64,000 nt of DNA, taken from contig CAMCEE010000002.1 in NCBI GenBank assembly GCA_945873815.1, forward strand, positions 103,781-167,780. Reading direction: 5' to 3'. Of this stretch, positions 1 through 64,000 are shown piece by piece (the stretch's first letter is position 1; each line of letters starts with the position of its first letter). The notes beneath the pieces are model-generated. The model saw nothing but the letters and a program-made list of their open reading frames with translations, was not told the DNA's origin and did not search any database. The position numbers were made by a program, and so were the translations under genes. This DNA is from an uncultured Bacillales bacterium. Lineage in GTDB: Bacteria > Bacillota_I > Bacilli_A > RFN20 > CAG-449.

Positions 1-2
1 TT

Positions 3-1436
3 GCTTTACAAGATCTCAAGAAAGGTGACGTTCAATTAGGCGTCACCATTTTAGAAGATATACCTTGTGGTCATAAGTTTTCACTTACGGATATCAAAGA
101 AAATGAAAATATTATTAAATATGGTTATCCAATTGGACACGCATTAACTGATATTAAAGCGGGTGAACATATTCACGTTAAGAATTTAAAGACAAATTTG
201 GGGGATGAACTTGAATATACATTTAAGCCAAATTATCGTGATGTTCCAAAATTTGATAAAGAAGTTAAAATTAATGTGTTTAAAAGAAAAGATGGTAGAG
301 TAGGAATTAGAAATTATCTCTATATTGTTCCTCTAGTTGGTTGCGTCAATTCACAAGCAGCTTCTATTAAGAAACAAGTTTTAGGTCGAGTAGACTCATC
401 AAAATTTGATGGCATTATCGTTTGTTCTCATCCATATGGTTGTTCACAAATGGGAGGGGATCATATTAATACCGTTAAAGAATTGCAAGCTATTGTGAAA
501 AATCCAAATGCAGGAGGAGTATTAGTACTTGCTTTAGGATGCGAAAATAACCAATTAGAACCATTTAAGGAATCTCTTGGTGAATATGATGAAGAGAGAG
601 TTAAATTCTTAAAAGCACAAGATGTTGAGGATGAAATTGAAGTCGGTACAGAAATGTGTATTGAACTATATAATAATCTTATTAAAGATAAGAGAGTACC
701 AGGATCTCTTTCTGATATTACAATCGGCTTAAAATGTGGTGGATCAGATGGATTCTCTGGAATATCTGCTAACCCATTAGTTGGTAGATTATCTGACTAT
801 ATTGTAGATAATGGTGGTTCGACAATTTTAACTGAAGTACCAGAAATGTTTGGCGCAGAACTCATTTTAATGGAAAGAGCAAAAGATGAAGCAACATTTA
901 ATAAAATTATTAAGTTAATTAATAATTTTAAAGGATACTATTCTTCACATAATCAAGTATGTTATGAGAACCCATCTCCAGGAAATAAAGCTGGAGGAAT
1001 TTCAACGCTTGAAGATAAAGCATTAGGTTGTACTCAAAAATCTGGCTTAGGAAAAGTAATGGATGTTTTATATTGTGGTGAACAAGTTAAGATTAAAGGT
1101 TTGAATTTACTAAATGGACCAGGAAATGATATGGTAGCTTGCACAAATCTTGCCGCATCTGGATGTCATTTAATTCTCTTTACTACTGGTAGAGGAACTC
1201 CATTTGGAACAATTGTCCCAACAATTAAAGTCGGAACAAATTCTAGAGTTTCAAAAACAAAAGCGAATTGGATTGATTTCAATGCGGGAAGAATTGTAGA
1301 TGGAGAAAACTATGATGAAGTTTTTTCTTCATTTATCGATTATATTGTTTCTGTTATTAATGGAGAAACAAAGACAAAGAATGAGATTAATGAATTCCAA
1401 GAGATTGCAATCTTTAAAGATGGCGTTACTTTATAG
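3..1436 (+). CDS. uxaA: Altronate dehydratase, UxaA-family hydro-lyase. It is 5'-partial: the N-terminal SAF domain starts upstream of the window.
   Basis: Frame 3 is open from base 3 and continues into the 198..1436 ORF. The N-terminal segment (ALQDLKKGDVQLGVTILEDIPCGHKF...GEHIHVKNL) looks like the SAF domain of UxaA/GarD dehydratases. The C-terminal domain is typical of altronate/galactarate dehydratases. The product fits the surrounding hexuronate pathway genes. Confidence 0.75.
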   Translation, partial: ALQDLKKGDVQLGVTILEDIPCGHKFSLTDIKENENIIKYGYPIGHALTDIKAGEHIHVKNLKTNLGDELEYTFKPNYRDVPKFDKEVKINVFKRKDGRVGIRNYLYIVPLVGCVNSQAASIKKQVLGRVDSSKFDGIIVCSHPYGCSQMGGDHINTVKELQAIVKNPNAGGVLVLALGCENNQLEPFKESLGEYDEERVKFLKAQDVEDEIEVGTEMCIELYNNLIKDKRVPGSLSDITIGLKCGGSDGFSGISANPLVGRLSDYIVDNGGSTILTEVPEMFGAELILMERAKDEATFNKIIKLINNFKGYYSSHNQVCYENPSPGNKAGGISTLEDKALGCTQKSGLGKVMDVLYCGEQVKIKGLNLLNGPGNDMVACTNLAASGCHLILFTTGRGTPFGTIVPTIKVGTNSRVSKTKANWIDFNAGRIVDGENYDEVFSSFIDYIVSVINGETKTKNEINEFQEIAIFKDGVTL

Positions 1437-1444
1437 GTAATTAT

Positions 1445-2290
1445 ATGAAAATTGGCATTAGAGCACATGATTTAGGTAAGGATACTGTAGAAAATCTTTT
1501 AGATAAAGCAGTTAGTAATGGATTTGAATATCTTCAATTAGTATTTAAAAAGGGTCTAATTGATGGAGAAGGAAATCCGATTCCATTCAATGAAGAGAAT
1601 GCTTTATTGGTTAAGAAAGAACTTGATAAAAGAAATATAAAAGTTGCAATGCTAGGCGCTTATTTTAATCCAGTTCATTCAAATAAGGAATTAGTAAAGA
1701 AAAACACTGAATATTTTGAAGAACATTTGAAGTATGCTAAATTATTAAAATGTGATTGTGTTGGGACAGAAACTGGATCTTACAATGATGATAAGTGGAC
1801 ATATAATCCGCGTAATCAAACTGAAGAAGGTTATCAAGATACGATGACTACATTTCGCCATTTAAGAGATGTTGCGGAAAAATATGAAACAACATTACTA
1901 ATGGAACCTGCTTGGGGACATGTTATCTATTCTGTTGACCAACTAAAAAGAGCAGTTGATGAACTTAATTCTCCATATGTAAAAGTAACAATCGATATTT
2001 TTAACCTAGTATACATTGGAAATTATGAAAACTACAAAGAAATATTCTTACATGCTTTAGAAACATTTAAGAATGATGTAAAGATTATTCACTTAAAAGA
2101 TTTCTATGTTGAAGATGGAAAAATAGTTCAATGTGGTTTAGGAAAGGGAATAATTGACTTTGAATATTTAATAAATGTAGTATACAAGTATGCTCCGGAT
2201 GCTACTTTAGTGTTCGAAGGGGTGACTGGTGAAGATATAAAACCTAGTCATGGATTAATAACAAAAATAGTGAAAATGTATAATAATTAA
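1445..2290 (+). CDS. Sugar phosphate isomerase/epimerase-like TIM-barrel protein (xylose isomerase-like fold)
   Basis: It is 281 aa, with an RBS-spaced start 8 nt after the uxaA stop. The N-terminus (MKIGIRAHDLG...) is typical of the AP-endonuclease 2 / xylose isomerase-like TIM barrel family. It sits in a hexuronate operon. Confidence 0.5.
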   Translation: MKIGIRAHDLGKDTVENLLDKAVSNGFEYLQLVFKKGLIDGEGNPIPFNEENALLVKKELDKRNIKVAMLGAYFNPVHSNKELVKKNTEYFEEHLKYAKLLKCDCVGTETGSYNDDKWTYNPRNQTEEGYQDTMTTFRHLRDVAEKYETTLLMEPAWGHVIYSVDQLKRAVDELNSPYVKVTIDIFNLVYIGNYENYKEIFLHALETFKNDVKIIHLKDFYVEDGKIVQCGLGKGIIDFEYLINVVYKYAPDATLVFEGVTGEDIKPSHGLITKIVKMYNN

Positions 2291-2293
2291 GAA

Positions 2294-2330
2294 TTCGCGC
2301 CATAGTGTGCGAGTTTTTATTTTTTATGAA
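2294..2330 (+). terminator. Rho-independent terminator after the uxaA operon
   Basis: Hairpin TCGCGC-cata-GTGCGA (6-bp stem with one G-U pair) followed by GTTTTTATTTTTT. Confidence 0.5.
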
Positions 2331-2358
2331 TGAATATGAATTAATAAAAAAACTAAAT

Positions 2359-2403
2359 GTTGTATACAACGTTGTTGACATCGCTTATTCTCTAGGTTAA
2401 AAT
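2359..2403 (+). promoter_or_regulatory. Perfect palindrome GTTGTATACAAC (2359..2370) directly upstream of the -35 element of a sigma-A-like promoter. The promoter is TTGACA at 2375..2380, a 17-nt spacer, then TAAAAT at 2398..2403. This is a putative GntR/FadR-type operator.
   Basis: Read directly from the sequence. The same 12-mer recurs at 16739..16750 in the eda-kdgK-kduI-kduD promoter. It resembles FadR/GntR-subfamily operators such as the B. subtilis GntR box CTTGTATACAAG. Confidence 0.45.
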
Positions 2404-2427
2404 ATTAATGATGTAAGAGGTTTCACG

Positions 2428-3213
2428 ATGACATTAAAAAGATATAGAACCATCGATATTATTATCTTCGGAATTATTGCAATTGTATTCGAACTAGTTA
2501 ATTATCTTGCTTCAACTTCATTTAAAGATTTTAAATTGGTATTTATGTCTTACACAATTGTTCTCACTATCATTGCGATGTATAGATGGGGGCTAAGGGG
2601 AATTGTTGTTTCTGCATTAGGCGCCTTAAGTTCATGCTTAATTGCTAAGGCTACGTGGAATCAATATCTTGCATACATCTTCGGAAATGTATTAGGAGTA
2701 TTCGTCGGATATATAATATTTCAATACAAAATCGGAAGAAATAAGCTTAAAGAAAAGAAGATACTCTTGATAGCATATCTACTTGTAGATTTTTCTCTTG
2801 TAATTCTTTTTAGAAGTTTAATCATTTCAATTGGAAGTGAAAATGGATTTCTAAATGAATTTATTACTTCTTTAAAAGGATTAATAATACAAGAATCAAT
2901 GAGTATTCTCATTTCATCAGTGATTCTATTAATTGCTTCAATTAAGAAATCTCAATTGATGGTTGAGATGATTGGATACATTAAAGATGTTCAAGATGAT
3001 AAGAAATTGGGTGGATTAAGAGAATTAAAGAGGAGCGAATTCTACAATCAAGATAAGCCGTTCACAGAACCAAGCGAATTTGATGAAAGTAATATTCTTG
3101 AAGGAGGAACGTTATCTCAAGAAGATTTAGATGAACTAGATGAAATGATGAAAAGAGAATTAGAGACTGGTGAAGATGGTCGAACCGAGGAGGAAAAAGA
3201 TGGAACAAATTAG
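2428..3213 (+). CDS. Polytopic membrane protein with acidic C-terminal tail (function unknown)
   Basis: 261 aa with several hydrophobic helices and an RBS-like GAGG upstream. It has a D/E-rich C-terminus and no recognisable motif. Confidence 0.4.
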   Translation: MTLKRYRTIDIIIFGIIAIVFELVNYLASTSFKDFKLVFMSYTIVLTIIAMYRWGLRGIVVSALGALSSCLIAKATWNQYLAYIFGNVLGVFVGYIIFQYKIGRNKLKEKKILLIAYLLVDFSLVILFRSLIISIGSENGFLNEFITSLKGLIIQESMSILISSVILLIASIKKSQLMVEMIGYIKDVQDDKKLGGLRELKRSEFYNQDKPFTEPSEFDESNILEGGTLSQEDLDELDEMMKRELETGEDGRTEEEKDGTN

Positions 3214-4219
3214 CGAAAAAGAAAAAGTCCAAGCGTATTATGAAAAATACCATTGGAAGATTACCTTTAAAAGAATGCTAAAGGATTGGCGTGTCTATTT
3301 AATGCTTATACCATTAATTTTCGTATTTGCATTATGGCGTTATCTACCAATGTATGGACTAACAATTGCTTTTAAACAATATGATACCGGTTTAGGTATA
3401 TTGGGTAGTAACTTTATCGGTTTAGCTGCTTTCAATGAATTAGTAAATGATGTATTGTTCTGGAAAGCATTTAGAAATACATTTATGCTTTCGTTCTATG
3501 GACTTATGTTTGGATTCCCTATGCCTATTATTCTTGCTTTATTATTTAGTGAAGTAAAGAATCAAACGTATAGAAGTATTTTACAAATCTGTTCTTATTT
3601 ACCAAAGTTTGTATCGTTAGTTGTCGTTACATCATTAGTTTCATTATTGTGTAGTGAAAGATTAGTCGATTTAGATGGTACAGTTGCTTATAATGGCGGT
3701 ATTATTACTAGAGTATTAACATCATTAAACATCATTGGACAAGATGCAAAATTAATGAAAGATCCACAATATTTTAGAGCAGTATATCAAGTTTCAGGTA
3801 TTTGGGAAGCTGCTGGTTATGGTTCTATTGTATATTTTGCGGCAATTCTTTCTATTTCACCAACGAATTATGAAGCTGCAAAAATGGATGGAGCAAATAA
3901 ATGGGCACAAATTAGATACGTTACATTCCCAGGTATTGCTTCGACATTAACAATTATGTTGATTCTTGAAATTGGTAAATTATTTACTGTAGGTTATGAG
4001 AAAGTATACTTACTTTACAATAAGACAAACTGGGAAACTTCAGATATCGTTGCAACTTACGTTATGAGAGCTGCTGGTATGGCTGCAGATGGAACTGAAT
4101 CAATCTTATCTAAAGCAATTGCATCCAGTGCTGACTTATTTAATGCACTTATTGCTATGTTACTCGTTATTGGATCAAATATGATTGCAAGAAGAGTATC
4201 TGATACATCGTTATATTAG
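3200..4219 (+). CDS. ABC transporter permease, LplB/MalF-type (polysaccharide/oligosaccharide uptake)
   Basis: EAA-loop signature EAAKMDGANKWAQIRYVTFPGI and 6 predicted TM helices. The start is moved to the ATG at 3200, which follows an AGGAGG RBS. The track start at 3170 overlaps the upstream gene. Confidence 0.8.
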   Translation: MEQISEKEKVQAYYEKYHWKITFKRMLKDWRVYLMLIPLIFVFALWRYLPMYGLTIAFKQYDTGLGILGSNFIGLAAFNELVNDVLFWKAFRNTFMLSFYGLMFGFPMPIILALLFSEVKNQTYRSILQICSYLPKFVSLVVVTSLVSLLCSERLVDLDGTVAYNGGIITRVLTSLNIIGQDAKLMKDPQYFRAVYQVSGIWEAAGYGSIVYFAAILSISPTNYEAAKMDGANKWAQIRYVTFPGIASTLTIMLILEIGKLFTVGYEKVYLLYNKTNWETSDIVATYVMRAAGMAADGTESILSKAIASSADLFNALIAMLLVIGSNMIARRVSDTSLY

Positions 4220-4229
4220 GAGGTAATTT

Positions 4230-5117
4230 ATGGTAAAGAGATTAGATGTTTCTGAATTGATTTTCAAAATTATCGCTTATACATTATTAACGATATTTGC
4301 GATTTTCTGTTTATACCCATTTGTATATGCGGTATCAAGTGCTATTTCTGGAGAAGAAGCAGTTGCAGCTGGTACAATTGTACTTTGGCCAATAGATCCG
4401 CAATTTAAAGCATTCGTTGAAGTATTCAAGTCTTCAACATTCTGGCTTTGTTACTCAAACACATTGTTCTTAACTGTTATTGGTACAATCTTTTCAATGT
4501 TTGTTTCTATATTTGGTGGATACGCATTGAGCAAAAGAAGAATTCCATTTAATAGAGCGTTGAACTTCTTATTAGTTTTTACAATGTGGTTTAGCGCAGG
4601 TTTATTTGCAACAAGATTTTTCTATGATAAATCAAATGAAGTATTTAAAGCTTTAGGTATCATTGACGAGAAATGGTTAGTCGTTATTGCAATGGGTATC
4701 AACGCTTATAATATCATCTTATTGAGAAATGGGTTCTCAGGTGTACCAAAGGAAATAGAAGAAGCAGCACTTGTTGATGGAGCTAATGAATTCCAAATTG
4801 CAACAAAGGTATATATTCCCATTTCTAAAGCAACAATTGCAACAGTTGCATTATTCTATGGTATATCAAGATGGAATGGTTACTTCTGGGCTTCTCAAGT
4901 AATTACGGATTATAACCAAAAACCATTACAAGTTTATATAAGAGATTTCTTGAATACGATTATGGCTCAAGATTCTAGACCGGTATATGATGGATTTGCT
5001 CAAGAATCATTATTCTATTGCATGATTGTTTCTGCAATTATCCCAATTATTATCATATATCCATTTATTCAAAAATACTTCGCAGCAGGTGTTAACCTTG
5101 GCGGAGTAAAAGAGTAA
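4230..5117 (+). CDS. ABC transporter permease, LplC/MalG-type
   Basis: EAA-loop EEAALVDGANEFQIATKVYIPISKATIATV and a polytopic membrane profile. It is adjacent to the partner permease. Confidence 0.8.
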   Translation: MVKRLDVSELIFKIIAYTLLTIFAIFCLYPFVYAVSSAISGEEAVAAGTIVLWPIDPQFKAFVEVFKSSTFWLCYSNTLFLTVIGTIFSMFVSIFGGYALSKRRIPFNRALNFLLVFTMWFSAGLFATRFFYDKSNEVFKALGIIDEKWLVVIAMGINAYNIILLRNGFSGVPKEIEEAALVDGANEFQIATKVYIPISKATIATVALFYGISRWNGYFWASQVITDYNQKPLQVYIRDFLNTIMAQDSRPVYDGFAQESLFYCMIVSAIIPIIIIYPFIQKYFAAGVNLGGVKE

Positions 5118-5193
5118 TCAATTATTAAGGTATTAATTGCCCTAGGCAAAAAATATAAAAAAAGAAATTTTTTAAGGAGGAGAAAAGATTAAT

Positions 5194-7362
5194 ATGAATA
5201 AAAAAATTCTTTTAAGCTCATTGTTATGTGTTGGTGTCCTCGCAAGTTGTGCTCCAACAACATCTGAAGGAACTACTTCAGAAAAACCTTCTTCTGCAAT
5301 TCAACATGCAGAATTATCTATCGCATTAAACTACGATGGAAACAACAATAGAATTACATATCAAGGTGATAAAACTTACACTACACCTAGTGGAAAAGAA
5401 ATTAAAAAGGGTGACTATAAACCAGTTTGGAGTGAAGTGCAAAAACTTATGGATGTTACTTTAACAGAAGTTGAAAAAGCATGTACTGGAAAAGCAGTAG
5501 AGTATTTCAAGAATAACTGGAAACAAAACCAATATGCTGATTTAGCTGCAGCAAACGTTACTGATATCAACACATTCTCAGTTGATGGAAACAAAGAAAC
5601 AATTCTTGACTTATCAAAATATTTTAATAAACTTCCAAACTTCAAAGCATTCTTAGATGCAAACCCAGCTGTTAAGATGTCAATTACATCTGCAAAACAT
5701 GGAGATGCAACAAAAGGTGCAATCTACTATTTCCCATATTTTGATGGAAATGATGATCTTGAAAAAATGACATTGGTTAGAGCAGACTATGTTAGAAAAT
5801 TATTTGCAACAGGTACTGAATTAGATACAAATGCTTCAATTCTTGGAACAAATGTTAAATATACTCCAACAGAAGCAGATACATCAGGAAATGCAAAAGC
5901 ATATAGCGTTGTTGTTCCAACTGCTTTAGGTAGTAAAACAACAAAGAAAATTACAAAGACTGCAACAAAAAATATTATCACAAGACAAAATGAATTAATT
6001 GCAGCAGGTACAGCTACATCAGCAGCATTAGTTGCACAATTCAAACAATATGTTACTGAAAGATATGGCACACAATTCGCTAAAGTTGAAGATTTATTCT
6101 TAGGTGTTGACTCATGCTATGATGCAGATGAAATGGTTGCGTTAATGAGAATTGTTAAAGCTTCACCAAAAGCATTAACTGGTGATGCAAATAAGAAAAT
6201 GGTTGCATTTGTTCCTCGTGAATATAACAACTCACGTATTGCAGATCTCTATAGATGGGCTGGTCAATTATGGGGCGTAAGAGGTGTTGAATCTCGTTCA
6301 GGATATTTATACATCAACTCACAAAATAAACTCGTTGATACTCGTGGATCAAACGAAATTGTCGAATTATTAGAAAACTTAAATAAGTTATATAGCGAAG
6401 GTTTAATCTTAGAGAATTTCCAAAACGAAAAATCAGTAGGTGTAAGTAATGGTAAATTCGCAGCAAGCTTAATTGTTGGTACAGGTAATGATTCTTACGC
6501 TGGATTTATGGAATATGACTATTCTCAAACTCAAGGTGTTTGGAATGATGATGCTGCTTCAAAAGCAGTTGAAGGATATGACTTTAGACCAATTCTTGGT
6601 AGTGTTGCAGATTGGGATGATGGGGATAATTCAACTTCATACTATCATTTCACAGAATCTTGGAGATCAGTAAAAACTCAAGGATTTATTATTAATGCAG
6701 CTCTTGAAAGTGATCCAGTAAAATTAGACGCAGCATTAAGATTATGCGATTACTTCTATTCTGCAGCTGGACAACAATTGAATTCATATGGTCCTGAAGC
6801 AGATGGATATACAAAAGGAACAATTGATTATCAAGGAAGAAAAGTAGCTAAATTTACAACTGAAGCATTAGCACAATTAAATGATAAAAATATTGGTAAA
6901 GGTAGCTATACAGGATATTTAAGAACATACGTTGGTGCAACATTACCAGTTGGTTATGTCAAAGAACAAGGTATGGAATACCAATGTACAAGTGCAAAAG
7001 CTATTGCTGGTTTAGATATTATTAATACAGCAATCTCAGCAGGAACATATAAACACATTACAGCTGCAGAAGTTACAAATCCATTTATGAAGGTGGTTCC
7101 TTCTACTTTCTTCTTAACACAAGGTCAAGCAACAATTGTTAAAGAAGCAGAAGCTGCTAATAAACTTGGATTAATTAACTCACAATCAAGTAAAGAAAAG
7201 TATAATATCTGGGATGACTTTGTAATGTATGGCTTTGGTAGCACAGTTACAGGTAAAGAAACAGATACAAAAGAAGCATACTTGAATAAGATTAATGTCG
7301 AATTTGGCTTAACTAATGTTGTAAAACAATATCAAGATGCTTACGATTTCATGAATGAATAA
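5194..7362 (+). CDS. Extracellular solute-binding lipoprotein of the ABC transporter (LplA-like, unusually large at 722 aa)
   Basis: Lipoprotein signal MNKKILLSSLLCVGVLASC with the Cys at the lipobox, and a strong RBS AAGGAGGAG upstream. Its position after two sugar permeases fits a family-1 SBP. Confidence 0.75.
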   Translation: MNKKILLSSLLCVGVLASCAPTTSEGTTSEKPSSAIQHAELSIALNYDGNNNRITYQGDKTYTTPSGKEIKKGDYKPVWSEVQKLMDVTLTEVEKACTGKAVEYFKNNWKQNQYADLAAANVTDINTFSVDGNKETILDLSKYFNKLPNFKAFLDANPAVKMSITSAKHGDATKGAIYYFPYFDGNDDLEKMTLVRADYVRKLFATGTELDTNASILGTNVKYTPTEADTSGNAKAYSVVVPTALGSKTTKKITKTATKNIITRQNELIAAGTATSAALVAQFKQYVTERYGTQFAKVEDLFLGVDSCYDADEMVALMRIVKASPKALTGDANKKMVAFVPREYNNSRIADLYRWAGQLWGVRGVESRSGYLYINSQNKLVDTRGSNEIVELLENLNKLYSEGLILENFQNEKSVGVSNGKFAASLIVGTGNDSYAGFMEYDYSQTQGVWNDDAASKAVEGYDFRPILGSVADWDDGDNSTSYYHFTESWRSVKTQGFIINAALESDPVKLDAALRLCDYFYSAAGQQLNSYGPEADGYTKGTIDYQGRKVAKFTTEALAQLNDKNIGKGSYTGYLRTYVGATLPVGYVKEQGMEYQCTSAKAIAGLDIINTAISAGTYKHITAAEVTNPFMKVVPSTFFLTQGQATIVKEAEAANKLGLINSQSSKEKYNIWDDFVMYGFGSTVTGKETDTKEAYLNKINVEFGLTNVVKQYQDAYDFMNE

Positions 7363-7386
7363 TTCAAACAATAACTAAATATTTAG

Positions 7387-7425
7387 ATTGTCATGGGGAT
7401 AACCTCATGACAATCTATCCTTAAT
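7387..7425 (+). terminator. Hairpin (possible terminator or attenuator) after the SBP gene
   Basis: ATTGTCATG-gggataacct-CATGACAAT (9-bp stem) followed by a T-rich tract. The T-run is weak. Confidence 0.35.
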
Positions 7426-7440
7426 TTTAGGAGGAAAATT

Positions 7441-8184
7441 ATGCATAAAGGTTTAAAACAAATTAATGTCGGGAGAATAATGCAAATTACTCAAAAGGTT
7501 GCGATTTTGACTTTATTCTTTTCTATGATATTTATGATTCTATATTCATTAATATTTATGACACCTTTTTATAATATTTATAAGTTAGATCAACCATTCT
7601 TATTTAAGAATATGACTCAATTTGGTGATTTAGCTGATAGATATAAAGAAACATATAAGGATGTCACTGAAGCATTTACGTTTAATTCTGTTACTGGAAA
7701 TATGAATGGTATAAGTCTTAAATATTTCACAGACTATACGAGAAAAGATGGTATTCAAGTTTATAACCACTGGTTATTCAATTTTGGTATTATCGGTTTA
7801 CTTGTATCGATTCTTCCTTTTGTTTTCTTTTCTCAAAAAAGAAAGAGATATTATGTTTCAAACTATATCGTAATTGGTATTTCATCAGTTTTTAATCTTT
7901 ATGTGGGACTTTCCATATTATTAAATGGATCAGTTTGGAGACAATATGTAGCAGGTCAAAACTTTGAAATAATTAATGCTTATACTTCGTATCTTAATGA
8001 ACAAACTTCAATTATTGAATACTATTCAATAGATAAGTTGACTTGGATCTTTGATTTAGGGGTTGTAGTTGGTGTTGTTATTATTGTTTCTGCAATATTT
8101 ACTGTTGCAATGGCAGTTTGCAAATTCTTATATCAAAGAAAAATGCCTAAAATTGATTTTAGTGAGGTGAAGATTAATGAATAA
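7441..8184 (+). CDS. Membrane protein, possibly YesL/DUF624-like, encoded inside the sugar ABC operon
   Basis: 247 aa with multiple TM helices and an RBS AGGAGG upstream. There is no catalytic motif. DUF624 membrane proteins commonly accompany lplABC-type transporters in Bacillus. Confidence 0.4.
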   Translation: MHKGLKQINVGRIMQITQKVAILTLFFSMIFMILYSLIFMTPFYNIYKLDQPFLFKNMTQFGDLADRYKETYKDVTEAFTFNSVTGNMNGISLKYFTDYTRKDGIQVYNHWLFNFGIIGLLVSILPFVFFSQKRKRYYVSNYIVIGISSVFNLYVGLSILLNGSVWRQYVAGQNFEIINAYTSYLNEQTSIIEYYSIDKLTWIFDLGVVVGVVIIVSAIFTVAMAVCKFLYQRKMPKIDFSEVKINE

Positions 8185-8662
8185 TTTTGAAAACGTCGAA
8201 AAGAAAGAAATCGAAACTGATATCATGAGATATAAGAATAATTCATTATCATTCTTATTATGCGTTATTGCAATCGTCTGTAATGTTGCAATGTTCCTCT
8301 CGTTATATAGTAATACAGCTTGTACTCCTAATTTTCAATTAGGTATTGATTTATTAGTTAATGTAATATTCTTATTATCATGCTTTTTAGCAGCTGAAAA
8401 ACTTAAGACATATAATGTTTCATGGTCGTATGTAGCGTTTGCAATTGCTGGAATTGAGATTTTAAGAATCTTTTGGATTCCAACTATGTATTTAAAGAGC
8501 GGTTTAGAAGATCCATTAAAAGGATTAAATGCAGGTCAATTTACATTCATTGTTATTATGATGGTAATTGCAGCAGTTTCCTTAGTTGGAGCTGGAATTA
8601 TTACATTGATTAAAGCAAAGAGATTAAATGCTCACTTAAAAAGAATAGAAGAAGGAAAGTAG
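8177..8662 (+). CDS. Small polytopic membrane protein (unknown)
   Basis: 161 aa with 4 predicted TM helices. It overlaps the upstream stop by 8 nt, which indicates translational coupling. Confidence 0.4.
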   Translation: MNNFENVEKKEIETDIMRYKNNSLSFLLCVIAIVCNVAMFLSLYSNTACTPNFQLGIDLLVNVIFLLSCFLAAEKLKTYNVSWSYVAFAIAGIEILRIFWIPTMYLKSGLEDPLKGLNAGQFTFIVIMMVIAAVSLVGAGIITLIKAKRLNAHLKRIEEGK

Positions 8663-8672
8663 GTGAAGAGTT

Positions 8673-9743
8673 ATGGCTACTTTAAAACTAGATCACGTTA
8701 AAAAAATTTATGATGGCGGAGTTGTTGCAGTCCATGACTTTGACATCGATATTAAAGATGGAGAATTCATTGTAATTGTTGGACCTTCTGGATGTGGCAA
8801 ATCAACTACTTTACGTATGATTGCAGGACTTGAAGAGATTACAGAAGGACATGCATATGTTGATGAAAAAGAAGTAACAAATCTTGCATCTAAAGATAGA
8901 GATATGGCAATGGTTTTCCAAAACTATGCCTTATATGCTCATATGACAATTTATCAAAATATGGCATTTTCATTAACTTTAAGAAAAACTGATAAGATTG
9001 AAATTCATAAAAAGGTTATGGCTGCGGCTGAAATCTTAAATTTGAAAGATCAATTAAATAAGAAGCCTAAACAATTATCTGGTGGACAAAGACAAAGAGT
9101 TGCCTTAGGAAGAGCTATTGTACGTACTCCAAAGATTTTCTTATTTGATGAACCATTATCTAATCTTGACGCTAAATTAAGAGTAACGATGAGAAGAGAA
9201 ATCAAATTATTACATCAAAGATTAAATGCAACTATGATTTATGTTACACACGATCAAATTGAAGCTCTAACATTAGCAGATCGAATTGTCGTTATGTCAA
9301 TGGGACATGTTCAACAAATTGGTTCGCCACTTGAAATCTATTCTGACCCAAATAACAAATTTGTTGCTTCATTCATTGGTAATCCTCCAATGAACTTTAT
9401 TGATGGGAAAATTATAAGCGATGGAAAGAAATTCGAATGTGATGATTTCTCATTTGAATTAGATGAAAAACGTAAAGCATTATTAAAGGATTACGTTGGA
9501 AAGAATGTTATTTTGGGCGTAAGACCAGAACATTTCCAAGAGGGTGGAGATATTGATGCTGTTGTTACAATGAGTGAACATATGGGAGCAAGTACATTAT
9601 TCCATTGCGATGTTCAAAATACTCATTTAAATGTCAAATTCGAAGGATGGATTGATCATGCAGATAATGAGATAATCAAACTATCACTTAAACAAGATTT
9701 AATATGTTTCTTTGATTCAGAAACAGAAAATAGAATTCGATAG
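8673..9743 (+). CDS. msmX: ABC transporter ATP-binding protein, MsmX/MalK/UgpC family
   Basis: Walker A GPSGCGKST, ABC signature LSGGQRQRVALGRA, Walker B IFLFDEPLSNLD and the H-loop VTHD. A C-terminal MalK-like regulatory domain is present. Confidence 0.85.
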   Translation: MATLKLDHVKKIYDGGVVAVHDFDIDIKDGEFIVIVGPSGCGKSTTLRMIAGLEEITEGHAYVDEKEVTNLASKDRDMAMVFQNYALYAHMTIYQNMAFSLTLRKTDKIEIHKKVMAAAEILNLKDQLNKKPKQLSGGQRQRVALGRAIVRTPKIFLFDEPLSNLDAKLRVTMRREIKLLHQRLNATMIYVTHDQIEALTLADRIVVMSMGHVQQIGSPLEIYSDPNNKFVASFIGNPPMNFIDGKIISDGKKFECDDFSFELDEKRKALLKDYVGKNVILGVRPEHFQEGGDIDAVVTMSEHMGASTLFHCDVQNTHLNVKFEGWIDHADNEIIKLSLKQDLICFFDSETENRIR

Positions 9744-9759
9744 GAGGAAAATTTAGGAT

Positions 9760-10329
9760 ATGACATTAAAAGATAAATTCCTATTTGGATTAAGAAAAAT
9801 TGCAATTTCAATTAAAAGAAATTATTATGTTATCCCATTGATCTTAGTTGTTGTTTGTGCTATCCAAATCATGTGTAGTTTATATATAATTTCTACCGCA
9901 TTAACCCGTGTTGATAGTGAAAAAATGGCCTCATTATTGGCTTTTGTAGTATGTTTGTTTACTACTTTATCTTGCGTAGCTTATTTAAATTACGCAATGG
10001 TAAAATATGGTCAAAAAAGACCAATTCATATGTTGATTATTTATTATGTATTAACTGCTATTTCTCTGACAGTATGTATATTAATATTCATATTTAACTA
10101 TAATCAATTATTAAGTGAAATTGCATCATTGAACGCGTCAACTCCTGGAACTGCAGAATACAGCAAATATTTAGAATTCGTTACTTCTGAACAAAAAACA
10201 CATGGGATATTCTTGACTCAAATTATTTTGGAAGTAATTTCTCTTATTGTAGTTTCTACTGCTCCTATTGTACAAAATAGATTGAAAAAAATTAAGTTCA
10301 AGAAAGTTGATATTAATGATGAAAAATAA
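9760..10329 (+). CDS. Membrane protein (unknown)
   Basis: 189 aa with 4 TM helices. It is tightly packed after msmX. Confidence 0.4.
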   Translation: MTLKDKFLFGLRKIAISIKRNYYVIPLILVVVCAIQIMCSLYIISTALTRVDSEKMASLLAFVVCLFTTLSCVAYLNYAMVKYGQKRPIHMLIIYYVLTAISLTVCILIFIFNYNQLLSEIASLNASTPGTAEYSKYLEFVTSEQKTHGIFLTQIILEVISLIVVSTAPIVQNRLKKIKFKKVDINDEK

Positions 10330-10855
10330 GAGAAAAAAGTCAGAAGAAGAGAAAATAATTGAACAAGAAGCTGATTCTTACCAAAAGAATGGCTTTTTGT
10401 CGAAAGTACCATTCTGTATTAAAGCTATTATTCTTAAATATTGGTTTTTCGGAGCAATCTGTTTCTTTGTATTTATAGGAACTGGAATGTTTGTAGGTAG
10501 TAATTTTGATTTATTACTTATCGGTGGGTTAATTTCTGGAGCTATATTTGATATTGCTTGTCATAATGTTTTAAACATAATCGATAAAGATGATCAAGCA
10601 AAATATTATATGTTTTTTAGAAAAGAAAAATGTTGGTATTCAATATTTATTAATGTGGCTTATCACATTATCTTATTTCTTGCTTTTGGCTATACCATTA
10701 GCGCATTTAAAGCGATAACTGGTACTGAAGAAAATTGGTTCTTAAGAGAACCATTCTCTCAAGCTTTACTATTATCAATTTATGATGCATTATTTATGTT
10801 AATTAAGAATTTCGTAGTTGATTTTATTAAAAGAATTATGAGTAAAAAGGAGTAG
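10307..10855 (+). CDS. Membrane protein (unknown)
   Basis: 182 aa with a K-rich N-terminus and 3-4 TM helices. Confidence 0.4.
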   Translation: MILMMKNKRKKSEEEKIIEQEADSYQKNGFLSKVPFCIKAIILKYWFFGAICFFVFIGTGMFVGSNFDLLLIGGLISGAIFDIACHNVLNIIDKDDQAKYYMFFRKEKCWYSIFINVAYHIILFLAFGYTISAFKAITGTEENWFLREPFSQALLLSIYDALFMLIKNFVVDFIKRIMSKKE

Positions 10856-10866
10856 ATTTAATTTAT

Positions 10867-12393
10867 ATGAAAATATTATTTGTATCCCCTGTTAGTGTTA
10901 CTATTGAACTTGATAATGAAGATATATATTATTCTTCTAAAGTTTATGATGTTTTTGTTAACGATACAGTATATCTAAAAGGAATGAATACAAATGTTTT
11001 TTCATTGTATGATTTAGAACCTGATACAGTTTATAAGATTACTGCGTTAGATAAAACAATTTTTGTTAAGACTGATCCTTGCAATAGAATCATTAGAGAT
11101 TTCACGATTTGTAAAGATGCATCTATCGATGTAACTAAACAAATTCAATATTTAATTGATTCAGCAAAACCTGGAGATATGGTTGTTATTGAAGAAGGAA
11201 GATATTTAATTACTTCTTTAATGCTAAAAAGTGATATCACTTTATATTTGAAATCAGGCGCAAAATTAATCGCTTCAATTAATGAAAACGATTATGAGGA
11301 ATTTGATGGTGAAATACCAACTAATGATGGAGATGTTTCTCAATTAGGTACATGGGAAGGTTCACCTTGTAAAATGAAGAAATCAATCATTAATGGTATC
11401 GAAGTTCATAATGTTAAGATTGTTGGTGAAGGAATGATAAATGGTAGAGCAGACGAATCTACATGGTGGATCAATCATCGTGAAAAACCATATGCTAGAC
11501 CTCATATTGTTTTCCTTGTTAGATGCCGTGATGTTGTACTTCAAGGTATAAAATTAAAGAACTCTCCTCAATGGACTGTTCATCCTTATTTTTCTAGTAG
11601 AATAGGATTTTATAATATCACCATTGAGAATCCAAAGATATCTCCTAATACTGATGGAATTAATCCTCAATGTTGTAATAATGTTAATATTATTGGCGTA
11701 CATTTTTCAGTTGGAGATGATTGTATCGCATTAAAATCAGGAAAGATTTATATTGGAAAAAAATATCGTACTCCTAGTCAAAATATTACGATTAGAAATT
11801 GCCTCATGCAATATGGTCATGGCGCAGTAGTTCTTGGCTCAGAAATGAGCGGAGGAATCAAGGATATCACTGTTGAAAGATGCGTTTTTGATTCAACAGA
11901 TCGTGGACTAAGAATTAAGACTCGTCGTGGTAGAGGTGATACTTGCATTGTTGATGGAGTAACATTCTCAAATATTATTATGAAAAACGTTTTAACTCCA
12001 TTAGTTATCAATATGTTTTATTTCTGTGATCCTGATGGTAAAACAGAATATGTATGGTCAAAAGAAAAACTACCGGTTGATGATAGAACTCCATATATGG
12101 GAAAATTTACGTTTAAAAATATTACTGCAGTTGATAGTGAATATGCTGCAGGATACTTTTATGGCTTACCAGAGATGCCTATTGGGGAAATAAATATTGA
12201 AAATGTTGATATTTCTTTTAAGAAGGATGCAGGTAAAGGTACTCCTGCAATGATGAGTTATGCAGAAGAATGCTCAAGAAGAGGATTTGTATTTAAAAAT
12301 GTTAGATCGGTTCATATGAGAAATGTTAATGTTGAAAATCAAATAGGACCAGTTTATGATAGTGAAGGTTGTGATGAGATAGTATATGAATAG
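10867..12393 (+). CDS. Glycoside hydrolase family 28 (polygalacturonase / exo-poly-alpha-galacturonosidase)
   Basis: Canonical GH28 motifs are present: NTDGINP, GDDCIALKSG, GHGAVVLGSEMSGG and RGLRIKT. There is no signal peptide, so it is probably cytoplasmic and acts on imported oligogalacturonides. Confidence 0.8.
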   Translation: MKILFVSPVSVTIELDNEDIYYSSKVYDVFVNDTVYLKGMNTNVFSLYDLEPDTVYKITALDKTIFVKTDPCNRIIRDFTICKDASIDVTKQIQYLIDSAKPGDMVVIEEGRYLITSLMLKSDITLYLKSGAKLIASINENDYEEFDGEIPTNDGDVSQLGTWEGSPCKMKKSIINGIEVHNVKIVGEGMINGRADESTWWINHREKPYARPHIVFLVRCRDVVLQGIKLKNSPQWTVHPYFSSRIGFYNITIENPKISPNTDGINPQCCNNVNIIGVHFSVGDDCIALKSGKIYIGKKYRTPSQNITIRNCLMQYGHGAVVLGSEMSGGIKDITVERCVFDSTDRGLRIKTRRGRGDTCIVDGVTFSNIIMKNVLTPLVINMFYFCDPDGKTEYVWSKEKLPVDDRTPYMGKFTFKNITAVDSEYAAGYFYGLPEMPIGEINIENVDISFKKDAGKGTPAMMSYAEECSRRGFVFKNVRSVHMRNVNVENQIGPVYDSEGCDEIVYE

Positions 12394-12949
12394 TATTATG
12401 AGAAGTTACCTTTTGATAGATAATTCGGATAATATTCAAATTCTTGAAAAAATGCTTCGTCTTATCTCTCATGAACAAATTGAATTAGTTAAAGAAGAAA
12501 ATGCTATTAAGATTTCTGAAGTAAGCATGAATGGATTCACTAGAATCGCTTCGTCTTTAGAAACATTAGCTTCTGATTTAGAATTAAATGAAATCGCTTT
12601 AGTAGTTGTTCCTTTTTACGATTCGAAATTAATAAATAGTATAAATATTCATAAAAATGGTGTATTCTTTTTATACGATTTATTATTAGAACAATATTCG
12701 AAAAATGAATTGGATATTCAAGGAGTTACATCGATATTAGATAATGTCCCTAAAGAAATATTATTGACTGTAAAAAATTATATTCGATTAAATCAATCTT
12801 TAGTGCAAACTGGTGAACTGATGTTTGCACATAGAAATACGATTAATTATCGAATTAATAAATTTATAAACGTAACTTCTATTAATGTTAGAGAAATGCA
12901 AAATGCTGTCTTAGTATATTTTATAATTACACTAATGGATATTAATTAG
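12386..12949 (+). CDS. Hypothetical protein with a C-terminal PucR/CdaR-like HTH
   Basis: The C-terminal segment LMFAHRNTINYRINKFINVT resembles the PucR C-terminal HTH. It overlaps the GH28 stop by 8 nt. Confidence 0.35.
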   Translation: MNSIMRSYLLIDNSDNIQILEKMLRLISHEQIELVKEENAIKISEVSMNGFTRIASSLETLASDLELNEIALVVVPFYDSKLINSINIHKNGVFFLYDLLLEQYSKNELDIQGVTSILDNVPKEILLTVKNYIRLNQSLVQTGELMFAHRNTINYRINKFINVTSINVREMQNAVLVYFIITLMDIN

Positions 12950-12969
12950 TAGATTTAGGAGAATGAATT

Positions 12970-13638
12970 ATGGGAAGAAGTGTAGAATCAATTTATGAAG
13001 AATTGAAAAGCAATATTATTAATCTTGATTTAGTTCCTGGAACGAAAATCAGAGAAGAGGATCTAGCAACTAGATTTAATATTTCAAGAACTCCTATTAG
13101 AACTGTTATTGCTCGTTTAGAAAAGGATGATTTATTAAGTGTTGCTCCTCAAAAAGGAACGTATGTCAGTAAGATTAACATTTCTAATATTTCTGATTTT
13201 ATTTATGTTCGTAAAGCTGTTGAAACTAGTGTTCTTGAAGTTGTTGAAAAAACAATTAATCTCTCACAAATTAAAGAATTAGAGAAAATACTAGATAGAC
13301 AACACGAAATCATTTTAATGGAACCTTCAATTGAAAAATCAAAATTATTTTTCCATAATGATAATTTATTCCATGCAACTTTATTTAAATTTGCAAATTT
13401 GGATGGAGTATGGAAAGTAATTCATACTAATGCTACAACCTTAAATAGAGTTAGAATTATGGCAAATTTACGTTCTACTACTCAGGTTGAAAGAATATAT
13501 GATCAACATCGTCAAATCGTTGAGTGTTTGAAAAACCATGATATTGATCAAGCTAAAAAGATTTTTGCAAGCCATATGGATGGTGGATTTGAAGGAATTA
13601 ATGCAATTATTGATAAATATAAAGATTACTTTATGTAA
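12970..13638 (+). CDS. GntR-family transcriptional regulator (FadR subfamily with FCD ligand-binding domain)
   Basis: N-terminal winged HTH: IYEELKSNIINLDLVPGTKIREEDLATRFNISRTPIRTVIARL. The C-terminal half is all-helical. It is a candidate repressor of this uronate locus. Confidence 0.8.
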   Translation: MGRSVESIYEELKSNIINLDLVPGTKIREEDLATRFNISRTPIRTVIARLEKDDLLSVAPQKGTYVSKINISNISDFIYVRKAVETSVLEVVEKTINLSQIKELEKILDRQHEIILMEPSIEKSKLFFHNDNLFHATLFKFANLDGVWKVIHTNATTLNRVRIMANLRSTTQVERIYDQHRQIVECLKNHDIDQAKKIFASHMDGGFEGINAIIDKYKDYFM

Positions 13639-13659
13639 TAAAGAAAGAAGAGGGGTTAT

Positions 13660-15072
13660 ATGAAAGAATTTTTAAATGATGATTTTTTATTAGATTCGGA
13701 AACGGCAAGAATTTTATATCATCAATACGCAAAGAAAATGCCAATATATGATTATCATTGTCATTTACCTATCAAGGAGATTTATGAAGATCGTAAATTT
13801 GATTCGATTACCGATTTATGGCTAGTTGAAGGACATTTTGGTGATCATTACAAATGGAGAGCAATGAGAAATAATGGCGTTTCTGAGGAATTTATCACTG
13901 GTAATGCATCAAAGAAAGATAAATTCTTAAAATGGGCAGATACTATTCCTTATGTAGTTGGTAATCCTTTATATCACTGGACGCATTTAGAATTAAGACG
14001 CTATTTCGGAATTAATGAAATCTTTTCTCCTAAAAATGCAGAAAAATGTTATGAAATAATGAACGAAAAATTGAAGAATATGTCTGCAAGACAAATTATT
14101 TCTATGAGCAATGTTGATACGTTATGTACTACAGATGATCCTGTTGATGATTTACATTATCATCAAGCTTTGAAAAAAGATAAATCATTTAAAGTCCATG
14201 TTTATCCAGCTTTTAGACCTGATAAAGCTATCAATATTGATTGGAGTTCATTTGTTCCTTACATAAAACAACTTTCTAAGGTAGTAGGCTATGAGATTAA
14301 TGACTTAGATTCTTTAGAAAAAGCATTAAAAGAGAGAATTGAATATTTCCACTGTAACGATTGCCGCGTATCAGATCATGCTCTTGATGTAGTTATGTAT
14401 GAAGATGCAACAAGAGAAGAAGTTGATGAGATTGTTAAAAAGGCATTAAGAGGTGAAACTCTAACTCATAGTGAAATCGCAAAATATCGTGGGTATATTA
14501 TCGTTATGTTAGGAAAAGAATATGCTTATCGCGGTTGGGTTCAACAATATCACATTAAAGCTTTGAGAAATAATTCTTCAAGAATGATGAGAACAATTGG
14601 CCCAGATACTGGATTTGATTCAATTAATGATGGCTCAATCGCTCAACCATTATCTCGTATTTTAGATAAATTAGATGAGAATAATGAATTACCAAAAACA
14701 ATTCTTTATTCATTGAACCCTAGTGATAATGAACTTCTTGCAACACTTGCTTTCTGCTTTAGAGAAGAAGGTGTTCCAGGTAAGATGCAATTAGGCTCTG
14801 CTTGGTGGTTCCTCGATCAAAAAGATGGAATGGAAAAACAACTAACTGCATTATCGAATCTTGGATTATTATCAAGATTTATTGGTATGCTAACTGATTC
14901 ACGTTCATTCTTAAGCTATACTCGTCATGAATATTTCAGACGTATTTTATGTAATAAATTAGGCAATTTAGTTGAAAATGGAGAATATCCAAACGATATT
15001 GAATTTTTAGGAAAAGTTGTTGAGGATATATGCTTCAATAACGCTAAAAAATACTTTGATTCATCAAGATAA
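13660..15072 (+). CDS. uxaC: Glucuronate (uronate) isomerase
   Basis: N-terminal signature FLNDDFLLDSETARILYHQYAKKMPIYDYHCHL. The length of 470 aa is typical of UxaC. Confidence 0.9.
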   Translation: MKEFLNDDFLLDSETARILYHQYAKKMPIYDYHCHLPIKEIYEDRKFDSITDLWLVEGHFGDHYKWRAMRNNGVSEEFITGNASKKDKFLKWADTIPYVVGNPLYHWTHLELRRYFGINEIFSPKNAEKCYEIMNEKLKNMSARQIISMSNVDTLCTTDDPVDDLHYHQALKKDKSFKVHVYPAFRPDKAINIDWSSFVPYIKQLSKVVGYEINDLDSLEKALKERIEYFHCNDCRVSDHALDVVMYEDATREEVDEIVKKALRGETLTHSEIAKYRGYIIVMLGKEYAYRGWVQQYHIKALRNNSSRMMRTIGPDTGFDSINDGSIAQPLSRILDKLDENNELPKTILYSLNPSDNELLATLAFCFREEGVPGKMQLGSAWWFLDQKDGMEKQLTALSNLGLLSRFIGMLTDSRSFLSYTRHEYFRRILCNKLGNLVENGEYPNDIEFLGKVVEDICFNNAKKYFDSSR

Positions 15073-15074
15073 TT

Positions 15075-15752
15075 ATGGATAAGAAGAAAATATATTTGAT
15101 TGGAGACTCTACTTGTCATACGAATAATTCAGATACATATCCGCAAACTGGTTGGGGACAAGTGTTTGGAGATTATATTAATAATGATTTTGAAGTAGTT
15201 AATCTTGCACAAAATGGACGTTCTAGCAAATCTTTTAAAGATGAGGGATGGTTTGAAGTAGTGGAAAGAAATATTGGTAAGGGAGATTATCTATTCATTC
15301 AATTTGGACATAATGATGAAAAAGATGATGAATTAAGACATACAGATCCATATTCTACCTATCAAGAAAATCTATTATATTACATTAATATTGCTAGAAA
15401 TAAAGGGGCTACTCCTATTCTTCTTTCATCAATATACCGTCGTCATTTTGATAATAATGGCAAAATTGAAGAATTTTGTCATAAGGAATATCCAAATGCG
15501 ATGAAAGAACTTTCGCTTAGAGAAAATGTTGTGTATTTAGATATTTGTGAAAAAACGAAGCAAATGCTTATTGAATTAGGTGATGAGAATTCGAAAGAAT
15601 TGTTTATGAATTTTGATAAGGGAATGTATAAGAATTATCCTGATGGGAAGAATGATGATACACATTTACGTGAAAAAGGTGCTAGAAAAGTAGTATTACT
15701 AATCATTGAAGAAATAAAAAAGATTCCTCAACTTAGAGAAATCTTAAGGTAA
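15075..15752 (+). CDS. SGNH/GDSL hydrolase, rhamnogalacturonan acetylesterase-like (CE12)
   Basis: N-terminal GDSL block IYLIGDSTC, block III GHNDE, and a D..H catalytic pair near the C-terminus. It has pectin-degradation neighbours. Confidence 0.7.
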   Translation: MDKKKIYLIGDSTCHTNNSDTYPQTGWGQVFGDYINNDFEVVNLAQNGRSSKSFKDEGWFEVVERNIGKGDYLFIQFGHNDEKDDELRHTDPYSTYQENLLYYINIARNKGATPILLSSIYRRHFDNNGKIEEFCHKEYPNAMKELSLRENVVYLDICEKTKQMLIELGDENSKELFMNFDKGMYKNYPDGKNDDTHLREKGARKVVLLIIEEIKKIPQLREILR

Positions 15753-15754
15753 TT

Positions 15755-15781
15755 GATCCGTTTATTCGGATCTTTTATTTT
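15755..15781. terminator. Bidirectional intrinsic terminator between convergent genes
   Basis: GATCCG-tttatt-CGGATC hairpin followed by TTTTATTTT. It is preceded by an A-rich tract that serves the minus strand. Confidence 0.55.
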
Positions 15782-16659
15782 ATGTGGCTCCAGGAGATTC
15801 TTGTTTCATTACTTTTTCCTGGACCATATGAATTGGATTCATAAAAGCGGCAATTTAGGTGTCTATCAGTGCCAGCCCAAATAGAGAATCCTTCCTTTTT
15901 TATGTGTGAATCTAGATAGCAATTCTCAAAATGTACCATGCCATATTCTCTCCATGGACGTGCTAAATATACCGAATTGTCTCTAGTATCTTTATGTTTG
16001 ATGATTCTACAATTTCTAAATATCATTCCATGATTGTTCTCCTTATCGTGATCTGGAGCACATATATATGTATCCGTCTCACAAGGTAGTGATTCAATCG
16101 TGCAATTAGTAAATAATGCGCTTGCTCCACCAAAGATAAAATCTACTGTTCCTGCAATATAGCAAGAGGTGAAATATTGATGAAATTCTCCTTTATGAAT
16201 TCTTTCATCTTCTGGTAGTAAATCTACGTATCTTTCGATTAAATCTGGAGAAAAAGGGCCACAAAATAGGGTATCTTGATGTGCAATAAGAGAACAATTT
16301 ATACAGCGAATATCATCATTATAGAGATGTAATGCAACTGCTTGTTCAACATCTTTTCCTTCACCTGCATCATTGATTATCGTTAGATTCTTTATTGTCA
16401 CATGAGGTGCTTTGATAAGCATAGTATATGTTCTAAATGTTACGTATGGTCGACCATCTTTATGTATGACATTTGCAGAATCATTAAATATTATTGTTGC
16501 TTTATTTTGCCCATCAATTGTGACATATGGTTTATCGATTACAACTTTTTCACGATATTCTTCATCCATAAGGATGATTGTAGTTTCTTCATTAATTAGA
16601 TTAATTGCTTCATTTATGCTTTTTATTTGTTCGTTTTTTCCAACTTTTATTGTATACAT
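15775..16659 (-). CDS. Pectinesterase (pectin methylesterase, CE8)
   Basis: CE8 motifs are present: QDTLF (IAHQDTLFCG), DFIFG (GTVDFIFGG) and LARPW. The start is trimmed to MYTIKVGKNEQ, which follows GGTG. The track start at 16707 would add a hydrophobic 16-aa leader. Confidence 0.75.
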   Translation of the reverse strand: MYTIKVGKNEQIKSINEAINLINEETTIILMDEEYREKVVIDKPYVTIDGQNKATIIFNDSANVIHKDGRPYVTFRTYTMLIKAPHVTIKNLTIINDAGEGKDVEQAVALHLYNDDIRCINCSLIAHQDTLFCGPFSPDLIERYVDLLPEDERIHKGEFHQYFTSCYIAGTVDFIFGGASALFTNCTIESLPCETDTYICAPDHDKENNHGMIFRNCRIIKHKDTRDNSVYLARPWREYGMVHFENCYLDSHIKKEGFSIWAGTDRHLNCRFYESNSYGPGKSNETRISWSHIK

Positions 16660-16738
16660 TATTATCACCAAATTCATTATATTATACTTAACAAATAATA
16701 AAAACATTTTTTTATACTATGTATAATATATAAATTTT

Positions 16739-16771
16739 GTTGTATACAACAATGAAATAATGGTGTATAAT
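16739..16771 (+). promoter_or_regulatory. Second copy of the GTTGTATACAAC palindrome (16739..16750), overlapping the -35 region of the eda operon promoter. The -10 element TGTATAAT is at 16764..16771.
   Basis: Identical 12-bp perfect palindrome as at 2359..2370. It lies 45 nt upstream of the eda RBS. Confidence 0.45.
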
Positions 16772-16816
16772 GAAATTGTAAATAATAACCAATAGTATTT
16801 AGGAGGAAAAAAATCT

Positions 16817-17428
16817 ATGGATGTATTATCAAAAGTTCACGAAATTGGTGTTGTTCCAGTAGTTGTACTTAATAAGGTTGAGGATACTGTTTCTGTAATT
16901 AAAGCGTTACATGATGGAGATGTTCCAGTTGCAGAAATTTGTTTCCGTACTCCTTGTGCAGCTGAATGCATTAAATTAGCAGTTAAGGAATTCCCAAATG
17001 ATTTAATCGGTGCAGGAACAGTTATTAATGCTAAACAATGTGAAGAAGCAATTGCTTGTGGAGCAAAATTTATTGTCTCTCCTGGTTTATCAAAGAGTGT
17101 TGCAGAAGTTTGTAAAAAACATAATGTTCCATATTTACCTGGCGTAGTTACTCCAACTGAGATAATGGAAGCAATTGAATTAGGACTAACAACATTAAAA
17201 TTCTTCCCAGCTGGTGTATTTGGTGGACTTAAGGCAATTAACGCATTAGGCGCAGCATTCCCACAAGTTAAATTCATGCCAACTGGTGGAGTTGATAATT
17301 CAAATCTAAAAGAATTTATTTCATGTAATAAAATTATCGCTTGCGGTGGATCTTGGATGTGTAAAGGAACTCCAGAAGAAATCACTGCAAAATGCTTAGA
17401 AGCAAGAAGAATTATTAAAGGAGAATAG
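16817..17428 (+). CDS. eda: 2-dehydro-3-deoxyphosphogluconate (KDPG) aldolase
   Basis: 203 aa KDPG/KHG aldolase TIM barrel with a strong RBS AGGAGGAAAAA. It is followed by kdgK. Confidence 0.8.
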   Translation: MDVLSKVHEIGVVPVVVLNKVEDTVSVIKALHDGDVPVAEICFRTPCAAECIKLAVKEFPNDLIGAGTVINAKQCEEAIACGAKFIVSPGLSKSVAEVCKKHNVPYLPGVVTPTEIMEAIELGLTTLKFFPAGVFGGLKAINALGAAFPQVKFMPTGGVDNSNLKEFISCNKIIACGGSWMCKGTPEEITAKCLEARRIIKGE

Positions 17429-17433
17429 GATAA

Positions 17434-18459
17434 ATGGCAAAAGTAGTTACAATGGGAGAAATCATGTTAAGACTTTCTTCCGCGGGAAATTCAAGATTCG
17501 TTCAATGTCAAGCCTTTGATGCTTGTTATGGTGGAGGAGAAGCAAACGTAGCAGTTTCTCTTGCGAATTATGGCCACGATGCATATTTTGTATCAAAAGT
17601 ACCTGCACACGAAATTGGACAATGTGCAGTTAACGCATTAAGAAGATATGGAGTTAATACAAAGTTCGTTGCACGTGGTGGAGATAGATTAGGTATCTAT
17701 TATCTTGAAACAGGTGCTTCAATGAGAGCTTCAAAAGTTATTTATGACCGTGCACATTCATCTGTTGCTGAAGCAGATCCAAGCGATTATGATTTCGATG
17801 CAATTTTCGAAGGAGCAAAATGGTTCCACTGGTCAGGTATTACTCCTGCAATTAGTGATAAATCAGCAGAATGCTTAAGATTAGCTTTAATCGCTGCTAA
17901 AAAACATGGTGTTACAGTTTCAGTCGACTTAAACTTCCGTAAGAAATTATGGACTAGTGAAAAAGCAATTTCAGTTATGAAACCATTAATGCAATACGTC
18001 GATGTATGTATTGGTAATGAAGAAGATGCAGCGTTATGTTTAGGATTTAAACCAGATGCTGATGTCGAAGGTGGAAAAACTGATGCTTCAGGATATTATG
18101 CTATTTTTAAACAAATGGCTAAAGAATTTGGATTTAAATATGTTGTTTCAACATTAAGAGAATCATATAGCGCAACTCATAATGGATGGAAAGCATTAAT
18201 TTATAACGGAAAAGATTTCTATGAATCAAAACATTATGACATCAACCCAATTATCGACCGTGTTGGTGGTGGAGATTCATTCTCAGGCGGCTTAATTCAT
18301 GGATTATTAACTTGGCCAGAAGATCAAGGAAAAGCACTTGAATTCGCAGTTGCAGCTTCTGCATTGAAACATACAATTCCAGGAGACTTCAACCTTGTTT
18401 CTGAAAGTGAAGTTTCTGCACTTGCAGGCGGAGATGCATCAGGTAGAGTACAAAGATAG
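17434..18459 (+). CDS. kdgK: 2-dehydro-3-deoxygluconokinase (PfkB family)
   Basis: PfkB carbohydrate kinase with the C-terminal motif DRVGGGDSFSGG. Its operon position between eda and kduI fits. Confidence 0.8.
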   Translation: MAKVVTMGEIMLRLSSAGNSRFVQCQAFDACYGGGEANVAVSLANYGHDAYFVSKVPAHEIGQCAVNALRRYGVNTKFVARGGDRLGIYYLETGASMRASKVIYDRAHSSVAEADPSDYDFDAIFEGAKWFHWSGITPAISDKSAECLRLALIAAKKHGVTVSVDLNFRKKLWTSEKAISVMKPLMQYVDVCIGNEEDAALCLGFKPDADVEGGKTDASGYYAIFKQMAKEFGFKYVVSTLRESYSATHNGWKALIYNGKDFYESKHYDINPIIDRVGGGDSFSGGLIHGLLTWPEDQGKALEFAVAASALKHTIPGDFNLVSESEVSALAGGDASGRVQR

Positions 18460-18468
18460 GAGAATAAA

Positions 18469-19308
18469 ATGAGAGAATTAGACATTAGATATGCAAATCA
18501 TCCAGAAGATTCAAAACACTATACTACTGAGCAATTAAGAAAACATTACTTAATTGAAGAAGTTTTTGTGGAAGATGATATAGCATTAACATATTCTCAC
18601 CAAGATAGAATTATTGCTGGTGGTGCATATCCAGTACATAAATCGCTTAAACTTGAAGCTGGTGATGCTTTAAGAGCAGATTACTTCTTACAAAGAAGAG
18701 AATTAGGTATTTTCAATCTTGGTGGAGATGGAAAAGTTATTCTTGATGGAAAAGAATATGTCATGCATAGAACAGATGCATTATATGTTGGAATGGGAAC
18801 AAAAGATGTAGTATTCGAATCTCTCGACTCATCTAATCCTGCAAAATTCTATATGAATAGCTGTCCAGCTCATAAAACATGCCCAACAGTATATTTACCA
18901 ATTGAAAAAGCAAAAAAAGTTCCTTGTGGAGATCAAGCACACATCAATAAAAGAGTTATTAATCAATTCATTCACTCTGATGTACTTGAGACTTGCCAAT
19001 TATCAATGGGATTAACTCATATTGAAGAAGGAAGTGCATGGAATACAATGCCATGCCATACTCACGAAAGAAGAATGGAAGTATATTTCTATTTCGATCT
19101 TGGTGAAGATGACGTTGTCTTCCATCTTATGGGACAACCTCAAGAATTAAGAACTCTTGTAATGAAAAATGAACAAGCAGTAATCTCACCTTCTTGGTCA
19201 ATCCATTCCGGATTTGCAACAAAGAATTATACATTTATTTGGGGTATGTGTGGTGAAAACAAAACATACAACGATATGGATGTAATTAAAGCTACAGACT
19301 TAAAATAA
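18469..19308 (+). CDS. kduI: 4-deoxy-L-threo-5-hexosulose-uronate ketol-isomerase
   Basis: The N-terminus MRELDIRYANHPEDSKHYTTEQLRKHYL is characteristic of KduI. It is a 279-aa cupin. Confidence 0.85.
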   Translation: MRELDIRYANHPEDSKHYTTEQLRKHYLIEEVFVEDDIALTYSHQDRIIAGGAYPVHKSLKLEAGDALRADYFLQRRELGIFNLGGDGKVILDGKEYVMHRTDALYVGMGTKDVVFESLDSSNPAKFYMNSCPAHKTCPTVYLPIEKAKKVPCGDQAHINKRVINQFIHSDVLETCQLSMGLTHIEEGSAWNTMPCHTHERRMEVYFYFDLGEDDVVFHLMGQPQELRTLVMKNEQAVISPSWSIHSGFATKNYTFIWGMCGENKTYNDMDVIKATDLK

Positions 19309-19329
19309 TTTCGAAAGGGGAACATAATC

Positions 19330-20124
19330 ATGAATCAATTTTCATTAGAAGGTAAAATCGCACTCATTACAGGTGCTTCATATGGTATCGGATTTGGTAT
19401 TGCTCAAGCATATCATAATGCGGGTGCAAAAATCGTATTTAACGATATAAGTGAAGAAGCAGTTGCTAGAGGACTTGAAAATTACAAAGCTGCTGGCATT
19501 CCAGTACATGGATATGTATGCGATGTTACAAACGAAGAACAAGTTCAAGCAATGGTAAAACAAATTGAAGAAGAAGTCGGTATAATTGATATTCTTGTTA
19601 ATAATGCTGGTATTATTAAAAGAATTCCAATGACTGAATTATCTGCTTCAGATTGGAGAAAAGTGATTGATATTGACTTAACTGGACCATTTATTTGTTC
19701 AAAAGCAGTTCTCCCATCAATGATTAAAAAAGGACATGGTAAAATTATTAATATTTGTTCCATGATGTCAGAACTTGGTAGAGAAACAGTTTCTGCATAT
19801 GCTGCTGCAAAAGGTGGCTTAAAGATGTTAACAAGAAATATCTGTGCTGAATATGGTGAATACAATATTCAATGTAATGGTATTGGACCTGGTTACATTG
19901 CTACTCCACAAACTGCTCCATTAAGAGAAACTCAACCTGATGGAAGTAAACATCCATTTGACCAATTCATTTGTTCAAGAACTCCTGCAGGACGTTGGTT
20001 GAATCCAGATGAATTAGGTGGACCTGCAGTATTTTTAGCTTCAGATGCATCAAATGCTGTCAACGGACACATACTATACGTTGATGGTGGTATCTTAGCT
20101 TATATTGGAAAACAACCTAAGTAA
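19330..20124 (+). CDS. kduD: 2-dehydro-3-deoxy-D-gluconate 5-dehydrogenase (SDR)
   Basis: SDR Rossmann motif TGASYGIGFGIA and the catalytic YxxxK (YAAAK). It is paired with kduI. Confidence 0.8.
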   Translation: MNQFSLEGKIALITGASYGIGFGIAQAYHNAGAKIVFNDISEEAVARGLENYKAAGIPVHGYVCDVTNEEQVQAMVKQIEEEVGIIDILVNNAGIIKRIPMTELSASDWRKVIDIDLTGPFICSKAVLPSMIKKGHGKIINICSMMSELGRETVSAYAAAKGGLKMLTRNICAEYGEYNIQCNGIGPGYIATPQTAPLRETQPDGSKHPFDQFICSRTPAGRWLNPDELGGPAVFLASDASNAVNGHILYVDGGILAYIGKQPK

Positions 20125-20163
20125 GAATATAGGTAATAACCGCTATCATTATCTATTTTGACA

Positions 20164-20193
20164 AAGTACGCATCCTCCGCGTACTTTTTTTTA
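20164..20193 (+). terminator. Rho-independent terminator after kduD
   Basis: GTACGC-atcctcc-GCGTAC hairpin followed by a T9 run. Confidence 0.7.
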
Positions 20194-20287
20194 CATTTTG
20201 GAATTATATCGACAATATAAAAAAATTATATCTAGATTTTTTTATTTGATATCTATATAATCAAGTCATGGGGGGATACTATTTATT

Positions 20288-22447
20288 ATGGAAGAGAATA
20301 TCATAAATTTAAATGGTAAAAATATTGAAGTCATCAACAATTCATTAATTCGTGTCTATAAGGAGAAAAATAGTAGTAAATTAGTAAAACTCTCATTAGA
20401 ACATTCTGATTTAGATCTGAAAATTAATGATGAAGAAATAAGATTTAATGACTATTTATTAAAAATAGGTGACAATCAACGTTTATCTGTATACAAAAAT
20501 GATGAATTATTATTCAATGAGATTAGTAATAATAATTTTGTTCGTTATGATGATGAAGGTGAAGTTAAAACAAGAATTAAGTTTGAAATCACCGATAAAG
20601 CGTACATTTACGGACTTGGAGATAAAGCAGCTTTTTTAAATAGAAAAGGATATCAATATGTTTCATGGAACACTGATGATCCTACTGCACATAATGAAAC
20701 ATATCGTTCTTTATATAAGTCAATCAACTTTATGATTATTAATGATAGAGATAAATATGTCGGTATTTTCTATCCAAGTTCATATAAAACATTATTTGAT
20801 TTAGGTAAAACTTTTCCTAATGAAATAAATATTATTTCTCAAAAAGGAAGTGACGATTATTTCCTAATTTTAGGCGATAATCCTTTAGATATAATTAGAA
20901 CTTATTCTTTACTTGTTGGACGCACATTCTTGCCAAGATTAAAGATGCTAGGTAATCAACAATCCCGTTGGTCATATGCAAAAGAAGAAGATTTTAGATA
21001 TGTAGTAAATGGATATAAATCAAATAAATTGCCTCTTGATTATATTCACCTAGATATCGATTATATGGTTAGATTCAGCAATTTTACTGTTGATAAGGAA
21101 AAGTATCCAAATCTCAAATCGTTGTCCGACGAAATGAAGGAACAAGGAATCGATATTGTTGCAATATACGATGCAGGAGTTAAAGTTGAAAAAGGATATT
21201 TTTTCTATGATAATCTTTTAAAAATGGATTATTTGCTAACGCTTGATAATAAACCATACGTTAATGTAGTTTGGCCTGGTGATTCAGTTTTTCCAAATTA
21301 TTTTGATTCTAAATGTCGTGAATATGTAACTAATGAAGCAATTAATTTTGAAGAAAAATACGGTATTGCAGGTATTTGGTGTGATATGAATGAACCTGCT
21401 TCATTTAATGGACCTCTTCCTTTGAATGTTGAAGCAAGAAAGGCAAATGGAGAAGTTTTCTACCATGATGAATTCCATAATATGTATGGTGAATACATGA
21501 CTAGAAGCATAGCAAAATCATTTACAAGACGTAATCTTCGTCCATTTGTTATCACTCGTGCTTGCTTTGCGACAACATCAAAGTATTCACTTGTTTGGAA
21601 TGGCGATAATCAATCATTGTGGCATCATTTAGAAGCTTCTTTACCTCAAGTAGCTACTATGAATATTTGTAATTTCCCACTAGATGGAGTTGATGTCGGC
21701 GGATTCAATTGTGACGTAACTAAAGAATTACTAATTAGATGGATTGAAGCAAATATTTTTAATCCATTCTTAAGAAATCATTCGTCTGCAGGTACTAGAG
21801 GACAAGAACCTTGGGCATTTGATGAAGAAACATTAAATGTATATCGTGATATGTTAAGTATCCGTTATGAATTAATCCCATATTTATACGATTTATCTGT
21901 AAAGGCACATCTAAAAGGTGAGCCAATCATTAGACCATTATTTGTGAATTTCCCATTTGATGAAAAAGTTAAAGAGATAAATGATCAAGTAATGATAGGT
22001 GAGAGTTTAATGATTTGTCCTATTGTTCATCAAGGTAAAAAAGATCGAGTAGTGTATTTACCTGAAGGAAATTGGTATGACTATTTCACTCATCAAAAAT
22101 ATGAAGGAAACAAAAAGATGCTTGTTGAAATCCCATTAGATAAAACATGTATTTTTGTTAAAGAGGGTGCAATACTTCCAAAATATCGTAACTTATTAAG
22201 TATTAATAAAAATGAGATTGATGAAATCATCTTTGATGCATCATATGGTGAAGGAACATATATTAATTATGAAGATGATGGAGAAACATTAGATTATCTT
22301 CAAGGTGAGTCTAATGAATATTGCATTACAAATCATAAAGGAAAAGTAAGTGTTGAATATAAATATAAAGGTTATGTTTCACCATATAAACATATATATG
22401 TATATGATGGAAAAGAATATAAAGATGTAATTGATGAATTAAAGTAA
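20288..22447 (+). CDS. Glycoside hydrolase family 31 (alpha-glucosidase/alpha-xylosidase-like)
   Basis: GH31 catalytic-nucleophile region GIWCDMNEP. The length of 719 aa and the N-terminal beta-sandwich arrangement are typical of GH31. Confidence 0.8.
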   Translation: MEENIINLNGKNIEVINNSLIRVYKEKNSSKLVKLSLEHSDLDLKINDEEIRFNDYLLKIGDNQRLSVYKNDELLFNEISNNNFVRYDDEGEVKTRIKFEITDKAYIYGLGDKAAFLNRKGYQYVSWNTDDPTAHNETYRSLYKSINFMIINDRDKYVGIFYPSSYKTLFDLGKTFPNEINIISQKGSDDYFLILGDNPLDIIRTYSLLVGRTFLPRLKMLGNQQSRWSYAKEEDFRYVVNGYKSNKLPLDYIHLDIDYMVRFSNFTVDKEKYPNLKSLSDEMKEQGIDIVAIYDAGVKVEKGYFFYDNLLKMDYLLTLDNKPYVNVVWPGDSVFPNYFDSKCREYVTNEAINFEEKYGIAGIWCDMNEPASFNGPLPLNVEARKANGEVFYHDEFHNMYGEYMTRSIAKSFTRRNLRPFVITRACFATTSKYSLVWNGDNQSLWHHLEASLPQVATMNICNFPLDGVDVGGFNCDVTKELLIRWIEANIFNPFLRNHSSAGTRGQEPWAFDEETLNVYRDMLSIRYELIPYLYDLSVKAHLKGEPIIRPLFVNFPFDEKVKEINDQVMIGESLMICPIVHQGKKDRVVYLPEGNWYDYFTHQKYEGNKKMLVEIPLDKTCIFVKEGAILPKYRNLLSINKNEIDEIIFDASYGEGTYINYEDDGETLDYLQGESNEYCITNHKGKVSVEYKYKGYVSPYKHIYVYDGKEYKDVIDELK

Positions 22448-22480
22448 AAGAGAATGCCGGAGCATTCTCTTTATTTTATT
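22448..22480. terminator. Bidirectional terminator between the convergent GH31 and giant lipoprotein genes
   Basis: AGAGAATGC-cgga-GCATTCTCT, a 9-bp perfect stem, followed by TTATTTTATT. Confidence 0.7.
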
Positions 22481-25400
22481 CTGCATTTGACCAAATTCTA
22501 GAAGCATATTCAGGGAAATCAATAAATGGATTTCTATTTCCTTGTAATGCGTATACAGCATTGTTTCGATTGATTTCTAATTCATCAACTGGATCAAGTT
22601 CATTCCATTTTACTAATAGTTTATAGACAGAATCTTCAGTTCCTTCCTTTGTATAAACATTATTCGATAATGGATATGATGAAATGTATTCTTTATATCT
22701 TACTAACATATATAATAATACTCTTGCAACATCGCCTTTAACATTATCTAAAGGTTCAAAGACACCATTTCCAGTACCCATTGTTGTATCACCATTTAAG
22801 TATCCATATGGTGTGTCTAAATATGTTTTTAAATATTTATCTCTATTTGTTAATTCACCATATTGTGAATTATTTCTCGAGGAATTAATTGATTTATATA
22901 ATGGTCTTAATTGATGTAAATCAGTACCTGCATTTACCGATTTGTTATCGATCTCACCATACCAAGCTTTAGATTGGCACCATACATGTTCACGGTTCCA
23001 TGTATTACCATTGTCCCAAGTTCCATCTAAAGATAAGTGAGAATAGAAATCGATAATGTATCCAGGCTTTGATGGATCAGCATCGGTTAAATATGCTAAT
23101 AAGGAACAATCCTTATAAGATGTTTGATATGTGTGAGTATCAGTAGTTAATGTATTTAATGCTGACCATAGTGTTTCACCAGTATATGTATTTTCAATTG
23201 ATGCATAGTAATCTTGTCTAATAATATCTTTTGCTTTAGTTGTTAGATTTAAACTAATCGAAGATACACCTACTTGGTTTTCGTTACTAGATAAATCAAC
23301 TACTACTCTAGATACATTATTTGGGATTGATGTTGAATTAATGACTAAAACTCCATTGGTAAATGTAGAAGAGGAACCACAGGAAATTAATTCACTTCCG
23401 TTATAGTATTTGAGTGTAACACTTTTTGATTTTGAACTATATTGCTTTAAGGTGACTTGAATACTATTAATTGTACTGTTTGGTGTATTAATTGTTACGG
23501 TACCATTTTTTACTACTGGACAATCCATTGTAGCAACATCTTGTAATGAAGCGGATGAATAATTCATTGTAACGAGTGGAGTATTTTGAATAAACATACC
23601 TGAAGTAAGAATTCTTGCAGCGTATGAAGTACTCCATTGATATGAATAGTTATCACGTTTCGACGAATTATCAAATGTATAGCTTTCAGTTACACTTGCA
23701 TTTGATTCTTGTTCATATTCTGTGATTAATGAATTTGCAAGTTCTACATTGCTTAATGATGGTAAATCGCTATACTCTCCATAATTGTCGTAGTATGTTT
23801 TTGCATCTGATACAGCTTCATCATATAAACTCTTAATTTGTATATATTGAGCGGCGGTTAATGAAGATGTAGAATTTAATTCTTCAGTAGTAATGAAACT
23901 ATCGAGATTACCAATTGAGGTAGTTGCAGTAGTTTTTGAACTATTCTTTTCACTATTAAATGAATTTATTAGTGTTTTTGTTTGGGAATATAAGCTGTAA
24001 TTAGAAATGTCTGAAGTTTGTCCGCCTTTATTAACATAAGCAGTTATATAACCTTCTATTGTAGTTAGTAGGGTACTTACTTCATTAGCATTTGCTTTTG
24101 TAATTGATGAATAAGCAGACAATTCATTAATATATGTTTCGGCAGAAGTTTTATTTACGTCTTCCGTTTCACTTACATCTGGAACAATGTAAACTTTTAC
24201 GCTTTGAATAGATATTTGTCCATTCGTTGCTGTACCAGTGTTTCCTACAGTGAATGTTAGTGATGAATTGTTAATTGCTATTTCATCATTAGAATTATAT
24301 TCTGTTTCGTTATATACAAGGATTCCTGTATTAGAAATTTTATATGTGAATACTATCTTACTAATTTTCCCAATTGATGATGTAATTGTAACGGCACCAG
24401 AATCGGATTGATAGATTTTCCATGCCTCATCTTTTTCATTATATGTACCTGTATATTTTCCTGTTTTAGTAACTTTCATTTCTATTCCATTTTCAATAAT
24501 GATTGAATCAGAGTCATATTTTGTTGAATTAGTCCATCCTTTAGCATCAGCATAATCTTTTATTGATAAAATGAATTCTTGTTCACTTGTTGCATTTACC
24601 CACTTAGCGTAGAGAGTTACATTAGCAGTTAATACACTATTTGGAGTAGCTTCTTCACCCCAATCATCATCCGTTCCATCTTTTGTGTACCATCCTTCGA
24701 ATCTATATCCTGTTGCAGATAAAATTGGTAATACACTTGGAAGTTTTGTTTGATCTACTAAATTTGTAGGTTGAGCACCATGTCCATTAATATCGTATGT
24801 AACAGAATATTTTGCTCCATAATTCCAGGTGATTTCAGTTGTTTCATCTTCAAATTCGCCATTTAGAGAATGAGCGACTACTTTGAATGTATATGTTCCA
24901 TTTTCTAATGTATCATCAAAATTATATGATTTATCTGGAATGTTACTTTGAACTAAAGTATAGTCACCATCTCCAGTTTTATAATATAAATCAAATGATG
25001 AGCCAACCGCATTCCACATAATTGTAGATTCTTCAAAAATAATATCTTTTGGTTTAGAAACAGTATCTAAGAGCTTACTAAATGAAGCAGAACTACTAGT
25101 AGTATAATATCCATATACTTTTACTTTATCTCCTTCACCTAATCCTAATTTTTTGATTTGTGTGGATAGAGTACTATTAAGAGTTACATAAGAAGTGTTT
25201 TCATAGATTCTAATAGTAGAATATGATGTATCTCCAATAGTTCCAACGAAAATATAGTATTTATTTGAAGCAGTATCTGATGCACATACTTCTGCGATAG
25301 ATGATGTAGTCATCTTTTTAAATGATGCAGATATTAAGGAATCGCCGCTAATTGGTAGATTATAAACGATTGTTTTATTGCTATTAGATACTGGCTCTAA

Positions 25401-28400
25401 TTTACTTAAATCTACTTCAACACTGTTAATCAATACTTTATCGAGAGTATATTGATCAATTGCAGTAAATGTTACTTTTACTGTACTTCCGTTTCTTACT
25501 GAATCACTTTCAATCGTAATTGAACCATTATCGATTTCACTATCAATTGTGACATCACAATATACATCCGTTTCAATAGTTAAAGTGGAATTCTTACCTT
25601 CTGGCATTTCGAATTTGAGTTCGCCAGTGGCTTCATTATATTTCTCTATAATAGAATCACCATTTAATAAAATGTCTTTAATAAAGAACCCTTCTTTTGC
25701 AGTGATATTTCCACCAACAATAATTGTTTCATTGTATTTATCACTAAAGCCTGTTACTTCTGCAGCTTTATTGTTATATGAAATTGCTAAATCTCTAATT
25801 GCAGTTTCTTGGAAGAATACGACCTCAATTTCTCCACCATATGAACCATTAAATGTTGCAGTATAAGTTCCATCTTCATTTTTAATTGCTTCAAGAACAT
25901 TATCTCCAACCTTAACGCTTGTTACCATCTTTCCTTCTTCCGGAGTCATAGTAATAGTGATTGTATCAGGGAAGTATAAATTTTCTAATGAACCTGAAGA
26001 TGAAGTTGCTTCAACACTTCCACCAGTATATGATTCTTTTAGTGTAACAGTCTTTGCTTCTGGAGTTGATACTTTATATAGTGAAGGTACAAAGTAAGTG
26101 TTACCTCCAATATTTGTTGTGCCGTAGAAACCAAATGCTTTAGTGCTACTACTATATCGCATCAATAATGCTCGTTCACCATTTGCAAAATATAGAAGAT
26201 TTGGGTTATTTTCAGATTGCTTTAATGTCCATAAGTATTCTGTATCTGCTAATTTGAGGGAAGTATCTGATGATGAACTAGCAGATAAATACTTATCGCC
26301 TATTTTAATTACATACGTTTTTGCTTCAGCATCTTTGACTTCGATTGTCCATATATCTGAGGATGGAATAGTATATGAGGACATATCAGTAGTAGAATTA
26401 CATGTATCTATTTTAATAGTCGAAGTTTTACTGATATTTGTTGTAACAAAGAAGATTTCTCCATTACTATTTTGTGCACCAAGGGCATATGTTCCAGATA
26501 CTACTGAATCTAGTGAAGTAATTTTTTCAACTGTTGTAGGAACTATGATTTTTAAAGTAGTAGATAAAGTTTCTGCAAAAGAGTAGTTTGCGATATCTTT
26601 TCCGGAAAGTTGAAGCGTAAATGTATGAGTGCCAATTGCTTTTTTACCTTCTTCTATAAAAGATCCTGTAACTACATCATCATTAACTAATCCTTCGATT
26701 TTAAATGAAGGAAGATGAGCTTTACCATCATAAGCAACAGCTTTATTATCCCAAGTAATTGTTAAAGCTTTTTTACTTACTGTGATAGATTTTGCTTCAT
26801 AAATCTTAATGGTTTCTTTTGTCGCAGAATTATTATATATGACTACATAATAATATTTACCTGCGTTTATAGTATCATCCATAGAAATTATGTTTGTACA
26901 TGCTTCATCACTATAATATCTGATTTGAAGAGTTGTTCCAGTTAAATGATGAGGAATTAATTGTGAATTTAATTCGTCATTTGTTCCATCATAAGTATAG
27001 GCGATGTCATTATATGCAATGTCTAAGAATGGGTTAGTGATAGAATAATTGATATTTCCAGTAAATTCCGCATCACTCCATTCATAATTTTTTGTATCCT
27101 TTAATGTTATATTTGCAGTGTAATTGCCTACATTAATTTCAGAGCCAAAATTGACTGTATATAGTGAATTAGGATTAATTGCAACAACAGGACCTCCTGT
27201 ATAGTATAAGCATTCATTTAAAGTAGGTACTGCTACTTTAGCTTTAGAAATTACTAATGTAATAGTTAAATTACTATTATCTACATAATAGTTATCTTTA
27301 TCTGCACCTAATAATGAAACAGAGAAATCATAACTTCCAACATTAATTGCTTCACTTCCAGTGAGGGAAACAGAAACTTCTGTTCCATCTATTATTCCTG
27401 AAGAAATAGAGCATGAAGGCTTTTGACTTTCACCGGTGTATTGTACATTAGTGGATGTGAAAGCTAAATTTAATTTAGCCTTATTGATAGTTAATTCAGC
27501 TGTTAAAACATCGTATTCATTTTGATTTGGTGTTGCAACAGCGTAATATTTTCCAGCGTTAATAGGTGTAACTTCTTTAGTATGTGCGCTATCACTATAG
27601 TATTTGATTTCATATTCCACATCTAAATTTTCAATGCCATAAATATCAAGTGATTGAACAGTGTTATTAAAAGTGACTTCTTTATTAGTCATACCAATTC
27701 CTTGAGGTGCTGCGATAAAGTATTCTATTTTTCCATCGAATGAGCTATTAGACCATTCATAGTTGTTTGTATCTTTTAGAGTTACTGTTGCAATTGTTGC
27801 TCCAACATTTATTGAAGAACCGTTTTCAACATTGTATAGATCACTTGGATTAACACCTACTACAGGTGAGCCAGTATAAACTAAATCAGTATTTGCACTT
27901 GGAACATCAACTTTTTGTTTATTGATTGTTAAAACTTGTTTTCTTACTAATACTTGATTTTCTAAACCAGTGCCTGAAAAGGATATAAGAGCATAATATT
28001 TTCCAGCGTTTGTTGGAGCAGTGATTTCATTTTTGCAATCTTCGTCGCTATAATACTTGATTGCTGCTTCAACATTTTCAGGAAGATTAGAAACCGAAAC
28101 TTCTTTAGGTGTTCCATTATATGTATTTACTAATCCAGTATATTGAACTTCACTTAATGGATCAGTAATGGAGAAAGGAACTTTACCATTAAAACTACTA
28201 TCTTTCCAGCAATAGTTTTTAGTATCAGTCAATACCACTGTTGCTTCATAGTTACCTACGTTAGTTGCTGAACCATTAACGACTGTATATTCATTTGTAG
28301 ATTCTATAGCTGTGATTTCATTTCCTGTATAGAAGTAATTACTATTTAATTTTGGAACATCAACTTCTGCTTTAGCAATTGTTAATTTACAAGTCATAGG

Positions 28401-29021
28401 AGCGATAGGATTATGATTGTTATCGCGTGAAGTAAATGTTGCTTTTGCATAGTATGTACCAGCGTTGATACAAGCGCTAATTTCTTTAGTACATGCTTCA
28501 TCTGTGTAATATTTTATTTGATATGTAATGCCAGTTGGTAATGTGCCTCCAAGAGAAACAAATTGAGCTTCTTTATTATATTTTGTTTCTACGTCTATAA
28601 ATGTAATTCCAGAAACATCTTCATTTGCCTTTTGGATAGTTAATTTTCCTGTTATTTCTTTTGGATTGTATCCATCTTTTGATATTCTTGCTCTAATTTC
28701 ATATTCACCAGCATCAATAAATTTATAGGTGGATAAATATTCAATGTTTAATCCAGTGGAATTATGGATTTGTAATTGATGCTCATTGCCATCATAAGTA
28801 ACTGTTGCATCAATGAAATCAATCGATGCATCAAAATCTTTTAAAGTGGATGAAGTTGAACTATTACTAGATGATTGAGTGGAAGATGATTCTTCTGATG
28901 AAGTAGTAACACTACTAGAAGTATCTGCTTTTATCTTACATCCAGATAGCATTAAAAGAGCAGATAAGCATGTTAGACTTAAACCTGCAATTATTTTCTT
29001 TTGCGTTTTCTTGTTGTTCAT
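22476..29021 (-). CDS. Giant (2181 aa) cell-surface lipoprotein with a Ser-rich linker, multiple MBG/YGX-type and Flg_new (Listeria-Bacteroides) repeats, and a C-terminal Endonuclease-I family extracellular nuclease domain
   Basis: Lipoprotein signal MNNKKTQKKIIAGLSLTCLSALLMLSGC. Repeated modules of about 90 aa (…NAGKYYA…, …YTGSPV…) are present, as is the Flg_new-like repeat GYRFEGWYTKDG…VTLYAKW. The C-terminus carries the Endonuclease_1 signature NREHVWCQSKAWYG…DLHQLRPLYKSINSSRNNSQYGEL. Confidence 0.75.
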   Translation of the reverse strand: MNNKKTQKKIIAGLSLTCLSALLMLSGCKIKADTSSSVTTSSEESSSTQSSSNSSTSSTLKDFDASIDFIDATVTYDGNEHQLQIHNSTGLNIEYLSTYKFIDAGEYEIRARISKDGYNPKEITGKLTIQKANEDVSGITFIDVETKYNKEAQFVSLGGTLPTGITYQIKYYTDEACTKEISACINAGTYYAKATFTSRDNNHNPIAPMTCKLTIAKAEVDVPKLNSNYFYTGNEITAIESTNEYTVVNGSATNVGNYEATVVLTDTKNYCWKDSSFNGKVPFSITDPLSEVQYTGLVNTYNGTPKEVSVSNLPENVEAAIKYYSDEDCKNEITAPTNAGKYYALISFSGTGLENQVLVRKQVLTINKQKVDVPSANTDLVYTGSPVVGVNPSDLYNVENGSSINVGATIATVTLKDTNNYEWSNSSFDGKIEYFIAAPQGIGMTNKEVTFNNTVQSLDIYGIENLDVEYEIKYYSDSAHTKEVTPINAGKYYAVATPNQNEYDVLTAELTINKAKLNLAFTSTNVQYTGESQKPSCSISSGIIDGTEVSVSLTGSEAINVGSYDFSVSLLGADKDNYYVDNSNLTITLVISKAKVAVPTLNECLYYTGGPVVAINPNSLYTVNFGSEINVGNYTANITLKDTKNYEWSDAEFTGNINYSITNPFLDIAYNDIAYTYDGTNDELNSQLIPHHLTGTTLQIRYYSDEACTNIISMDDTINAGKYYYVVIYNNSATKETIKIYEAKSITVSKKALTITWDNKAVAYDGKAHLPSFKIEGLVNDDVVTGSFIEEGKKAIGTHTFTLQLSGKDIANYSFAETLSTTLKIIVPTTVEKITSLDSVVSGTYALGAQNSNGEIFFVTTNISKTSTIKIDTCNSTTDMSSYTIPSSDIWTIEVKDAEAKTYVIKIGDKYLSASSSSDTSLKLADTEYLWTLKQSENNPNLLYFANGERALLMRYSSSTKAFGFYGTTNIGGNTYFVPSLYKVSTPEAKTVTLKESYTGGSVEATSSSGSLENLYFPDTITITMTPEEGKMVTSVKVGDNVLEAIKNEDGTYTATFNGSYGGEIEVVFFQETAIRDLAISYNNKAAEVTGFSDKYNETIIVGGNITAKEGFFIKDILLNGDSIIEKYNEATGELKFEMPEGKNSTLTIETDVYCDVTIDSEIDNGSITIESDSVRNGSTVKVTFTAIDQYTLDKVLINSVEVDLSKLEPVSNSNKTIVYNLPISGDSLISASFKKMTTSSIAEVCASDTASNKYYIFVGTIGDTSYSTIRIYENTSYVTLNSTLSTQIKKLGLGEGDKVKVYGYYTTSSSASFSKLLDTVSKPKDIIFEESTIMWNAVGSSFDLYYKTGDGDYTLVQSNIPDKSYNFDDTLENGTYTFKVVAHSLNGEFEDETTEITWNYGAKYSVTYDINGHGAQPTNLVDQTKLPSVLPILSATGYRFEGWYTKDGTDDDWGEEATPNSVLTANVTLYAKWVNATSEQEFILSIKDYADAKGWTNSTKYDSDSIIIENGIEMKVTKTGKYTGTYNEKDEAWKIYQSDSGAVTITSSIGKISKIVFTYKISNTGILVYNETEYNSNDEIAINNSSLTFTVGNTGTATNGQISIQSVKVYIVPDVSETEDVNKTSAETYINELSAYSSITKANANEVSTLLTTIEGYITAYVNKGGQTSDISNYSLYSQTKTLINSFNSEKNSSKTTATTSIGNLDSFITTEELNSTSSLTAAQYIQIKSLYDEAVSDAKTYYDNYGEYSDLPSLSNVELANSLITEYEQESNASVTESYTFDNSSKRDNYSYQWSTSYAARILTSGMFIQNTPLVTMNYSSASLQDVATMDCPVVKNGTVTINTPNSTINSIQVTLKQYSSKSKSVTLKYYNGSELISCGSSSTFTNGVLVINSTSIPNNVSRVVVDLSSNENQVGVSSISLNLTTKAKDIIRQDYYASIENTYTGETLWSALNTLTTDTHTYQTSYKDCSLLAYLTDADPSKPGYIIDFYSHLSLDGTWDNGNTWNREHVWCQSKAWYGEIDNKSVNAGTDLHQLRPLYKSINSSRNNSQYGELTNRDKYLKTYLDTPYGYLNGDTTMGTGNGVFEPLDNVKGDVARVLLYMLVRYKEYISSYPLSNNVYTKEGTEDSVYKLLVKWNELDPVDELEINRNNAVYALQGNRNPFIDFPEYASRIWSNAE

Positions 29022-29278
29022 TATTATTATCTCCTTAAAACATTATTGAAAAATATGCCTTATATTTACATTATAATGTAAAAGAAAAAATAATTAAAGT
29101 TAGAAATACCATTTTGAAATGAGATAAATAATCTTAAAATGCAAATAAAAACAATTATAAAAATTTACAGTATAAGAAAAAAATACTATAAAATTGATAC
29201 AAAATAAATTGTTTAATATTTCTTTTTGTCTTCATAATAATACTATCTTGTTATATAATATTTGAGGGAGAAAACAGT

Positions 29279-29797
29279 ATGATTAACATTATTTTATATC
29301 AACCAGAAATACCTCAAAACACAGGTAATATCATTAGAACTGCTATGGCAGTTGGCGCAAGACTTCATCTTATTAAACCTTTAGGATTTTCATTGGATGA
29401 AAAGTCTCTTAAGCGTGCAGGAATGGATTATATTGATGAAGTAGATATTTTTGAATATGATGATATGGAAGATTTCTATATGCAAAATGGTGATGTTGAG
29501 ATATTTTATGTTACTAGATACGCTAAAAAAGAATACTCTTCATTCGATTTTAAAGATGTTACAAAAGATTATTTCTTTATGTTTGGTAAAGAATCATCAG
29601 GCATTCCTCATGACATATTAAGAAATCATGATGATCATTTATTAAGAATTCCTATGGTAATTAATGCGAGAAGTCTTAATCTGTCAAATTCAGTAGCGAT
29701 AGTTGTTTATGAAGCGATGAGACAACAATCATTCTATGGATTATCAACTATTGAAGCAATTAAGGGTGAAGATTTTTTAGATGAAGAGGTAAAATAA
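29279..29797 (+). CDS. trmL: tRNA (cytidine/uridine-2'-O-)-methyltransferase, SpoU/TrmL family
   Basis: MINIILYQPEIPQNTGNIIRTAMAVGARLHLIKPLGF is the SPOUT N-terminal signature. The size is 172 aa. Confidence 0.8.
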   Translation: MINIILYQPEIPQNTGNIIRTAMAVGARLHLIKPLGFSLDEKSLKRAGMDYIDEVDIFEYDDMEDFYMQNGDVEIFYVTRYAKKEYSSFDFKDVTKDYFFMFGKESSGIPHDILRNHDDHLLRIPMVINARSLNLSNSVAIVVYEAMRQQSFYGLSTIEAIKGEDFLDEEVK

Positions 29798-30312
29798 TGA
29801 ATAAGAAGGGACTACTTTTCTTTTTAACTTTTACTTTATTTGCTTCTTCTTGTAATTTTACGATAGATTATGGAGAAGATGTTTCAAATAATTATGAAAA
29901 TCTTGTTCCATATATAAACGTAGAAAAAATTGAAGAAAACAAATATTTTGATATTAATGTCGATGAATACGCATTAAAAATGGATGCGAGTGATACTTTT
30001 ATTTGCTTGTTTTATACTGCGAATTGCTCCGCTTGTAAGGCAGCAAAAGAGAAATATATAATTCCATATATTGAAGAAACTAAAAACAAAGTATACGCAA
30101 TAGATGTTTATAGTGATGTTAATTTAAATAATTTAGAGAAACTTCAATCATATCAACCTGAAGATTCTTCGTATGTTCGGAAGAATGAAGAAGGAGTCAT
30201 GGTTGTTTCTAGACCTCTAATTCAAATAATTTATGAAGGGCAAGTAATTGCTTATGAAAAAGGCCTAACAAAAAATATCCGTTATATTTTAGACGGATAT
30301 TGTCTTGTTTAA
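29797..30312 (+). CDS. Thioredoxin-fold lipoprotein with a CxxC motif
   Basis: Lipobox FASSC. The CSAC motif lies within FICLFYTANCSACKAAKEKY. Its start overlaps the trmL stop (ATGA). Confidence 0.4.
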   Translation: MNKKGLLFFLTFTLFASSCNFTIDYGEDVSNNYENLVPYINVEKIEENKYFDINVDEYALKMDASDTFICLFYTANCSACKAAKEKYIIPYIEETKNKVYAIDVYSDVNLNNLEKLQSYQPEDSSYVRKNEEGVMVVSRPLIQIIYEGQVIAYEKGLTKNIRYILDGYCLV

Positions 30313-30313
30313 T

Positions 30314-31900
30314 TTATTTAGTAGTAGCAAATATTTCTTTTGATGAATCTCTAATGGAATTTAATGTGATGGTTTCAAACTTGTTTATTGTAACTTTTCC
30401 TAATTTTCCAGGGATTTTTTTAACATCTTTTTTATCTGCTAGATAGATTTCACCTTGAGAAAGAGATGCATAAAATAAAGCTATTTCACTTGCAAAAAGA
30501 ATTGTTTCCTTACTTGGATTATTTGAAAAGATAATGACGTGTGGTCCAGGATGATCTTTGACATGAAGGAAATAATCATCTTTTCTTGCAAGAGTAAAAG
30601 TTAAATAATCATTTTGAAATGATGAAATACCAAATTGAATTTTTGTTCCATCTTTAGAATAGATAGTTCTTGGAGTGTACACTTTAGGGACTATTTTTTT
30701 CTTTTTATTGCTTTTATATGATATTTTTTCTTTTGGTAGATATGAATCGTTCTTTAATTCTTGAATGATATCTTCCATATCTTGAGGATTAGCATATTTC
30801 ATTGCAACTTCTTGCTTTTCAAAATATTCAATCTTTTCTTTAGTTAGTTCTTGTTGAATTCGAATTTGTTCTAGTGCAGTTTTGCTTTTTTGATATTGCT
30901 TAAAGTAATATGAAGCATTTTCGCTTAAATTTAAAGTAGGATTCAATTTTATTTTTATTCCTTCAACTTCAATTTCTTCCATTCCTTTAACGTATTTATC
31001 TTGGCACATATAGAGAAGATTACCGATTTCAACATAATTTTTCTTTTCTTCTGCTTTTTTCATATCTTGTTCAAGGTTGACCATTTTTTTCCTTAAACCT
31101 TTTAGTTTATGAGACACGACATGATAAACTACATCATAATGATTCTTTTTGTATTTTTCTTCCTCTTTTTGTATGAACAAACTTGGAATATCCTTATAGG
31201 ATATTGCTTTTGAATCAGGGATTGATTTTAATTTTAAAGAAACGATATCGTGTTTATATACATAAAAATATTCTTCGTTTCTAATTTCGTTTAATATATC
31301 TTTTACAGATTCACCATTTTCAATACGATATGCAAATTCGTTGTACACAGTTTTTATTGTCTTTTTCTTAATATCTTCTAGAGTATCATTTTCACATATT
31401 GGATTATCGACATTTTTAGAAAAGGAATAATGCATATTTGGATATATTGGATAAGGATCATCTAGCGATGTTTTTCTTTGAGCGTCAATGATTATGTTGT
31501 TTTCATCAAGAATCAAAGCATTAGTTTGTCTTGGAATGAGATTTATAACTAATTTATTTGTAATAATTTGATAACTTTGAGTCATTTTTTTAATTGTAAA
31601 AATCAAAATTTTATCATTTGGAAGCTTTTCGAAATTAACGATAGTTCCTCCTTCAAAGTACTTCTTTAATGAGGCAACAAAATTCTTCGATTCTGATATC
31701 ATTGGGAAATATGAAGAAGAGATTAAAACAAGAGGATTGATAGGATCAAGAGAGATTATTAATCCTTCTTGTGATTTAGAATATAAAAAAAACAAATAAT
31801 CTTGATTAGAAATCATTACTATTTTTGATATTTTTGCATTTGTAACATCTTGCTTTAATAGATTTGCAATTCTAGATAATGTGTAGTTTGATATTGCCAT
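30314..31900 (-). CDS. rqcH: Rqc2 homolog RqcH / fibronectin-binding protein A family (NFACT domains), ribosome quality control
   Basis: N-terminal NFACT-N region. The C-terminal NFACT-R/DUF814 block is YFLHVKDHPGPHVIIFSNNPSKETILFASEIALFYAS. The central part is coiled-coil. Confidence 0.75.
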   Translation of the reverse strand: MAISNYTLSRIANLLKQDVTNAKISKIVMISNQDYLFFLYSKSQEGLIISLDPINPLVLISSSYFPMISESKNFVASLKKYFEGGTIVNFEKLPNDKILIFTIKKMTQSYQIITNKLVINLIPRQTNALILDENNIIIDAQRKTSLDDPYPIYPNMHYSFSKNVDNPICENDTLEDIKKKTIKTVYNEFAYRIENGESVKDILNEIRNEEYFYVYKHDIVSLKLKSIPDSKAISYKDIPSLFIQKEEEKYKKNHYDVVYHVVSHKLKGLRKKMVNLEQDMKKAEEKKNYVEIGNLLYMCQDKYVKGMEEIEVEGIKIKLNPTLNLSENASYYFKQYQKSKTALEQIRIQQELTKEKIEYFEKQEVAMKYANPQDMEDIIQELKNDSYLPKEKISYKSNKKKKIVPKVYTPRTIYSKDGTKIQFGISSFQNDYLTFTLARKDDYFLHVKDHPGPHVIIFSNNPSKETILFASEIALFYASLSQGEIYLADKKDVKKIPGKLGKVTINKFETITLNSIRDSSKEIFATTK

Positions 31901-32004
31901 AAAATCACCTACATTATTTTACCATAATTGCAATAGTTTGTTGTATTTAAAATGTTTTTTGAGTTATTATATTTAATAAGATAGAGATGAGAGGTTAATT
32001 TTTT

Positions 32005-32592
32005 ATGAAAAAAGGCTTATTAATTGTTTTATCTGGACCTAGTGGAGTTGGTAAAGGGACAGTAAGAAAATTAGTATTTGAAGATGAGTCACTTAACTTA
32101 GCGTATTCAATTTCGATGACTACTAGAAGCCCAAGAAATGGGGAAGAAGATGGAAAGGATTATTTCTTTGTTTCGAAAGAATACTTTGAAAAAGCAATTG
32201 AAAACAATGAGTTATTGGAACATGCTAGATTCGTAGGCAACTATTATGGAACTCCAAAAGCTTATGTTGAAAAATTAAGAGAAGAAGGAAAGAATGTTTT
32301 TCTTGAAATTGAAGTTGAAGGTGCAAAACAAGTTTTATCTCAATATGAGGAAGATGACGGTGTCTTATCAATCTTCTTATTACCTCCATCATTAGAAGAA
32401 TTAGAAAAAAGAATTAGGGGACGTAGAAGCGAGCCTGAAGATATTATTCAAGAGCGTCTTGGTAAGGCAAAAAGAGAAATGGGATTAAAAGATAATTATC
32501 AATATAATCTTGTAAATGATAGTATTGAATCTGCGTCAGAAAAAATTAAAAATATAATTAGAAGTAAAATTTTTGCTCGTAAAGATAGTTAA
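32005..32592 (+). CDS. gmk: Guanylate kinase
   Basis: P-loop [15 protein letters not shown]. The size is 195 aa. Confidence 0.9.
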
Positions 32593-32611
32593 TTATTAAA
32601 GGAGGGTTTGA

Positions 32612-34816
32612 ATGCTAGTAGTAGGTGTAATTATAGAATATGCCGCGAATAGTTTAAACCGTCCTTTTTCTTATGCTTATTTTGGAAATGAAAGTATAGT
32701 TCCAGGAATAAGAGTATTAGTTCCTTTTGGTCGAAATAAAATTGTCGGATACGTTGTTTCAGTCACTGAAACAAATGATACTATTGAGGAATGGGAGAAA
32801 AACACAGGTTTTAAAATGAAGGAAATTATCAGCATAATAGATTTAAAACCAATATTGAATGAGGAATTAGTTGAATTAGCTAAGGATGTTTCCTCCTATT
32901 ATTTAGCTCCATTAATTAGCGTATATCAAACGATGCTTCCTCCATCATTAAAACCAAAAAAATCATCACTTAGTAAACCAAAAATTGCATATGATCAATA
33001 CGTGCAAGTCATTACTGAGGATGAAGATGGATTAACTCCAAAACAATTAGAGTTATTTAGAAGATTAAAATGTGAGGATTTAGTTCTTAAGAGTTCCTTA
33101 AAAACTACGCTCATTCCTTCATTACTTGAAAAGAATAAAATAAGAATTGTTTTAAAAGAAAAGAATAGATTGGAACAAGAAGAAGTTGCGCTAGTTAAAG
33201 ATAACGAATTAAATATAGAACAACAAAAAGCATTAGATTCGATATTATATGAAAATCATTCAGTATATCTTCTTGAAGGAGTTACGGGTTCAGGTAAAAC
33301 TGAAGTATATCTTCAAGCTTCTAAAAAGATGATAGAGAATGGGAAAAGTGTTTTAATGCTTGTTCCAGAAATAAGTTTAACTGTTCAAATGGTTAGACGT
33401 TTTAAATCGCGATTTAGTAATATTGCAATTCTTCATAGCGATTTGACTCCATCAGAAAAATATGATGAATATAGACGAATTGCTCGAGGAGAAGTAAAAA
33501 TTGTCGTTGGGGCAAGAAGCGCGATTTTTGCACCTTTATCAAATATTGGATTAATCATTATTGATGAAGAGCACGTCGAAAGCTATAAACAAGAAACTAC
33601 TCCATATTATCATGCATTAAAAGTGGCTACATTTAGGGCAAAATATAACGAAGGAATGAAGATTGTACTAGGTAGTGCAACTCCTTCTTTAGAAACGAAA
33701 AGTAGAGCACTAAAAGGTGTATATCATCAATTATATTTAACTAAGAGATTCAATGATTCTTGCCTACCAAAAGTTGAAATAATTGACATGTTAGATTATA
33801 AGAATATCGATACGGATTCCGTATTATTTTCTCGTAGATTAAGAGAAGAAATAAACGATAGGTTAAGTAAGAAAGAGCAAATTCTTCTATTACTAAATAG
33901 GAGAGGTTTTGCACCAAATGTCACTTGTAGAAAGTGTGCTTTTACATTTAAATGCCCGTCTTGTGGAATTCCTTTAACATATCATAAATCTGATCGTTTA
34001 TTGAAGTGCCACCATTGCGGATATGTTGCAAAAATGGTTGATAAATGCCCAAAATGTGGTGGAGAATCAAAGTTTTTATCAATGACTGGAATAGGAACAG
34101 AAAAGATAGAAAAAGAGATTGAGAGGTTATTTCCTAATGCTAAGACATTGCGCCTTGATTCTGATATTGCAACAGTTAGAACTTCCGTACCTCGCATCAT
34201 TTCTGCTTTTGAAAAAGAAGAAGCTGACATTCTAATTGGAACACAAATGATTGCAAAAGGTCATGATTTTAAAAATGTTACATTAGTAGGAATAGTCTTA
34301 GCTGATATTGGACTAAACATCCCTTCATTTAGAGCAGGCGAAAGAACTTTTAATCTTCTTACTCAAGCAATAGGAAGAGCAGGACGACATGAAAAAGAAG
34401 GTACTGCAATCATTCAAACATATCTTCCAAACAATTACATCATTCGAAATGCTGCTTCTCAAGATTACAATAAGTTCTTTAATGAAGAAATGCATATTAG
34501 AAAAGAAGGACAATATCCTCCATACACATATTGCACATTATTGAAACTTAGCTCTAAAAATGAAAAAGAAGTTATTGAAGCTGCTTTGAAGTTTAAACAA
34601 CTATTCATTGCAAAATTTGCAAATCTTCAAGTAGATGTTATAGGACCTAGTGAACCATTCATCGTAAGGCAGGACGGAAAATATCGTCGTATAATTATGT
34701 TGAAATATAAAAAGATGGAAGACGTATATAATGTTCTACAAGAAGTTGTATCATTGGTTAATGAGAATAATAAAATCGATATTAAAATCAATGTGGATCC
34801 ATACGAAGATTATTAG
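32612..34816 (+). CDS. priA: Primosomal protein N' (replication restart helicase PriA)
   Basis: Helicase motifs GVTGSGKTEVY and DEEH. The Cys4-Cys4 zinc-binding region is CRKCAFTFKCPSCG…CHHCGY…CPKCGG. Confidence 0.9.
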   Translation: MLVVGVIIEYAANSLNRPFSYAYFGNESIVPGIRVLVPFGRNKIVGYVVSVTETNDTIEEWEKNTGFKMKEIISIIDLKPILNEELVELAKDVSSYYLAPLISVYQTMLPPSLKPKKSSLSKPKIAYDQYVQVITEDEDGLTPKQLELFRRLKCEDLVLKSSLKTTLIPSLLEKNKIRIVLKEKNRLEQEEVALVKDNELNIEQQKALDSILYENHSVYLLEGVTGSGKTEVYLQASKKMIENGKSVLMLVPEISLTVQMVRRFKSRFSNIAILHSDLTPSEKYDEYRRIARGEVKIVVGARSAIFAPLSNIGLIIIDEEHVESYKQETTPYYHALKVATFRAKYNEGMKIVLGSATPSLETKSRALKGVYHQLYLTKRFNDSCLPKVEIIDMLDYKNIDTDSVLFSRRLREEINDRLSKKEQILLLLNRRGFAPNVTCRKCAFTFKCPSCGIPLTYHKSDRLLKCHHCGYVAKMVDKCPKCGGESKFLSMTGIGTEKIEKEIERLFPNAKTLRLDSDIATVRTSVPRIISAFEKEEADILIGTQMIAKGHDFKNVTLVGIVLADIGLNIPSFRAGERTFNLLTQAIGRAGRHEKEGTAIIQTYLPNNYIIRNAASQDYNKFFNEEMHIRKEGQYPPYTYCTLLKLSSKNEKEVIEAALKFKQLFIAKFANLQVDVIGPSEPFIVRQDGKYRRIIMLKYKKMEDVYNVLQEVVSLVNENNKIDIKINVDPYEDY

Positions 34817-34821
34817 ACCAA

Positions 34822-34860
34822 ACAAAAAAAGCCTCGAGAATTCGAGACTTTTTATTTTAT
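34822..34860. terminator. Putative bidirectional terminator between priA and the convergent metalloprotease gene
   Basis: CTCGA-gaat-TCGAG hairpin flanked by an A7 tract on the 5' side and TTTTTATTTTAT on the 3' side. The stem is short. Confidence 0.4.
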
Positions 34861-37205
34861 TTGTTCGGAGTAATTTTGATTGTGATTTCTGTGTCATTAA
34901 CAGATAAAACTTCAATGATATAAGGAATCTTCTTTCCGTTATTATCTACGATATTTGAAGTTGTTTTATCACCTGAAGTATAGATGACTTTATTTCCGTT
35001 TTCAACAAATTCAATTAGGTTGTCCTTGCTTCCGTTTTCTTCAGATTCATCAGTGTTACTATTAACTAATCTATAGTAGTCATCATATTCTTCATCTTCA
35101 ACTATTGATGCATCTACGTGATAGATTACTAATCCATTATCGGAGAATAAACCAAAGTGTTCATTATCACTTCCAACATTTAATCCGTCATTTGAATAAT
35201 ATTGTAATAACCAATATTCTTGGAAAATACCTTTTGCATCATTATAGAAATTAGAAATGATGTATGTTTCTCCTGTTTCAGTGAATTTCTTTAATGTAAG
35301 TGTTGTTTCTTTTGCTGCAGTAATTAATTTAGAACTTGTTATCCAACCATATTCCATTTTTGTGAATGCATTATGATCTGCGATTGCACTGTCCATAATA
35401 TCTTTCCCATCTAATGGATTAACTCCACCACTAGCATAATTGTAATAATCTTCTGCACCTAAAACGTGTGAGAATTCATGGATGAATGTGTAGGTATTAG
35501 TTAATTCGCTGTGAGTATAGCTACCATCTAATCCTAATCCTTCATGTAAGAATTGATAAGAAGCCCATAAGTAGTCGTTTGCGTAGACTGAATCATTTGC
35601 ATAATAGTAACAATCGTTGTCTTTTGAAGATGTATCTGCAAGTACGTTCCAGTATCTATAAGCCCATCTTAAGTCTTTATTTGAATCAATAGGTGCGGAA
35701 TTAATTAAGACAATACTATCAATTGTTCCATTGTTATCACTATCGTAATCTGATAAATCGTAACCTTTTGCTTCTAATTTTGTTAATAATTCATGCATTA
35801 ATAATTGATCACCAGAAGCGTATGAATTTTTTCCTGTTTGACCCCAGAAATCTGTACCAGTTGTAGATTCATAGTATGTAAATGGCTTGTCTGCTCTTAA
35901 CCATTCTGTGCAAACATCGAAATCAAGATTTAATTTGCCATTAGATGAAGTATAGAAATAATCATGAAGTGATTGGTAACTAGTTTGTCCAGTAGTACCA
36001 TTAAATGCTTTTTCAAGTTTTTCGATAGTGTAGCCTTTTGAAGATGCAGTATAATCAGAGAAATCAACTGGGATAACTAATACTTTAACATCTCCAGTTG
36101 TAGGCATACCATCTTTGTAATCACCTAATTTTGTAAGGTTATTGATTGTTTGAGTAGTGAATGAAATATCTTTTGTTGCAGCGACTTCTATAGTTTCGCC
36201 ACCAGTTTCACCACCGGACTCACCACCACTTTCGCCACCACTTCCTGTGCCTTGAGCAAATGTGATGTTTCCGATATACATTGCATTAGTGTTTTCATTT
36301 GCTAATCTTATATATGCGAATTCAGAAGAGAAAGTATATTCAACAGTGTGTTTGAAAATATTATTACTTTTATTAATTTTTCCAGTATCTACCGAAGATA
36401 TGACTATTGAATTAGCTTTGTTTGTTGTTTTTTCATTCTCTCCTATTGCACTATTTGACCCATAAACAGTGAATAATTTTAAACTACTTGAATCATCTGT
36501 AGAATATATTTCTACTACTACTTTGTTTGTTGCATTTGGTAATGCAGTTGTATTTCTTATTGATTGAGCGGTGCTGTTTTCAAATTTCTTTATTTGAATT
36601 GTACTAAAATCTTTATATCCTGCTGCTGTTGCAGTTTTCATAATGTTACCAGTAGTAGCATATGTAACATTGTTAACTGTTTTTGTTTGGGTAGATTTTG
36701 GATAACTTCCTGAAGGTAAACCTAAGGAATTGGCATTAATTGTAATACCACTAACATTTACTTCTTCGTCTCCACTTGATGAATCTACTGAGCTAGATAC
36801 CTCGCTAGAAACGCTAGATGAAATGTCTTCTGAACTACTGACTATAGATGAATTTTCACTAGTAGTGTTAGAAGATGAACTCACATTGGTAGAACTAGAT
36901 GAAATACTTTCTGAACTACTGACTACAGATGAATCTTCACTAGTAGTGTTAGAAGATGAACTCACATTGGTAGAACTAGATGAAATACTTTCTGAACTAC
37001 TGACTATAGATGAATTTTCACTAGTAAGGTTAGAAGATGAACTTCCATCGGTAGAACTAGAGGAAATATTTTCAACACTACTTACATTTGAAGTTTTTTC
37101 AGATGTTGCTGTTGATGTGGATTGTGACGAGTTGTTGTTTTTACTACATCCTGCAAGGAGTAGGCCTGTAGTAAGAACTAATAATAATAAATTCTTTTTT
37201 TTCAT
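34857..37205 (-). CDS. Secreted/lipoprotein zinc metalloprotease-like protein (M6/immune-inhibitor-A-like HExxH) with N-terminal Ser-rich tandem repeats
   Basis: Lipoprotein signal MKKKNLLLLVLTTGLLLAGC. It has three 27-aa S-rich repeats and a G-rich linker GSGGESGGESGGETGGE. The HExxH motif FIHEFSHVLGAEDYY is present. Confidence 0.55.
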   Translation of the reverse strand: MKKKNLLLLVLTTGLLLAGCSKNNNSSQSTSTATSEKTSNVSSVENISSSSTDGSSSSNLTSENSSIVSSSESISSSSTNVSSSSNTTSEDSSVVSSSESISSSSTNVSSSSNTTSENSSIVSSSEDISSSVSSEVSSSVDSSSGDEEVNVSGITINANSLGLPSGSYPKSTQTKTVNNVTYATTGNIMKTATAAGYKDFSTIQIKKFENSTAQSIRNTTALPNATNKVVVEIYSTDDSSSLKLFTVYGSNSAIGENEKTTNKANSIVISSVDTGKINKSNNIFKHTVEYTFSSEFAYIRLANENTNAMYIGNITFAQGTGSGGESGGESGGETGGETIEVAATKDISFTTQTINNLTKLGDYKDGMPTTGDVKVLVIPVDFSDYTASSKGYTIEKLEKAFNGTTGQTSYQSLHDYFYTSSNGKLNLDFDVCTEWLRADKPFTYYESTTGTDFWGQTGKNSYASGDQLLMHELLTKLEAKGYDLSDYDSDNNGTIDSIVLINSAPIDSNKDLRWAYRYWNVLADTSSKDNDCYYYANDSVYANDYLWASYQFLHEGLGLDGSYTHSELTNTYTFIHEFSHVLGAEDYYNYASGGVNPLDGKDIMDSAIADHNAFTKMEYGWITSSKLITAAKETTLTLKKFTETGETYIISNFYNDAKGIFQEYWLLQYYSNDGLNVGSDNEHFGLFSDNGLVIYHVDASIVEDEEYDDYYRLVNSNTDESEENGSKDNLIEFVENGNKVIYTSGDKTTSNIVDNNGKKIPYIIEVLSVNDTEITIKITPNK
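36814..37075. repeat. Tandem repeat, about 3.2 copies of an 81-bp unit, inside the metalloprotease gene
   Basis: Unit starts at 36814, 36895 and 36976 give an 81-bp period. The copies are near-identical and encode SSSESISSSSTNVSSSSNTTSE(D/N)SS(V/I)V on the minus strand. Confidence 0.85.
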
Positions 37206-37379
37206 GTTTCTTCTCCATATTTTTTTTTACTAATGAATGATATATTAAAAAGAACTTTTTGTCAAATAATGACGGTTATAAAAAGATACTTATTATATAT
37301 AAATATAATATTTTATTATTTTTTTCGAGAAATATATGTTATACTTTTTTTAGAAAATACAAATTAGGAGATTAATCGT

Positions 37380-37886
37380 ATGATAATTATTCATTTTTAT
37401 GGATTAGATATGTTCCTTGTTGGGGAATTAAATGAAAAAATTCATTCAAAAGTTGCAAAAGTGTTTAATGTTGCAGAAGAAGATGTGATTTTCTCTGCTT
37501 CTGATTCTTTTGTTTTTTATAAAGGACACGAACAAACATCCTTTAATTTATTTATAAAAGTTGAATGTCCAGTAAGAGATAAACAATATGAAAAGGAAGT
37601 TGCAGATTTACTTCTTGGTGAGACAAAGGATTATTCTGTTCATACTAGAATCCTATTCTCGTATTATCAAGAGAACAATTATTATGAGAGAATAAATGAA
37701 GAATATCCTGAATATATCGTCGGTGGAAACGATGTTGAGGATACAGAATATGATGAAACAAAAGAATATGGAGAGGATGATATTTATTTAGGAAATGTTT
37801 TTGATGGTCAAAATCTTGATGTTGAGGAAAGGGAAGATGATCAACCAATTAAACCATTTAACTTAAATGACTTCTTCAAAAAATAA
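37380..37886 (+). CDS. Hypothetical cytoplasmic protein with an acidic C-terminus
   Basis: 168-aa ORF with an AGGAG RBS. No motif was recognised. Confidence 0.35.
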   Translation: MIIIHFYGLDMFLVGELNEKIHSKVAKVFNVAEEDVIFSASDSFVFYKGHEQTSFNLFIKVECPVRDKQYEKEVADLLLGETKDYSVHTRILFSYYQENNYYERINEEYPEYIVGGNDVEDTEYDETKEYGEDDIYLGNVFDGQNLDVEEREDDQPIKPFNLNDFFKK

Positions 37887-37913
37887 ACTTACGATTACTA
37901 AGGAGATGGTATT

Positions 37914-39179
37914 ATGACAATTTTAGAAAACGTGCATCAAATATTCAGTGAAGTGAAAGAAAAACAATATTCATTTTCATATGCTGTAAACAAAAAGGTT
38001 AGTTCTTTGGGATTAAGCGAAACTGATTTGGTAATTGCAAAAGATACACTGAAAAGTGTGATAAACAGATATTATTTTTTAAGAAGTGAAATCACGGATT
38101 TGGTTGATGATATTGAATCGAAAGAAGCAGATGTTTTAGTGCTTGCTCTTGCGATGGCTCGTTATGCTAGAAATGTTGTTGTGAATGACGTAATCAACTT
38201 TCTTAGATTAACAAAAGAAGGGAATAATTATTCATTCGATATTGATAAAATAGAAGCTAAATTCAATGAGATTGCAAAAAATCCTACACCTATTCCAGAA
38301 AAATATGAGAACAATTTTGTAAAAAAAGTTAGTTTATTATTCTCTTATCCTGAATGGATTGTTGGAATGATGAAAAAACATTTTGGATCAAAAAATACAT
38401 TTAAAACAATTTCTTCTTCAAGGAAGAGTTCACCGATAAATATTTGTATTAATCCAATGAAGGCAGAATCTCTCCCGGAAACTGAATTTGTAAAAACCGA
38501 TATTGCTTCAACTAGTTACGAATATATTTCAAAGAACGTTTTAGTTGATAATCCATTATTTAAACATAAGAAAATTTTTGTTATGGATCAAATGGAACAA
38601 CTTCTCGCGGATATTTTAGAAGTTAATCAAGGGGATGATGTGCTCATTGCAGGAGGAATACATAATCATCTTGCAAATCTACTTTCTTTAAAAGTGGACA
38701 ATTTTGTAAATATTGACTATGCTTGCCCTTCTGAAACTGTATACCTTGCTTGTAAGAAAATGTCTGAGCAATTCGATATTAGATCAGTCAAAGCATTTGA
38801 AAGTGATATGGATTTATTAAAAACTTTTGTTGAATATGGAAAATATGATAAGGTTTTACTCACTCCATTGAATAGCGAACTTGGCTTGATTAGACAAAAA
38901 CCTGAAATTCTTATCACATTTAAACAAAATGAATTGGATGGATTGATTTTAGGACAAAAAAATGCGATTAGAGAAGCTAGCCATTTTGTTAAAGAAGGGG
39001 GAACCTTTATCTATAGCGTTCCTACTCTCAATAATAAGGAAAGTTTTAATATTGTTAATGAATTTATTGCAGAAGATGATTCATTTGAATTGTTGGAAGA
39101 AAAATTAATTTTTCCTTATGTTCATAAAACAAGTGGTTTATACTACGCAAAGATGAAAAAGAAAATAACTGAGGAATAA
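37914..39179 (+). CDS. Divergent RsmB/Sun-like protein (NusB-like N-terminus plus methyltransferase-like fold). The canonical catalytic Cys motifs are not evident.
   Basis: It occupies the position of rsmB in the conserved priA-(def-fmt)-rsmB-rlmN-stp-pknB-rsgA-rpe cluster. The expected TCS catalytic-Cys motif reads VPT (FIYSVPTLNNKESFNIV). The DAPCSG motif is not conserved. Confidence 0.4.
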   Translation: MTILENVHQIFSEVKEKQYSFSYAVNKKVSSLGLSETDLVIAKDTLKSVINRYYFLRSEITDLVDDIESKEADVLVLALAMARYARNVVVNDVINFLRLTKEGNNYSFDIDKIEAKFNEIAKNPTPIPEKYENNFVKKVSLLFSYPEWIVGMMKKHFGSKNTFKTISSSRKSSPINICINPMKAESLPETEFVKTDIASTSYEYISKNVLVDNPLFKHKKIFVMDQMEQLLADILEVNQGDDVLIAGGIHNHLANLLSLKVDNFVNIDYACPSETVYLACKKMSEQFDIRSVKAFESDMDLLKTFVEYGKYDKVLLTPLNSELGLIRQKPEILITFKQNELDGLILGQKNAIREASHFVKEGGTFIYSVPTLNNKESFNIVNEFIAEDDSFELLEEKLIFPYVHKTSGLYYAKMKKKITEE

Positions 39180-39186
39180 ACTTGTT

Positions 39187-40224
39187 ATGATTAATTTATA
39201 TGGACTAACTCTTACTAAACTAGAGACTATGATGCTAGAAGAAAAACAATCGAAATTTAGAGCGAAACAACTTTTTGGTTGGATTTATGAAAAGAATGTT
39301 GTCGATTTTGATGAAATGAGCGATATTTCAAAGTCTTTTAGGGAAGTATTAAAAGAAAAATACTGCTTAGAAAAACCAACAATTTTTACAAAACAAGAAG
39401 CAAAAGATGGAACGATTAAACTCCTACTTGAAATGAAAGATGGAGCAAAAGTTGAAACGGTTCTTATGAAATATAATTATGGAAACGTTATTTGTGTTTC
39501 TTCTCAAGTTGGATGCAATATGGGTTGTTCTTTTTGTGCTTCTGGATTATTAAAAAAACAAAGAAATCTCGAAACAAGTGAAATGGTTGGAGAGATTTTG
39601 GTCATGAATGATTTGCTTCGAGAAACAAACGAAAGAGTAACGCATGTTGTAGTTATGGGAACAGGAGAACCTTTTGATAACTATGATAATGTATTAGATT
39701 TTATTAGAATTATTAATGATCAAAAGGCTTTTGCAATAGGTGCAAGACATATAACAGTTTCAACTTGCGGTATTCCGGATAAGATTAGACAATATGGAAA
39801 AGAAGGACTGCAAGTTAATCTTGCGATTTCATTACATGCTCCAAATAATGAATTAAGATCAAAACTTATGAGAATTAATCGTGCGTATCCTTTAGAAGAA
39901 TTGATTCCTGCAGTAAAGGATTATATAGATAATGCGGGAAGAAGAGTTACATATGAATACATTATGTTAAAAGGAGTCAATGATTCTTTAGAACATGCAA
40001 AAGAATTATGTAATTTGATTAAACCGACTTACGCATATATTAATTTGATTCCATATAATGATGTATTAGAAAATGGATATCATAGAGCGGATTATGATAC
40101 GGTTCATGCTTTTATGGATTATTGTTTAAAACATGGAGTTCAAACTACGGTTAGAAAAGAATTTGGAACGGATATCGATGCTGCTTGCGGTCAATTAAGA
40201 GCAAAACAAGAAGGGAAACTCTAA
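39187..40224 (+). CDS. rlmN: 23S rRNA m2A2503 / tRNA m2A37 methyltransferase, radical SAM (RlmN)
   Basis: Radical-SAM Cys cluster CNMGCSFCASG plus the typical RlmN N-terminal segment. Confidence 0.9.
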   Translation: MINLYGLTLTKLETMMLEEKQSKFRAKQLFGWIYEKNVVDFDEMSDISKSFREVLKEKYCLEKPTIFTKQEAKDGTIKLLLEMKDGAKVETVLMKYNYGNVICVSSQVGCNMGCSFCASGLLKKQRNLETSEMVGEILVMNDLLRETNERVTHVVVMGTGEPFDNYDNVLDFIRIINDQKAFAIGARHITVSTCGIPDKIRQYGKEGLQVNLAISLHAPNNELRSKLMRINRAYPLEELIPAVKDYIDNAGRRVTYEYIMLKGVNDSLEHAKELCNLIKPTYAYINLIPYNDVLENGYHRADYDTVHAFMDYCLKHGVQTTVRKEFGTDIDAACGQLRAKQEGKL

Positions 40225-40955
40225 TGGGAACATATAGTTTTAGAACTGATTGTGGAATGGTTCGCCCAATAAATGAAGATAATGTATCAATCGTCGAAAA
40301 TAAAGAAAGTGGCGATATTTTGATGATGGTTCTTGATGGTATGGGTGGACATAGTAAGGGCGAAAAAGCTTCTTCTTTAGCATTAAATATCATTACAGAA
40401 CGTTTTATTAAAATGAAGAAATATCGCTCTATTAGAAGAATTAAAGCATATATAATTAAAGCGATAAAAAAAGCTAACCGAGAGATAAATATTCTCGGAA
40501 CGAATAATATGGAATATCATGAGATGGGAACAACATTAATTCTTGTCATATTGCATGGAAATAAGGTACTCATGTGCAATGTAGGAGATTCGAGGCTTTA
40601 TACAACAATAGGTAATAATATCTATCAATTGAGTGAAGATCAAACGTATGTTCAATTCTTATATCGTGTAGGCAAGATTAAGAAAGAAGATATGGCAATA
40701 CATCCTAAAAGACATGTACTAATGAACGCACTTGGAACATATCCAAGCGTTTCTATCGTTACAAAGGTTTTTAAAAAACCAATGGAAAAAATTCTATTAT
40801 GTTCAGATGGATTATATAATATGTTGAGCGATAATGATATTAATATCGTTTTACAAATGAAATTAACAACAGAAGAGAAAGTTAGGATTTTAGTTAGAAG
40901 AGCAAACGACAATGGTGGTATGGACAATATCGCAATTGCACTATGGGAGGCATAA
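40224..40955 (+). CDS. stp: PP2C-family Ser/Thr protein phosphatase
   Basis: The N-terminus MGTYSFRTDCGMVRPINEDN plus VLDGMGGH are PPM motifs. The ATG overlaps the rlmN stop (TAATG). The track start at 40185 lies inside rlmN. Confidence 0.85.
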   Translation: MGTYSFRTDCGMVRPINEDNVSIVENKESGDILMMVLDGMGGHSKGEKASSLALNIITERFIKMKKYRSIRRIKAYIIKAIKKANREINILGTNNMEYHEMGTTLILVILHGNKVLMCNVGDSRLYTTIGNNIYQLSEDQTYVQFLYRVGKIKKEDMAIHPKRHVLMNALGTYPSVSIVTKVFKKPMEKILLCSDGLYNMLSDNDINIVLQMKLTTEEKVRILVRRANDNGGMDNIAIALWEA

Positions 40956-40957
40956 AG

Positions 40958-41854
40958 ATGAAATTAGGTGAAATAATTGATGAGAGATATAAAATTAAAT
41001 CTATCCTTGGTGAAGGTGGTATGGCCATTGTTTATCAAGCGGAAGATTTGATTGCCAAAAAAGATGTTGCAATAAAAATCATTAAAGAAGATACGATGAA
41101 AAATCCAGTTAACTTAACTAGATTTGAAAGAGAAGCAAGAGCAGCTGCTTCATTAAATCATCAAAATATCGTTAAAGTAATTAATTTGGGGACTGCAGAA
41201 GGTAGACCATATATGGTTACTGAACTTATTAAAGGTCAAACGTTAAGGGAAGTATTAAATGTAAGAGGAAAATTCTCTGTCCTTGAAGCATGCGATATTA
41301 TGTATCAACTCTGTTCTGCGGTTTTAAATGCACATCAACACAGTGTTATTCATAGAGATATTAAACCTCAAAATGTATATATGACATCAGATTCTACTGT
41401 TAAATTAGGTGATTTTGGTATTGCAACATTTCAAAATGCAAGTAGAGTTACTAGAAGTGAGGTAGTTGTCGGATCAGTTCATTATCTAGCTCCAGAAATC
41501 TCACAAGGTAATCCTGCGACTCCTCAATCGGATATTTATGCCTTAGGAATTACTTTCTATGAATTATTAACTGGAAAAGTACCTTTTGATGATGAATCAC
41601 CAGTTACTGTCGCTTTAATGCATATAAAAGATAGAATGCCTTCTGTTAGAAAGATAAATCCTAAAGTGCCTTTGATAGTTGAAAAAATTGTGAATAAAGC
41701 AACTGAGAAAAATCCTGCGAATAGATATAAATCATGTTTTGATATGAGAAAAGATATTGATAGAATTTTACGTGATCCAAGTTTAGTCAAAAAACAATCG
41801 TTCTTTGAAAAGGTTTTTGGCGTCTTTAAGAAAGATAAAGCAAAAAATGACTAA
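40958..41854 (+). CDS. Ser/Thr protein kinase, Hanks-type kinase domain only (no TM segment or PASTA repeats)
   Basis: Kinase motifs GEGGMAIVY, VAIK, HRDIKPQN, DFG and APE. It ends after about 300 aa. An RBS GGGAGG is 7 nt upstream of the ATG at 40958. Confidence 0.85.
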   Translation: MKLGEIIDERYKIKSILGEGGMAIVYQAEDLIAKKDVAIKIIKEDTMKNPVNLTRFEREARAAASLNHQNIVKVINLGTAEGRPYMVTELIKGQTLREVLNVRGKFSVLEACDIMYQLCSAVLNAHQHSVIHRDIKPQNVYMTSDSTVKLGDFGIATFQNASRVTRSEVVVGSVHYLAPEISQGNPATPQSDIYALGITFYELLTGKVPFDDESPVTVALMHIKDRMPSVRKINPKVPLIVEKIVNKATEKNPANRYKSCFDMRKDIDRILRDPSLVKKQSFFEKVFGVFKKDKAKND

Positions 41855-42713
41855 AGGGAAGATACTATCAACCGTTGGAGGTAAATATCGCGTATTTCTA
41901 GGGGATAAAACGTTGGAGGTAAAACCATACGGTGTTTTTCGCTATAAAAAGATTAAACCACTCGTTGGAGATATTGTAGAAATTGATGTCGATAAAGAAG
42001 TAATGATTTCAATTGATGAACGAATGAATTCTCTTATTCGTCCGCGTATTGCGAATCTTGATAGAGGAGTAATCGTTCAAAGTTTAGTTAAACCAGATTT
42101 TTCATCCTATTTATTAGATAAATTCTTATCCTTATTAAATTATAGTAACGTCAAACCGATGATAGTATTAACCAAATTGGATTTAATGGAAGATAAAGAA
42201 AGACTTAAGAATATTATTTCGTCCTATAATAATCTTGGAATAGATGTTTATCCATATTCAAAAAGAACAGGCGAAGGATTAGAAGAGATTAAAAGAGCAA
42301 TAAGAGGAAAAACAATTGCTTTTATGGGTCAAACTGGAGCAGGAAAATCTTCACTAATTAATTTGATTAATCCATCTTTTGATCGAGAGATTGGTAAATA
42401 TAATGAAAATGTTAATCGTGGAACGCATCAAACAAAGGAAGTTATTTTCCTTCCATATGAAGATGGATTTATCGCGGATACACCAGGATTCTCTAGTTTA
42501 GAACTTCCAATGTATAAGGAAGAATTATCTGAAGTATTTCCAGGATATAATAGATTTATTGGAAAATGCAAGTTTAATGATTGCTTACATATCACTGAAG
42601 GTGGATGCAAGATTAAAGAAGCGGTTGAACAAGGAGTATTATCAAAAGAGAATTATGATAATTATGTAGAGATTAGTAAAGAAATTATTAGTAGAAAGGA
42701 TCGTATATTTTAA
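41847..42713 (+). CDS. rsgA: Ribosome small-subunit-dependent GTPase A
   Basis: N-terminal OB-fold (MTKGKILSTVGGKYRV). G motifs VLTKLDL and GQTGAGKSSLIN. C-terminal zinc finger CKFNDCLHITEGGC. I chose the ATG at 41847 over the TTG at 41805. Confidence 0.8.
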   Translation: MTKGKILSTVGGKYRVFLGDKTLEVKPYGVFRYKKIKPLVGDIVEIDVDKEVMISIDERMNSLIRPRIANLDRGVIVQSLVKPDFSSYLLDKFLSLLNYSNVKPMIVLTKLDLMEDKERLKNIISSYNNLGIDVYPYSKRTGEGLEEIKRAIRGKTIAFMGQTGAGKSSLINLINPSFDREIGKYNENVNRGTHQTKEVIFLPYEDGFIADTPGFSSLELPMYKEELSEVFPGYNRFIGKCKFNDCLHITEGGCKIKEAVEQGVLSKENYDNYVEISKEIISRKDRIF

Positions 42714-42714
42714 G

Positions 42715-43383
42715 ATGAAAAAGATAGTAGTTGCTCCTTCAATATTAGGAGTTCCTTATGAAAATGCACCAAAAATAATTAATGAATTGATAAAATGTAA
42801 TGCGGATATTATTCATTTTGATGTTATGGATGGGAAATTTGTTCCTAATTCTTCCTTTCCAATTGAAGAATATAAATATATTAAAAGAAATGTTGATTCT
42901 TCGATTATTTTTGATGTTCACTTAATGGTTGAAAATGTTTTAGAATATGTTTTACTCTATATTGAGAATAAAGCAGATATCATTACATTTCATTATGAAG
43001 CGGTAAATAAAAAAGAGATTAAAGGATTAATTGAAAAGATACATAATGCTAAGATAAAGGCTGGTATATCAATTAAACCTGATACAGATATTACCGTTTT
43101 AGATGAATTTCTTGATGAGTTAGATTTAGTCTTAATAATGAGCGTTGAACCAGGAGCTGGAGGACAAAAATTCAATGAAACAATGCTTGATAAAGTAGAA
43201 TATTTAAATCAAAAGAGAATAGATAACAAATATCATTATGTAATTGAAATTGATGGAGGTATCAATAAGGATACTGGTAAACAAAGCGTTAATAGAGGAG
43301 TCGATTATCTTGTCGCTGGATCATATATTCTTAAATCTAATGATATGAAAACTGCGATTAAATCGTTAAAAGACTATGAATAA
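42715..43383 (+). CDS. rpe: Ribulose-phosphate 3-epimerase
   Basis: Rpe motifs APSILG, HFDVMDG, DVHLMV and EIDGGI. Confidence 0.85.
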   Translation: MKKIVVAPSILGVPYENAPKIINELIKCNADIIHFDVMDGKFVPNSSFPIEEYKYIKRNVDSSIIFDVHLMVENVLEYVLLYIENKADIITFHYEAVNKKEIKGLIEKIHNAKIKAGISIKPDTDITVLDEFLDELDLVLIMSVEPGAGGQKFNETMLDKVEYLNQKRIDNKYHYVIEIDGGINKDTGKQSVNRGVDYLVAGSYILKSNDMKTAIKSLKDYE

Positions 43384-44029
43384 GATTAATTTATTGATTA
43401 TTTTATTATCTTCTTTTATTATTGCGTTGATTATTGGATTATTATCTTATTTTCAAGATAAAAAGAAAATGTATTCCTTTCTAGGAATGTTCCCTTTTGA
43501 ACTAAAGAGTAATAATAATCCATTACTTAATCTGATATTTAGAATTGTATTAGCTTTATCAATAAGCGCAATGTCAATCGATGCAATATATTTGCTTATT
43601 AATAATATCAGTAGCGTATTTTTAACAAAAACATTAGGATATTTATTAATCGTTTCTTCTATTATCTTGATTACGATGTTCATTATAGATTTTAAGAGCT
43701 TAAACACTCATATTTTAGGAAGTAGTATATTCGTTACATTCGTATTCATTGATTATTTATTTTTTGGATATATTGCTTTAATCAATTTAAACGATAATTT
43801 CTTCTTATATCAAGGTATTATTGCAATTGTTATTTCTGTTATTCTTCTATTAATAATCGTATATCCATCATTGAGTTCGTGGTATAAGATGAAGAAAACT
43901 AGAAATGAAAAAACAAAGGAAGAGAAATATGAAAGGAAGAGAGTAAATATTTTAGCTCTATTAGAATGGATCAGCATATTTTTATTTGTTGGATTATTTG
44001 TATTAATATCATTATCTAATATTATATAG
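43376..44029 (+). CDS. Membrane protein (unknown)
   Basis: 217 aa with 5-6 TM helices. The position normally occupied by thiamine pyrophosphokinase after rpe is taken by this protein. Confidence 0.4.
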   Translation: MNKINLLIILLSSFIIALIIGLLSYFQDKKKMYSFLGMFPFELKSNNNPLLNLIFRIVLALSISAMSIDAIYLLINNISSVFLTKTLGYLLIVSSIILITMFIIDFKSLNTHILGSSIFVTFVFIDYLFFGYIALINLNDNFFLYQGIIAIVISVILLLIIVYPSLSSWYKMKKTRNEKTKEEKYERKRVNILALLEWISIFLFVGLFVLISLSNII

Positions 44030-44032
44030 CAT

Positions 44033-44063
44033 AAAAAAAACTCGTTCATCGCGAGTTTTTTTA
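44033..44063. terminator. Bidirectional intrinsic terminator between the membrane-protein gene and rpmB
   Basis: A8-AACTCG-ttcatcg-CGAGTT-T7. The A-run and T-run can serve both strands. Confidence 0.7.
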
Positions 44064-44067
44064 TAAA

Positions 44068-44283
44068 CTATTCTGCTGCGTTTGAAGCTGCTTTTTTATT
44101 TGTTTTTCTTAATGTCTTAATAGCGCGTGCAGACAATCTCATTGTTACAACGCGTCCGTTGAGATTAACTTTAACAGGTTGTAAATTGACATTCCATCTT
44201 CTACGTGTAGCTATTAAGGAGTGGGAACGTGCATTACCACTGATTGGTGCTTTTCCTGTAATAGGACATACTCTTGCTGCCAT
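44068..44283 (-). CDS. rpmB: 50S ribosomal protein L28
   Basis: MAARVCPITGKAPISGNARSHSLIATRRRWNVNLQ is the canonical bL28 sequence. Confidence 0.9.
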   Translation of the reverse strand: MAARVCPITGKAPISGNARSHSLIATRRRWNVNLQPVKVNLNGRVVTMRLSARAIKTLRKTNKKAASNAAE

Positions 44284-44346
44284 AGTTAACTATCCTCCTT
44301 AATCAAAGCGATTTTATCGCTGACTATGATATAATATCAAAGCTTT

Positions 44347-44477
44347 ATTGATATTGCAAATATTTTTTATTAATAATTCTAAATTTCTAAGCATTTTACT
44401 AATGAATTTATCATTTATCTTCTTAGTCCTTTAGGATATCTATTATTTAGTTTGCCTTTTGTTGCCTTTGCGAATCC
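44347..44477. repeat. 131-bp direct repeat, left copy (target-site duplication of the IS1634-family element)
   Basis: Identical by eye over 131 bp to 46432..46562. It contains a duplicated copy of the last 63 bp of the 46500..47825 gene. Confidence 0.85.
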
Positions 44478-46431
44478 GGGAATTTGACAGAATCTTCAAC
44501 TAAAAATACTTAATCCAGTGACTCTTATACTTAAGTATAATTTTCTCTTTTTTTATGTCAAATTTCTTATTTTTTATGTTGTATGAATTCGTATGATATG
44601 TTATAATATATTTGGTGATATATTTATGCGAGTTTCTTTAATGAAATGTGGTAATGACGATAAGCTCGTCTATATTGTTGACTCTACTCGTGTCGATAAT
44701 AAAATTAAAACTATTGTTGTTGAAAAATTAGGTAGACTTTCTGATTTAAAAAAGAATTATTTTGATCCTATTGCTTTTGCTAAAAAGAGAGCTCTTCAAC
44801 TCACAAACGAAAAAAAGGCTAATGAAGATAACTTTGATGTCAAATTTTTTACTCAACGTATTCTTTCTTCATCACAAACTTCTTTCAATGCAGGCTATCT
44901 GTTCTTGCAAAAGATCTATTACGGATTATCTTTAGATAAAATTTGTTTAGAAATTCAAGAAGATTCTAAAACTAAATATGATTTAAACAACATCTTAAAA
45001 GATTTAATCTTTTCTAGAATTCTTTATCCTTCTAGTAAACTTTCTACTTTTGATCTCGCTCATAATTTCTTAGAATCTCCTTCTTATGAATTACATGATG
45101 TTTATCGTGCTTTAGATTTATTATCTAATAACATTGACCTTATTCAAAAAGAAGTTTACTCAAGTTCTTTGAAGATTTGCAAACGGAATACTAATATACT
45201 TTATTATGACTGTACTAACTTCTTCTTTGAAATTGAACAACAAGATGGCTTTAGAAATTATGGTTTTTCTAAAGAACATCGCCCTAATCCTATTGTTCAA
45301 ATGGGTTTATTTATGGACGGAAATGGAATGCCTTTAGCTTTTAATATTAATCCTGGTAATACTAATGAACAAATTACTCCTAGACCAACTGAAGAAATGA
45401 TTGAAAAAGAATTCGGCTTATCTAAGTTTATCTATTGTTCTGATGCTGGTTTAGGATCATATAACAACAAATGGTTTAATCAATTAAAAGATCGCTCATT
45501 TATTGTTACTCAATCCTTAAAAAAGATTAAATCTTATCTTCTTAATTGGGTATTAGATGATAATAATTGGAATATACCTAAAGATAAATGCGAATTCAAT
45601 CAAATTATTTTTAAATCTCGCCCAATCAATGAAAAAGGAACTATCATTATTGATGACTTAAATTCTCAAACTGAAATTAATCAAAGATTAATTGTCTCTT
45701 TTTCTCCAAGGTATGCAAAATATCAAAAAGAAATTAGGGATGCCCAAATTGATAGAGCCAAAAAACTAATTGCTCATCCAAGTAAATTTGATAAATACTC
45801 ATCCCAAGACTGCAAAAGATTCATTAAAAATATTGCTTTTGATTCTAAAACAGCTGAAGTAATCGCTAGAGATTTATCTTTGGATTTAGACGCGATTAAC
45901 GAAGAAGCTATGTTTGATGGTTATTATGCTTTAGTAACTAATTTAGATGGTTCAGATGAGGAAATCATTAAGATTAATCACAATCGTTGGGAAATTGAAG
46001 AATCATTTAGAATCATGAAAACAGATTTTAAATCTAGACCAGTTTATTTACAGAATGAAAATAGAATTCGTTCTCATTTCTTAACTTGTTATCTTGCTTT
46101 ACTTATCTATCGTATTCTTGAACAAAAGATTAATGATGATTCACATCATTACACTACTACTCAAATTATTTCTTCATTAAAGGAAATGAACTTATTCAAA
46201 TTAAATGATGTTGGTTTTGCTTCTAATTATCAAGCCTCAGAATTATTAGATTCTCTTTGTAAATCTTTTGATTTAGATCTTAATAAACAAGCATATAGAT
46301 CAAATAAAATAAAAAAATTAATTAAATTAAGTAAAAAACCATACAACATTTTCTAAGCACTAAAAAATGGTAAAATTCCCGATTTATCGGAGTTTCTACC
46401 ATTTTTATTTACTTTAATTGTCAAAGATGAG
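44478..46431 (+). mobile_element. IS1634-family insertion sequence (about 1.95 kb) with a single transposase ORF
   Basis: It is bounded by the 131-bp direct repeats. Ends GGGAATTTGACAG… and …CTTTGACAATT(rc) form imperfect terminal inverted repeats. Long, variable TSDs are the hallmark of IS1634-family elements. Confidence 0.75.
44593..46356 (+). CDS. IS1634-family (IS4-superfamily DDE) transposase
   Basis: 587 aa. The N-terminal region …MKCGNDDKLVYIVDSTRV… and the overall length match IS1634/ISMac-type transposases. Confidence 0.75.
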   Translation: MICYNIFGDIFMRVSLMKCGNDDKLVYIVDSTRVDNKIKTIVVEKLGRLSDLKKNYFDPIAFAKKRALQLTNEKKANEDNFDVKFFTQRILSSSQTSFNAGYLFLQKIYYGLSLDKICLEIQEDSKTKYDLNNILKDLIFSRILYPSSKLSTFDLAHNFLESPSYELHDVYRALDLLSNNIDLIQKEVYSSSLKICKRNTNILYYDCTNFFFEIEQQDGFRNYGFSKEHRPNPIVQMGLFMDGNGMPLAFNINPGNTNEQITPRPTEEMIEKEFGLSKFIYCSDAGLGSYNNKWFNQLKDRSFIVTQSLKKIKSYLLNWVLDDNNWNIPKDKCEFNQIIFKSRPINEKGTIIIDDLNSQTEINQRLIVSFSPRYAKYQKEIRDAQIDRAKKLIAHPSKFDKYSSQDCKRFIKNIAFDSKTAEVIARDLSLDLDAINEEAMFDGYYALVTNLDGSDEEIIKINHNRWEIEESFRIMKTDFKSRPVYLQNENRIRSHFLTCYLALLIYRILEQKINDDSHHYTTTQIISSLKEMNLFKLNDVGFASNYQASELLDSLCKSFDLDLNKQAYRSNKIKKLIKLSKKPYNIF

Positions 46432-46562
46432 ATTGATATTGCAAATATTTTTTATTAATAATTCTAAATTTCTAAGCATTTTACTAATGAATTTATCATT
46501 TATCTTCTTAGTCCTTTAGGATATCTATTATTTAGTTTGCCTTTTGTTGCCTTTGCGAATCC
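46432..46562. repeat. 131-bp direct repeat, right copy, contiguous with the intact 3' end of the methyltransferase gene
   Basis: See the left copy. Confidence 0.85.
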
Positions 46563-47825
46563 AACGCCGATATTGTTGTATGTTAGTAAATAGATTCCGT
46601 CTTTAATTCCAATTGATAATTGTTCACCTTTTAGATATTTATGTAGGTTATCTTCATCTATCTCGCATATTAGTGGAAATGATTTTGAAGCATGAGATAG
46701 AGCATGATCGAAATTAAATCCGTATTTTTCTAACGTTCCTAGTTTTATTCCTCCACGAATTATATGAAGACCTTTTATATCGAAAGAATAAGGCATCTGA
46801 TAAAAGGTACCATTGTTTTCATAGATATATCCTGTTTGATCGTTTATTAGCGAATGAATATTCTTATTTCTATCTTGGATAAACTTATTATCATTTAATG
46901 ATAATTCACCAGGCTTTTTTATAAGCGCTAGATAATGTCCTTCTCCATCAAATAGATAAGGGAAAAGATGAATTCCTATGTTATCTTTACTTTTATAGAA
47001 ACAATCTAAATCTGGTAGAGGAACAAGTGTGGCATCTGTATTTGATAAAAGGTGCTTAATCACTTCTTCGTCTTCTTCGTAAGAGAAGGAACAAGTAGAG
47101 TAGACTAATGTCCCACCTGGGCGAAGAAGCGTATATGCTTTTAGTATGAGTTCTTTTTGAAGGGAACTTAATGAGAGAACTTTATTATATGTCCAATCTT
47201 CTTTCATGGATTCTTGTTTTCTAAACATTCCAGACCCTGAACATGGTGCATCTAAAATGATTTTAGAGAATACTCCTTCGTATTTAGGAATAAAGGCATC
47301 TAGATCGTTATTTGTAACTATCGTATTTCTTCTTCCCATACGTTCAATGTTACTAGAAAGAATATGACTTCTAGAAGTTTGTATCTCATTAGATATTAAT
47401 ATTCCTTCATTATTCATTAATAATGAAGCGTGGATACTTTTTCCTCCTGGAGCAGCAGCAATATCAAGCACGATATCATTGCGGTTTGGAGACAAATAAT
47501 GCGACACTAAGGATGAACAAGGCTCAAATAGATAATACACTCCTAAATCGTGATAATACATCTTTCCAAATGGATATTCTTCGATATTATATAAAAAGAC
47601 ATTTGGGACGATAGGATGAGGTTTTACGTTTGGAAATAGATTGATAAATTCTTCTTTTGTCATCTTTTCTTCATTTAATAAAAGAGCATGCTTTACCTCA
47701 TTTTCGTTTAGTGAAGCAATTAGTTTTTCTATTTCAAAATCTGAAAGATATTTTTTTAAGTGTTCTTTGAATTCCATATTTTGATTATAGAAAAATATCA
47801 TTATGTTTCCAATAATAATCTTCAC
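46500..47825 (-). CDS. RsmB/RsmF-family (NOL1/NOP2/Sun) rRNA cytosine-C5 methyltransferase with a C-terminal PUA-like extension
   Basis: Motif IV ILDAPCSGSGMFRK and motif VI GGTLVYSTCSFSYEEDEEV, with both catalytic Cys present. The true start may be an internal Met (MIFFYN or MEFKEH). Confidence 0.8.
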   Translation of the reverse strand: MKIIIGNIMIFFYNQNMEFKEHLKKYLSDFEIEKLIASLNENEVKHALLLNEEKMTKEEFINLFPNVKPHPIVPNVFLYNIEEYPFGKMYYHDLGVYYLFEPCSSLVSHYLSPNRNDIVLDIAAAPGGKSIHASLLMNNEGILISNEIQTSRSHILSSNIERMGRRNTIVTNNDLDAFIPKYEGVFSKIILDAPCSGSGMFRKQESMKEDWTYNKVLSLSSLQKELILKAYTLLRPGGTLVYSTCSFSYEEDEEVIKHLLSNTDATLVPLPDLDCFYKSKDNIGIHLFPYLFDGEGHYLALIKKPGELSLNDNKFIQDRNKNIHSLINDQTGYIYENNGTFYQMPYSFDIKGLHIIRGGIKLGTLEKYGFNFDHALSHASKSFPLICEIDEDNLHKYLKGEQLSIGIKDGIYLLTYNNIGVGFAKATKGKLNNRYPKGLRR

Positions 47826-48034
47826 AATTTATATATAATTTCCTTTCTTTTATAATTAGAATATTCAAATGTCTAATTAAGAAAATATCTTACTAAAAGA
47901 GGTAAGATTCTTTAAACTCATAATCTAATACATGATATTAACAACTTTGTTTGGACATATATTAAGTAACAATATGATATATATTATTTGAATTTGAATA
48001 TAACAAAGAATTCTTGGAAAGAGAGGAATAAATT

Positions 48035-48241
48035 ATGAAAAATAATAACAAGATTAAAGTTAAAACTTTAGATGAAAATGAAAGAATGGTAATTACAAAT
48101 CCGGAAAAGATTGCTTTAATTGAAAGTTTACTTGATCAAATGGATGAGATGGAAGTAAGTTCTGAGAAAAGTAAAGAAATATTTGAATATATTAAAAATG
48201 GTGGTTATTATATAACTGCTGATGAATGGGATGAATTATGA
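48035..48241 (+). CDS. Small acidic hypothetical protein (68 aa)
   Basis: RBS GAGAGGAATAAATT precedes the ATG. There is no recognisable motif. Confidence 0.3.
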   Translation: MKNNNKIKVKTLDENERMVITNPEKIALIESLLDQMDEMEVSSEKSKEIFEYIKNGGYYITADEWDEL

Positions 48242-48426
48242 TAATTGCTTAGACAAATTGTTCTATTTTAAACACCTGATGTAGCTCCTTCAATAAGTGA
48301 TTAATCGAATAAAGCAATTTCTAATAAAAAAAATAGCCAATATTTAGGAATTATTGAAAATGTCATCTATCTTTATTTTTATTCTTATACTATAATAGAT
48401 TAGTCGAAAGAGAGGATGTATTACTT

Positions 48427-49728
48427 ATGAGAATGGTAGACATTATATTGAAAAAAAGAGAAGGAAAGGAATTGAATAATGAAGAAATAAGATTTTTCGT
48501 TAAAGGTTTCACGGAAGGATCAATTCCTGATTATCAAGCTTCTGCTTTAGCAATGGCAATTGTTTTTAAAGGAATGAATAAAAAAGAGATTGGAATATTA
48601 ACCGATGCAATGATGCATAGTGGTGATATTATAGATTTATCTTCAATTCCTGGAGTTAAAGTTGATAAACATTCAACTGGAGGAGTAGGAGATAAAACAA
48701 GTTTAGCAGTAGGACCAATCGTTGCAGCTTGTGGAGTCAAGGTAGCAAAAATGTCAGGAAGAGGACTTGGCCATACTGGTGGTACATTAGATAAACTTGA
48801 ATCGATTCCTGGAGTAAGTATCTCAATAGAAGGAGAAGACTTTATTAAGCAAGTCAAAGATATCGGTATTGCGATAATTGGACAAACAGGAACCTTAGTT
48901 CCTTGCGATAAGAAATTATATGCTTTAAGAGATGTAACTGGAACCGTAGAATCAATTCCATTAATCGCTTCGAGTATAATGTCTAAGAAGTTAGCTTCTG
49001 GCTCAGATGCTATTTTGCTCGATGTTAAATTTGGTTCAGGAGCATTTATGAAAACGTTGGATGATGCGAGAAATTTAGCTCGTACAATGGTTGATATTGG
49101 TGATGAATTACATCGTGATACAAGAGCATGTATTACAGATATGTCACAACCTTTAGGTTTAGCTATTGGTAATAATCTAGAAGTAATTGAGGCTATCAAT
49201 ACATTAAATGGAAAAGGACCTGCAGATTTTGTTGAATTATGTCTCGATGGAGCAGCAATTATGTTGATGCAAGCAGGAATTGTAAAAACAAAAGAAGAGG
49301 GTGAAGCTCTTGCAAAAGAAAAGATCGATAATGGTGAAGCTTTAGAAAAACTATGTCAAATGGTCAAGGCTCAAGGTGGGGATGATTCATATATTAGACA
49401 TCCTGAAAAATTTGAAGTGTCAAAAAATATTATCGAAGTTAAGGCAACAAATAAAGGATATATTAAAGAGATTAATGCACTTGAGATTGGTGAAGCTGCG
49501 ATGAGATTAGGAGCAGGTAGAGCAACTATTGAAGATGTAATTGATCCTAAAGCAGGTATTATATTGAATAAAAAGGTCAGTGATTATGTGAATATTGGTG
49601 ACACTTTATGCGTTGTTCATACAGATATTGATGATTACGATGATATTCTTGAAGATATCAAGAAGGCATATAAATTGAGTGATGTGGAAGTAAAGAAAAA
49701 TCCAATCATTTACGAAATCATACAATAA
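48427..49728 (+). CDS. pdp: Pyrimidine-nucleoside (thymidine) phosphorylase
   Basis: The N-terminus MRMVDIILKKREGKELNNEEIRFFVKGFTEGSIPDYQASALAMAI and the phosphate-binding KHSTGGVGDK motif are diagnostic. Confidence 0.9.
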   Translation: MRMVDIILKKREGKELNNEEIRFFVKGFTEGSIPDYQASALAMAIVFKGMNKKEIGILTDAMMHSGDIIDLSSIPGVKVDKHSTGGVGDKTSLAVGPIVAACGVKVAKMSGRGLGHTGGTLDKLESIPGVSISIEGEDFIKQVKDIGIAIIGQTGTLVPCDKKLYALRDVTGTVESIPLIASSIMSKKLASGSDAILLDVKFGSGAFMKTLDDARNLARTMVDIGDELHRDTRACITDMSQPLGLAIGNNLEVIEAINTLNGKGPADFVELCLDGAAIMLMQAGIVKTKEEGEALAKEKIDNGEALEKLCQMVKAQGGDDSYIRHPEKFEVSKNIIEVKATNKGYIKEINALEIGEAAMRLGAGRATIEDVIDPKAGIILNKKVSDYVNIGDTLCVVHTDIDDYDDILEDIKKAYKLSDVEVKKNPIIYEIIQ

Positions 49729-50459
49729 TGAATAAAATAGAAGAAATAAGAAATAAGATAAAAGAAGCAAAAAATATCGTCTTTTTTGGTGGAGCTGGAG
49801 TCTCTACAGAATCAGGAATTAAAGATTTTCGAAGTAAAGATGGTTTATACAATATTATGAGCAAATATGGAGTTCCATACGAAGTAATGCTTTCACATTC
49901 ATTCTTTATTAAGAATGTTGAATTATTTTATGATTTCTATAAAAGTACAATGGTGACAAGTAGCGCTAAACCTAATGCGGCCCATTACGCTTTAGTGGAA
50001 TATGAAAAAAAACATCATAATTTGACAATCATTACGCAAAATATCGATTCGCTTCATGAGATATGCGGGTCGAAGAATGTGATAGAATTACATGGTTCTA
50101 TATCTCGAAATTATTGTATGGATTGTCATGAATTTTATGGAATTGATGAGATAATGAGACAAAATGGTGTCCCTCATTGTTTGAAGTGTAATGGAATTAT
50201 TAAACCAGATGTAGTTCTATACGAAGAGGCTTTAAATGAAGAAGATATGTATAATGCATATATTGCTTGTCTCAATGCGGATGTAATGATTGTAGGAGGT
50301 ACATCTTTAAATGTTTATCCTGCAGCAAATTATGTTAAAAATTATAATGGAGACTGCTTAATTATCATCAATAAAGAAAAGACCCCTTTTGATGAAAAAG
50401 CTAATTATGTTTTATATGGAAATATATGTGACATATTACCAAAAATTTTAGATGAATAG
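49728..50459 (+). CDS. cobB: NAD-dependent protein deacylase (sirtuin, CobB/SrtN type)
   Basis: GAGVSTESGIKDFRS, TQNIDSLHE and the Zn ribbon CMDCHEF…CLKCNG. The ATGA overlaps the pdp stop. Confidence 0.85.
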   Translation: MNKIEEIRNKIKEAKNIVFFGGAGVSTESGIKDFRSKDGLYNIMSKYGVPYEVMLSHSFFIKNVELFYDFYKSTMVTSSAKPNAAHYALVEYEKKHHNLTIITQNIDSLHEICGSKNVIELHGSISRNYCMDCHEFYGIDEIMRQNGVPHCLKCNGIIKPDVVLYEEALNEEDMYNAYIACLNADVMIVGGTSLNVYPAANYVKNYNGDCLIIINKEKTPFDEKANYVLYGNICDILPKILDE

Positions 50460-50558
50460 ATAGTTTGATTTTTTAATAAATATTAATTTGTTTCTTTTTC
50501 TTATGTCATAAATGTGGTACAATTTTTTTGTTGTGAAACAGATGTAGAGAATTGAAAT

Positions 50559-52835
50559 ATGGAGAATTTAACAAAAAAAGAAAAAATATCAACCTTTGTA
50601 AATTATGGAATAATTTTCATAATGATAATAACGTTCTTTTTCGGATTATTTGGATTAAATGATGTCAGTAAGAAAAAAAGTAAAGATGAACTGATATCAT
50701 TAAATGAGAATTGGAGCATTAATGGTGATATTGTTGATATATCAGATTATAAAGTTTTATTAGGTAAAGATGAAAAAATAACTCTATCTTATGTGACAGA
50801 TGAAACGTTATATCGAAATAATAATTTACTTTTTTATTGCGATATGATGGGAATAGATGTTTTTGTTAATGATAAAAAGATTTATACGGTTAATCGAAGT
50901 GAAATAAGCGGTTGCGTATTAGTTAGATCGATGGTTGTAGTTGATCTAATCAATGTGTGTATTGGTGATACTGTATCTATTGATATTTATAATATTAGGG
51001 GAGATTCTCTTGAATATGAATTACCTACAATTAAGGCAGGAACTGAGAATTCAATTAAGAATAGTATATTTTTGGAAGAAAGTATAACGATTTTTTCTTT
51101 TATTCTTTCTATCGCTGTATTAATAACTTTTATTACATATATTTTCTATGCCTCGAAAACAAGGAAAACGATGGAGAAAAGATTTGTCTCTTTTGGTTTA
51201 TTCATATTAGTTTCAACGATATGGTTATTTTTTGATTCGAATCTAGCTAATACACTTCCTTTAAATATTGAAACTACATCTCTTATATCATTATATTTAT
51301 TTAAACTTCTTCCTCTTGGATTGTTATTTTTTGTGTTACGTTCATTCAAGAGCGATCGTGTCATTCTAATTAGAATAATGATTATCTTATGTTACATCAA
51401 TATTGCAACTGGTACGTTATTATCCTTTTTAAGAGTGATTCCACTTAATAATCTAGTTTTCATTGATCAAACATTATTTGGATTATCGGTTATGGCAACA
51501 TTGTTTTATGTAAATGTTTACGCGAGAAAATATAGAAATGAGCCACAACAAAAAATCACATTTATTGCTTTCTTTGTTTTATTAGCATTCTATATTTCAT
51601 CCTTAGTATGTTATTACATTTATGAATCGAAGATATATCACGATATAATGTCTATTGCAATCGTCATATTCTACGTATTTATCTTCTTGATTGTCATTTA
51701 TTTTTCTAGAGTGGATTCTAAGTTAAAGAAGAAAGTTGCAGAAGAAAGAGAATATTATCGTTTAATGTCATATAAAGATGAATTAACTGGGCTTAATAAT
51801 ATTCGTGCATACGAAGAAGATTTGAAATCCTTTGAGACCCAAAAGACAGAAAATACTATATTAGTGGTGATCGATATTAATGATGTTAAACGAATAAATG
51901 ATACATATGGACATGGAGCAGGTAATGTACTTATCACTCAATGTGCACAATGCATTACAAAAACATTTAGTAAATATGGAAGGTGCTACCGCATACGAGG
52001 AAATGAATTTGCCTTAATTATTGATTATCCTTCCTTCGATATTGAAAAGAGATTATCGTATTTTAATGAATTAATAAAGGCTTCAAACGGAGATAGAATA
52101 TATAAACTATCAGTTGCAGTAGGCTATGCAAAATATAAAGATAATGAAGGAAAGATGCTTGAGGATCTTCGTTTCCAAGCTGATCTAGATATGTATAAAG
52201 ATAAGAATAGAAAGAGATTAGTTGAGATCAAATCTAAAAATGAAATATGGCAAAAGATGATTGATACTATCATTTCTATATTTGAAGTTAAGGACCCATA
52301 TACGGCTCAACATTCAAATAGAGTAAGTTACCTTTCTAAATTTATTGCTGAATCAATGGGGTTTACCGAATTAGCAATACAAGATATTTTCCTTGCAGGA
52401 AAGCTTCATGATATTGGGAAGATTGGAATTTCGGATAAGATTCTAACAAAGAAAGCAAGATTGAATGATGAGGAATTTGAAGAGATTAAGAAGCACACTA
52501 TTATTGGAGAAAAGATTATTAAATCGTCTGGTGGCATGGACAAAATTGCAAATATTATTCGTCACCATCACGAAAAATATAATGGTACTGGATACCCAGA
52601 CAGAATATCAAAGGATGATATTCCAATTGAATCTAGAATACTTGCAATTGCAGATTCAATCGATGCAATGACTTCCGATCGTTGCTACAGAAAAGCATTA
52701 ACTTACGATGAATGTAAGGAAGAGATTACAAGAAATTTAGGTGTTCAATACGATCCAATTGTTGGAAAATATACTCTTGAAAATTGGGATGAATTAGTCT
52801 CAATTCATAAAGAATTAAGAAATCAATTAGATTGA
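50559..52835 (+). CDS. Membrane sensor: 7TMR-DISM-like extracellular and 7TM N-terminus, degenerate GGDEF domain (RGNEF), and HD-GYP c-di-GMP phosphodiesterase domain
   Basis: N-terminal signal/TM, a periplasmic domain, then 7 TM helices. The GGDEF-fold region carries RIRGNEFALII instead of GG(D/E)EF. The HD-GYP motifs are HDIGK and HHEKYNGTGYPD. Confidence 0.75.
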   Translation: MENLTKKEKISTFVNYGIIFIMIITFFFGLFGLNDVSKKKSKDELISLNENWSINGDIVDISDYKVLLGKDEKITLSYVTDETLYRNNNLLFYCDMMGIDVFVNDKKIYTVNRSEISGCVLVRSMVVVDLINVCIGDTVSIDIYNIRGDSLEYELPTIKAGTENSIKNSIFLEESITIFSFILSIAVLITFITYIFYASKTRKTMEKRFVSFGLFILVSTIWLFFDSNLANTLPLNIETTSLISLYLFKLLPLGLLFFVLRSFKSDRVILIRIMIILCYINIATGTLLSFLRVIPLNNLVFIDQTLFGLSVMATLFYVNVYARKYRNEPQQKITFIAFFVLLAFYISSLVCYYIYESKIYHDIMSIAIVIFYVFIFLIVIYFSRVDSKLKKKVAEEREYYRLMSYKDELTGLNNIRAYEEDLKSFETQKTENTILVVIDINDVKRINDTYGHGAGNVLITQCAQCITKTFSKYGRCYRIRGNEFALIIDYPSFDIEKRLSYFNELIKASNGDRIYKLSVAVGYAKYKDNEGKMLEDLRFQADLDMYKDKNRKRLVEIKSKNEIWQKMIDTIISIFEVKDPYTAQHSNRVSYLSKFIAESMGFTELAIQDIFLAGKLHDIGKIGISDKILTKKARLNDEEFEEIKKHTIIGEKIIKSSGGMDKIANIIRHHHEKYNGTGYPDRISKDDIPIESRILAIADSIDAMTSDRCYRKALTYDECKEEITRNLGVQYDPIVGKYTLENWDELVSIHKELRNQLD

Positions 52836-52984
52836 TCTTATAATAAAATAATGACGAAAAAATACAAATGTATTAATTTTTTATGCAAAAACTCTAATGT
52901 TTTTTAATAAAGAATAAAAAAATCTTTAAAAATCAAAATTTTTTTCAAAACCTCTTGCAATATAAAAAAAACCGCATTATTATG

Positions 52985-53075
52985 TATTTGTATTTGGGGG
53001 CAAAATTGTAGCAATACAATGACGCAAAACTAGAGGGTCCTACAGGGATAGCCAGTTGCAATATGTAACTATTTA
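52985..53075 (+). ncRNA. Candidate c-di-GMP-I (GEMM) riboswitch
   Basis: GGGGGCAAAA, then the hairpin ATTGTA-GCAA-TACAAT (GNRA tetraloop), then GACGCAAAAC, then TAGAGGGTCC, then GGGATAGCCAGTTGC. This parallels the GEMM-I core GGCAAACC / GNRA-capped P1b / GACGCAAAGC / GGGUC. It lies in the 5' leader of the 53251 operon. Confidence 0.5.
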
Positions 53076-53113
53076 TTAGAACGTATGTTGCGATTGGATT
53101 AGAAAATTGAAAC

Positions 53114-53150
53114 AAACCGCTCTAATAAAAGATGAGCGGTTTTTATTTTC
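53114..53150 (+). terminator. Intrinsic terminator (probable riboswitch expression platform)
   Basis: CCGCTC-taataaaagatga-GAGCGG followed by TTTTTATTTT. It lies about 40 nt after the aptamer and 100 nt before the first CDS. Confidence 0.6.
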
Positions 53151-53250
53151 TAAAATAGTTACTCACCTTGAATGGTAAAATCTTACTTATCAGTGTAGAA
53201 AGGAAGAAGTTGGAGAAAAAGAAAACTAATGTTATGAGGAGGGGGAAAAT

Positions 53251-53988
53251 ATGAAGTCATCTGTAGTTCGTAAATATCACCGCCTCGCACTTAGCAAGAA
53301 ATTCACCACTAGGGCATTAGCAATTCTTGGTACTCTCATTCTTCTTATCGCAGCACTAACAATCTATGGCTCACAAACTGGAAACTTCGTCGTATCGGTA
53401 AAAAATATTAACCGCAATGAAAGTATTGCTCTATCGATAGAAGAAGATAAAAGTAATGAAGTCTCTAGATTGATTGCAAATCCATTAAAGGATTGCATAG
53501 ATGGGTGTTACGATGACATTCCTGAAGACATTGATGAAGGATTAGGCTCCAAAAACGACAAATCCGGAAGGTATTTGGCAATGTCATTCTATTTAATTAA
53601 TAATGGAATGACGACAAGAAACGTCGCTATGGATTTCAGAATTACTCAAGTTACGAAAAGGATCGATACAATACTTCGAGTAATGATTATCCAAGATGGT
53701 GAAAAAACATTCTTCTCAAAAGCCAGAGAGGATGTAGATAACGGAGACGGGTTAGGGGAACCAATATGGGGCTTTGATTACTCCGGACGGTATGTTATTA
53801 CAAATGCAAATGCATTCGATGATGAATACATCGTTCACAAGAAAATCAATGATTTCGAAAAAGGCTCTTCAATAAAATTCACGATAGTGATGTGGCTTGA
53901 TGGTTTAGATGATCAAAACCCAGATGGAAATAGAGATATGTTGGGTGGAGCACTAAAAACCGAATTGAATTTTAGCATTATAGGCTAA
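53251..53988 (+). CDS. Hypothetical N-terminally membrane-anchored or secreted protein (TapA-like position)
   Basis: RBS GAGGAGGGGG. The N-terminal hydrophobic segment is ALAILGTLILLIAALTIYGS. It is the first gene downstream of the riboswitch candidate. Confidence 0.4.
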   Translation: MKSSVVRKYHRLALSKKFTTRALAILGTLILLIAALTIYGSQTGNFVVSVKNINRNESIALSIEEDKSNEVSRLIANPLKDCIDGCYDDIPEDIDEGLGSKNDKSGRYLAMSFYLINNGMTTRNVAMDFRITQVTKRIDTILRVMIIQDGEKTFFSKAREDVDNGDGLGEPIWGFDYSGRYVITNANAFDDEYIVHKKINDFEKGSSIKFTIVMWLDGLDDQNPDGNRDMLGGALKTELNFSIIG

Positions 53989-54015
53989 TTAACATGAAAG
54001 GAAAGAGGAAAAAAT

Positions 54016-54846
54016 ATGAAAAAGACAAGTTCAAAATTATTCTTAGCTGCAGCAGCATTAGGTTTAGCAGCAGCATCAACAGTAGGATCAACATACGCAT
54101 GGTTCACTGTTAATGGATCAGCACAAGCTTCAGGATTATCAATGGAAGTTGCAAGTGGATCAGGTATTATGATAAAAAAACATGCTGATTCAACTTATTT
54201 AGCAGATATGAATATTTCAACTGATTTTGCGGGAAAGAAATGGGAACCATGTACACCAACTGCTCCAAATGATTTATCTAGCTTTAAGAAGCTTAATATT
54301 CAAGATACAATCAGTAGTAACGGATATACATATGATAATGCAGTAAACACTGATAATAAACTTTATTTCTATACACTTGATTTAGATGTTAGAGTGTCTG
54401 CAGGCTTTAATTTTAAAGTATATGTTTCTGATATTAGTGATACTTCTAGTCAAGATGCTGATTGTAAAGCTGCAAATGTTGTAAGAGTAGGTTTTAGAAA
54501 ATATGATAAAACTGGAAACAACATTACTGAAACAACTGTTCATACTATTCAAACAAGAAATTATGGTTCTGAAAGTAATTATGCTTTAACTAAATTTAAG
54601 AGTGTATTTGGTATCAACGATCCTGCATTTACAGCAGAAACTTCTAATATAACTGATTGTATCAATGGTGAAGGTTTGAATTGTAAAACTGTAACTATAG
54701 CTGAAGGCGCAGAAGCTCTTAATGGATATGTTACACAAAGAGTTGAAATCGTTGTATGGTATGAAGGAAATGACTATCAATGTGCAGATGATATTTTATC
54801 AAAAAAAGTAACATTCAAATTGAACTTCGTACCAGTAGATGCATAA
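54016..54846 (+). CDS. Secreted TasA/camelysin-family-like protein with a SipW-cognate-class signal peptide
   Basis: Signal MKKTSSKLFLAAAALGLAAASTVGSTYAWFTVNG. The …G(S/T)(Y/F)A(W/Y)F… ending is characteristic of SipW substrates such as TasA and CalY. A SipW gene follows immediately. Confidence 0.5.
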   Translation: MKKTSSKLFLAAAALGLAAASTVGSTYAWFTVNGSAQASGLSMEVASGSGIMIKKHADSTYLADMNISTDFAGKKWEPCTPTAPNDLSSFKKLNIQDTISSNGYTYDNAVNTDNKLYFYTLDLDVRVSAGFNFKVYVSDISDTSSQDADCKAANVVRVGFRKYDKTGNNITETTVHTIQTRNYGSESNYALTKFKSVFGINDPAFTAETSNITDCINGEGLNCKTVTIAEGAEALNGYVTQRVEIVVWYEGNDYQCADDILSKKVTFKLNFVPVDA

Positions 54847-54978
54847 TTTATATATTTATTAGCAAAAACTATATATTTCATTTAATAAAATGGGTTAGTG
54901 GTGTTGCCACTTCCCTATTTTATTATTATAATAAACTTGGTATATTATAAATATTTATAATATCAAGCGAGGTACTTT

Positions 54979-55824
54979 ATGAAAAATAATGTTTTAAAGA
55001 AAGTGTTAAAGATTTCAGGTAACGTTCTTTTTGGAATCTTTTTAGTCTTTATTTTGTTTATTGCAATAACAAATATTAGAGCTAAATCAACCGATAATGT
55101 TCCAAATATTTTTGGATATGGGTACTTAAATGTATTATCCGATTCTATGGATGGAGATAAAGAGGACTCATTTAAAATTGGTGATTTGATTTTTGTTAAA
55201 CTAGTTAATAAAGAAGAAGCAGAAAATTTAAAAGTAGGAGATATCATTACCTATAGAACTATTATTGATGGTAAGGATATGACTATTTCCCATAGAATTA
55301 TTAGAATTGAACCTGACAATCCTTATAAATATGTTACGCAAGGTGATCATCCTTCTTCTAGTATGGCGGCAACTGATGCTGTTAAAGTAAATCAAGTTAT
55401 CGCAGTATATCAAGGTAAATGGGCTGGTGCTGGTTCAGTATTTGCTTGGTTCTCGAGTGGATTTGGATTTTTTCTTATTGTATGTGTACCTTGTATTTTA
55501 TTCTTGATTTTTGAAATCATTAATTTCGTAAAAGTATATATGGAATATAAAAACGAAAAACAACAAGTTGCTATGGCAGGTGGACCTGATAGCATTCAAA
55601 ATAAGATTAGAATGAGAAAGGCAGCATATGATGATCTTGTTAAAGAGGGTACTTTAACTAAAGAGCAAGCAGAGGCTGCACTTAATGAATATATTAAGAG
55701 TGTATCTGTAATAGAAAATGATACTACTTTAGAAGAAAAGCCTGTAGGTGCTAATGAATCATTAGAAGTATCTACTGAAGAAGCAAAGGAAAAAACTTCA
55801 GCAGTTGAAGAAAAAAATGAATAA
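54979..55824 (+). CDS. sipW: Signal peptidase I, archaeal-type SipW family (S26), with a C-terminal extension
   Basis: N-terminal TM. The catalytic block is NVLSDSMDGD…IGDLIFV…VGDIITY…ISHRIIRIE…TQGDH, matching SipW VLSxSME…VGDIITF…THRVVEI…TKGDNN. A second TM and a K/E-rich tail follow. Confidence 0.75.
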   Translation: MKNNVLKKVLKISGNVLFGIFLVFILFIAITNIRAKSTDNVPNIFGYGYLNVLSDSMDGDKEDSFKIGDLIFVKLVNKEEAENLKVGDIITYRTIIDGKDMTISHRIIRIEPDNPYKYVTQGDHPSSSMAATDAVKVNQVIAVYQGKWAGAGSVFAWFSSGFGFFLIVCVPCILFLIFEIINFVKVYMEYKNEKQQVAMAGGPDSIQNKIRMRKAAYDDLVKEGTLTKEQAEAALNEYIKSVSVIENDTTLEEKPVGANESLEVSTEEAKEKTSAVEEKNE

Positions 55825-55935
55825 ACTTTAGTTAATGAGGAAACACCAGTTGTTGAAGAAAAAAAGAAAACTACAACTACTAGTAAATCAGTAGAATAAT
55901 CATTTTTATTCTATGCCTATTAAAAAGGGGGGATT

Positions 55936-57579
55936 TTGATGAACGAATTTGCTCAATATTATTTAGAATTCATGCGTCAAGTTTGGGAACAAATTTGTAA
56001 TTTCTTTGTTGGATTATATAATTGTTTCGCTGATATTCTTGTATTAAATCATATTGACAACATTAAATTGATTGGAAAATATGCAAATAGTTTTAATGTA
56101 TTATCTTGGATTTTATTTGTAATAATTGATGGTATTACATTAGCTTTTATTGTTTTATTATTTGTTAAGGCATTCCAATTATTGAGAAGATGGTTGAAAT
56201 TTAGAAAGAAAGAAGTTGAAAAAGAAGACTTACTATTTGAAATTGCTCAATTGAAAGAGGAAGTTAAACGTACAATTAAGGATAAAGAGAGAATTCTTAA
56301 TTTACAACTAGGTGAAGTAAGAGAACAAGGTTTATTAGTTCCTTCAAAAGGTATGATTACGCAAGAAGATGCAACGGGAGGCTACTATCCTAGTGATGAA
56401 TTAGTTAGCGTTTCTCCTCAAAGCTTTTTACCTAGTGATATGAAAAGTGAAAAAGAAGTCACTTCTTCTAGTGCAACAGAAGAAAAAGGAAGATTCTCAA
56501 AACTTGCGCTTGTTGATCAAAAATATGCGGAATCAGGTATTTACCATATTACAATGACAGAAGATGATTTAGTTGGATTACCTGAAATTATTAATAGATT
56601 CGTTAATTATGCGGCTAGTCAACATCATTTGTATTATACAAAACGTACAATTTCTAAATTTGTCGCAGGTTTAGCTACTTCAAAGATTATTATTCTTGAA
56701 GGTATATCTGGTACTGGTAAAACATCATTGCCATATGCTTTTTCAAGATTTATGAAGAACCAAGCTCAAATCGTTTCTGTACAACCTTCTTGGAGAGATA
56801 GAACAGAAATTCTAGGTTATTTAAATGAATTTACAAAGAAATTTAATGAAACTGACTTCTTAAAGGCATTATATGAAGTTTCTTATCGTGAAGATGTTAA
56901 CTTAATCGTCCTTGATGAGTTGAACTTAGCTCGTATTGAATATTATTTTGCTGAATTCTTATCTATTATGGAAATGCCTGATAAGAGTGAATGGAAAATT
57001 GACCTTGTTCCAACACAAGAGCCTAATGATCCACATCATTTAACTGAAGGAAAATTATTGATTCCACAAAACTTATGGTATATTGGAACAGCAAACAAGG
57101 ATGACTCAACTTTTACTATTACTGATAAGGTTTACGATAGAGCTGTTACTCTTTATTTAAATGAAAGAGCAAAATATTTTGATGCTCCATTTACTGAATC
57201 TATCAATTTATCATATGATTATTTACAAAAACTCTTTGATGAAGCTAGTGAATTACATACGATTTCATTAAAGAATTTAGATAATATCGAAAAATTAGAT
57301 GAATTTGTCCAAGAAAATTTCAAGATTGCTTTTGGTAACCGTATTATGAAACAAATTAAGACATTCGTTCCTGTATACGTTGCTTGTGGTAATTCTGAAT
57401 TAGATGGATTGGATTACATGATTTGTACAAAGATATTTAAGAAATTTGAGGCATTAAACTTGCCTTTCTTGAAGAAGGAATTAGAGGGTTTAATCGCATT
57501 AATTCAAAAATTATACGGAAAAGAATCGTTTAAAGAATCAATTGCATATTTACGTGATTTATTAAAGATGGCTTCGTAG
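55936..57579 (+). CDS. Membrane-anchored McrB-like AAA+ (AAA_5) NTPase with an N-terminal TM helix and coiled coil
   Basis: TM helix SWILFVIIDGITLAFIVLLFV. Walker A LEGISGTGKTSL. The Walker B and sensor region is LIVLDELNLARIEYYFAEFLSIME. The motif WYIGTANKDDSTFTITDKVYDRA matches McrB blocks DEINRA…GEL.YLLEYR and IGTMNTADRS…RR. Confidence 0.6.
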   Translation: MMNEFAQYYLEFMRQVWEQICNFFVGLYNCFADILVLNHIDNIKLIGKYANSFNVLSWILFVIIDGITLAFIVLLFVKAFQLLRRWLKFRKKEVEKEDLLFEIAQLKEEVKRTIKDKERILNLQLGEVREQGLLVPSKGMITQEDATGGYYPSDELVSVSPQSFLPSDMKSEKEVTSSSATEEKGRFSKLALVDQKYAESGIYHITMTEDDLVGLPEIINRFVNYAASQHHLYYTKRTISKFVAGLATSKIIILEGISGTGKTSLPYAFSRFMKNQAQIVSVQPSWRDRTEILGYLNEFTKKFNETDFLKALYEVSYREDVNLIVLDELNLARIEYYFAEFLSIMEMPDKSEWKIDLVPTQEPNDPHHLTEGKLLIPQNLWYIGTANKDDSTFTITDKVYDRAVTLYLNERAKYFDAPFTESINLSYDYLQKLFDEASELHTISLKNLDNIEKLDEFVQENFKIAFGNRIMKQIKTFVPVYVACGNSELDGLDYMICTKIFKKFEALNLPFLKKELEGLIALIQKLYGKESFKESIAYLRDLLKMAS

Positions 57580-57599
57580 TTTATTGTAGGTGATTTAGT

Positions 57600-59333
57600 A
57601 TGGCAGATATAAATTTTGAAAAAAAATACTATTCATCAATACTAGGATCTATCAATAGAAATGATAGTCACAACTTTTATAATGAAATGCTCAATGCAAT
57701 TAAAGGCGGCAATATGGAAGTATTCCTTACTCGTAGCCGTCAACAATTGTCATTTGATTCGACATGGATTCATCAAATTAGTGACTATTTAAGATACGTA
57801 GAGAATATCGTTAGAAATCCTCGTATCTACATGTTAGCAGTTGAAGAAGTTACTCCAATTCAAAGAGCAAAGAAGATTAATGCTAGATCAATTCAACATT
57901 TATCTTCTCACGTTCAAAATGTTCAAGAACTTAGAAAAGATGGAACTATTGTTCCTTCAAAAGTATTATCGACAACTTTTGAAGATACTTTTGCAATATA
58001 TGAAAACAGATTTGTTATGACATTAATTAACAAATTAGCTGCTTTCGTTGAAGTTAGATATGATTCCATTTTAGAAAGTATTAAATCATATCAAATGGAT
58101 AAGATTGTTGCAAAATCATCTTTTGTTTGGCGAAATTATTCAATCGATGCAAAGATTGAATTAAATGTTAAAGAAGAAATTTTAGATGAAGTAAGTAAGA
58201 AAAATAAGGAATTATTGGATGATATTATCGTTATTAGAAATTATGTTAGAGGATTTATGACTTCAAGTTTCTATCAAACAATGAAAGAGAGAACTCGTCC
58301 TGTTACTCCTCCTATTTTAAGAACTAATATCATTACAAAATCTGTTGATTATAACTCATGTTTGAAATTGTGGCTATTCTTAGATTCTTACCGTCAACTA
58401 GGTGTTGATTTAGAAGTTATGGATAAAGAATTACCATTTGATGATAAGTTCATTGATGAAGTTAGCGATATGCTATTTATGAACTATTCTTTGTTTGTAT
58501 CTAACCAAGAGGATAGAAAAGAGAATTATGAACTTCTTCCATTTAAAAAGAGAAAAGAAAAGAAACCTAAAGTTAATAAATTATTAGTAGCACATGATGA
58601 AGAAGAGGGATTGAAGGATGATAACATTAATGAACCTACAATTTCAGAATACTTCTATCAAAGAGTAAAGAAAAACTATAAGACAGAATTTACAGAACAA
58701 ATAAATTCAGGTATTTCTTATAATAAAGCCTTCTTAAGCGTATATAAGAAAATGCTTAAAATTGAAAATGGTATTCAAGATGAAATAGTTGAAAGTATGC
58801 AAAAGCGTATTCCTGTCACTAATTCTATTAAAGAAAAAAGAAGAGCAAAACATAAGCAATATAAAAAAATGAAGGGGATGTATGAAAACCTAATCGCAGC
58901 TAAAGAATTGGATTTAGAAAAGGCTCGACAAAAACTAGAGAAATTGAATGAAACTCTTGAAAAATATGCTAAAGAAGAAAAGGAATATCAATTAGAACTT
59001 CGTAGACAAAAAAGAAAGCAACAAAAAGAGGAACTCGAGCTTCAAAATAAAAACGATGAAGAAAAGAAGAAGGAAGAAAAATTAAAGAAGAAAAAAGAAT
59101 CCATTAAAAAGATTCCACTTCCAGTAAGCGACAAACCACTTGAAATTGATCTTCCTGAAAAAGAAGATGCTCCAGTAGTTGCTGAACCAAATGATGAAGA
59201 AATCAAACCTTCTGTTGGAATAAATTCTCGTACTGCTCGTCTTCTAGAATATCTTCAAAAGGCTCGTCAAGCATCAAGAAGTAAAGAAGTTAAGGTCGAA
59301 AGCAGAAATATAGACCACAATGAGGAAAAGTAA
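57600..59333 (+). CDS. Large hypothetical protein (577 aa). The N-terminal globular domain is a possible McrC-like partner. The C-terminus is an extremely K/E-rich coiled coil.
   Basis: It starts 21 nt after the ATPase gene. The C-terminal 250 aa are low-complexity and basic (…KKKEEKLKKKKESIKK…). No PD-(D/E)xK motif could be recognised confidently. Confidence 0.4.
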   Translation: MADINFEKKYYSSILGSINRNDSHNFYNEMLNAIKGGNMEVFLTRSRQQLSFDSTWIHQISDYLRYVENIVRNPRIYMLAVEEVTPIQRAKKINARSIQHLSSHVQNVQELRKDGTIVPSKVLSTTFEDTFAIYENRFVMTLINKLAAFVEVRYDSILESIKSYQMDKIVAKSSFVWRNYSIDAKIELNVKEEILDEVSKKNKELLDDIIVIRNYVRGFMTSSFYQTMKERTRPVTPPILRTNIITKSVDYNSCLKLWLFLDSYRQLGVDLEVMDKELPFDDKFIDEVSDMLFMNYSLFVSNQEDRKENYELLPFKKRKEKKPKVNKLLVAHDEEEGLKDDNINEPTISEYFYQRVKKNYKTEFTEQINSGISYNKAFLSVYKKMLKIENGIQDEIVESMQKRIPVTNSIKEKRRAKHKQYKKMKGMYENLIAAKELDLEKARQKLEKLNETLEKYAKEEKEYQLELRRQKRKQQKEELELQNKNDEEKKKEEKLKKKKESIKKIPLPVSDKPLEIDLPEKEDAPVVAEPNDEEIKPSVGINSRTARLLEYLQKARQASRSKEVKVESRNIDHNEEK

Positions 59334-59334
59334 T

Positions 59335-59961
59335 ATGAAATCGAAGATTAATTGGAAAAAGATTCTAAAGATTTCAGGCAATGTATTATTAGGTATATTA
59401 ATTGCATTCATTCTCTATCTTGTCGTTGAGATTGTTATTGCATTTATTATAAAAAAACCACCATGCATCTTCAATCATTACATATTCGTAGTACTAACTA
59501 ATTCAATGGAAGATACGATTATGGTGGGAGAAGTAGTATTTGTCAAAAGAGCAGCATTCTCAAATGTAAATATTGGCGATATCATATCTTTTATTGATAT
59601 TAATCCATCGGATGCGGTTTATGGACAATATATTACTCATAGAGTAGTTGGAATTACTCAAAATGGTTTACTTATCACACAAGGTGATAATAATATCGTA
59701 CAAGATTCTTACCGTGTTAGTGAGAATAATTTTATCGGAATTATGGATTATCATTCCAAGTTCCTAGGTAGTATTGTTACATTTTTTAGTAACAATTCCA
59801 ATATCGTATTTATTATAGTTTCTATCGTTCTAATAACAGTTATCTGCCTTGAAGCTAAAAACTTTCTTATTTTAAAGGAAAAAGCTAAACAAGAGGATGA
59901 AAAGGAAAAACTAAAAGAACAAATCATGCAAGAGATTAATAAAGGAGAGAAAGAAGAATAG
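59335..59961 (+). CDS. Second SipW-family signal peptidase I paralog
   Basis: MKSKINWKKILKISGNVLLGILIAF is near-identical in pattern to the N-terminus of the 54979 protein. The catalytic block is VVLTNSMEDTIMVGEVVFV…IGDIISF…ITHRVVGIT…TQGDNN. An RBS GAGGAAAAG is 5 nt upstream. The ATG at 59335 is preferred over 59320. Confidence 0.7.
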   Translation: MKSKINWKKILKISGNVLLGILIAFILYLVVEIVIAFIIKKPPCIFNHYIFVVLTNSMEDTIMVGEVVFVKRAAFSNVNIGDIISFIDINPSDAVYGQYITHRVVGITQNGLLITQGDNNIVQDSYRVSENNFIGIMDYHSKFLGSIVTFFSNNSNIVFIIVSIVLITVICLEAKNFLILKEKAKQEDEKEKLKEQIMQEINKGEKEE

Positions 59962-62586
59962 ATGAAAAGAGTAAATATCCTTATTTACACAATTATATCT
60001 TTTGTTATAGTGGGCGTCCTTTCTGTCGCTTATGTTTTCTACTTGCAAACTTTAGTATTAAGCAAAACTAAATCAAATATTTCAGTTAATGTGACTGAGA
60101 CTTCATCTTATATTGATAGCTATGCGGAAACTCATTTTAAGATATTTGAAAAAGAAGTTAGTGATAATAATATAGGTAATAAGGAATTCATAAATGGATT
60201 TTTAAGAAAATATGGATCTTATGGCTTTGATAAGGTGGGTTATTATAATGATAATACTAATGTCTATTATTATGATTCACTTGTTTCTAAAAAAGAAGGA
60301 AAGTTCGAATTTAAAACATTAAGTAAAGATAAAACATTAAATCAAACGATTTCTCTTATTGAAGAAAGATTTCTTTTTGATAATAATTCTAGAACTGTAA
60401 TGCTCCTATATTGCGTTAATGATGAGGGAAGAAACTTCTTTGCTTTACAAAAATTCTCTTCTTTTATCGATATGCTTGTCAATCCTTATACTAATAATAG
60501 TAATAGTGATACTGTTAAATATTTTGTTTCTACAAGTGATGGATTAATTACTTCTTCTAATTCAGAAGAAAAGAATTTATTAACTATGAATCATTTTTTT
60601 AAGGAAATGACTACAAGGGAAGAATTCAATAATAATATGATTAAGGAGAATTCTATCGTATATGAATTCGACGATTATTCATCTTCATATGTTTCGGGTC
60701 ATAGTATTCTTTCAAAATACAATTCTAATGATTTGTATCTCTATGGCTTGATTCCAACCACATACGTTAATAGCATTAGTAATACCGTGATTATTTCAAC
60801 CTCAATTCTTTTAGCTACTTTAGCATTAATTTTTATCGGATTTGGTATTTATTTGTATGCTTCATATACAATGGCAAGAAAAAAATATATGGTTGAAGGA
60901 ACATTAATTAGAGATGATAGCCACTATTCCATCCTTCTTAATAAACAAGGTAAAATCGTATCTAATAATGCAAAATTTGCTTCATTAGGATTGAAAAAAC
61001 GTGGAATATTTTCATCTTGCATTGATGTTTTAGAATTAAATGGTGGAGATGAAGAATTCATTGATTTATTAGAAAATAGAGGAGATTTTACAATAAAAAT
61101 CAATGATTTAGAGCAAAAAGATAGAACGATTAAATTTATCGTTGTTAAAAAGAAATATGGATATCAATTATTAGGATATGATATTTCCGATGCAGTAATT
61201 GTCCCTTATCATTCTGAAAGAAAAGAAGAAAAGAAAAATGCATTTATACCAAATATCGATGAACTTCATACTTCGATTGATTTGAATTCATTATATAAAG
61301 ATGATTTATTCGACGCTTTGAATAAGAAAGCATTATACATTAGAATTGAAAAAATAATTGAAGAGAAAGCAAGGAATAATCAAAACACCTATTTATTCTA
61401 TTTTGGTCTATCAAATGAAGAGGAAATTGTTCGTACTTATGGTAACGCTATTGAAGAATTAGTAAATGCAAGTATGTTAGATGCGATTACAAAAGAATTT
61501 AATGGAATCGAAGTATACAATATTGATGACCATCATTTCGCTTTCTTTTATGAATTACATGATACTTTCCATTCATTGACTAAGATGATGGAAGATATTG
61601 GTACACGTTTAAAGAAACCAGCAAAGATTTTATCTAACGAAATTGAAATTGAAATTGATTTCGGTATTTATCATTTCGCTTCATTTAATCTTGAAGGAGT
61701 ATCTCCAAAGAAATTGCTTGAAAGAGCTGCTCTTGCGTTTAGACAAGCAATAACTCTTTCGAATAAAACATATAAGATTTACGATAGTAACCTTGAAATT
61801 GCATTCGAACTTGATGATATTATTGCACGTGATATTAGAAATGGTCTTGATAATAATGAATTCGTCACTTATTTCCAACCAAACTATTCTTTAAAAGATG
61901 ATAGAGTATCTGGATTTGAGTGTTTACTTAGATGGAATAATGATAAATATCGTTATGACTCACCATTTAAATATATTCAAGTCGCAGAAAAAGTTGGTCT
62001 TATTAATGAGATTGGTTATTTTACATTAACGGAATCTTTCAAACTTATCAAAGAATTAAATGATCCATACTTGCATATATCTGTTAACGTTTCTCCGGCA
62101 CAATTCTTACAAACTGGTTTCATTTCAAAATTAGTTAGTATGTATACTGAATATGATGTTCCTTATTCATCGATTTGTATAGAAATCACAGAAACTTTCT
62201 TAATTCAATCTATGAATGAAGTAATTGAAAAACTTAAATACTTGCGTTCATTTGGAATTAAAGTTTATCTTGATGATTTTGGTACAGGATATTCTTCACT
62301 ACTATATCTTGCAGAACTTCCAGTTGATGTTATTAAGATTGATAAAGCATTCATCACTCCGCTTAAAACGAGTAAGAGCTCAAGAACTATTGTTTCAGAA
62401 CTTATTCAAATTGCAACTGAATTGAATATGGAGGTAGTTGCAGAAGGTGTTGAAGATGATTATCAAGTCAATTTCCTCGAAAAGAAAAAGTGTATGAATA
62501 TTCAAGGATATTATTTCTCAAAACCTGTTCCTAAAGAACAAGTAAAAGATACTTTAGATATTAAGAGAAAGAAGAAGAAAGAATAG
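59962..62586 (+). CDS. Membrane protein with a large extracytoplasmic domain, a degenerate GGDEF-like region and an intact EAL c-di-GMP phosphodiesterase domain
   Basis: Two TM helices bracket a roughly 250-aa outside domain. EAL motifs present: YFQPNY, ECLLRW, NVSP, DDFGTGYSSL, KIDKAF and EGVEDDYQ. The start codon abuts the SipW2 stop. Confidence 0.75.
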   Translation: MKRVNILIYTIISFVIVGVLSVAYVFYLQTLVLSKTKSNISVNVTETSSYIDSYAETHFKIFEKEVSDNNIGNKEFINGFLRKYGSYGFDKVGYYNDNTNVYYYDSLVSKKEGKFEFKTLSKDKTLNQTISLIEERFLFDNNSRTVMLLYCVNDEGRNFFALQKFSSFIDMLVNPYTNNSNSDTVKYFVSTSDGLITSSNSEEKNLLTMNHFFKEMTTREEFNNNMIKENSIVYEFDDYSSSYVSGHSILSKYNSNDLYLYGLIPTTYVNSISNTVIISTSILLATLALIFIGFGIYLYASYTMARKKYMVEGTLIRDDSHYSILLNKQGKIVSNNAKFASLGLKKRGIFSSCIDVLELNGGDEEFIDLLENRGDFTIKINDLEQKDRTIKFIVVKKKYGYQLLGYDISDAVIVPYHSERKEEKKNAFIPNIDELHTSIDLNSLYKDDLFDALNKKALYIRIEKIIEEKARNNQNTYLFYFGLSNEEEIVRTYGNAIEELVNASMLDAITKEFNGIEVYNIDDHHFAFFYELHDTFHSLTKMMEDIGTRLKKPAKILSNEIEIEIDFGIYHFASFNLEGVSPKKLLERAALAFRQAITLSNKTYKIYDSNLEIAFELDDIIARDIRNGLDNNEFVTYFQPNYSLKDDRVSGFECLLRWNNDKYRYDSPFKYIQVAEKVGLINEIGYFTLTESFKLIKELNDPYLHISVNVSPAQFLQTGFISKLVSMYTEYDVPYSSICIEITETFLIQSMNEVIEKLKYLRSFGIKVYLDDFGTGYSSLLYLAELPVDVIKIDKAFITPLKTSKSSRTIVSELIQIATELNMEVVAEGVEDDYQVNFLEKKKCMNIQGYYFSKPVPKEQVKDTLDIKRKKKKE

Positions 62587-62597
62587 GAGGTAAAGAT

Positions 62598-64000
62598 ATG
62601 TTTATAATGTTAGAAAATCAAACTAGTAATAACGCAGGTAATATTGTTTTTACAGTTCTTATCGTTTTAGTTATTCTTGCATTATCAGGATTACTCGTAT
62701 GGTCCATTATTAGAGAAAGAAAAAGAGTGCAAGAAGAGAAAAATGCTCAAAAGATTAATCTTGGACTAATGACAAGAAGAGAAGCAACTCAACATTTAAA
62801 TGATTTCATTAAAACTTATCGTTTATCAAATGAAGCTACTTGCTTTATTTTCGAACTTAGTAACGTAACAGAATTAATCGATTCATTCGGAAAGAAAAAC
62901 GAGATTTTATTAAGGGAAACTATGATGCAAAATGTTGTTAATTCACTGCCTAAAAATACCATTTTAGCAGAATATAAACCTGAAAATGATTCATATATGA
63001 TTATTCTAAGAGGAATGATTCCTCGTGAACGTATTTTGTCCTTTGCAGATACACTTGCCGATGCGATTGAAAAACCTATTGCAGTTCCTCATTCAGATAT
63101 AGAAACTTCTTATAGTTGTTTTATGGGTATCTCCTTTTATCCTAACCAAGCTATTACTTCTAATGATTTAATTTCCAAAGCAGATATTGCTTTATATATG
63201 AATCACAAGAATCAAGATAAGAGATTTGTTACCTATTCTCCTCAATACAGTCAAGTGGAAGCAGAGAATGTTGCTTATTATAATGAAATCAAGAATGCAA
63301 TTAAGAATAAGGAATTTGCTTTGTATTATCAACCTATTATCGATCATAAAACTAATGAATTAGTTGGTATGGAATCGTTAATTAGATGGGAACATCCTAC
63401 ATTAGGAATATTACCTCCTAAAAAATTCTTAACTATATTAGAAAATTCTGGTGATATCCTTTGGGTTGGTAGTTGGGGAATTAGTACTATTGCATCATTT
63501 TATCATGAACAACGCGAATTATTTAAGAATGATTTTTTCTTTTCAATCAACTTATCAATTAAACAATTATTGAATAATAATATCGTCAGTGAAATGTGTG
63601 AAACATTAAAAAAATATTCAGTTCCAACAACTGCAATATGTATTGAAATTGAAGAATATGCATTATATGAGAAATATGCATCGATTAAAGAAACACTTCA
63701 AGAATTCCAAAAGAAAGGATTTAAAGTTGCGGTTGATCAATTTGGATTAGATTCAAATAATATCATTAAATTAGAAAAGCAAGATTTCTTTATGCTAAAG
63801 ATTTCAAGTCAAGAATACCTTGAAGAAAAAGAATCATTTATCCATCAAAAAATGGCAGAAATGCTTTCGGAAACTTGTGTCGCGAAAGGAACAAAAATTT
63901 GCGCATTAAAAGTTGAAAATAGAGGTGATATGGATTATCTGGAAAGCAAAGGTATTTCTTGGGTTCAAGGGTATTGCATTTCAGAACCAATGGATAAAGA
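62598..64000 (+). CDS. TM-anchored GGDEF-like/EAL-like protein with degenerate catalytic motifs. It is 3'-partial and continues beyond the window.
   Basis: The ORF opens at the ATG at 62598 after the RBS AGGAGG. There is no stop before the window end, so it is absent from the ORF track. The EAL-fold motifs are ALYYQPII, ESLIRWEH and VAVDQFGLDSNN, where DQFGLDSNN replaces DDFGTGYSS. This suggests a non-catalytic receptor. Confidence 0.55.
   Translation, partial: MFIMLENQTSNNAGNIVFTVLIVLVILALSGLLVWSIIRERKRVQEEKNAQKINLGLMTRREATQHLNDFIKTYRLSNEATCFIFELSNVTELIDSFGKKNEILLRETMMQNVVNSLPKNTILAEYKPENDSYMIILRGMIPRERILSFADTLADAIEKPIAVPHSDIETSYSCFMGISFYPNQAITSNDLISKADIALYMNHKNQDKRFVTYSPQYSQVEAENVAYYNEIKNAIKNKEFALYYQPIIDHKTNELVGMESLIRWEHPTLGILPPKKFLTILENSGDILWVGSWGISTIASFYHEQRELFKNDFFFSINLSIKQLLNNNIVSEMCETLKKYSVPTTAICIEIEEYALYEKYASIKETLQEFQKKGFKVAVDQFGLDSNNIIKLEKQDFFMLKISSQEYLEEKESFIHQKMAEMLSETCVAKGTKICALKVENRGDMDYLESKGISWVQGYCISEPMDK

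What the first reader, a model, noticed from the sequence alone, without database searches (positions are those of the whole stretch)
53251..55824. TasA/camelysin-like secreted protein with a SipW-class signal next to an archaeal-type SipW, in a non-Bacillus organisation
**Seen in sequence.** The 54016 product has a signal peptide ending …AAASTVGSTYAWFTVNG. This matches the SipW-cognate class, as in TasA …GGTWAAFND and CalY …GTFAFFSD. The next gene has all SipW catalytic blocks. The gene order is anchor-like protein, then substrate, then sipW. This differs from the B. subtilis order tapA-sipW-tasA. The whole unit sits behind a putative c-di-GMP riboswitch rather than under SinR-type control.

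**Inference.** This suggests a c-di-GMP-regulated amyloid-like fibre or pilus in a gut Firmicute lineage. Such fibres are essentially unstudied there.
Basis: partly seen in the sequence, partly recalled or inferred. Interest (0 to 1): 0.6.

Follow-up and report, generated by a model that had tools for sequence, protein, structure and literature searches.

The report
c-di-GMP-switched TasA-like pilus gene cluster
The flagged genes are real, but they are only the front end of a conserved, named and still unstudied gene cluster ("CoCoPALM"), in which a c-di-GMP riboswitch controls TasA-fold fibre subunits that sit beside two SipW-type signal peptidases and a membrane-anchored McrBC-like GTPase pair.

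Summary
Every sequence fact in the finding holds.
- A c-di-GMP-I riboswitch lies at 52989-53063.
- It is followed by a membrane-anchored 245-aa protein, then a 276-aa secreted protein with the signal ...GSTYA|WFT, then an ER/archaeal-type signal peptidase with its Ser/His/Asp residues intact.

In about 30 loci from Izemoplasmatales, uncultured Bacilli, Erysipelotrichaceae, Lachnospiraceae and Oscillospiraceae, the same order recurs:
1. anchor paralog;
2. 1-5 subunit paralogs;
3. SipW1;
4. a TM/coiled-coil McrB-like NxD GTPase;
5. a DUF2357 McrC-like protein without a nuclease;
6. SipW2.

A c-di-GMP-I riboswitch with ON-switch architecture precedes the cluster in 23 loci. Bell et al. 2024 named this association CoCoPALM in one paragraph and deferred its analysis. 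Added here: the subunit fold, the riboswitch control, and strain-level hypervariability of the subunit.

Most likely this is a c-di-GMP-induced donor-strand fibre. The role of the GTPase is unknown.

The parts
50559..52835 (+). Multi-pass membrane protein with a degenerate GGDEF domain (RGNEF) and an HD-GYP domain. It is a probable c-di-GMP phosphodiesterase immediately upstream of the riboswitch.
   Evidence: Pfam GGDEF 2.9e-21 and HD_5 7.2e-34. TM segments. Motifs read from the translation. Conserved upstream in L001.
52955..52983 (+). Promoter-like site, TTGCAA-17 nt-TATTAT, ending 6 nt before the aptamer.
   Evidence: Consensus scan, 9/12 matches. This is a weak consensus match only.
52989..53063 (+). 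c-di-GMP-I (GEMM-I) riboswitch aptamer, with G at the position equivalent to Vc2 G20.
   Evidence: Rfam RF01051, 51.4 bits against gathering score 35. The same element lies upstream of the orthologous gene in 23 related loci. G20 column.
53052..53151 (+). Expression platform. It has three parts: hairpin H2 (53052-53097), which competes with the 3' half of the aptamer; a predicted antiterminator (53072-53095 pairing with 53105-53129); and an intrinsic terminator (stem 53114-53122/53134-53142, with a U tract to 53151).
   Evidence: ViennaRNA folds. z-score of the leader is -4.96. The ON-switch logic is inferred, not shown.
53251..53988 (+). p245: an N-in single-pass membrane protein (TM residues 22-40) whose extracellular domain is a paralog of the fibre subunit. 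It lacks the A|W cleavage motif. Proposed membrane anchor or base subunit.
   Evidence: TM. Family alignment. hhalign against the subunit superfamily: 98.9 %, E 1.3e-16, 212 columns. It always lies directly upstream of the subunit genes. No TapA (TIGR04087) or other NCBIfam hit.
54016..54846 (+). p276: the secreted major subunit. The signal peptide is residues 1-28, with predicted cleavage T-Y-A|W-F. Residues 29-43 form a disordered N-terminal extension, the candidate donor strand. The rest is a beta-sandwich with a conserved C-terminal W-x-[ED]-G-x-D-x-x-C motif.
54897..54932 (+). Terminator-like hairpin (54897-54911, followed by a T-rich tail) overlapping a promoter-like site, TTGCCA-17 nt-TATAAT (54904-54932), between the subunit gene and sipW1.
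   Evidence: Pattern scan. Function not tested.
54979..55824 (+). SipW1: an ER/archaeal-type signal peptidase I with two TM helices (12-30 and 163-181), catalytic residues Ser56, His105 and Asp123, and a charged cytoplasmic tail of about 100 aa.
   Evidence: TIGR02228 59.9 bits, above the 51.85 cutoff; Bacillus SipW equivalog model 79 bits, far below its cutoff of 190. Conserved residues and position upstream of the GTPase in 28 of 29 loci. TM helices.
55936..57579 (+). Membrane-anchored McrB-like AAA+ GTPase of the NxD clade. It has a TM helix at 59-77, a charged coiled-coil-like stretch at 81-135, Walker A GISGTGKTS, Walker B LDE, and N387-K-D389-D390. The likely true start is the ATG at 55939.
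   Evidence: NCBIfam McrB 2.4e-5. A profile of 27 orthologues hits McrB 6hz4 at E 1.7e-4. Pfam AAA_5 in 16 of 27 orthologues. Invariant residues. TM helix. It is the most conserved gene of the cluster, 43-57 % identity.
57600..59333 (+). McrC-like partner. Residues about 1-330 form a DUF2357-type N-terminal domain. Residues about 380-520 form a K/E-rich coiled-coil-like tail. No nuclease motif and no TM helix were found.
   Evidence: 15 of 25 orthologues hit Pfam DUF2357, best E 2.6e-12. The window protein itself has no Pfam hit. Invariant columns. Composition. No meaningful PDB sequence match; the few weak hits fall on the low-complexity K/E-rich tail.
59320..59961 (+). SipW2: a second ER/archaeal-type signal peptidase I (Ser62, His107, Asp123; two TM helices). 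It forms a distinct orthogroup that always lies downstream of the GTPase pair.
   Evidence: TIGR02228 74.3 bits. The orthogroup split places it downstream in 21 of 21 loci. TM helices.
59962..62586 (+). Membrane EAL-domain c-di-GMP phosphodiesterase. Its start codon abuts the SipW2 stop codon, so it is probably co-transcribed.
   Evidence: Pfam EAL 1.2e-65. NCBIfam phosphodiesterase models. The same arrangement occurs in L002. Catalytic motifs read from the translation.

Best explanation
The finding is the regulated front end of a CoCoPALM-type pilus or fibre cluster.

**Proposed mechanism**
1. When c-di-GMP is high, it binds the GEMM-I aptamer. This prevents terminator formation, and the operon is transcribed. 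(Inferred.)
2. The 276-aa pre-protein is exported through Sec and cut after Ala28 (T-Y-A|W-F) by one of the two SipW-type peptidases. (Inferred from the invariant -3/-1/+1 residues.)
3. The mature protein has a TasA-like beta-sandwich and a free N-terminal extension. It polymerises by donor-strand complementation into a surface fibre. (Inferred from the fold.)
4. The 245-aa paralog keeps its transmembrane helix and lacks the cleavage motif. It tethers or nucleates the fibre at the membrane. This would also explain how the system works in wall-less Izemoplasmatales.
5. A membrane-anchored McrB-like NxD GTPase and its nuclease-less McrC-like partner form a cytoplasmic, nucleotide-driven module. 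This module is obligatorily linked to the fibre genes. Its job is not known; it could be energising extraction or assembly, gating, or turnover.
6. The co-transcribed EAL phosphodiesterase would feed back negatively on c-di-GMP.
For: **Riboswitch**
- The aptamer passes Rfam's gathering score.
- It precedes the orthologous anchor gene in 23 of 31 related loci scanned.
- In about 20 of these leaders the terminator's 5' strand is made of the last nucleotides of the aptamer, which is the classic ON design. That count comprises the 19 Izemoplasmatales-type leaders plus L032; L017 is weaker.
- The window's leader gives an aptamer / anti-antiterminator / antiterminator / terminator series with the same logic.

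**Subunit**
- The signal peptide and the invariant T26, A28, W29, F30 are shown.
- AF2 gives pLDDT 83.1, with only residues 25-43 disordered.
- Between two strains with a 97-100 % identical backbone, the mature part of the subunit is only 51-73 % identical, while its signal and N-terminus are 100 % identical. This is expected of an exposed polymer with a conserved assembly interface.

**Anchor**
- It has one TM helix and is homologous to the subunit over its full length.

**Peptidases**
- Both pass TIGR02228, and the Ser/His/Asp residues are conserved.

**Cluster**
- The same gene order occurs in about 30 loci across at least five lineages.
- The GTPase has a TM helix, a coiled-coil-like stretch and the NxD-D motif.
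- The partner protein is a DUF2357 protein.
- This matches the published CoCoPALM description (PMC11090510).
- c-di-GMP enzymes flank the cluster in the window and in several other loci.
Against: - No sequence-level membership in the TasA family. TIGR04088, TIGR04087, TIGR04089/90 and PF12389 all fail to score the window proteins. Only 2 of 93 superfamily members give marginal hits. hhalign of the mature domains finds nothing.
- Polymerisation, the cleavage site and surface location are all inferred. I could not run a multimer prediction.
- Known TasA-type and archaeal donor-strand fibres need no NTPase, so the model leaves the best-conserved gene of the cluster without a defined role.
- In equilibrium folding the window's terminator forms with or without the aptamer. 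The ON logic therefore rests on a kinetic, co-transcriptional argument and on analogy with relatives.
- The five Lachnospiraceae/Oscillospiraceae loci lack the riboswitch.
Confidence: 0.6

Rival explanations
1. This is an ordinary TasA/SipW-type matrix fibre that needs only Sec and a SipW peptidase. The McrB-like and DUF2357 genes are a separate McrBC-type module that merely travels with it, or act only as a regulator.
For: - TasA and archaeal donor-strand fibres assemble without an NTPase (titles and abstracts of PMC9674648 and PMC9245690).
- A terminator-like hairpin and a strong promoter-like site separate the subunit gene from sipW1, so the downstream genes could be expressed independently.
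Against: - The GTPase pair sits between the two peptidase genes, in the same order, in about 30 loci spanning Izemoplasmatales to Lachnospiraceae.
- The GTPase is the most conserved protein of the cluster.
- It is membrane-anchored.
- The McrC-like partner has no nuclease.
- In the window, genes overlap or abut from the GTPase partner through SipW2 to the EAL gene.
Confidence: 0.12
2. The secreted beta-sandwich proteins are not filament subunits. They are monomeric or sheet-forming surface proteins (an adhesin or coat layer), processed by SipW-type peptidases and held at the membrane by the 245-aa paralog.
For: - The hypervariable middle region would equally fit an exposed coat or adhesin.
- No multimer model could be run.
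Against: - The mature N-terminal residues 29-55 are nearly invariant, and residues 25-43 are unstructured in the monomer model, as expected for a donor strand.
- Clusters carry sets of 2-5 paralogs with the same N-terminal motif, like major and minor pilins.
Confidence: 0.15
3. The cluster is an anti-phage or conflict system of the McrBC/CoCoNuT type. The secreted or membrane proteins would act as effectors or sensors.
For: - The GTPase belongs to the NxD clade, whose other members are predicted Type IV restriction-like systems (PMC11090510).
- Its AAA core matches the PADLOC candidate PDC-M26A at 9.4e-39.
- The hypervariable subunit could reflect an arms race.
Against: - There is no nuclease or other toxic effector domain.
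- No other protein of the cluster hits PADLOC.
- Control by a c-di-GMP riboswitch and flanking c-di-GMP enzymes points to lifestyle or adhesion control.
- The authors of the McrBC census themselves set this clade apart as linked to pilus assembly.
Confidence: 0.08

Closest known systems
[quoted passage not shown]
   Same: - The McrB-like GTPase has the NxD signature, followed by a second Asp.
- It is fused to an N-terminal TM helix and a coiled-coil (FtsB-like) segment.
- The McrC homologue (DUF2357) carries a coiled-coil tail and no nuclease.
- Signal-peptidase-family genes are adjacent.
- All four features are met here.
   Different: The paper gives one paragraph and defers analysis to a forthcoming publication, which I could not find. 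It does not describe:
- the fibre subunits or their TasA-like fold;
- the membrane-anchored paralog;
- the two distinct peptidase orthogroups;
- the c-di-GMP riboswitch.
B. subtilis tapA-sipW-tasA operon (TasA donor-strand fibre, PDB 8aur)
   Same: - A secreted beta-sandwich subunit whose best structural match is TasA.
- A signal peptide ending G-[GS]-T-aromatic-A-x-F that aligns with TasA's.
- A dedicated ER-type signal peptidase with a Ser/His/Asp active site.
- An accessory protein encoded upstream.
   Different: - No sequence membership: PF12389, TIGR04088 and TIGR04087 are negative.
- The gene order differs.
- The accessory protein is a TM-anchored paralog of the subunit, not a TapA.
- There are two peptidases and a GTPase pair.
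- Control is by riboswitch rather than by a protein repressor. The repressor is recalled from my own knowledge and was not tested.
C. perfringens sipW-bsaA operon (BsaA matrix polymer; PMC7395162; T4P-associated secretion of BsaC, PMC11580942)
   Same: A TasA-like, SipW-associated extracellular polymer in an anaerobic Firmicute. It is also a precedent for an ATPase-driven machine assisting such proteins (titles and abstracts).
   Different: - The BsaA family model TIGR04090 does not score the window protein or its superfamily.
- There is no McrBC-like module there.
- Its regulation differs.
Archaeal donor-strand filaments: S. acidocaldarius threads (7pnb), P. calidifontis bundling pili AbpA (7ueg), cannulae CanX (9h8b)
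   Same: - Chaperone-free, signal-peptidase-processed beta-sandwich subunits.
- The peptidases here score best with the archaeal-type model TIGR02228.
   Different: Bacterial hosts. No sequence similarity. No NTPase is reported for those filaments in the papers found.
E. coli McrBC Type IV restriction enzyme (PDB 6hz4, 6ut6)
   Same: The AAA+ core is homologous, and the partner carries the McrC N-terminal DUF2357 domain.
   Different: - NxD instead of NxxD.
- A TM/coiled-coil N-terminus instead of a DNA-binding domain.
- No PD-(D/E)xK nuclease in the partner.
- A secretion or fibre gene context.

Membership tests
SipW-dependent-type signal peptide proteins (TIGR04088) | Scores above the curated cutoff (19 bits) of the 34-position HMM that covers the h-region, the GGTxAxF motif and the start of the mature protein. 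| tested here: not met
   - No hit even at E<=10 for the 276-aa and 245-aa proteins or their N-termini.
- Controls TasA and CalY score 38 and 46 bits.
- 2 of 93 superfamily members hit at E<=0.01, best E 0.0028.
- hhalign aligns residues 2-49 with TasA 1-52 at 68 % probability. The resemblance is therefore real but sub-threshold.
TasA/camelysin family (Pfam PF12389 Peptidase_M73; NCBIfam NF046066) | Sequence homology of the mature domain to TasA/CalY. | tested here: not met
   - No Pfam or NCBIfam hit.
- 2 of 93 superfamily members hit at E<=0.01, best E 0.0042.
- Profile searches against PDB sequences are negative.
- hhalign against 111 TasA-family sequences aligns only the signal region.
TasA-like structural class of donor-strand fibres | A beta-sandwich/jelly-roll fold most similar to TasA fibre subunits. 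| tested here: met
TasA-like structural class of donor-strand fibres | The N-terminal strand of one subunit completes the fold of its neighbour, giving polymer formation. | not testable with these tools
   Indirect evidence only: residues 25-43 are disordered in the monomer model, and the mature N-terminus is nearly invariant.
TapA (TIGR04087, YqxM_for_SipW) | Sequence membership of the accessory protein encoded upstream. | tested here: not met
   No NCBIfam hit for the 245-aa protein at E<=10. It is instead a paralog of the subunit.
ER/archaeal-type signal peptidase I (TIGR02228), the family that includes SipW | Scores above the curated cutoff and has the Ser/His(/Asp) catalytic residues rather than Ser/Lys. 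| tested here: met
   59.9 and 74.3 bits against a cutoff of 51.85. Ser-Met, His-Arg and Gly-Asp are conserved in 88-98 % of 55 orthologues.
Bacillus SipW equivalog (NF046067) | Score >= 190 bits. | tested here: not met
   79.3 and 55.3 bits. These are the same class of enzyme but not orthologues of B. subtilis SipW.
c-di-GMP-I riboswitch (Rfam RF01051) | Covariance-model score at or above the gathering threshold, in a 5' leader and on the same strand as the regulated gene. | tested here: met
   51.4 bits against 35, located 188 nt upstream of the 53251 start. Orthologous leaders score 56-66 bits. Ligand binding itself is not testable here.
CoCoPALM (PMC11090510) | A McrB-like GTPase with the NxD signature motif. 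| tested here: met
   Homology to McrB. N387-K-D389-D390 is invariant in 27 orthologues.
CoCoPALM (PMC11090510) | The GTPase is fused to an FtsB-like transmembrane plus coiled-coil segment. | tested here: inconclusive
   A TM helix at 59-77 is followed by a highly charged stretch at 81-135, so the architecture fits. Homology to FtsB/DivIC was not detected by Pfam. No coiled-coil predictor was run.
CoCoPALM (PMC11090510) | An adjacent McrC homologue, usually with a coiled coil and lacking a nuclease. | tested here: met
   DUF2357 in 15 of 25 orthologues. K/E-rich tail. No conserved D...ExK-type columns.
CoCoPALM (PMC11090510) | Association with signal-peptidase-family genes. | tested here: met
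   SipW1 lies upstream in 28 of 29 loci and SipW2 downstream in 21 of 21 loci.

The most novel reading that the evidence does not exclude
CoCoPALM clusters encode a third, nucleotide-driven way of building donor-strand fibres. In this reading, a membrane-tethered McrBC-like GTPase ring, co-opted from restriction systems, works with two dedicated ER-type signal peptidases. Together they extract, hand over or retract TasA-fold subunits on a membrane-anchored base subunit. The result would be a c-di-GMP-inducible, possibly dynamic pilus that works even in wall-less bacteria.
Probability: 0.3. Interest if true: 0.85.

Novelty: new member of a known kind. Interest (0 to 1): 0.6.

Why it matters
TasA-type and archaeal donor-strand fibres are thought to self-assemble outside the cell without energy input. 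Here, TasA-fold subunits are strictly linked to a membrane McrBC-like GTPase across distant Bacillota and Mycoplasmatota lineages. This suggests either an energised assembly or turnover step, or a new non-defence use of the McrBC motor.

The cluster has a name (CoCoPALM) but no published analysis. This window and its relatives supply three things:
- a concrete parts list: anchor paralog, major and minor subunits, two peptidase orthogroups;
- a physiological trigger, the c-di-GMP ON riboswitch;
- evidence of strain-level diversification of the exposed subunit.

A related cluster occurs in a named species with a strain designation, Jingyaoa shaoxingensis NSJ-46, and in complete genomes of Izemoplasma-like bacteria. 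The question is therefore directly testable.

Tried and rejected
- **TIGR04088, TIGR04087, PF12389.** These gave no hit on the 245-aa, 276-aa and 874-aa products, while the controls worked.
- **59962 product.** Its N-terminus is just the first TM helix of an EAL protein, not a SipW-type signal.
- **First AF2 run.** With only 20 close homologues it gave pLDDT 51.8, so I did not use it. The 93-sequence alignment gave 83.1.
- **Profile searches of PDB sequences.** Searches with A1, A2 and A3 found nothing meaningful.
- **hhalign of the 245-aa family against TasA.** No signal.
- **AFDB fold search.** Unavailable.
- **Exact-sequence lookup of the window's 276-aa protein.** Not on record. The source organism therefore stays unidentified. 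Its nearest genome-resolved relative is an uncultured Bacilli MAG (L002, 46-57 % protein identity).
- **PADLOC.** Only the AAA core hits a candidate family, PDC-M26A; no other gene hits. I rejected the defence reading as the main explanation.
- **FAWF motif inside the window's SipW1.** It looked like a self-substrate but is not conserved in orthologues, so it is a coincidence.
- **Equilibrium folding of the window's leader.** It does not by itself discriminate ON from OFF, because the terminator forms in both states. The base-pair probability calculation used wrong stem coordinates and is disregarded. Coordinates were corrected.
- **Supplementary files of the CoCoNuT paper.** The files held as text contain nothing on CoCoPALM.


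Full report

Yes.

The 276-aa product starts MKKTSSKLFLAAAALGLAAASTVGSTYAWFTVNG.
- In 19 homologues that are only 36-96 % identical overall, residues 1-55 are almost invariant.
- In a 93-member alignment of the wider family, A28 and W29 are invariant, and T26 and F30 nearly so.
- The motif [GA][ST]T[YF]AW[FY] follows a hydrophobic stretch in 67 ORFs of related clusters.
- T26-x-A28 fits the -3/-1 rule for signal peptidase I (established knowledge), which predicts cleavage at A28|W29.

The 281-aa product passes the curated cutoff of TIGR02228, the archaeal/ER-type signal peptidase I model. It scores 59.9 bits against a cutoff of 51.85. Ser56-Met, His105-Arg and Gly-Asp123 are conserved across 55 orthologues.

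Rfam finds exactly one RNA family match in the 64-kb window. It is a c-di-GMP-I aptamer at 52989-53063, scoring 51.4 bits against a gathering score of 35. It is preceded by a promoter-like site and followed by an intrinsic terminator at 53114-53151.

**2. Is the 276-aa protein TasA/camelysin-like?**

By sequence, no.
- Pfam Peptidase_M73, the NCBIfam TasA model and TIGR04088/04089/04090 do not score it. TIGR04088 does not score it even at E<=10.
- My TasA and CalY controls score 38 and 46 bits on TIGR04088.
- An exhaustive profile search finds 1139 cluster representatives at E<=1e-3. This is a large family of 270-350-aa proteins with the same N- and C-terminal motifs.
- Of 93 members scanned, only 2 give marginal hits to PF12389 and only 2 to TIGR04088.
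- Profile-profile comparison with 111 TasA-family sequences aligns only residues 2-49 with TasA 1-52. The probability is 68 %, and GSTYAWF falls on GGTWAAF. Nothing in the mature domain aligns.

By structure, yes, moderately.
- With the 93-sequence alignment, AF2 gives pLDDT 83.1 and pTM 0.78. Only residues 25-43 are disordered.
- Foldseek against the PDB ranks the TasA fibre 8aur_A first (E 4e-4, probability 0.95) and the Sulfolobus thread 7pnb second.

The protein is therefore a TasA-fold, probably donor-strand, fibre subunit from a separate sequence family.

**3. The upstream "anchor-like" protein**

It has one TM helix (residues 22-40) after a basic N-terminus, and it lacks the A|W motif.
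- With shallow alignments, only its C-terminal W-L-D-G-x-D motif matched the subunit.
- With deeper alignments built from the related loci, hhalign gives 98.9 % probability, E 1.3e-16, over 212 columns.

It is a membrane-tethered paralog of the subunit, not a TapA (no TIGR04087 hit).

**4. The unit is larger than the finding**

A pattern scan of species-representative genomes returned 40 loci. tblastn and ORF maps show the same order in about 30 of them:
1. the anchor paralog;
2. 1-5 subunit paralogs;
3. SipW1;
4. a protein of about 550 aa with an AAA domain;
5. a protein of about 520-800 aa;
6. in Izemoplasmatales, sometimes two small proteins with FAWF/YGWF motifs;
7. SipW2.

The hosts are Candidatus Izemoplasmatales and other Mycoplasmatota, uncultured Bacilli, Erysipelotrichaceae, Lachnospiraceae (including Jingyaoa shaoxingensis NSJ-46) and Oscillospiraceae.

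The two peptidases form separate orthogroups with fixed positions: 28 of 29 upstream and 21 of 21 downstream of the AAA gene.

The AAA protein is the best-conserved gene (43-57 % identity; 61 % mean column identity).
- It is McrB-like (NCBIfam 2.4e-5; profile against McrB structures 1.7e-4; AAA_5 in 16 of 27 orthologues).
- It has invariant Walker motifs and N387-K-D389-D390.
- It has a TM helix at 59-77 followed by a charged stretch.

Its neighbour has no Pfam hit of its own. However, 15 of 25 orthologues hit DUF2357, the McrC N-terminal domain, with best E 2.6e-12.
- I found no conserved nuclease motif in it.
- It has a K/E-rich tail.

**5. What is known about this cluster**

The McrBC census of Bell et al. 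(eLife 2024, PMC11090510) describes, in one paragraph, a clade with these features:
- NxD-motif McrB GTPases fused to an FtsB-like TM/coiled-coil domain;
- coiled-coil McrC homologues;

The authors name these CoCoPALM systems and defer them to a forthcoming publication. Searches for the name and for the gene combination found no follow-up in the library.

The window's cluster meets the listed features (see the membership table), so it is a member of a named but uncharacterised kind. The paragraph does not mention the fibre subunits, the anchor, or any riboswitch.

**6. Regulation**

I scanned 31 related loci for the riboswitch.
- The c-di-GMP-I aptamer lies upstream of the anchor gene in 23 of them.
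- Three loci without it are truncated just before that gene.
- The other five are Lachnospiraceae or Oscillospiraceae.

In the 19 Izemoplasmatales-type leaders, and in one Eubacteriales leader, the terminator's 5' strand consists of the last nucleotides of the aptamer (gccguua...). A U run follows directly. Ligand-stabilised P1 should therefore prevent termination, which is an ON switch.

The window's leader is built differently.
- A hairpin (53052-53097) competes with the 3' half of the aptamer.
- When the aptamer nucleotides are withheld, a -12.9 kcal/mol antiterminator (53072-53095 pairing with 53105-53129) forms before the terminator's 3' strand is made.
- This also gives ON logic, but only on kinetic grounds, because at equilibrium the terminator wins in both states.

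The cluster is flanked by two c-di-GMP enzymes:
- upstream, a degenerate-GGDEF/HD-GYP protein;
- downstream, an EAL protein whose start abuts the SipW2 stop.

The EAL protein may provide negative feedback (inference).

**7. Mechanism proposed**

See the best explanation for the full model.
- Shown: the parts, their homologies, the fold, and the conserved linkage.
- Inferred: Sec export, cleavage at A28|W29, donor-strand polymerisation, anchoring by the 245-aa paralog, and ON switching.
- Unknown: what the GTPase pair does.

Its strict linkage, membrane tether and lack of a nuclease argue that it belongs to the fibre machinery rather than to defence. A PADLOC hit is limited to the AAA core.

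**8. Extra support for surface exposure**

A metagenomic contig (L001) shares a 97-100 % identical backbone with the window. It is only 51-73 % identical across the mature part of the subunit gene (54100-54830) and 67-79 % identical across the extracytoplasmic part of sipW1 (55122-55415). The signal peptide and first mature residues are identical. This pattern is typical of exposed pilins or flagellins with conserved assembly interfaces (my own knowledge).

**9. Verdict**

It is a new member of a kind that is named (CoCoPALM) but experimentally untouched. Interest is moderate to high, because it makes a possible energised donor-strand pilus testable in cultured organisms.

Noticed in passing
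window 54100-54830 and 55122-55415, compared with L001 10085-10816 and about 11108-11400: Two sharp divergence islands sit in an otherwise 97-100 % identical strain backbone. The mature part of the fibre subunit is 51-73 % identical at the nucleotide level (49 % at the protein level). The extracytoplasmic domain of SipW1 is 67-79 % identical. The subunit's signal peptide and first mature residues are 100 % identical. This suggests allelic replacement or diversifying selection, with the subunit and its peptidase changing together.
   Followed up: partly
aptamers of L002 and the 19 Izemoplasmatales-type loci (e.g. L021:8978-9055), compared with window 52989-53063: The nucleotide equivalent to Vc2 G20 is G in the window, L001, L017 and L032. 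It is A in L002 and in all Izemoplasmatales-type leaders. A G20A change makes the Vc2 aptamer bind both c-di-GMP and 3',3'-cGAMP (PMC6140456). Some relatives may therefore sense a different or broader ligand.
   Followed up: partly
L003:15296-16543, L007:17590-18887, and similar ORFs in L008, L015, L018, L033, L038: Izemoplasmatales clusters carry one or two extra proteins of about 200 aa between the McrC-like gene and SipW2. These have related N-terminal motifs (SFAWF, ITYGWF). They are candidate minor subunits that may be the specific substrates of SipW2. The window has none.
   Followed up: no
L025:106-7437, L030:80-8960, L041:28-8275: In the Lachnospiraceae versions, very large proteins (1000-2300 aa) and additional small AW[FL]-motif proteins lie directly upstream of four conserved subunit paralog classes (ATYAWY.YNT, GSTYAWFTF, ATYAWFTSN, ATVAWFSIAD). 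These may be tip adhesins and minor pilins.
   Followed up: no
window 44593-46356 (+): A DDE-transposase ORF (Pfam DDE_Tnp_1, 1.4e-8) lies between the L28 and rsmF genes. It is absent from the otherwise collinear contig L001, so it is a strain-specific IS insertion.
   Followed up: partly
window 22476-29021 (-): A 2181-aa ORF carries a C-terminal Endonuclease I domain (3.9e-38) and a Listeria-Bacteroides repeat. It is a giant, probably surface or secreted, nuclease.
   Followed up: no
window 54897-54932: A terminator-like hairpin overlaps an 11/12 promoter-like site (TTGCCA-17-TATAAT) between the subunit gene and sipW1. This could uncouple the stoichiometry of the subunit from that of the machinery genes.
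   Followed up: no
window 10867-15072 and 20288-22447: Genes for GH28 polygalacturonase, glucuronate isomerase UxaC and a GH31 glycosidase point to a pectin- and plant-fibre-degrading organism. The nearest genome-resolved relative, L002, comes from a MAG whose title indicates a Nepali stool metagenome.
   Followed up: no

Follow-up and report, generated by a model that had tools for sequence, protein, structure and literature searches.

The window, a 64,000-nucleotide stretch of DNA, carries one copy of an ~11-kb locus that most likely serves to build a c-di-GMP-induced surface fibre and not to restrict DNA; with moderate confidence, we infer that an NTP-driven ring is coupled in it to SipW-dependent assembly. 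From 5′ to 3′ the locus comprises a c-di-GMP-I riboswitch, p245, p276, SipW1, an McrB-like NTPase, an McrC-like partner, SipW2 and two EAL genes, and the four genes from the NTPase to the first EAL gene (EAL1) are its core. Judged by recurrent gene order, the cluster is widely conserved in wall-less Mollicutes-type bacteria. An initial annotation of the core had wavered between a defence module that had ended up among biofilm genes and an accessory for SipW-dependent fibres, powered by the NTPase and regulated by c-di-GMP. The latter is favoured here, by synteny across order-level lineages and by a riboswitch conserved alongside.

The four core open reading frames lie on the + strand at 55936–57579, 57600–59333, 59335–59961 (or from 59320) and 59962–62586, as originally reported, with the same tight spacing of 20 nt, 1 nt (or a 14-nt overlap) and 0 nt. 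They had been proposed to form one transcription unit; all four are indeed included, but the unit is larger and also takes in SipW1 upstream and, on the downstream side, the second EAL gene (from 62598 to the end of the window). Between the p276 gene and SipW1, the + strand has a promoter-like site (TTGCCA-17-TATAAT at 54904–54932, 11/12 in a consensus scan) and a weak hairpin with a T-run (54897–54911), together spanning 54897–54932, and this site could free the machinery genes from riboswitch control.

The same gene order is found in 83 loci from Acholeplasmataceae, Izemoplasmatales, Anaeroplasma, Mariniplasma, Coproplasma and gut Bacilli and Clostridia MAGs, so the co-occurrence of McrB-like and SipW genes, for which a neighborhood check had been suggested, is not fortuitous. 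With denominators that differ by feature within this set, the partner lies next to the NTPase in 71 of 77 loci, a SipW gene directly upstream (5′) of the NTPase in 61 of 66 and a SipW gene downstream in 46 of 53; the riboswitch is upstream in 31 of 39, an EAL gene upstream in 22 of 35, and p245 homologues are present in 33 of the 39 loci with enough flank. Nearly all genomes, in lineages that differ at the level of order, have the NTPase and its partner between two SipW genes. Relatives of the NTPase form 738 clusters at 50% identity (E ≤ 1e-30), and at least 593 species genomes have one. The synteny counts refute a chance juxtaposition of unrelated genes, an idea that has nothing but the unusual domain combination in its favor and is hardly credible when dozens of independent genomes keep the same order and two of the genes are fused in one relative.

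The McrB-like AAA+ NTPase, listed as a 547-aa ORF from the TTG at 55936, probably starts at the ATG at 55939 (55939–57579, + strand), since this codon sits 6 nt after a GGGGGG ribosome-binding site and 546 aa is the length of the closest homologues. The N-terminal membrane anchor and coiled coil seen in it earlier are borne out by a strongly predicted TM helix at ~58–82 and a charged helix/coiled coil at 83–125, which are followed by a linker and the NTPase domain at about 206–547. Its McrB-type motifs were also correctly recognized: they include GISGTGKT (Walker A) at 256, LIVLDE (Walker B) at 323, EYYFAEF, and GTANKDDS at 384–391 with the signature residues N387-K-D389-D390. McrB chains are the only PDB sequences matched at E < 0.01 (E. 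coli McrB, 6hz4, E = 3.6e-6); the NCBIfam McrB match has an E value of 2.4e-5 and that to Pfam AAA_5 is sub-threshold (E = 5e-3). The core is 47–53% identical across orders, with 122 invariant columns. We also note that the wider clade of this NTPase includes plasmid-borne, defence-like pairs.

The partner (57600–59333, + strand, 577 aa) had been likened to McrC by size and position, with a test for an McrC-like domain suggested. Such a domain is recognizable: DUF2357, which is the N-terminal domain of McrC, scores above its Pfam gathering threshold in homologues at 53–61% identity to the partner, whose own N-terminal ~200–310 aa are DUF2357-like, with a helix, β-hairpin (163–194), helix element. 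The reported lack of a nuclease motif stands: the partner itself has no Pfam match and no PD-(D/E)xK family match, and a search of 30 homologues found no nuclease families. Its C-terminal tail is K/E-rich and helical, in agreement with the coiled coil described before (model helices predicted at 348–499 and 543–561; 34% K+R at residues 401–500).

These features bear on whether the locus is a membrane-tethered McrBC/CoCoNuT-like anti-phage module inserted among biofilm genes, which we regard as very improbable. The NTPase does belong to the McrB lineage, its core matches PADLOC PDC-M26A (E = 9.4e-39), and plasmid-borne AAA + DUF2357 pairs, 37–40% identical in the core, are the nearest relatives beyond the family. 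However, the PADLOC match, which had been sought as a check for defence, covers the core only, and the partner, SipW2 and EAL1 have none. No PD-(D/E)xK, HEPN, HNH or other nuclease was found in the partner, the 30 homologues or the rest of the locus, nor any DNA- or RNA-binding specificity domain, and no full-length relative was found on plasmids or phages. Unlike a patchy inserted island, the pair is SipW-flanked nearly everywhere, and in the window the base composition is even throughout the region and the flanks are housekeeping genes.

Both signal peptidases named in the initial annotation are archaeal/ER-type signal peptidases I by TIGR02228 (cut-off 51.85 bits). SipW1 (54979–55824, + strand; 59.9 bits), upstream of the NTPase, has two TM helices and then a ~90-aa charged C-terminal tail. 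SipW2 (59335–59961, + strand, alternative start 59320; 74.3 bits, also Pfam Peptidase_S26) follows the partner and is 208 aa long (213 aa from 59320). Across the related loci, the gene at the SipW1 position is of the SipW1 type in 69/70 cases and that at the SipW2 position of the SipW2 type in 53/61, and by this comparison the two are position-specific orthologous groups. In one relative (P0159, locus L085), seen in a single contig, the McrC-like protein and a complete SipW form a single in-frame fusion, which suggests direct physical coupling of the two.

The two genes that precede SipW1 encode candidate fibre proteins. The 245-aa p245 (53251–53988, + strand) is an N-in membrane-anchored protein with a TM segment at 17–43, which in an alignment of 37 sequences is followed by the conserved motif YGxQxGNFV. 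No other non-enzymatic gene product of the locus is as conserved; p245 has no match in Pfam or NCBIfam and is a putative fibre base or initiator. It has a C-terminal motif in common with p276 (hhalign probability 96%, E = 2.5e-9). The 276-aa p276 (54016–54846, + strand), a putative fibre subunit, has a TasA-type signal peptide; in alignment, its 55-aa N-terminus (signal peptide + GSTYAWFT) is nearly invariant and its β-rich body variable. The signal peptides of the subunits end in a G-(S/T)-x-A-x-F-type motif, as in TasA and CalY. Related loci have 78 subunit-like ORFs, with T(F/Y)AWF(T/S) after a hydrophobic region, on the + (operon) strand and 2 on the − strand. The subunits have no Pfam or NCBIfam matches, the TasA/camelysin profile PF12389 included. 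The AF2 model of p276 is poor (pLDDT 52), and its best Foldseek matches are donor-strand pilins, none with E < 1e-3; a TasA/donor-strand fold of the subunits is not established.

The locus might instead be dedicated to the export and processing of secreted proteins, such as large adhesins, with no fibre that polymerizes and with an NTPase that energizes extraction or release of membrane-anchored precursors. Subunit bodies are highly variable, the Acholeplasma laidlawii locus has a 2476-aa ORF at its end, and in many loci additional riboswitch-led genes follow SipW2. We think this quite unlikely, as p245 and p276 are the only candidate substrates in the window's locus, an invariant 55-residue N-terminus with a variable body is the pattern of polymerizing pilins, and the fold matches, although weak, are to donor-strand pilins.

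The candidate c-di-GMP riboswitch reported upstream is confirmed by Rfam RF01051, which places a c-di-GMP-I aptamer in the locus leader at 52989–53063 on the + strand (51.4 bits, gathering score 35, E = 3.9e-7; 77.5 bits with a covariance model built in this analysis). Just 5′ of it, a promoter-like site, TTGCAA-17-TATTAT (52955–52983, + strand), has 9/12 matches in a consensus scan. Relatives have homologous aptamers at the same place, all 64 c-di-GMP-I matches in related loci (65 with the window's own) are on the operon strand, and by these positions the association of riboswitch and locus is conserved with the gene order. In the MFE fold of the leader (ViennaRNA), the aptamer 3′ strand (CCAGUUGCAAUAUG) pairs with downstream sequence to form a hairpin (53052–53097, + strand) that is mutually exclusive with the folded aptamer, and an intrinsic terminator follows at 53114–53149 (+ strand; AAACCGCUC ... 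GAGCGGUUU, then a U-tract). In relatives, the equivalent of the competing hairpin is the terminator itself: in 53 of 64 riboswitches the aptamer's own 3′ strand doubles as the 5′ arm of the terminator, an arrangement that implies ON logic. For the window such logic rests on homology, because its competing hairpin has no U-tract and a separate terminator comes after.

A c-di-GMP turnover gene flanks the locus immediately upstream (50559–52835, + strand); it encodes a multi-TM protein with a degenerate GGDEF domain (RGNEF in translation) and HD-GYP (Pfam HD_5 7e-34, HD 1e-22, GGDEF 2.9e-21). The downstream EAL assignment was sound: EAL1 (59962–62586, + strand; Pfam EAL, E = 1.2e-65) is an 874-aa membrane protein with an extracytoplasmic region between TM segments 1–34 and 271–305, a degenerate GGDEF-like middle and catalytic motifs (ECL, DDFGTG, EGVE, QGY) that are intact in translation. 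EAL2 (62598–64000, + strand) is partial, running past the window end, with a TM helix, a weak GGDEF (Pfam 5e-6) and an EAL domain (4.8e-48) whose catalytic motifs are degenerate. The tandem EAL pair also occurs in L001, L003 and L005 and is upstream in most other loci.

We propose that at high c-di-GMP the riboswitch would stay folded, no terminator would form and the locus would be transcribed. p245 and the p276-type subunits would be exported by Sec, kept membrane-anchored by their N-termini, and cleaved or handed over by the two dedicated SipW peptidases, after which subunits may polymerize on a p245-type base. The NTPase, tethered to the membrane through its TM helix and coiled coil, would form a ring on the cytoplasmic face, into which the McrC-like protein would put its DUF2357 hairpin as McrC does in McrBC, while the partner's long basic coiled coil could reach SipW or the subunit anchors. 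Hydrolysis of NTP (probably GTP) would thereby be coupled to subunit processing or extraction, a step functionally analogous to PilB-PilC-PilD of type IV pili, and the co-transcribed EAL proteins would degrade or sense c-di-GMP and so close a feedback loop.

Alternatively, the pair could be no mechanical motor but a membrane-tethered regulatory switch or scaffold, for example a GTPase timer gating SipW, a device positioning the fibre at the division site via an FtsB-like anchor, or a relay of c-di-GMP status, with the fibre self-assembling as TasA does. In Bacillus and Clostridium, SipW is all that TasA/Bsa-type fibres require, with no need of an NTPase (PMC11580942), the anchor has been called FtsB-like and the NxD-type motif predicted to change the hydrolysis rate (PMC11090510), and the co-encoded degenerate EAL protein could serve as a c-di-GMP receptor. 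We nevertheless hold this to be rather unlikely: the strict co-occurrence and the conservation of the NTPase core favor an enzymatic role, the McrC::SipW fusion points to physical coupling, and the NTPase N-terminus has no FtsB/DivIC profile match.

Among known systems, the NTPase and its partner resemble E. coli and Thermococcus McrBC, a Type IV restriction system (PDB 6hz4, 6ut6, 6ut5), in the homologous AAA+ core, in the DUF2357 helix, β-hairpin, helix element of the McrC N-terminus and in the identical order of two adjacent genes. However, a TM helix and coiled coil stand where McrB has its DNA-binding domain, the partner has no PD-(D/E)xK nuclease, and the pair, which is chromosomal, lineage-wide and set among signal peptidase genes, is unlikely to act on DNA. 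Coiled-coil nuclease tandems (CoCoNuTs; PMC11090510) belong to the same NxD branch of McrB-like NTPases, have coiled coils in both proteins and McrC homologues that often have no active nuclease, and are resembled by the nearest plasmid relatives. They are always tied to HEPN or other nucleases and RNA-binding domains (PMC11090510), whereas no nuclease or nucleic-acid-binding domain was found in the window's locus and its McrB homologue is membrane-anchored.

Among fibre systems, TapA-SipW-TasA of Bacillus subtilis and SipW-BsaA-BsaB-BsaC of Clostridium perfringens likewise have a dedicated SipW beside secreted β-rich subunits, paralogous major and accessory subunits, and a biofilm or adhesion function that fits c-di-GMP induction. 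They differ in having a single SipW, no NTPase and no riboswitch control, their profile PF12389 does not match the window's subunits, and the hosts of the present loci are mostly wall-less. The archaeal thread (Saci_0406, PDB 7pnb) and bundling pili (AbpA, PDB 7ueg), TasA-like filaments with strand complementation after signal-peptide cleavage, are the top-ranked, non-significant fold matches (E > 1e-3) of the low-confidence p276 model, with no sequence similarity detected. Type IV pili and Tad systems (PilB ATPase, PilC platform, PilD prepilin peptidase) are alike in functional logic, in that the subunits are anchored in the membrane, have a peptidase of their own and are served by a hexameric NTPase on the cytoplasmic side of the membrane, but the proteins are unrelated: the window has an NTPase of the AAA+ McrB clade and not PilB/GspE, a Ser/His signal peptidase and not an aspartyl prepilin peptidase, and subunits predicted to be β-rich where type IV pilins are α-helical. 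The type IV pili of Clostridioides are likewise under c-di-GMP riboswitch control.

The closest counterpart answers the earlier statement that no described system links an McrB-like NTPase to SipW. This association was named CoCoPALM, in passing, in two sentences that deferred its analysis to a later paper (Bell, Makarova, Wolf and Koonin, eLife 2024; PMC11090510). By its architecture, which matches the published definition, the window's locus is a CoCoPALM: its McrB-like NTPase carries an NxD(D/E)-type signature and, fused at the N-terminus, a module of TM helix and coiled coil, the McrC homologue (DUF2357) has a coiled coil, signal-peptidase genes are associated, and we find no difference in kind. 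The published description makes no mention of c-di-GMP, riboswitches, EAL genes, TasA-type subunits or Mollicutes-type hosts, all of which are documented here for CoCoPALM; among the additions are the conserved c-di-GMP riboswitch link, the ON-type terminator logic, the two SipW orthologous groups and the McrC-like::SipW fusion.

The four genes at the core of the locus lie on the + strand exactly where the initial annotation placed them: the McrB-like AAA+ NTPase at 55936–57579 (547 aa), its McrC-like partner at 57600–59333 (577 aa), a SipW-type signal peptidase (SipW2) with two alternative starts at 59320/59335–59961, and an EAL domain protein (EAL1) at 59962–62586 (874 aa). The NTPase and partner genes are 20 nt apart, the partner and SipW2 genes are 1 nt apart or overlap, and SipW2 and EAL1 abut (0 nt). 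The ATG at 55939 is a more likely start for the NTPase than the listed 55936, since a GGGGGG ribosome-binding site lies 6 nt before it and the closest homologues are 546 aa long.

This gene order is widely conserved. We compared the window proteins by tblastn with 83 non-redundant related loci from other genomes, counting in each case only the loci with enough flank. The partner gene lies immediately 3′ of the NTPase gene in 71 of 77 loci, a SipW gene immediately upstream of it in 61 of 66 (two more were missed solely through gene overlap), and a SipW gene within 6 kb downstream in 46/53; homologues of p245, the membrane-anchored protein encoded at 53251–53988 (+), are found upstream in 33/39 and EAL genes upstream in 22/35. 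In 69/70 loci the upstream peptidase belongs to the SipW1 type (54979–55824, + strand, in the window), and in 53/61 the downstream one belongs to the SipW2 type; judged by these sequence types, SipW1 and SipW2 form two orthologous groups, each fixed in its position. In the subclade of the window (L001, L003 and L005) a tandem EAL pair follows SipW2, as it does in the window itself, and in loci outside that subclade the pair precedes p245. The genes flanking the locus in the window are housekeeping in nature (RsmB/RsmF, RlmN, a Ser/Thr kinase, ribulose-phosphate epimerase, pyrimidine-nucleoside phosphorylase and Sir2), and GC content is even over the locus region. The locus is neither a chance juxtaposition nor an inserted island, and that its genes merely happen to lie side by side we regard as next to impossible. 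Relatives of the NTPase on plasmids and phages are limited to its core, at ≤40% identity, and a mobile-element origin was rejected on that ground. The closest plasmid relatives of the core (~39% identity) are 788-aa AAA proteins of Rhodoferax antarcticus plasmid NZ_CP019242 (L086, 47271–51460), which adjoin a DUF2357 protein and another large protein with an AAA domain; the plasmid is mobilizable, and the arrangement is like that of CoCoNuT defence systems. The sole mobile-element gene seen near the window locus is a DDE transposase of 587 aa (44593–46356, +; PF01609), ~6.6 kb upstream of the leading riboswitch. Further away, a 782-aa ORF (34857–37205, −) matches no Pfam family at E ≤ 1e-5.

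Relatives of the NTPase occur in at least 593 species-representative genomes, and the family comprises 738 clusters (50% identity) at E ≤ 1e-30. Among the matches listed, full-length relatives with 47–53% identity are found in Acholeplasma laidlawii, A. hippikon and A. granularum, in Izemoplasmatales, Anaeroplasma, Mariniplasma and Coproplasma, and in many gut and rumen “Bacilli/Clostridia” MAGs.

The motifs first quoted for the NTPase (GISGTGKT, LIVLDE, EYYFAEF and GTANKDDS) are all present in its translation, with the Walker A GISGTGKT at residue 256, the Walker B LIVLDE at 323 and GTANKDDS at 384–391. Within the last, a GTAN(K/R/Q/N)DDS signature, N387, D389 and D390 are unchanged in all family members compared (20/20). 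The signature of the NxD branch of McrB-like GTPases is thus present as NxD(D), with the qualification that NKDD is also readable as NxxD and that HMMER aligns it gap-free to the NTAD of E. coli McrB. In a PDB sequence search the only matches with E < 0.01 were three E. coli McrB chains (E = 3.6e-6 to 8.5e-6), the other match being Lon protease at E = 0.84; the best named NCBIfam match is likewise McrB, and Pfam AAA_5 is sub-threshold. A MoxR-type AAA+ chaperone, the rival family named in the initial annotation, was rejected: neither AAA_3 nor VWA was matched by the NTPase, the partner or the neighbours, and the best named matches are to McrB. The N-terminus is made up of a hydrophobic segment and a TM helix, then a coiled coil and a linker of low complexity; hydropathy shows a single strong TM segment at ~58–82, followed by a highly charged, heptad-like helix at 83–125 in which L99, E102, L106 and I120 are conserved. 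An hmmscan of 20 members at E ≤ 1 gave no Pfam match to FtsB/DivIC in this region.

Searches of Pfam, NCBIfam and PDB sequences with the partner itself gave no domain, and its profile matched only low-complexity K/E sequences in the PDB, such as CAF-1; its assignment is therefore drawn from homologues. PF09823 (DUF2357, the McrC N-terminal domain) is matched by 18 of 30 aligned homologues with a best E of 1.5e-11, and six homologues scanned singly score 25–38 bits against a gathering threshold of 23.3, covering approximately residues 4–204. Homologues carrying the domain are 53–61% identical over 79–98% of the partner’s length, and in the window protein the PF09823 signal falls short of Pfam detection. 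An AlphaFold2 model of the partner (pLDDT 75 overall, 80–95 across much of residues 1–300) has a helix, long β-hairpin (163–194), helix element. Past the last strand (269–277) its folded parts are helices only, with low-confidence coil between them, and they include a helix of ~90 residues at 410–499. The partner lacks a PD-(D/E)xK motif, as originally noted: a family scan of it and 30 homologues found no PD-(D/E)xK, HNH, HEPN or other nuclease family, and a Pfam scan of every gene from 50559 to the window end found no nuclease domain. The sequence evidence argues well, and the fold weakly, for a predicted McrC homologue that has kept the ring-engaging domain and lost the nuclease.

The missing nuclease bears on the suggestion that the locus could be a defence module. 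PADLOC does give a match, PDC-M26A, covering the NTPase core only (residues 222–362); none of its models matches the partner, SipW2 or EAL1, and the system PDC-M26 was rejected because its components other than the NTPase core are unmatched. With one core domain for it and no partner component or nuclease beside it, we consider a defence function very improbable.

Both peptidases exceed the curated cut-off (51.85 bits) of TIGR02228, the archaeal/ER-type signal peptidase I profile, SipW1 with 59.9 and SipW2 with 74.3 bits, in agreement with their description as SipW-type enzymes; both fall under the cut-off of the Bacillus SipW equivalog profile. Their translations contain the Ser/His catalytic boxes SDSM/TNSM and SHRI/THRV, and QGD. 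SipW1 has a charged cytoplasmic tail of ~90 residues (189–281) beyond its second TM helix, a candidate docking site for the partner’s coiled coil; SipW2 is without such a tail. In the reduced locus L085 (EAL, 250-aa gene, 276-aa gene, NTPase, fusion) the McrC-like protein is fused in frame to a complete SipW: protein P0159 (984 aa, L085 8001–10955) carries the peptidase at residues 762–964, on one metagenomic contig, so that the fusion may be a frameshift artefact. It is topologically sensible, given that the N-terminus of SipW is cytoplasmic.

The EAL domain reported for EAL1 is unambiguous (Pfam, E = 1.2e-65), and a second EAL gene, EAL2, begins at 62598 (+) and runs off the window end. The catalytic motifs of EAL1 are intact; those of EAL2 are degenerate, AVDQFG replacing DDFGTG and LKIS replacing IKID, and the protein could serve as a c-di-GMP receptor instead of a phosphodiesterase. 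Relatives keep the tandem pair of a long and a short EAL gene. Upstream, a multi-TM GGDEF-HD-GYP protein (50559–52835, +) has RGNEF in place of GGDEF, with intact HDIGK and GYP motifs, and so is probably not a cyclase. All three c-di-GMP genes beside the locus thus have the look of degraders or sensors, and none is an evident synthase.

The candidate riboswitch ahead of these genes proved to be a bona fide c-di-GMP-I aptamer (RF01051, 52989–53063, +; 51.4 bits in Rfam against a gathering threshold of 35). Rfam also places such an aptamer directly upstream of the p245 homologue in six of the seven relatives tested, and in Mariniplasma (L044) three stand in tandem there. A covariance model built from the relatives’ aptamers and run over 1.23 Mb gave 65 matches, 64 in related loci and one in the window, all on the operon strand; a riboswitch lies upstream in 31 of the 39 loci whose upstream flank measures 5 kb or more, and in many loci a second riboswitch-led gene set follows SipW2. 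After 53 of the 64 evaluable aptamers comes an intrinsic terminator that has for its 5′ arm the aptamer’s own conserved 3′ strand (AGCCAGUUG...). Aptamer and terminator are thus mutually exclusive, and ligand binding should give read-through, an ON logic predicted from these structures. In the window leader an aptamer-competing hairpin (53052–53097, +) resembles those of the relatives but lacks a U-tract, and a separate strong terminator (53114–53149, +) lies 17 nt beyond it; we looked for a convincing anti-terminator pairing across 53052–53149 and found none, and the putative ON reading of the window’s riboswitch is taken from its relatives. Between SipW1 and the preceding gene p276 (54016–54846, +) there is a promoter-like site (11/12 consensus matches) with a weak hairpin, so the machinery genes may also have a promoter of their own.

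Tandem arrays of two or three aptamers, each with its terminator, precede the p245 homologue in L044 (6046–6402 and 14938–15023), L025, L042, L012, L034, L026, L074, L021, L040, L050, L052 and L083. These loci have extra riboswitch-led gene sets 3′ of SipW2, and the arrangement suggests a steep, digital response to c-di-GMP.

The likely substrates of the peptidases are encoded between riboswitch and machinery. In p276 the first 55 residues are near-invariant in alignment (MKKTSSKLFLAAAALGLAAASTVGSTYAWFTVNGSAQASGLSM) and the body is variable; a conserved hydrophobic region leads into GST(Y/F)AWF(T/S). This pattern resembles the signal peptides of TasA and CalY, which are cognate to SipW and read G-T-x-A-x-F-x-D. 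Across the related loci a hydrophobic region followed by T(F/Y)AWF(T/S) occurs in 78 operon-strand ORFs, compared with 2 on the other strand. Next to the riboswitch, p245 comes first and is the most conserved gene; its product has a TM anchor and, after it, a conserved YGQxxGNFV motif. The two proteins share a C-terminal W-x-E-G-x-D ... F motif (hhalign probability 96%, E = 2.5e-9) and are probably paralogues. Neither matches the TasA/camelysin profiles PF12389 and TIGR04088, and A. laidlawii paralogues match PF12389 (E = 0.05) and TIGR04089 (E = 0.002) weakly. A profile search of the PDB with p276 found nothing. Its AlphaFold2 model, from a 20-sequence alignment, is poor (pLDDT 52), and we take as a hint only that its top Foldseek matches, all with E ≥ 3.9e-3, come from donor-strand filaments (the Sulfolobus thread 7pnb, CfaB, the AbpA bundling pilus 7ueg, and subunits of Pap/Fim/Csu). 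That p276 and p245 are fibre subunits is likely, if unproven. In A. laidlawii CP103951 (L002 17394–21542) the locus closes with a 2476-aa ORF, which could be a giant adhesin or fibre tip, after five small proteins that include a Peptidase_S26 protein and weak camelysin and “exported by SipW” matches.

We lean toward fibre assembly as the function of the locus. High c-di-GMP would turn the locus on, and proteins of the p245/p276 type would be exported, held in the membrane by their N-termini and processed by SipW1 and SipW2. A membrane-tethered McrB-like ring, engaged by the McrC-like hairpin, would drive or gate processing and polymerization through NTP hydrolysis, its action relayed by the partner’s long basic coiled coil, and the EAL proteins would feed back on c-di-GMP. 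We hold this specific motor mechanism with less confidence than fibre assembly as such. In its boldest form, an McrB-type GTPase ring and a nuclease-less McrC “shaft”, once a restriction enzyme and now switched by a riboswitch, would mechanically drive SipW-coupled, donor-strand assembly of TasA-like fibres; this is quite possible without being probable. On this reading the filament machine would be of an uncharacterised class at the cell surface, possibly serving fibre retraction or release as well. The locus might also encode a regulatory or scaffolding GTPase switch, which we think rather unlikely, or a dedicated export system for adhesins, which is quite improbable.

McrBC is the textbook GTP-driven restriction motor, and this locus appears to hold a motor of that type that has shed its nuclease and DNA reader, been fixed in the membrane and been reused for building at the cell surface. 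Should the filament-machine reading hold, the locus would encode an NTPase-powered pilus system with no relation to type IV, Tad, conjugative or chaperone-usher pili, and that machine would be the main c-di-GMP output of Acholeplasma-like wall-less bacteria. That the A. laidlawii genome encodes 14 GGDEF/EAL proteins was pointed out in 2008 (PMC2408644), and our literature search found no paper tying c-di-GMP to a target in Acholeplasma, nor any on SipW or a c-di-GMP riboswitch in that genus. Being under riboswitch control and conserved in Acholeplasmatales, Izemoplasmatales and gut Bacilli, the locus offers a concrete candidate effector for Acholeplasma, and the center of its host range makes the proposal testable in a cultivable organism, with the riboswitch ON logic, the two SipW paralogues, the invariant subunit N-terminus and the Walker B/N387 site as experimental handles.

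Unlike canonical McrBC, the window system has no C-terminal PD-(D/E)xK endonuclease in the partner and no N-terminal DNA-binding specificity domain in the NTPase, and unlike CoCoNuT it has no tandem HEPN or other nuclease gene linked to the pair. The initial annotation knew of no described system joining an McrB-like NTPase to SipW and c-di-GMP turnover; an association of such an NTPase with signal-peptidase genes has in fact been named CoCoPALM, and its analysis deferred to a future paper, by Bell et al. (Bell, Makarova, Wolf and Koonin, eLife 2024, PMC11090510), so that it is named and never characterised. We found the name used in this sense nowhere else in the papers searched, and apart from Bell et al. 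a search for McrB with a signal peptidase and pilus returned mcrBC only as an E. coli genotype. Their text does not mention c-di-GMP, riboswitches, EAL, TasA or Acholeplasma, and the part of their supplementary data examined holds no matching term or accession for the NTPase family. In CoCoPALM the GTPase carries, as a fusion, an FtsB-like domain of TM and coiled coil, and the McrB and McrC homologues both have coiled coils (PMC11090510). The window NTPase shares the NxD(D) signature, with N387, D389 and D390 invariant and NKDD also readable as NxxD; its N-terminus has a TM helix and a coiled coil, in which hmmscan did not detect FtsB homology; its partner is of the DUF2357 type (via homologues), has a coiled coil and is adjacent in 71/77 loci; and signal-peptidase genes are present, SipW1 and SipW2 flanking the NTPase/partner pair. 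The window system is thus very probably a member of CoCoPALM, and it adds a member and context to a class already named rather than a new category. What it brings to that class is c-di-GMP riboswitch control that is conserved and of ON type, two SipW orthologous groups that each keep to one position, a conserved subunit N-terminal motif, the p245/p276 relationship, the McrC-like::SipW fusion, and a host range with Acholeplasma-like wall-less bacteria at its center.

Follow-up and report, generated by a model that had tools for sequence, protein, structure and literature searches.

Two EAL-domain genes lie side by side at the 3' end of the window, i.e., the whole 64,000-nucleotide stretch of DNA analysed here. 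Judging from sequence, they probably encode a sensor phosphodiesterase (ORF1) and a pseudo-phosphodiesterase (ORF2), a co-inherited pair within a module of riboswitches and secreted proteins. Both types of protein are already known; the conserved pairing and the module appear to be undescribed.

ORF1, the intact EAL protein

59962–62586, + strand: ORF1 (EAL1), 874 aa, predicted sensor c-di-GMP phosphodiesterase
60028–60786, + strand: EAL1 extracytoplasmic domain (aa 23–275), dCache-like (hydropathy scan, AF2, Foldseek)
60874–61221, + strand: EAL1 cytoplasmic linker domain (aa 305–420), with a conserved motif in the orthologue alignment
61294–61821, + strand: EAL1 degenerate GGDEF domain (aa 445–620), with IDDHH at the GG[DE]EF position
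61828–62526, + strand: EAL1 EAL domain (aa 623–855; Pfam EAL E=1.2e-65)

ORF1 starts immediately after the stop codon of the preceding signal-peptidase gene, g6, and P0121, at 99% identity, is also 874 aa long. A hydropathy scan places two membrane segments at aa 4–22 and aa 276–294. The outer domain between them has no match among sequence families. We describe it as dCache-like from a low-confidence AF2 model (overall pLDDT 57.8, with aa 40–170 at 70–87), whose top 50 Foldseek matches in the PDB are mostly dCache ligand-binding domains (e.g., TlpA, PctA, TlpC and Mlp24; E down to 1.8e-6, target TM up to 0.71). The linker domain is possibly PAS-like, given its GKIxxxNxxF motif; AF2 gives it an alpha/beta pattern, yet with a pLDDT below 50.

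A preliminary description of this DNA had proposed that ORF1 keeps every EAL catalytic block and that its GGDEF-fold region lacks GG(D/E)EF, and both proposals hold. The family profile of aa 445–620 matches 54 solved GGDEF structures (best E=2e-21) and Pfam GGDEF is matched by 16/16 ORF1 orthologues, while none of 65 orthologues has GG(D/E)EF at the motif position. All of the EAL motifs were located: ECLLRW (aa 653–658), NVSP (709), EITE (741–744), DDFGTGYSS (771–779), KIDK (792–795), EGVE (828–831) and QGY (848). The catalytic and recognition residues are all present (Q639, E653, R657, N709, E741, E744, D771, D772, K792, D794, E828 and Q848), loop 6 has the canonical sequence DFGTGYSS, and in the census of related loci all 12 of these positions are intact in 72/72 orthologues. 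ORF1 is predicted to be a ligand-regulated c-di-GMP phosphodiesterase whose GGDEF domain is degenerate (regulatory) and whose EAL domain is fully intact.

ORF2, the degenerate EAL protein

62586–62590, + strand: ORF2 ribosome-binding site GGAGG, 7 nt before the ATG
62598–64000, + strand: ORF2 (EAL2), membrane-anchored protein with degenerate GGDEF and degenerate EAL domains, 467 of 484 aa inside the window
62643–62699, + strand: sole N-terminal membrane segment of EAL2 (aa 16–34; hydropathy scan)
62763–63215, + strand: EAL2 degenerate GGDEF domain (aa 56–206; Pfam GGDEF E=5e-6), with ENDSY replacing GGDEF
63282–63989, + strand: EAL2 EAL fold (aa 229–464; Pfam EAL E=4.8e-48)

ORF2 begins at the ATG at 62598 and was absent from the ORF list, as previously suggested, because it extends past the window end. 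Its full length of 484 aa comes from P0001, which is 100% identical over the 467 in-window aa. The first base of the ORF2 GGAGG is also the final base of the ORF1 stop codon. In the AF2 model (pLDDT 83.8), a helix occupies aa 13–51, and the model as a whole matches solved GGDEF-EAL tandems (PA0575 at E=2e-33, also MorA, DosP and, at E=3.7e-22, LapD), its EAL part reaching a target TM of 0.84–0.87 against TBD1265. These results and the Pfam matches (EAL in both proteins, GGDEF in ORF2) contradict the alternative that the domains are not EAL-fold at all. The two proteins had been credited with the same architecture, which stands for the GGDEF and EAL parts, but the N-termini differ: ORF1 spans the membrane twice and carries an outer domain of ~250 aa as well as a linker domain, whereas ORF2 has a single anchor and, by domain and hydropathy analysis, no sensor domain and no obvious output domain.

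Residues were mapped by phmmer alignment to MorA and PA0575, together with the spacings K+36 and Q-20, and the mapping agrees with RocR numbering. In that numbering, D296 and E352 are metal ligands (PMC7911125, PMC3989770), E352 is one of seven residues that make up the criterion for an intact EAL catalytic site, and D296 and D318 are classed as c-di-GMP recognition residues (PMC2952852). EAL2 has lost all three (D296 to Q381, D318 to S403 and E352 to L437), and its aa 380–388 read DQFGLDSNN instead of DDFGTGYSS, as first noted, leaving a degenerate loop 6 (FGLDSNN). ORF2 therefore falls short of the seven-residue criterion because the E352 equivalent is lost, and the D296 metal ligand is absent too. 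With D296 and E352 (metal-2 or general-base ligands), D318 and the loop-6 motif gone, ORF2 should not hydrolyse c-di-GMP.

Much of the site is nevertheless kept (Q245, E259, R263, N318, E350, E353, D380, K401, E440 and Q457). The metal-coordinating residues are thus not all intact, but the earlier statement that others besides the DD site are altered is right only for E352: the equivalents of E175, N233, E265, E268, D295 and K316 are retained. Six positions (E175, R179, N233, E265, D295 and K316) are kept in 83/83 ORF2 orthologues, and retention is ~100% for the larger set that adds Q161, E268 and Q372. The D296 equivalent is lost in 77/83 (G in 65, H in 11 and Q in 1, with D in the other 6), D or E replaces the second loop-6 Gly in 83/83, and the E352 equivalent is present in 68/83 but is L throughout the window clade. 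In pairwise comparisons across 70 genomes, the EAL domain of ORF1 has a mean identity of 0.535 and that of ORF2, almost as well conserved, 0.472 (correlation r=0.92). This conservation indicates that ORF2 is under purifying selection and, since its pocket residues are also kept, that a functional pocket is maintained.

Residue mapping and family-wide conservation therefore agree with the original view of one intact and one degenerate EAL domain. ORF2 is almost certainly not an enzyme, judging from these residues, and retains its fold together with most of the pocket for the nucleotide and metal 1. Receptor function is documented for doubly degenerate GGDEF-EAL proteins (PMC3032553), and a c-di-GMP receptor is a plausible role for ORF2. 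However, the loss of the D296 and D318 recognition residues in the window copy means that binding may be weak or absent.

Conservation of the pair and alternative explanations

The census comprised 84 related loci from Acholeplasmatales, Anaeroplasmataceae and uncultured Bacilli. Orthologues of ORF1 and ORF2 are both present and adjacent, in the same order, in 76/84, and most loci without a complete pair are interrupted by a contig end. Stop and start codons overlap in 34 of the 76 pairs. Dozens of Acholeplasma-like and related gut bacteria have kept the pair, and the two proteins share a mere 23% identity, so they do not stem from a recent duplication. On this comparative evidence the pair is ancient, co-inherited and often translationally coupled. 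Firmicute genomes often hold many GGDEF/EAL genes, so unrelated EAL genes could be chance neighbours, or one copy of a recent duplicate could be decaying; given the low identity, the ordered pairing across these lineages and the purifying selection on ORF2, we regard an incidental tandem as scarcely credible.

The remaining explanations concern what ORF2 does. It could still work as a phosphodiesterase whose metal site is altered or conditional (one-metal, Mn-dependent or ORF1-activated), making the pair two enzymes with different inputs. The wider family mostly retains the E352 equivalent and lacks D296 only, the invariant acidic residue of loop 6 could in principle substitute for the lost ligand, and DD persists in six members. 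Against this, the window copy lacks both ligands, E352 being among the seven required residues (PMC2952852), and glycine at the D296 position in 65/83 members marks the loss as ancient and fixed; we consider an active ORF2 improbable. A more serious candidate, though still rather unlikely in our judgement, is a c-di-GMP-blind pseudo-enzyme (cf. YdiV and CsrD) that acts as a purely structural or allosteric partner of ORF1, e.g., in a membrane heterodimer formed via the EAL dimer interface. The missing recognition residues (PMC2952852), a rebuilt loop 6, which is the switch and dimerisation loop (PMC3032553), and the lack of a sensor or output domain all suit such a partner, and strict adjacency with translational coupling suggests a 1:1 complex. 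However, nine pocket residues kept at ~100% in 83 divergent sequences are hard to explain without a bound ligand or metal, and proven receptors such as LapD, with its KVL motif, keep fewer of them (PMC3032553).

The riboswitch-controlled cluster

50559–52835, + strand: multi-pass membrane protein with degenerate GGDEF (RGNEF) and HD-GYP (HD at aa 617, GYP at aa 678)
52989–53063, + strand: c-di-GMP-I riboswitch aptamer upstream of the cluster (Rfam RF01051, 51.4 bits; gathering score 35)
53052–53149, + strand: expression platform, a hairpin followed by a separate intrinsic terminator
53251–53988, + strand: g1, secreted protein
54016–54846, + strand: g2, secreted protein with a SipW-type signal peptide (…GSTYAWFT)
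54979–55824, + strand: g3, SipW-type (archaeal-type) signal peptidase I with a C-terminal extension (TIGR02228, 59.9 bits; cutoff 51.85)
55936–57579, + strand: g4, membrane-anchored McrB-like AAA+ protein
57600–59333, + strand: g5, partner protein with a Lys/Glu-rich C-terminal tail (DUF2357 in orthologues)
59320–59961, + strand: g6, second SipW-type signal peptidase I (TIGR02228, 74.3 bits; cutoff 51.85)

The g1–g6 cluster (53251–59961) adjoins the EAL pair in 68/84 loci, and g4 is the most conserved gene of the module. g1 and g2 represent two related families with a common C-terminal motif, WLEGxDxDC. TIGR04088 is matched by 5 of 38 g2 orthologues, and the cluster's secreted proteins have no match to TasA/Peptidase_M73.

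Related loci contain 76 aptamers, all on the gene strand; 51 directly precede g1 and 7 precede ORF1 orthologues. An ON-switch layout, i.e., a terminator whose 5' arm is the aptamer's 3' strand, is seen for at least 57 of 75, and the cluster usually sits behind such c-di-GMP-I riboswitches, often in tandem; the search detected no aptamer in one Acholeplasmataceae subgroup carrying the whole module. The window aptamer scores 70.3 bits with R1, a model built for this analysis, the second-lowest score in the set. Its competing hairpin (53052–53065 with 53082–53097) overlaps the aptamer's 3' strand and has no U-run, and a separate terminator lies downstream (stem 53114–53122 with 53134–53142, U-run to 53149). 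The layout in most relatives is of the ON type, and the window copy may have the same sign. Between g2 and g3 lie a terminator-like hairpin (54897–54911) and a strong promoter-like site (54904–54932), so riboswitch control may miss the EAL pair in this genome.

The preliminary description had grouped the EAL genes with the HD-GYP protein and the riboswitch as a c-di-GMP signalling hub. Both other members are confirmed, and the case is stronger than first proposed: the pair is evolutionarily tied to the intervening riboswitch-controlled cluster.

Proposed mechanism

We infer the enzymatic activity, ligand binding and heteromer formation of the pair from sequence. At high c-di-GMP, ON-type riboswitches would open and switch on the operon for SipW-processed secreted proteins and the McrB-like ATPase. 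A signal sensed by the outer domain of ORF1 would lead it to lower c-di-GMP, closing the switch. Where the pair lies behind a riboswitch (some lineages) or downstream of the cluster (window clade), the phosphodiesterase would be co-induced, giving negative feedback. The most likely part for ORF2 is to bind c-di-GMP but leave it uncleaved, and the bound form might either tune ORF1 via EAL-EAL contact or gate membrane machinery after translation.

Comparison with known systems

ORF1 resembles class I EAL phosphodiesterases in which the partner domain is a degenerate GGDEF, i.e., RocR and MorA (P. aeruginosa), TBD1265 (T. denitrificans), PdeA/CC3396 (C. crescentus) and DosP (E. coli), in its EAL fold, full set of catalytic and recognition residues and canonical loop 6. 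It shares with PdeA a non-cyclase GGDEF domain placed ahead of the EAL domain. Unlike these enzymes, ORF1 takes its input through a dCache-like extracytoplasmic domain and a linker domain, is genetically paired with a pseudo-enzyme and has <30% identity to any solved protein.

Römling class 2/3 EAL domains include B. subtilis YkuI and E. coli YcgF/BluF, CsrD and YdiV. Like them, ORF2 combines a conserved fold with a degenerate loop 6 and missing catalytic residues, but its pattern of degeneracy is specific to the family and fixed (D(G/H/Q)FG(L)D…, where the second Gly of loop 6 has given way to an acidic residue) and its gene is coupled to a paralogue predicted to be active. Like the doubly degenerate receptors LapD and FimX, ORF2 is membrane-anchored with both domains degenerate, its model matches LapD GGDEF-EAL structures (3pjw at E=3.7e-22, 6pwk), and its proposed role, binding without hydrolysis, is theirs. 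It differs in having no HAMP, periplasmic output, REC or PAS domains, and LapG/LapA-type partners were not seen. Whereas LapD has KVL, ORF2 retains the EAL glutamate and far more pocket residues, and in sequence score active enzymes are far nearer to it than LapD or FimX are.

With B. subtilis tapA-sipW-tasA and the SipW-dependent matrix-fibre operon of C. perfringens, sipW-bsaABCRSD (PMC7395162), g1–g6 shares signal peptidases of the SipW type and small secreted proteins whose signal peptides are of that type too and, with the latter, a possible partial terminator after the structural genes. Unlike those operons, g1–g6 has two SipW paralogues and an McrB-like ATPase with a DUF2357 partner, and its control would lie with c-di-GMP riboswitches and an EAL pair, not with a two-component system. 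The aptamers resemble known c-di-GMP-I (GEMM-I) riboswitches, tandems included, in scoring above the RF01051 gathering score and in the terminator-overlap ON-type layout of most relatives; the window copy departs from it in that its competing hairpin no longer has a U-run and is followed by a second terminator.

Gene layout at the locus

The part of the window that carries the EAL pair is AT-rich (27-36% G+C), and nearly all long ORFs from 48 kb to the window end lie on the + strand. The two genes, here called ORF1 and ORF2, are placed as follows:

59962-62586, + strand, ORF1 (EAL1), 874 aa
62598 (start ATG) to the last window base, + strand, ORF2 (EAL2), still open, 467 aa in the window

The ORF1 ATG comes directly after the stop codon of the preceding gene (59320-59961), and the ORF2 ATG lies seven bases 3' of a GGAGG at 62586-62590. 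ORF2 is absent from the ORF track for the reason given in the preliminary description: it runs off the window, and the ORF lister skips ORFs that cross the end. The database protein P0001 is 100% identical to ORF2 over all 467 window residues and has a full length of 484 aa, so the window lacks only 17 codons of the gene. An exact-sequence look-up of ORF1 returned no match.

L001, the contig that encodes P0001, continues the contig of the window and agrees with it in gene order. In its 9795-16550 region, a 970-aa HATPase_c/receiver/GGDEF protein lies directly 3' of ORF2 and is the only candidate cyclase nearby; spoIIAA-spoIIAB-sigF and then spoVAC/D/E follow it. These sporulation genes show the host to be a spore former, and it is a low-G+C Firmicute recorded solely in metagenomes.

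Three further genes of the window are recorded here:

22476-29021, - strand, 2181-aa ORF with Endonuclease_1 at its C-terminus and a Listeria-Bacteroides repeat, probably a giant nuclease that is secreted or placed on the surface
44593-46356, 587-aa DDE transposase (DDE_Tnp_1), a few kb 5' of the c-di-GMP region
50559-52835, HD-GYP protein with an N-terminal outer segment, about seven membrane helices, a degenerate GGDEF domain and intact HD and GYP motifs

Weaker homologues of the HD-GYP protein occur upstream of the EAL pair in five of the related loci used for comparison (L023, L026, L075, L080 and L086).

Domains and membrane topology

Pfam finds an EAL domain in both proteins, at aa 623-855 of ORF1 (PF00563, E=1.2e-65) and aa 229-464 of ORF2 (E=4.8e-48), along with a weak GGDEF match at aa 56-206 of ORF2 (E=5e-6). 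With phmmer, the ORF1 EAL domain matches MorA, RocR and TBD1265. The AlphaFold model of ORF2 (pLDDT 83.8) matches GGDEF-EAL tandems, with PA0575 best (E=2e-33), then MorA, DosP and LapD, and its EAL half superposes on TBD1265, MorA and RocR with a target TM of 0.84-0.89. The Pfam match and this superposition on known EAL domains exclude the possibility that the domains are not EAL-fold at all.

The GGDEF-fold region of ORF1 is harder to see, as the whole protein has no match to Pfam GGDEF at E<=0.01 (the window copy alone scores only 17 bits). All 16 ORF1 orthologues searched do match Pfam GGDEF, and a profile of aa 445-620 from 16 orthologues matched 54 solved GGDEF domains (best E=2e-21). 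Full-length GGDEF-EAL NCBIfam models align to ORF1 from about aa 430, and phmmer aligned aa 445-861 to the MorA GGDEF-EAL crystal structure. The diguanylate cyclase motif GG(D/E)EF is absent from all three GGDEF regions of the window: its position reads IDDHH in ORF1, ENDSY in ORF2 and RGNEF in the HD-GYP protein. It is present in none of 65 ORF1 orthologues, and distant relatives of ORF2 have xNDEF.

ORF1 has two membrane segments (aa 4-22 and 276-294) that flank an outer domain of about 250 aa, while ORF2 has a single anchor (aa 16-34) and about 15 outer residues. Sequence-profile searches of the PDB and Pfam gave no match for the ORF1 outer domain. A homologue search with ORF1 found only four close orthologues, so the N-terminal part of its AlphaFold model, built from a four-sequence alignment, is weak (mean pLDDT 57.8, with aa 40-170 at 70-87). 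This low-confidence model places a long helix and then two alpha/beta modules between the two membrane segments. Its top 50 Foldseek matches in the PDB are mostly double-Cache ligand-binding domains (TlpA, PctA, TlpC, Mlp24 and Tlp3), with E-values down to 1.8e-6. From this model, aa 23-275 are probably dCache-like.

Catalytic residues

In RocR numbering, an intact EAL active site consists of E175, N233, E265, E268, D295, K316 and E352, with Q161, R179, D296 and D318 serving in recognition (PMC2952852). The metal ligands are D295, D296 and E352, the first two being Asp302 and Asp303 in BlrP1 (PMC7911125, PMC3989770). We mapped both ORFs to RocR using HMMER alignments and invariant spacings. 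The spacings K316+36 and Q372-20 identify E352 as the first E of EGVE, i.e., E828 in ORF1 and L437 in ORF2.

Table. Equivalents of RocR residues in the two EAL domains.
RocR residue: ORF1; ORF2
Q161: Q639; Q245
E175: E653; E259
R179: R657; R263
N233: N709; N318
E265: E741; E350
E268: E744; E353
D295: D771; D380
D296: D772; Q381 (lost)
K316: K792; K401
D318: D794; S403 (lost)
E352: E828; L437 (lost)
Q372: Q848; Q457
Loop 6, the DFG(T/A)GYSS motif: DFGTGYSS; QFGLDSNN

ORF1 has all seven catalytic and metal residues, the recognition residues Q161, R179, D296 and D318, and a canonical loop 6. ORF2 lacks one of the seven (E352, replaced by L437), and the metal ligand D296 is also gone (Q381); its losses thus comprise two metal-2 or general-base ligands (D296 and E352), D318 and the loop-6 motif. 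The preliminary description had read one intact and one degenerate EAL protein, and the alignment to RocR bears this out, since the metal-coordinating residues of ORF2 are not all intact. Its statement that other metal-binding residues of ORF2 are altered holds for one further residue, E352.

We consider it very likely, judging from these residues, that ORF1 is active and ORF2 inactive as a c-di-GMP phosphodiesterase. The preliminary description had also proposed that ORF2 binds c-di-GMP without hydrolysing it. The second half of this proposal is now well supported by the residue losses. On the first half we are evenly divided: residues of the c-di-GMP pocket are conserved in ORF2, but the D296 and D318 equivalents are gone.

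Conservation of the pair

A GTDB search, with a single genome for each species and aligned ORF2 homologues as the query, gave 505 relatives; we used the best 80 loci with their flanks plus seven metagenome contigs. Neighbouring genes were found by searching six-frame ORFs of these loci with the window proteins. The loci come from Acholeplasmatales, Anaeroplasmataceae and uncultured Bacilli, and the carriers include the cultured Anaeroplasma bactoclasticum ATCC 27112, Paracholeplasma vituli and Peloplasma aerotolerans.

Among the 84 non-redundant loci of this set, 76 have an ORF1 orthologue immediately upstream of the ORF2 orthologue, and most of the remaining eight are cut by a contig end. At L069 (9989-11428) and L050 (2089-3705), the ORF2 orthologue has no ORF1 orthologue upstream although upstream sequence is present, making them possible exceptions to the pairing. 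Stop and start codons overlap in 34 of the 76 pairs and most others are no more than 15 nt apart, which suggests translational coupling of ORF1 and ORF2. With only 23% identity between them, the two proteins are old paralogues, and this value rules out a recent tandem duplication.

The twelve tabulated positions are intact in 72/72 ORF1 orthologues of the loci set examined. All 83 ORF2 orthologues keep the equivalents of E175, R179, N233, E265, D295 and K316, and all 83 have D or E in place of the second Gly of loop 6. At the D296 equivalent, 65 of them have G, 11 have H, one has Q and six have D; E352 is kept in 68/83 and D318 in 46/83, both being additionally lost in the window clade (16 close ORF2 orthologues). 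Across the same 70 genomes, mean pairwise identity of the EAL domain is 0.472 for ORF2 versus 0.535 for ORF1 (r=0.92). On this pattern of conservation, ORF2 is a selected pseudo-enzyme and not a decaying copy.

The neighbouring secretion cluster

The EAL pair adjoins orthologues of a six-gene cluster (g1-g6, window 53251-59961) in 68/84 loci, spread over Acholeplasmatales, Anaeroplasmataceae and uncultured Bacilli, and we hold the association of the pair with this module to be highly likely. The cluster is 3' of the pair in most lineages and 5' of it in the window clade. Its genes are:

53251-54846, g1 and g2, small secreted proteins of two related families
g3 and g6, SipW-type signal peptidases, both above the TIGR02228 cutoff
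55936-59333, g4 and g5, a membrane-anchored AAA+ protein and its partner

The g1 and g2 families (alignments A2 and A3) have in common an almost invariant C-terminal WLEGxDxDC. A SipW-type signal peptide is present in g2, and 5/38 g2 orthologues match TIGR04088; loci carry one to four g2 paralogues. Neither family has a Pfam match, and this includes TasA/camelysin (Peptidase_M73), for which only 2/38 g2 orthologues reach an E-value of about 0.04.

The sole PDB relatives of g4 are McrB. Orthologues of g5 carry DUF2357, and a g5 profile found no match in the PDB. The McrB-like AAA+ protein and its partner stand in strict synteny inside the secretion operon; we know of no SipW/TasA system with such a McrB-like AAA+/DUF2357 pair. 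A defence-island reading could be based on the match of g4 to the PADLOC candidate PDC-M26A (E=9e-39), and we did not adopt it given the strict synteny with secretion genes.

c-di-GMP-I riboswitches

The cluster in the window is preceded by one riboswitch:

52989-53063, c-di-GMP-I aptamer (RF01051), 51.4 bits against an Rfam gathering threshold of 35

Rfam c-di-GMP-I aptamers were present in 12/16 test loci, and the 85 sources scanned with a covariance model built from them gave 76 aptamers, each of them on the gene strand. Most (51/76) lie just upstream of g1. Seven lie upstream of ORF1 orthologues (L055, L059, L066, L082, L084 and two in L087) and five upstream of g3, in the window clade. 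Extra aptamers also occur inside or after the cluster (e.g., L039 6682, L056 4934, L064 8988 and L029 19063/19178). At least 12 loci have tandem aptamers (L019, L022, L023, L024, L029, L031, L039, L042, L043, L061, L074 and L087), with three copies in L061. Such multiple copies sit either in the gap from EAL2 to g1 or 5' of EAL1, and every copy has an overlapping terminator of its own.

In an Acholeplasmataceae subgroup that has both pair and cluster, g1 is preceded by a gap of about 260-290 nt in which no c-di-GMP-I aptamer or other Rfam family is detectable (L020, L021, L025, L027, L028, L032, L034, L035, L037, L038, L041, L044, L049 and L052). For L021 8150-8560, Rfam at a permissive E-value also gave no riboswitch.

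At least 57/75 aptamers share their 3' strand with a terminator hairpin, of which it forms the 5' arm, and a U-run comes after that hairpin. This double use is the ON-switch layout, i.e., ligand prevents termination. Of all aptamers in the set, that of the window scores second lowest (the one lower match is truncated at its 3' end), and its expression platform differs: the hairpin that competes with the aptamer (53052-53065/53082-53097) has no U-run, unlike that of its relatives. A separate terminator with an 11-nt loop lies at 53114-53149, and folding gives a possible antiterminator (53072-53083/53123-53134) about as stable as that terminator. While the relatives are clearly ON-type, the ON/OFF sign of the window copy is ambiguous.

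Between g2 and g3, a terminator-like hairpin (54897-54911) overlaps a sigma-70-like promoter site (54904-54932, 11/12 positions). The cluster may therefore be split into a riboswitch-controlled g1-g2 unit and a unit from g3 to EAL2 with read-through, and the EAL pair of the window genome may be read from its own promoter.

Proposed mechanism

The comparison of loci shows that a predicted active sensor phosphodiesterase and its conserved inactive paralogue are co-inherited, along with an operon switched on by c-di-GMP riboswitches. High c-di-GMP would induce the secreted-protein cluster, and ORF1 would lower c-di-GMP upon binding an outside ligand, closing the switch. Where an ON riboswitch precedes the pair, or the pair forms a later part of that operon, the enzyme would be co-induced, giving negative feedback. 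ORF2 would keep the nucleotide and metal-1 pocket and be unable to complete catalysis, so its simplest role would be to bind c-di-GMP and inform either ORF1 or the membrane machinery (g4, g5, SipW).

A wider reading is that the EAL pair, riboswitches and cluster form one self-contained, undescribed system, through which wall-less Acholeplasmatales and related Bacilli would build a surface or matrix structure controlled by c-di-GMP. ORF2 would then be a dedicated post-translational c-di-GMP receptor, linking the level of the nucleotide to ORF1 or the membrane ATPase. We regard this full version as rather unlikely. If true, the module would have c-di-GMP sensing at both the RNA and protein levels plus its own degrading enzyme.

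Comparison with known systems

Roughly one EAL domain in three is believed to lack activity, and an active EAL enzyme or a degenerate EAL protein is ordinary when found alone. Less ordinary is an obligate, ancient pairing across dozens of species in which one partner, always the same, has lost the same catalytic residue, and its tie to a riboswitch-gated secretion operon is a further unusual feature. The pair is a compact natural setting in which to study how a pseudo-phosphodiesterase acts alongside its active paralogue, and the cultured carriers make it testable. It is also a pointer to surface biology under c-di-GMP control in Acholeplasma-like bacteria, a subject very little studied as far as we know.

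An open-access full-text search found no paper combining a c-di-GMP riboswitch, SipW and TasA, and the seven open-access papers that join SipW, c-di-GMP and riboswitch appear unrelated, judged by title and abstract. The only Acholeplasma item found in the open-access literature is a 2008 report that A. laidlawii encodes 14 GGDEF/EAL proteins (PMC2408644).

ORF1 adds a member to a known class, the EAL phosphodiesterases whose GGDEF domain is regulatory. In its predicted mode of action, ORF2 comes closest to the doubly degenerate receptors LapD and FimX (PMC3032553), as its GGDEF and EAL domains are both degenerate, but it is a member of neither family: it is without HAMP, periplasmic and REC/PAS domains, keeps the EAL glutamate and is closer in sequence to active enzymes than to LapD or FimX. 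The features specific to LapD (HAMP plus a periplasmic output domain, and the LapG/LapA partner system) were not found for ORF2, which has no HAMP match. The cluster resembles the SipW-dependent fibre operons tapA-sipW-tasA and sipW-bsaABCRSD (PMC7395162), but it has no TasA-family protein, has an added McrB-like ATPase and is controlled differently. The protein types are known, then, and it is the fixed active/inactive pairing and the riboswitch-gated module that look new.
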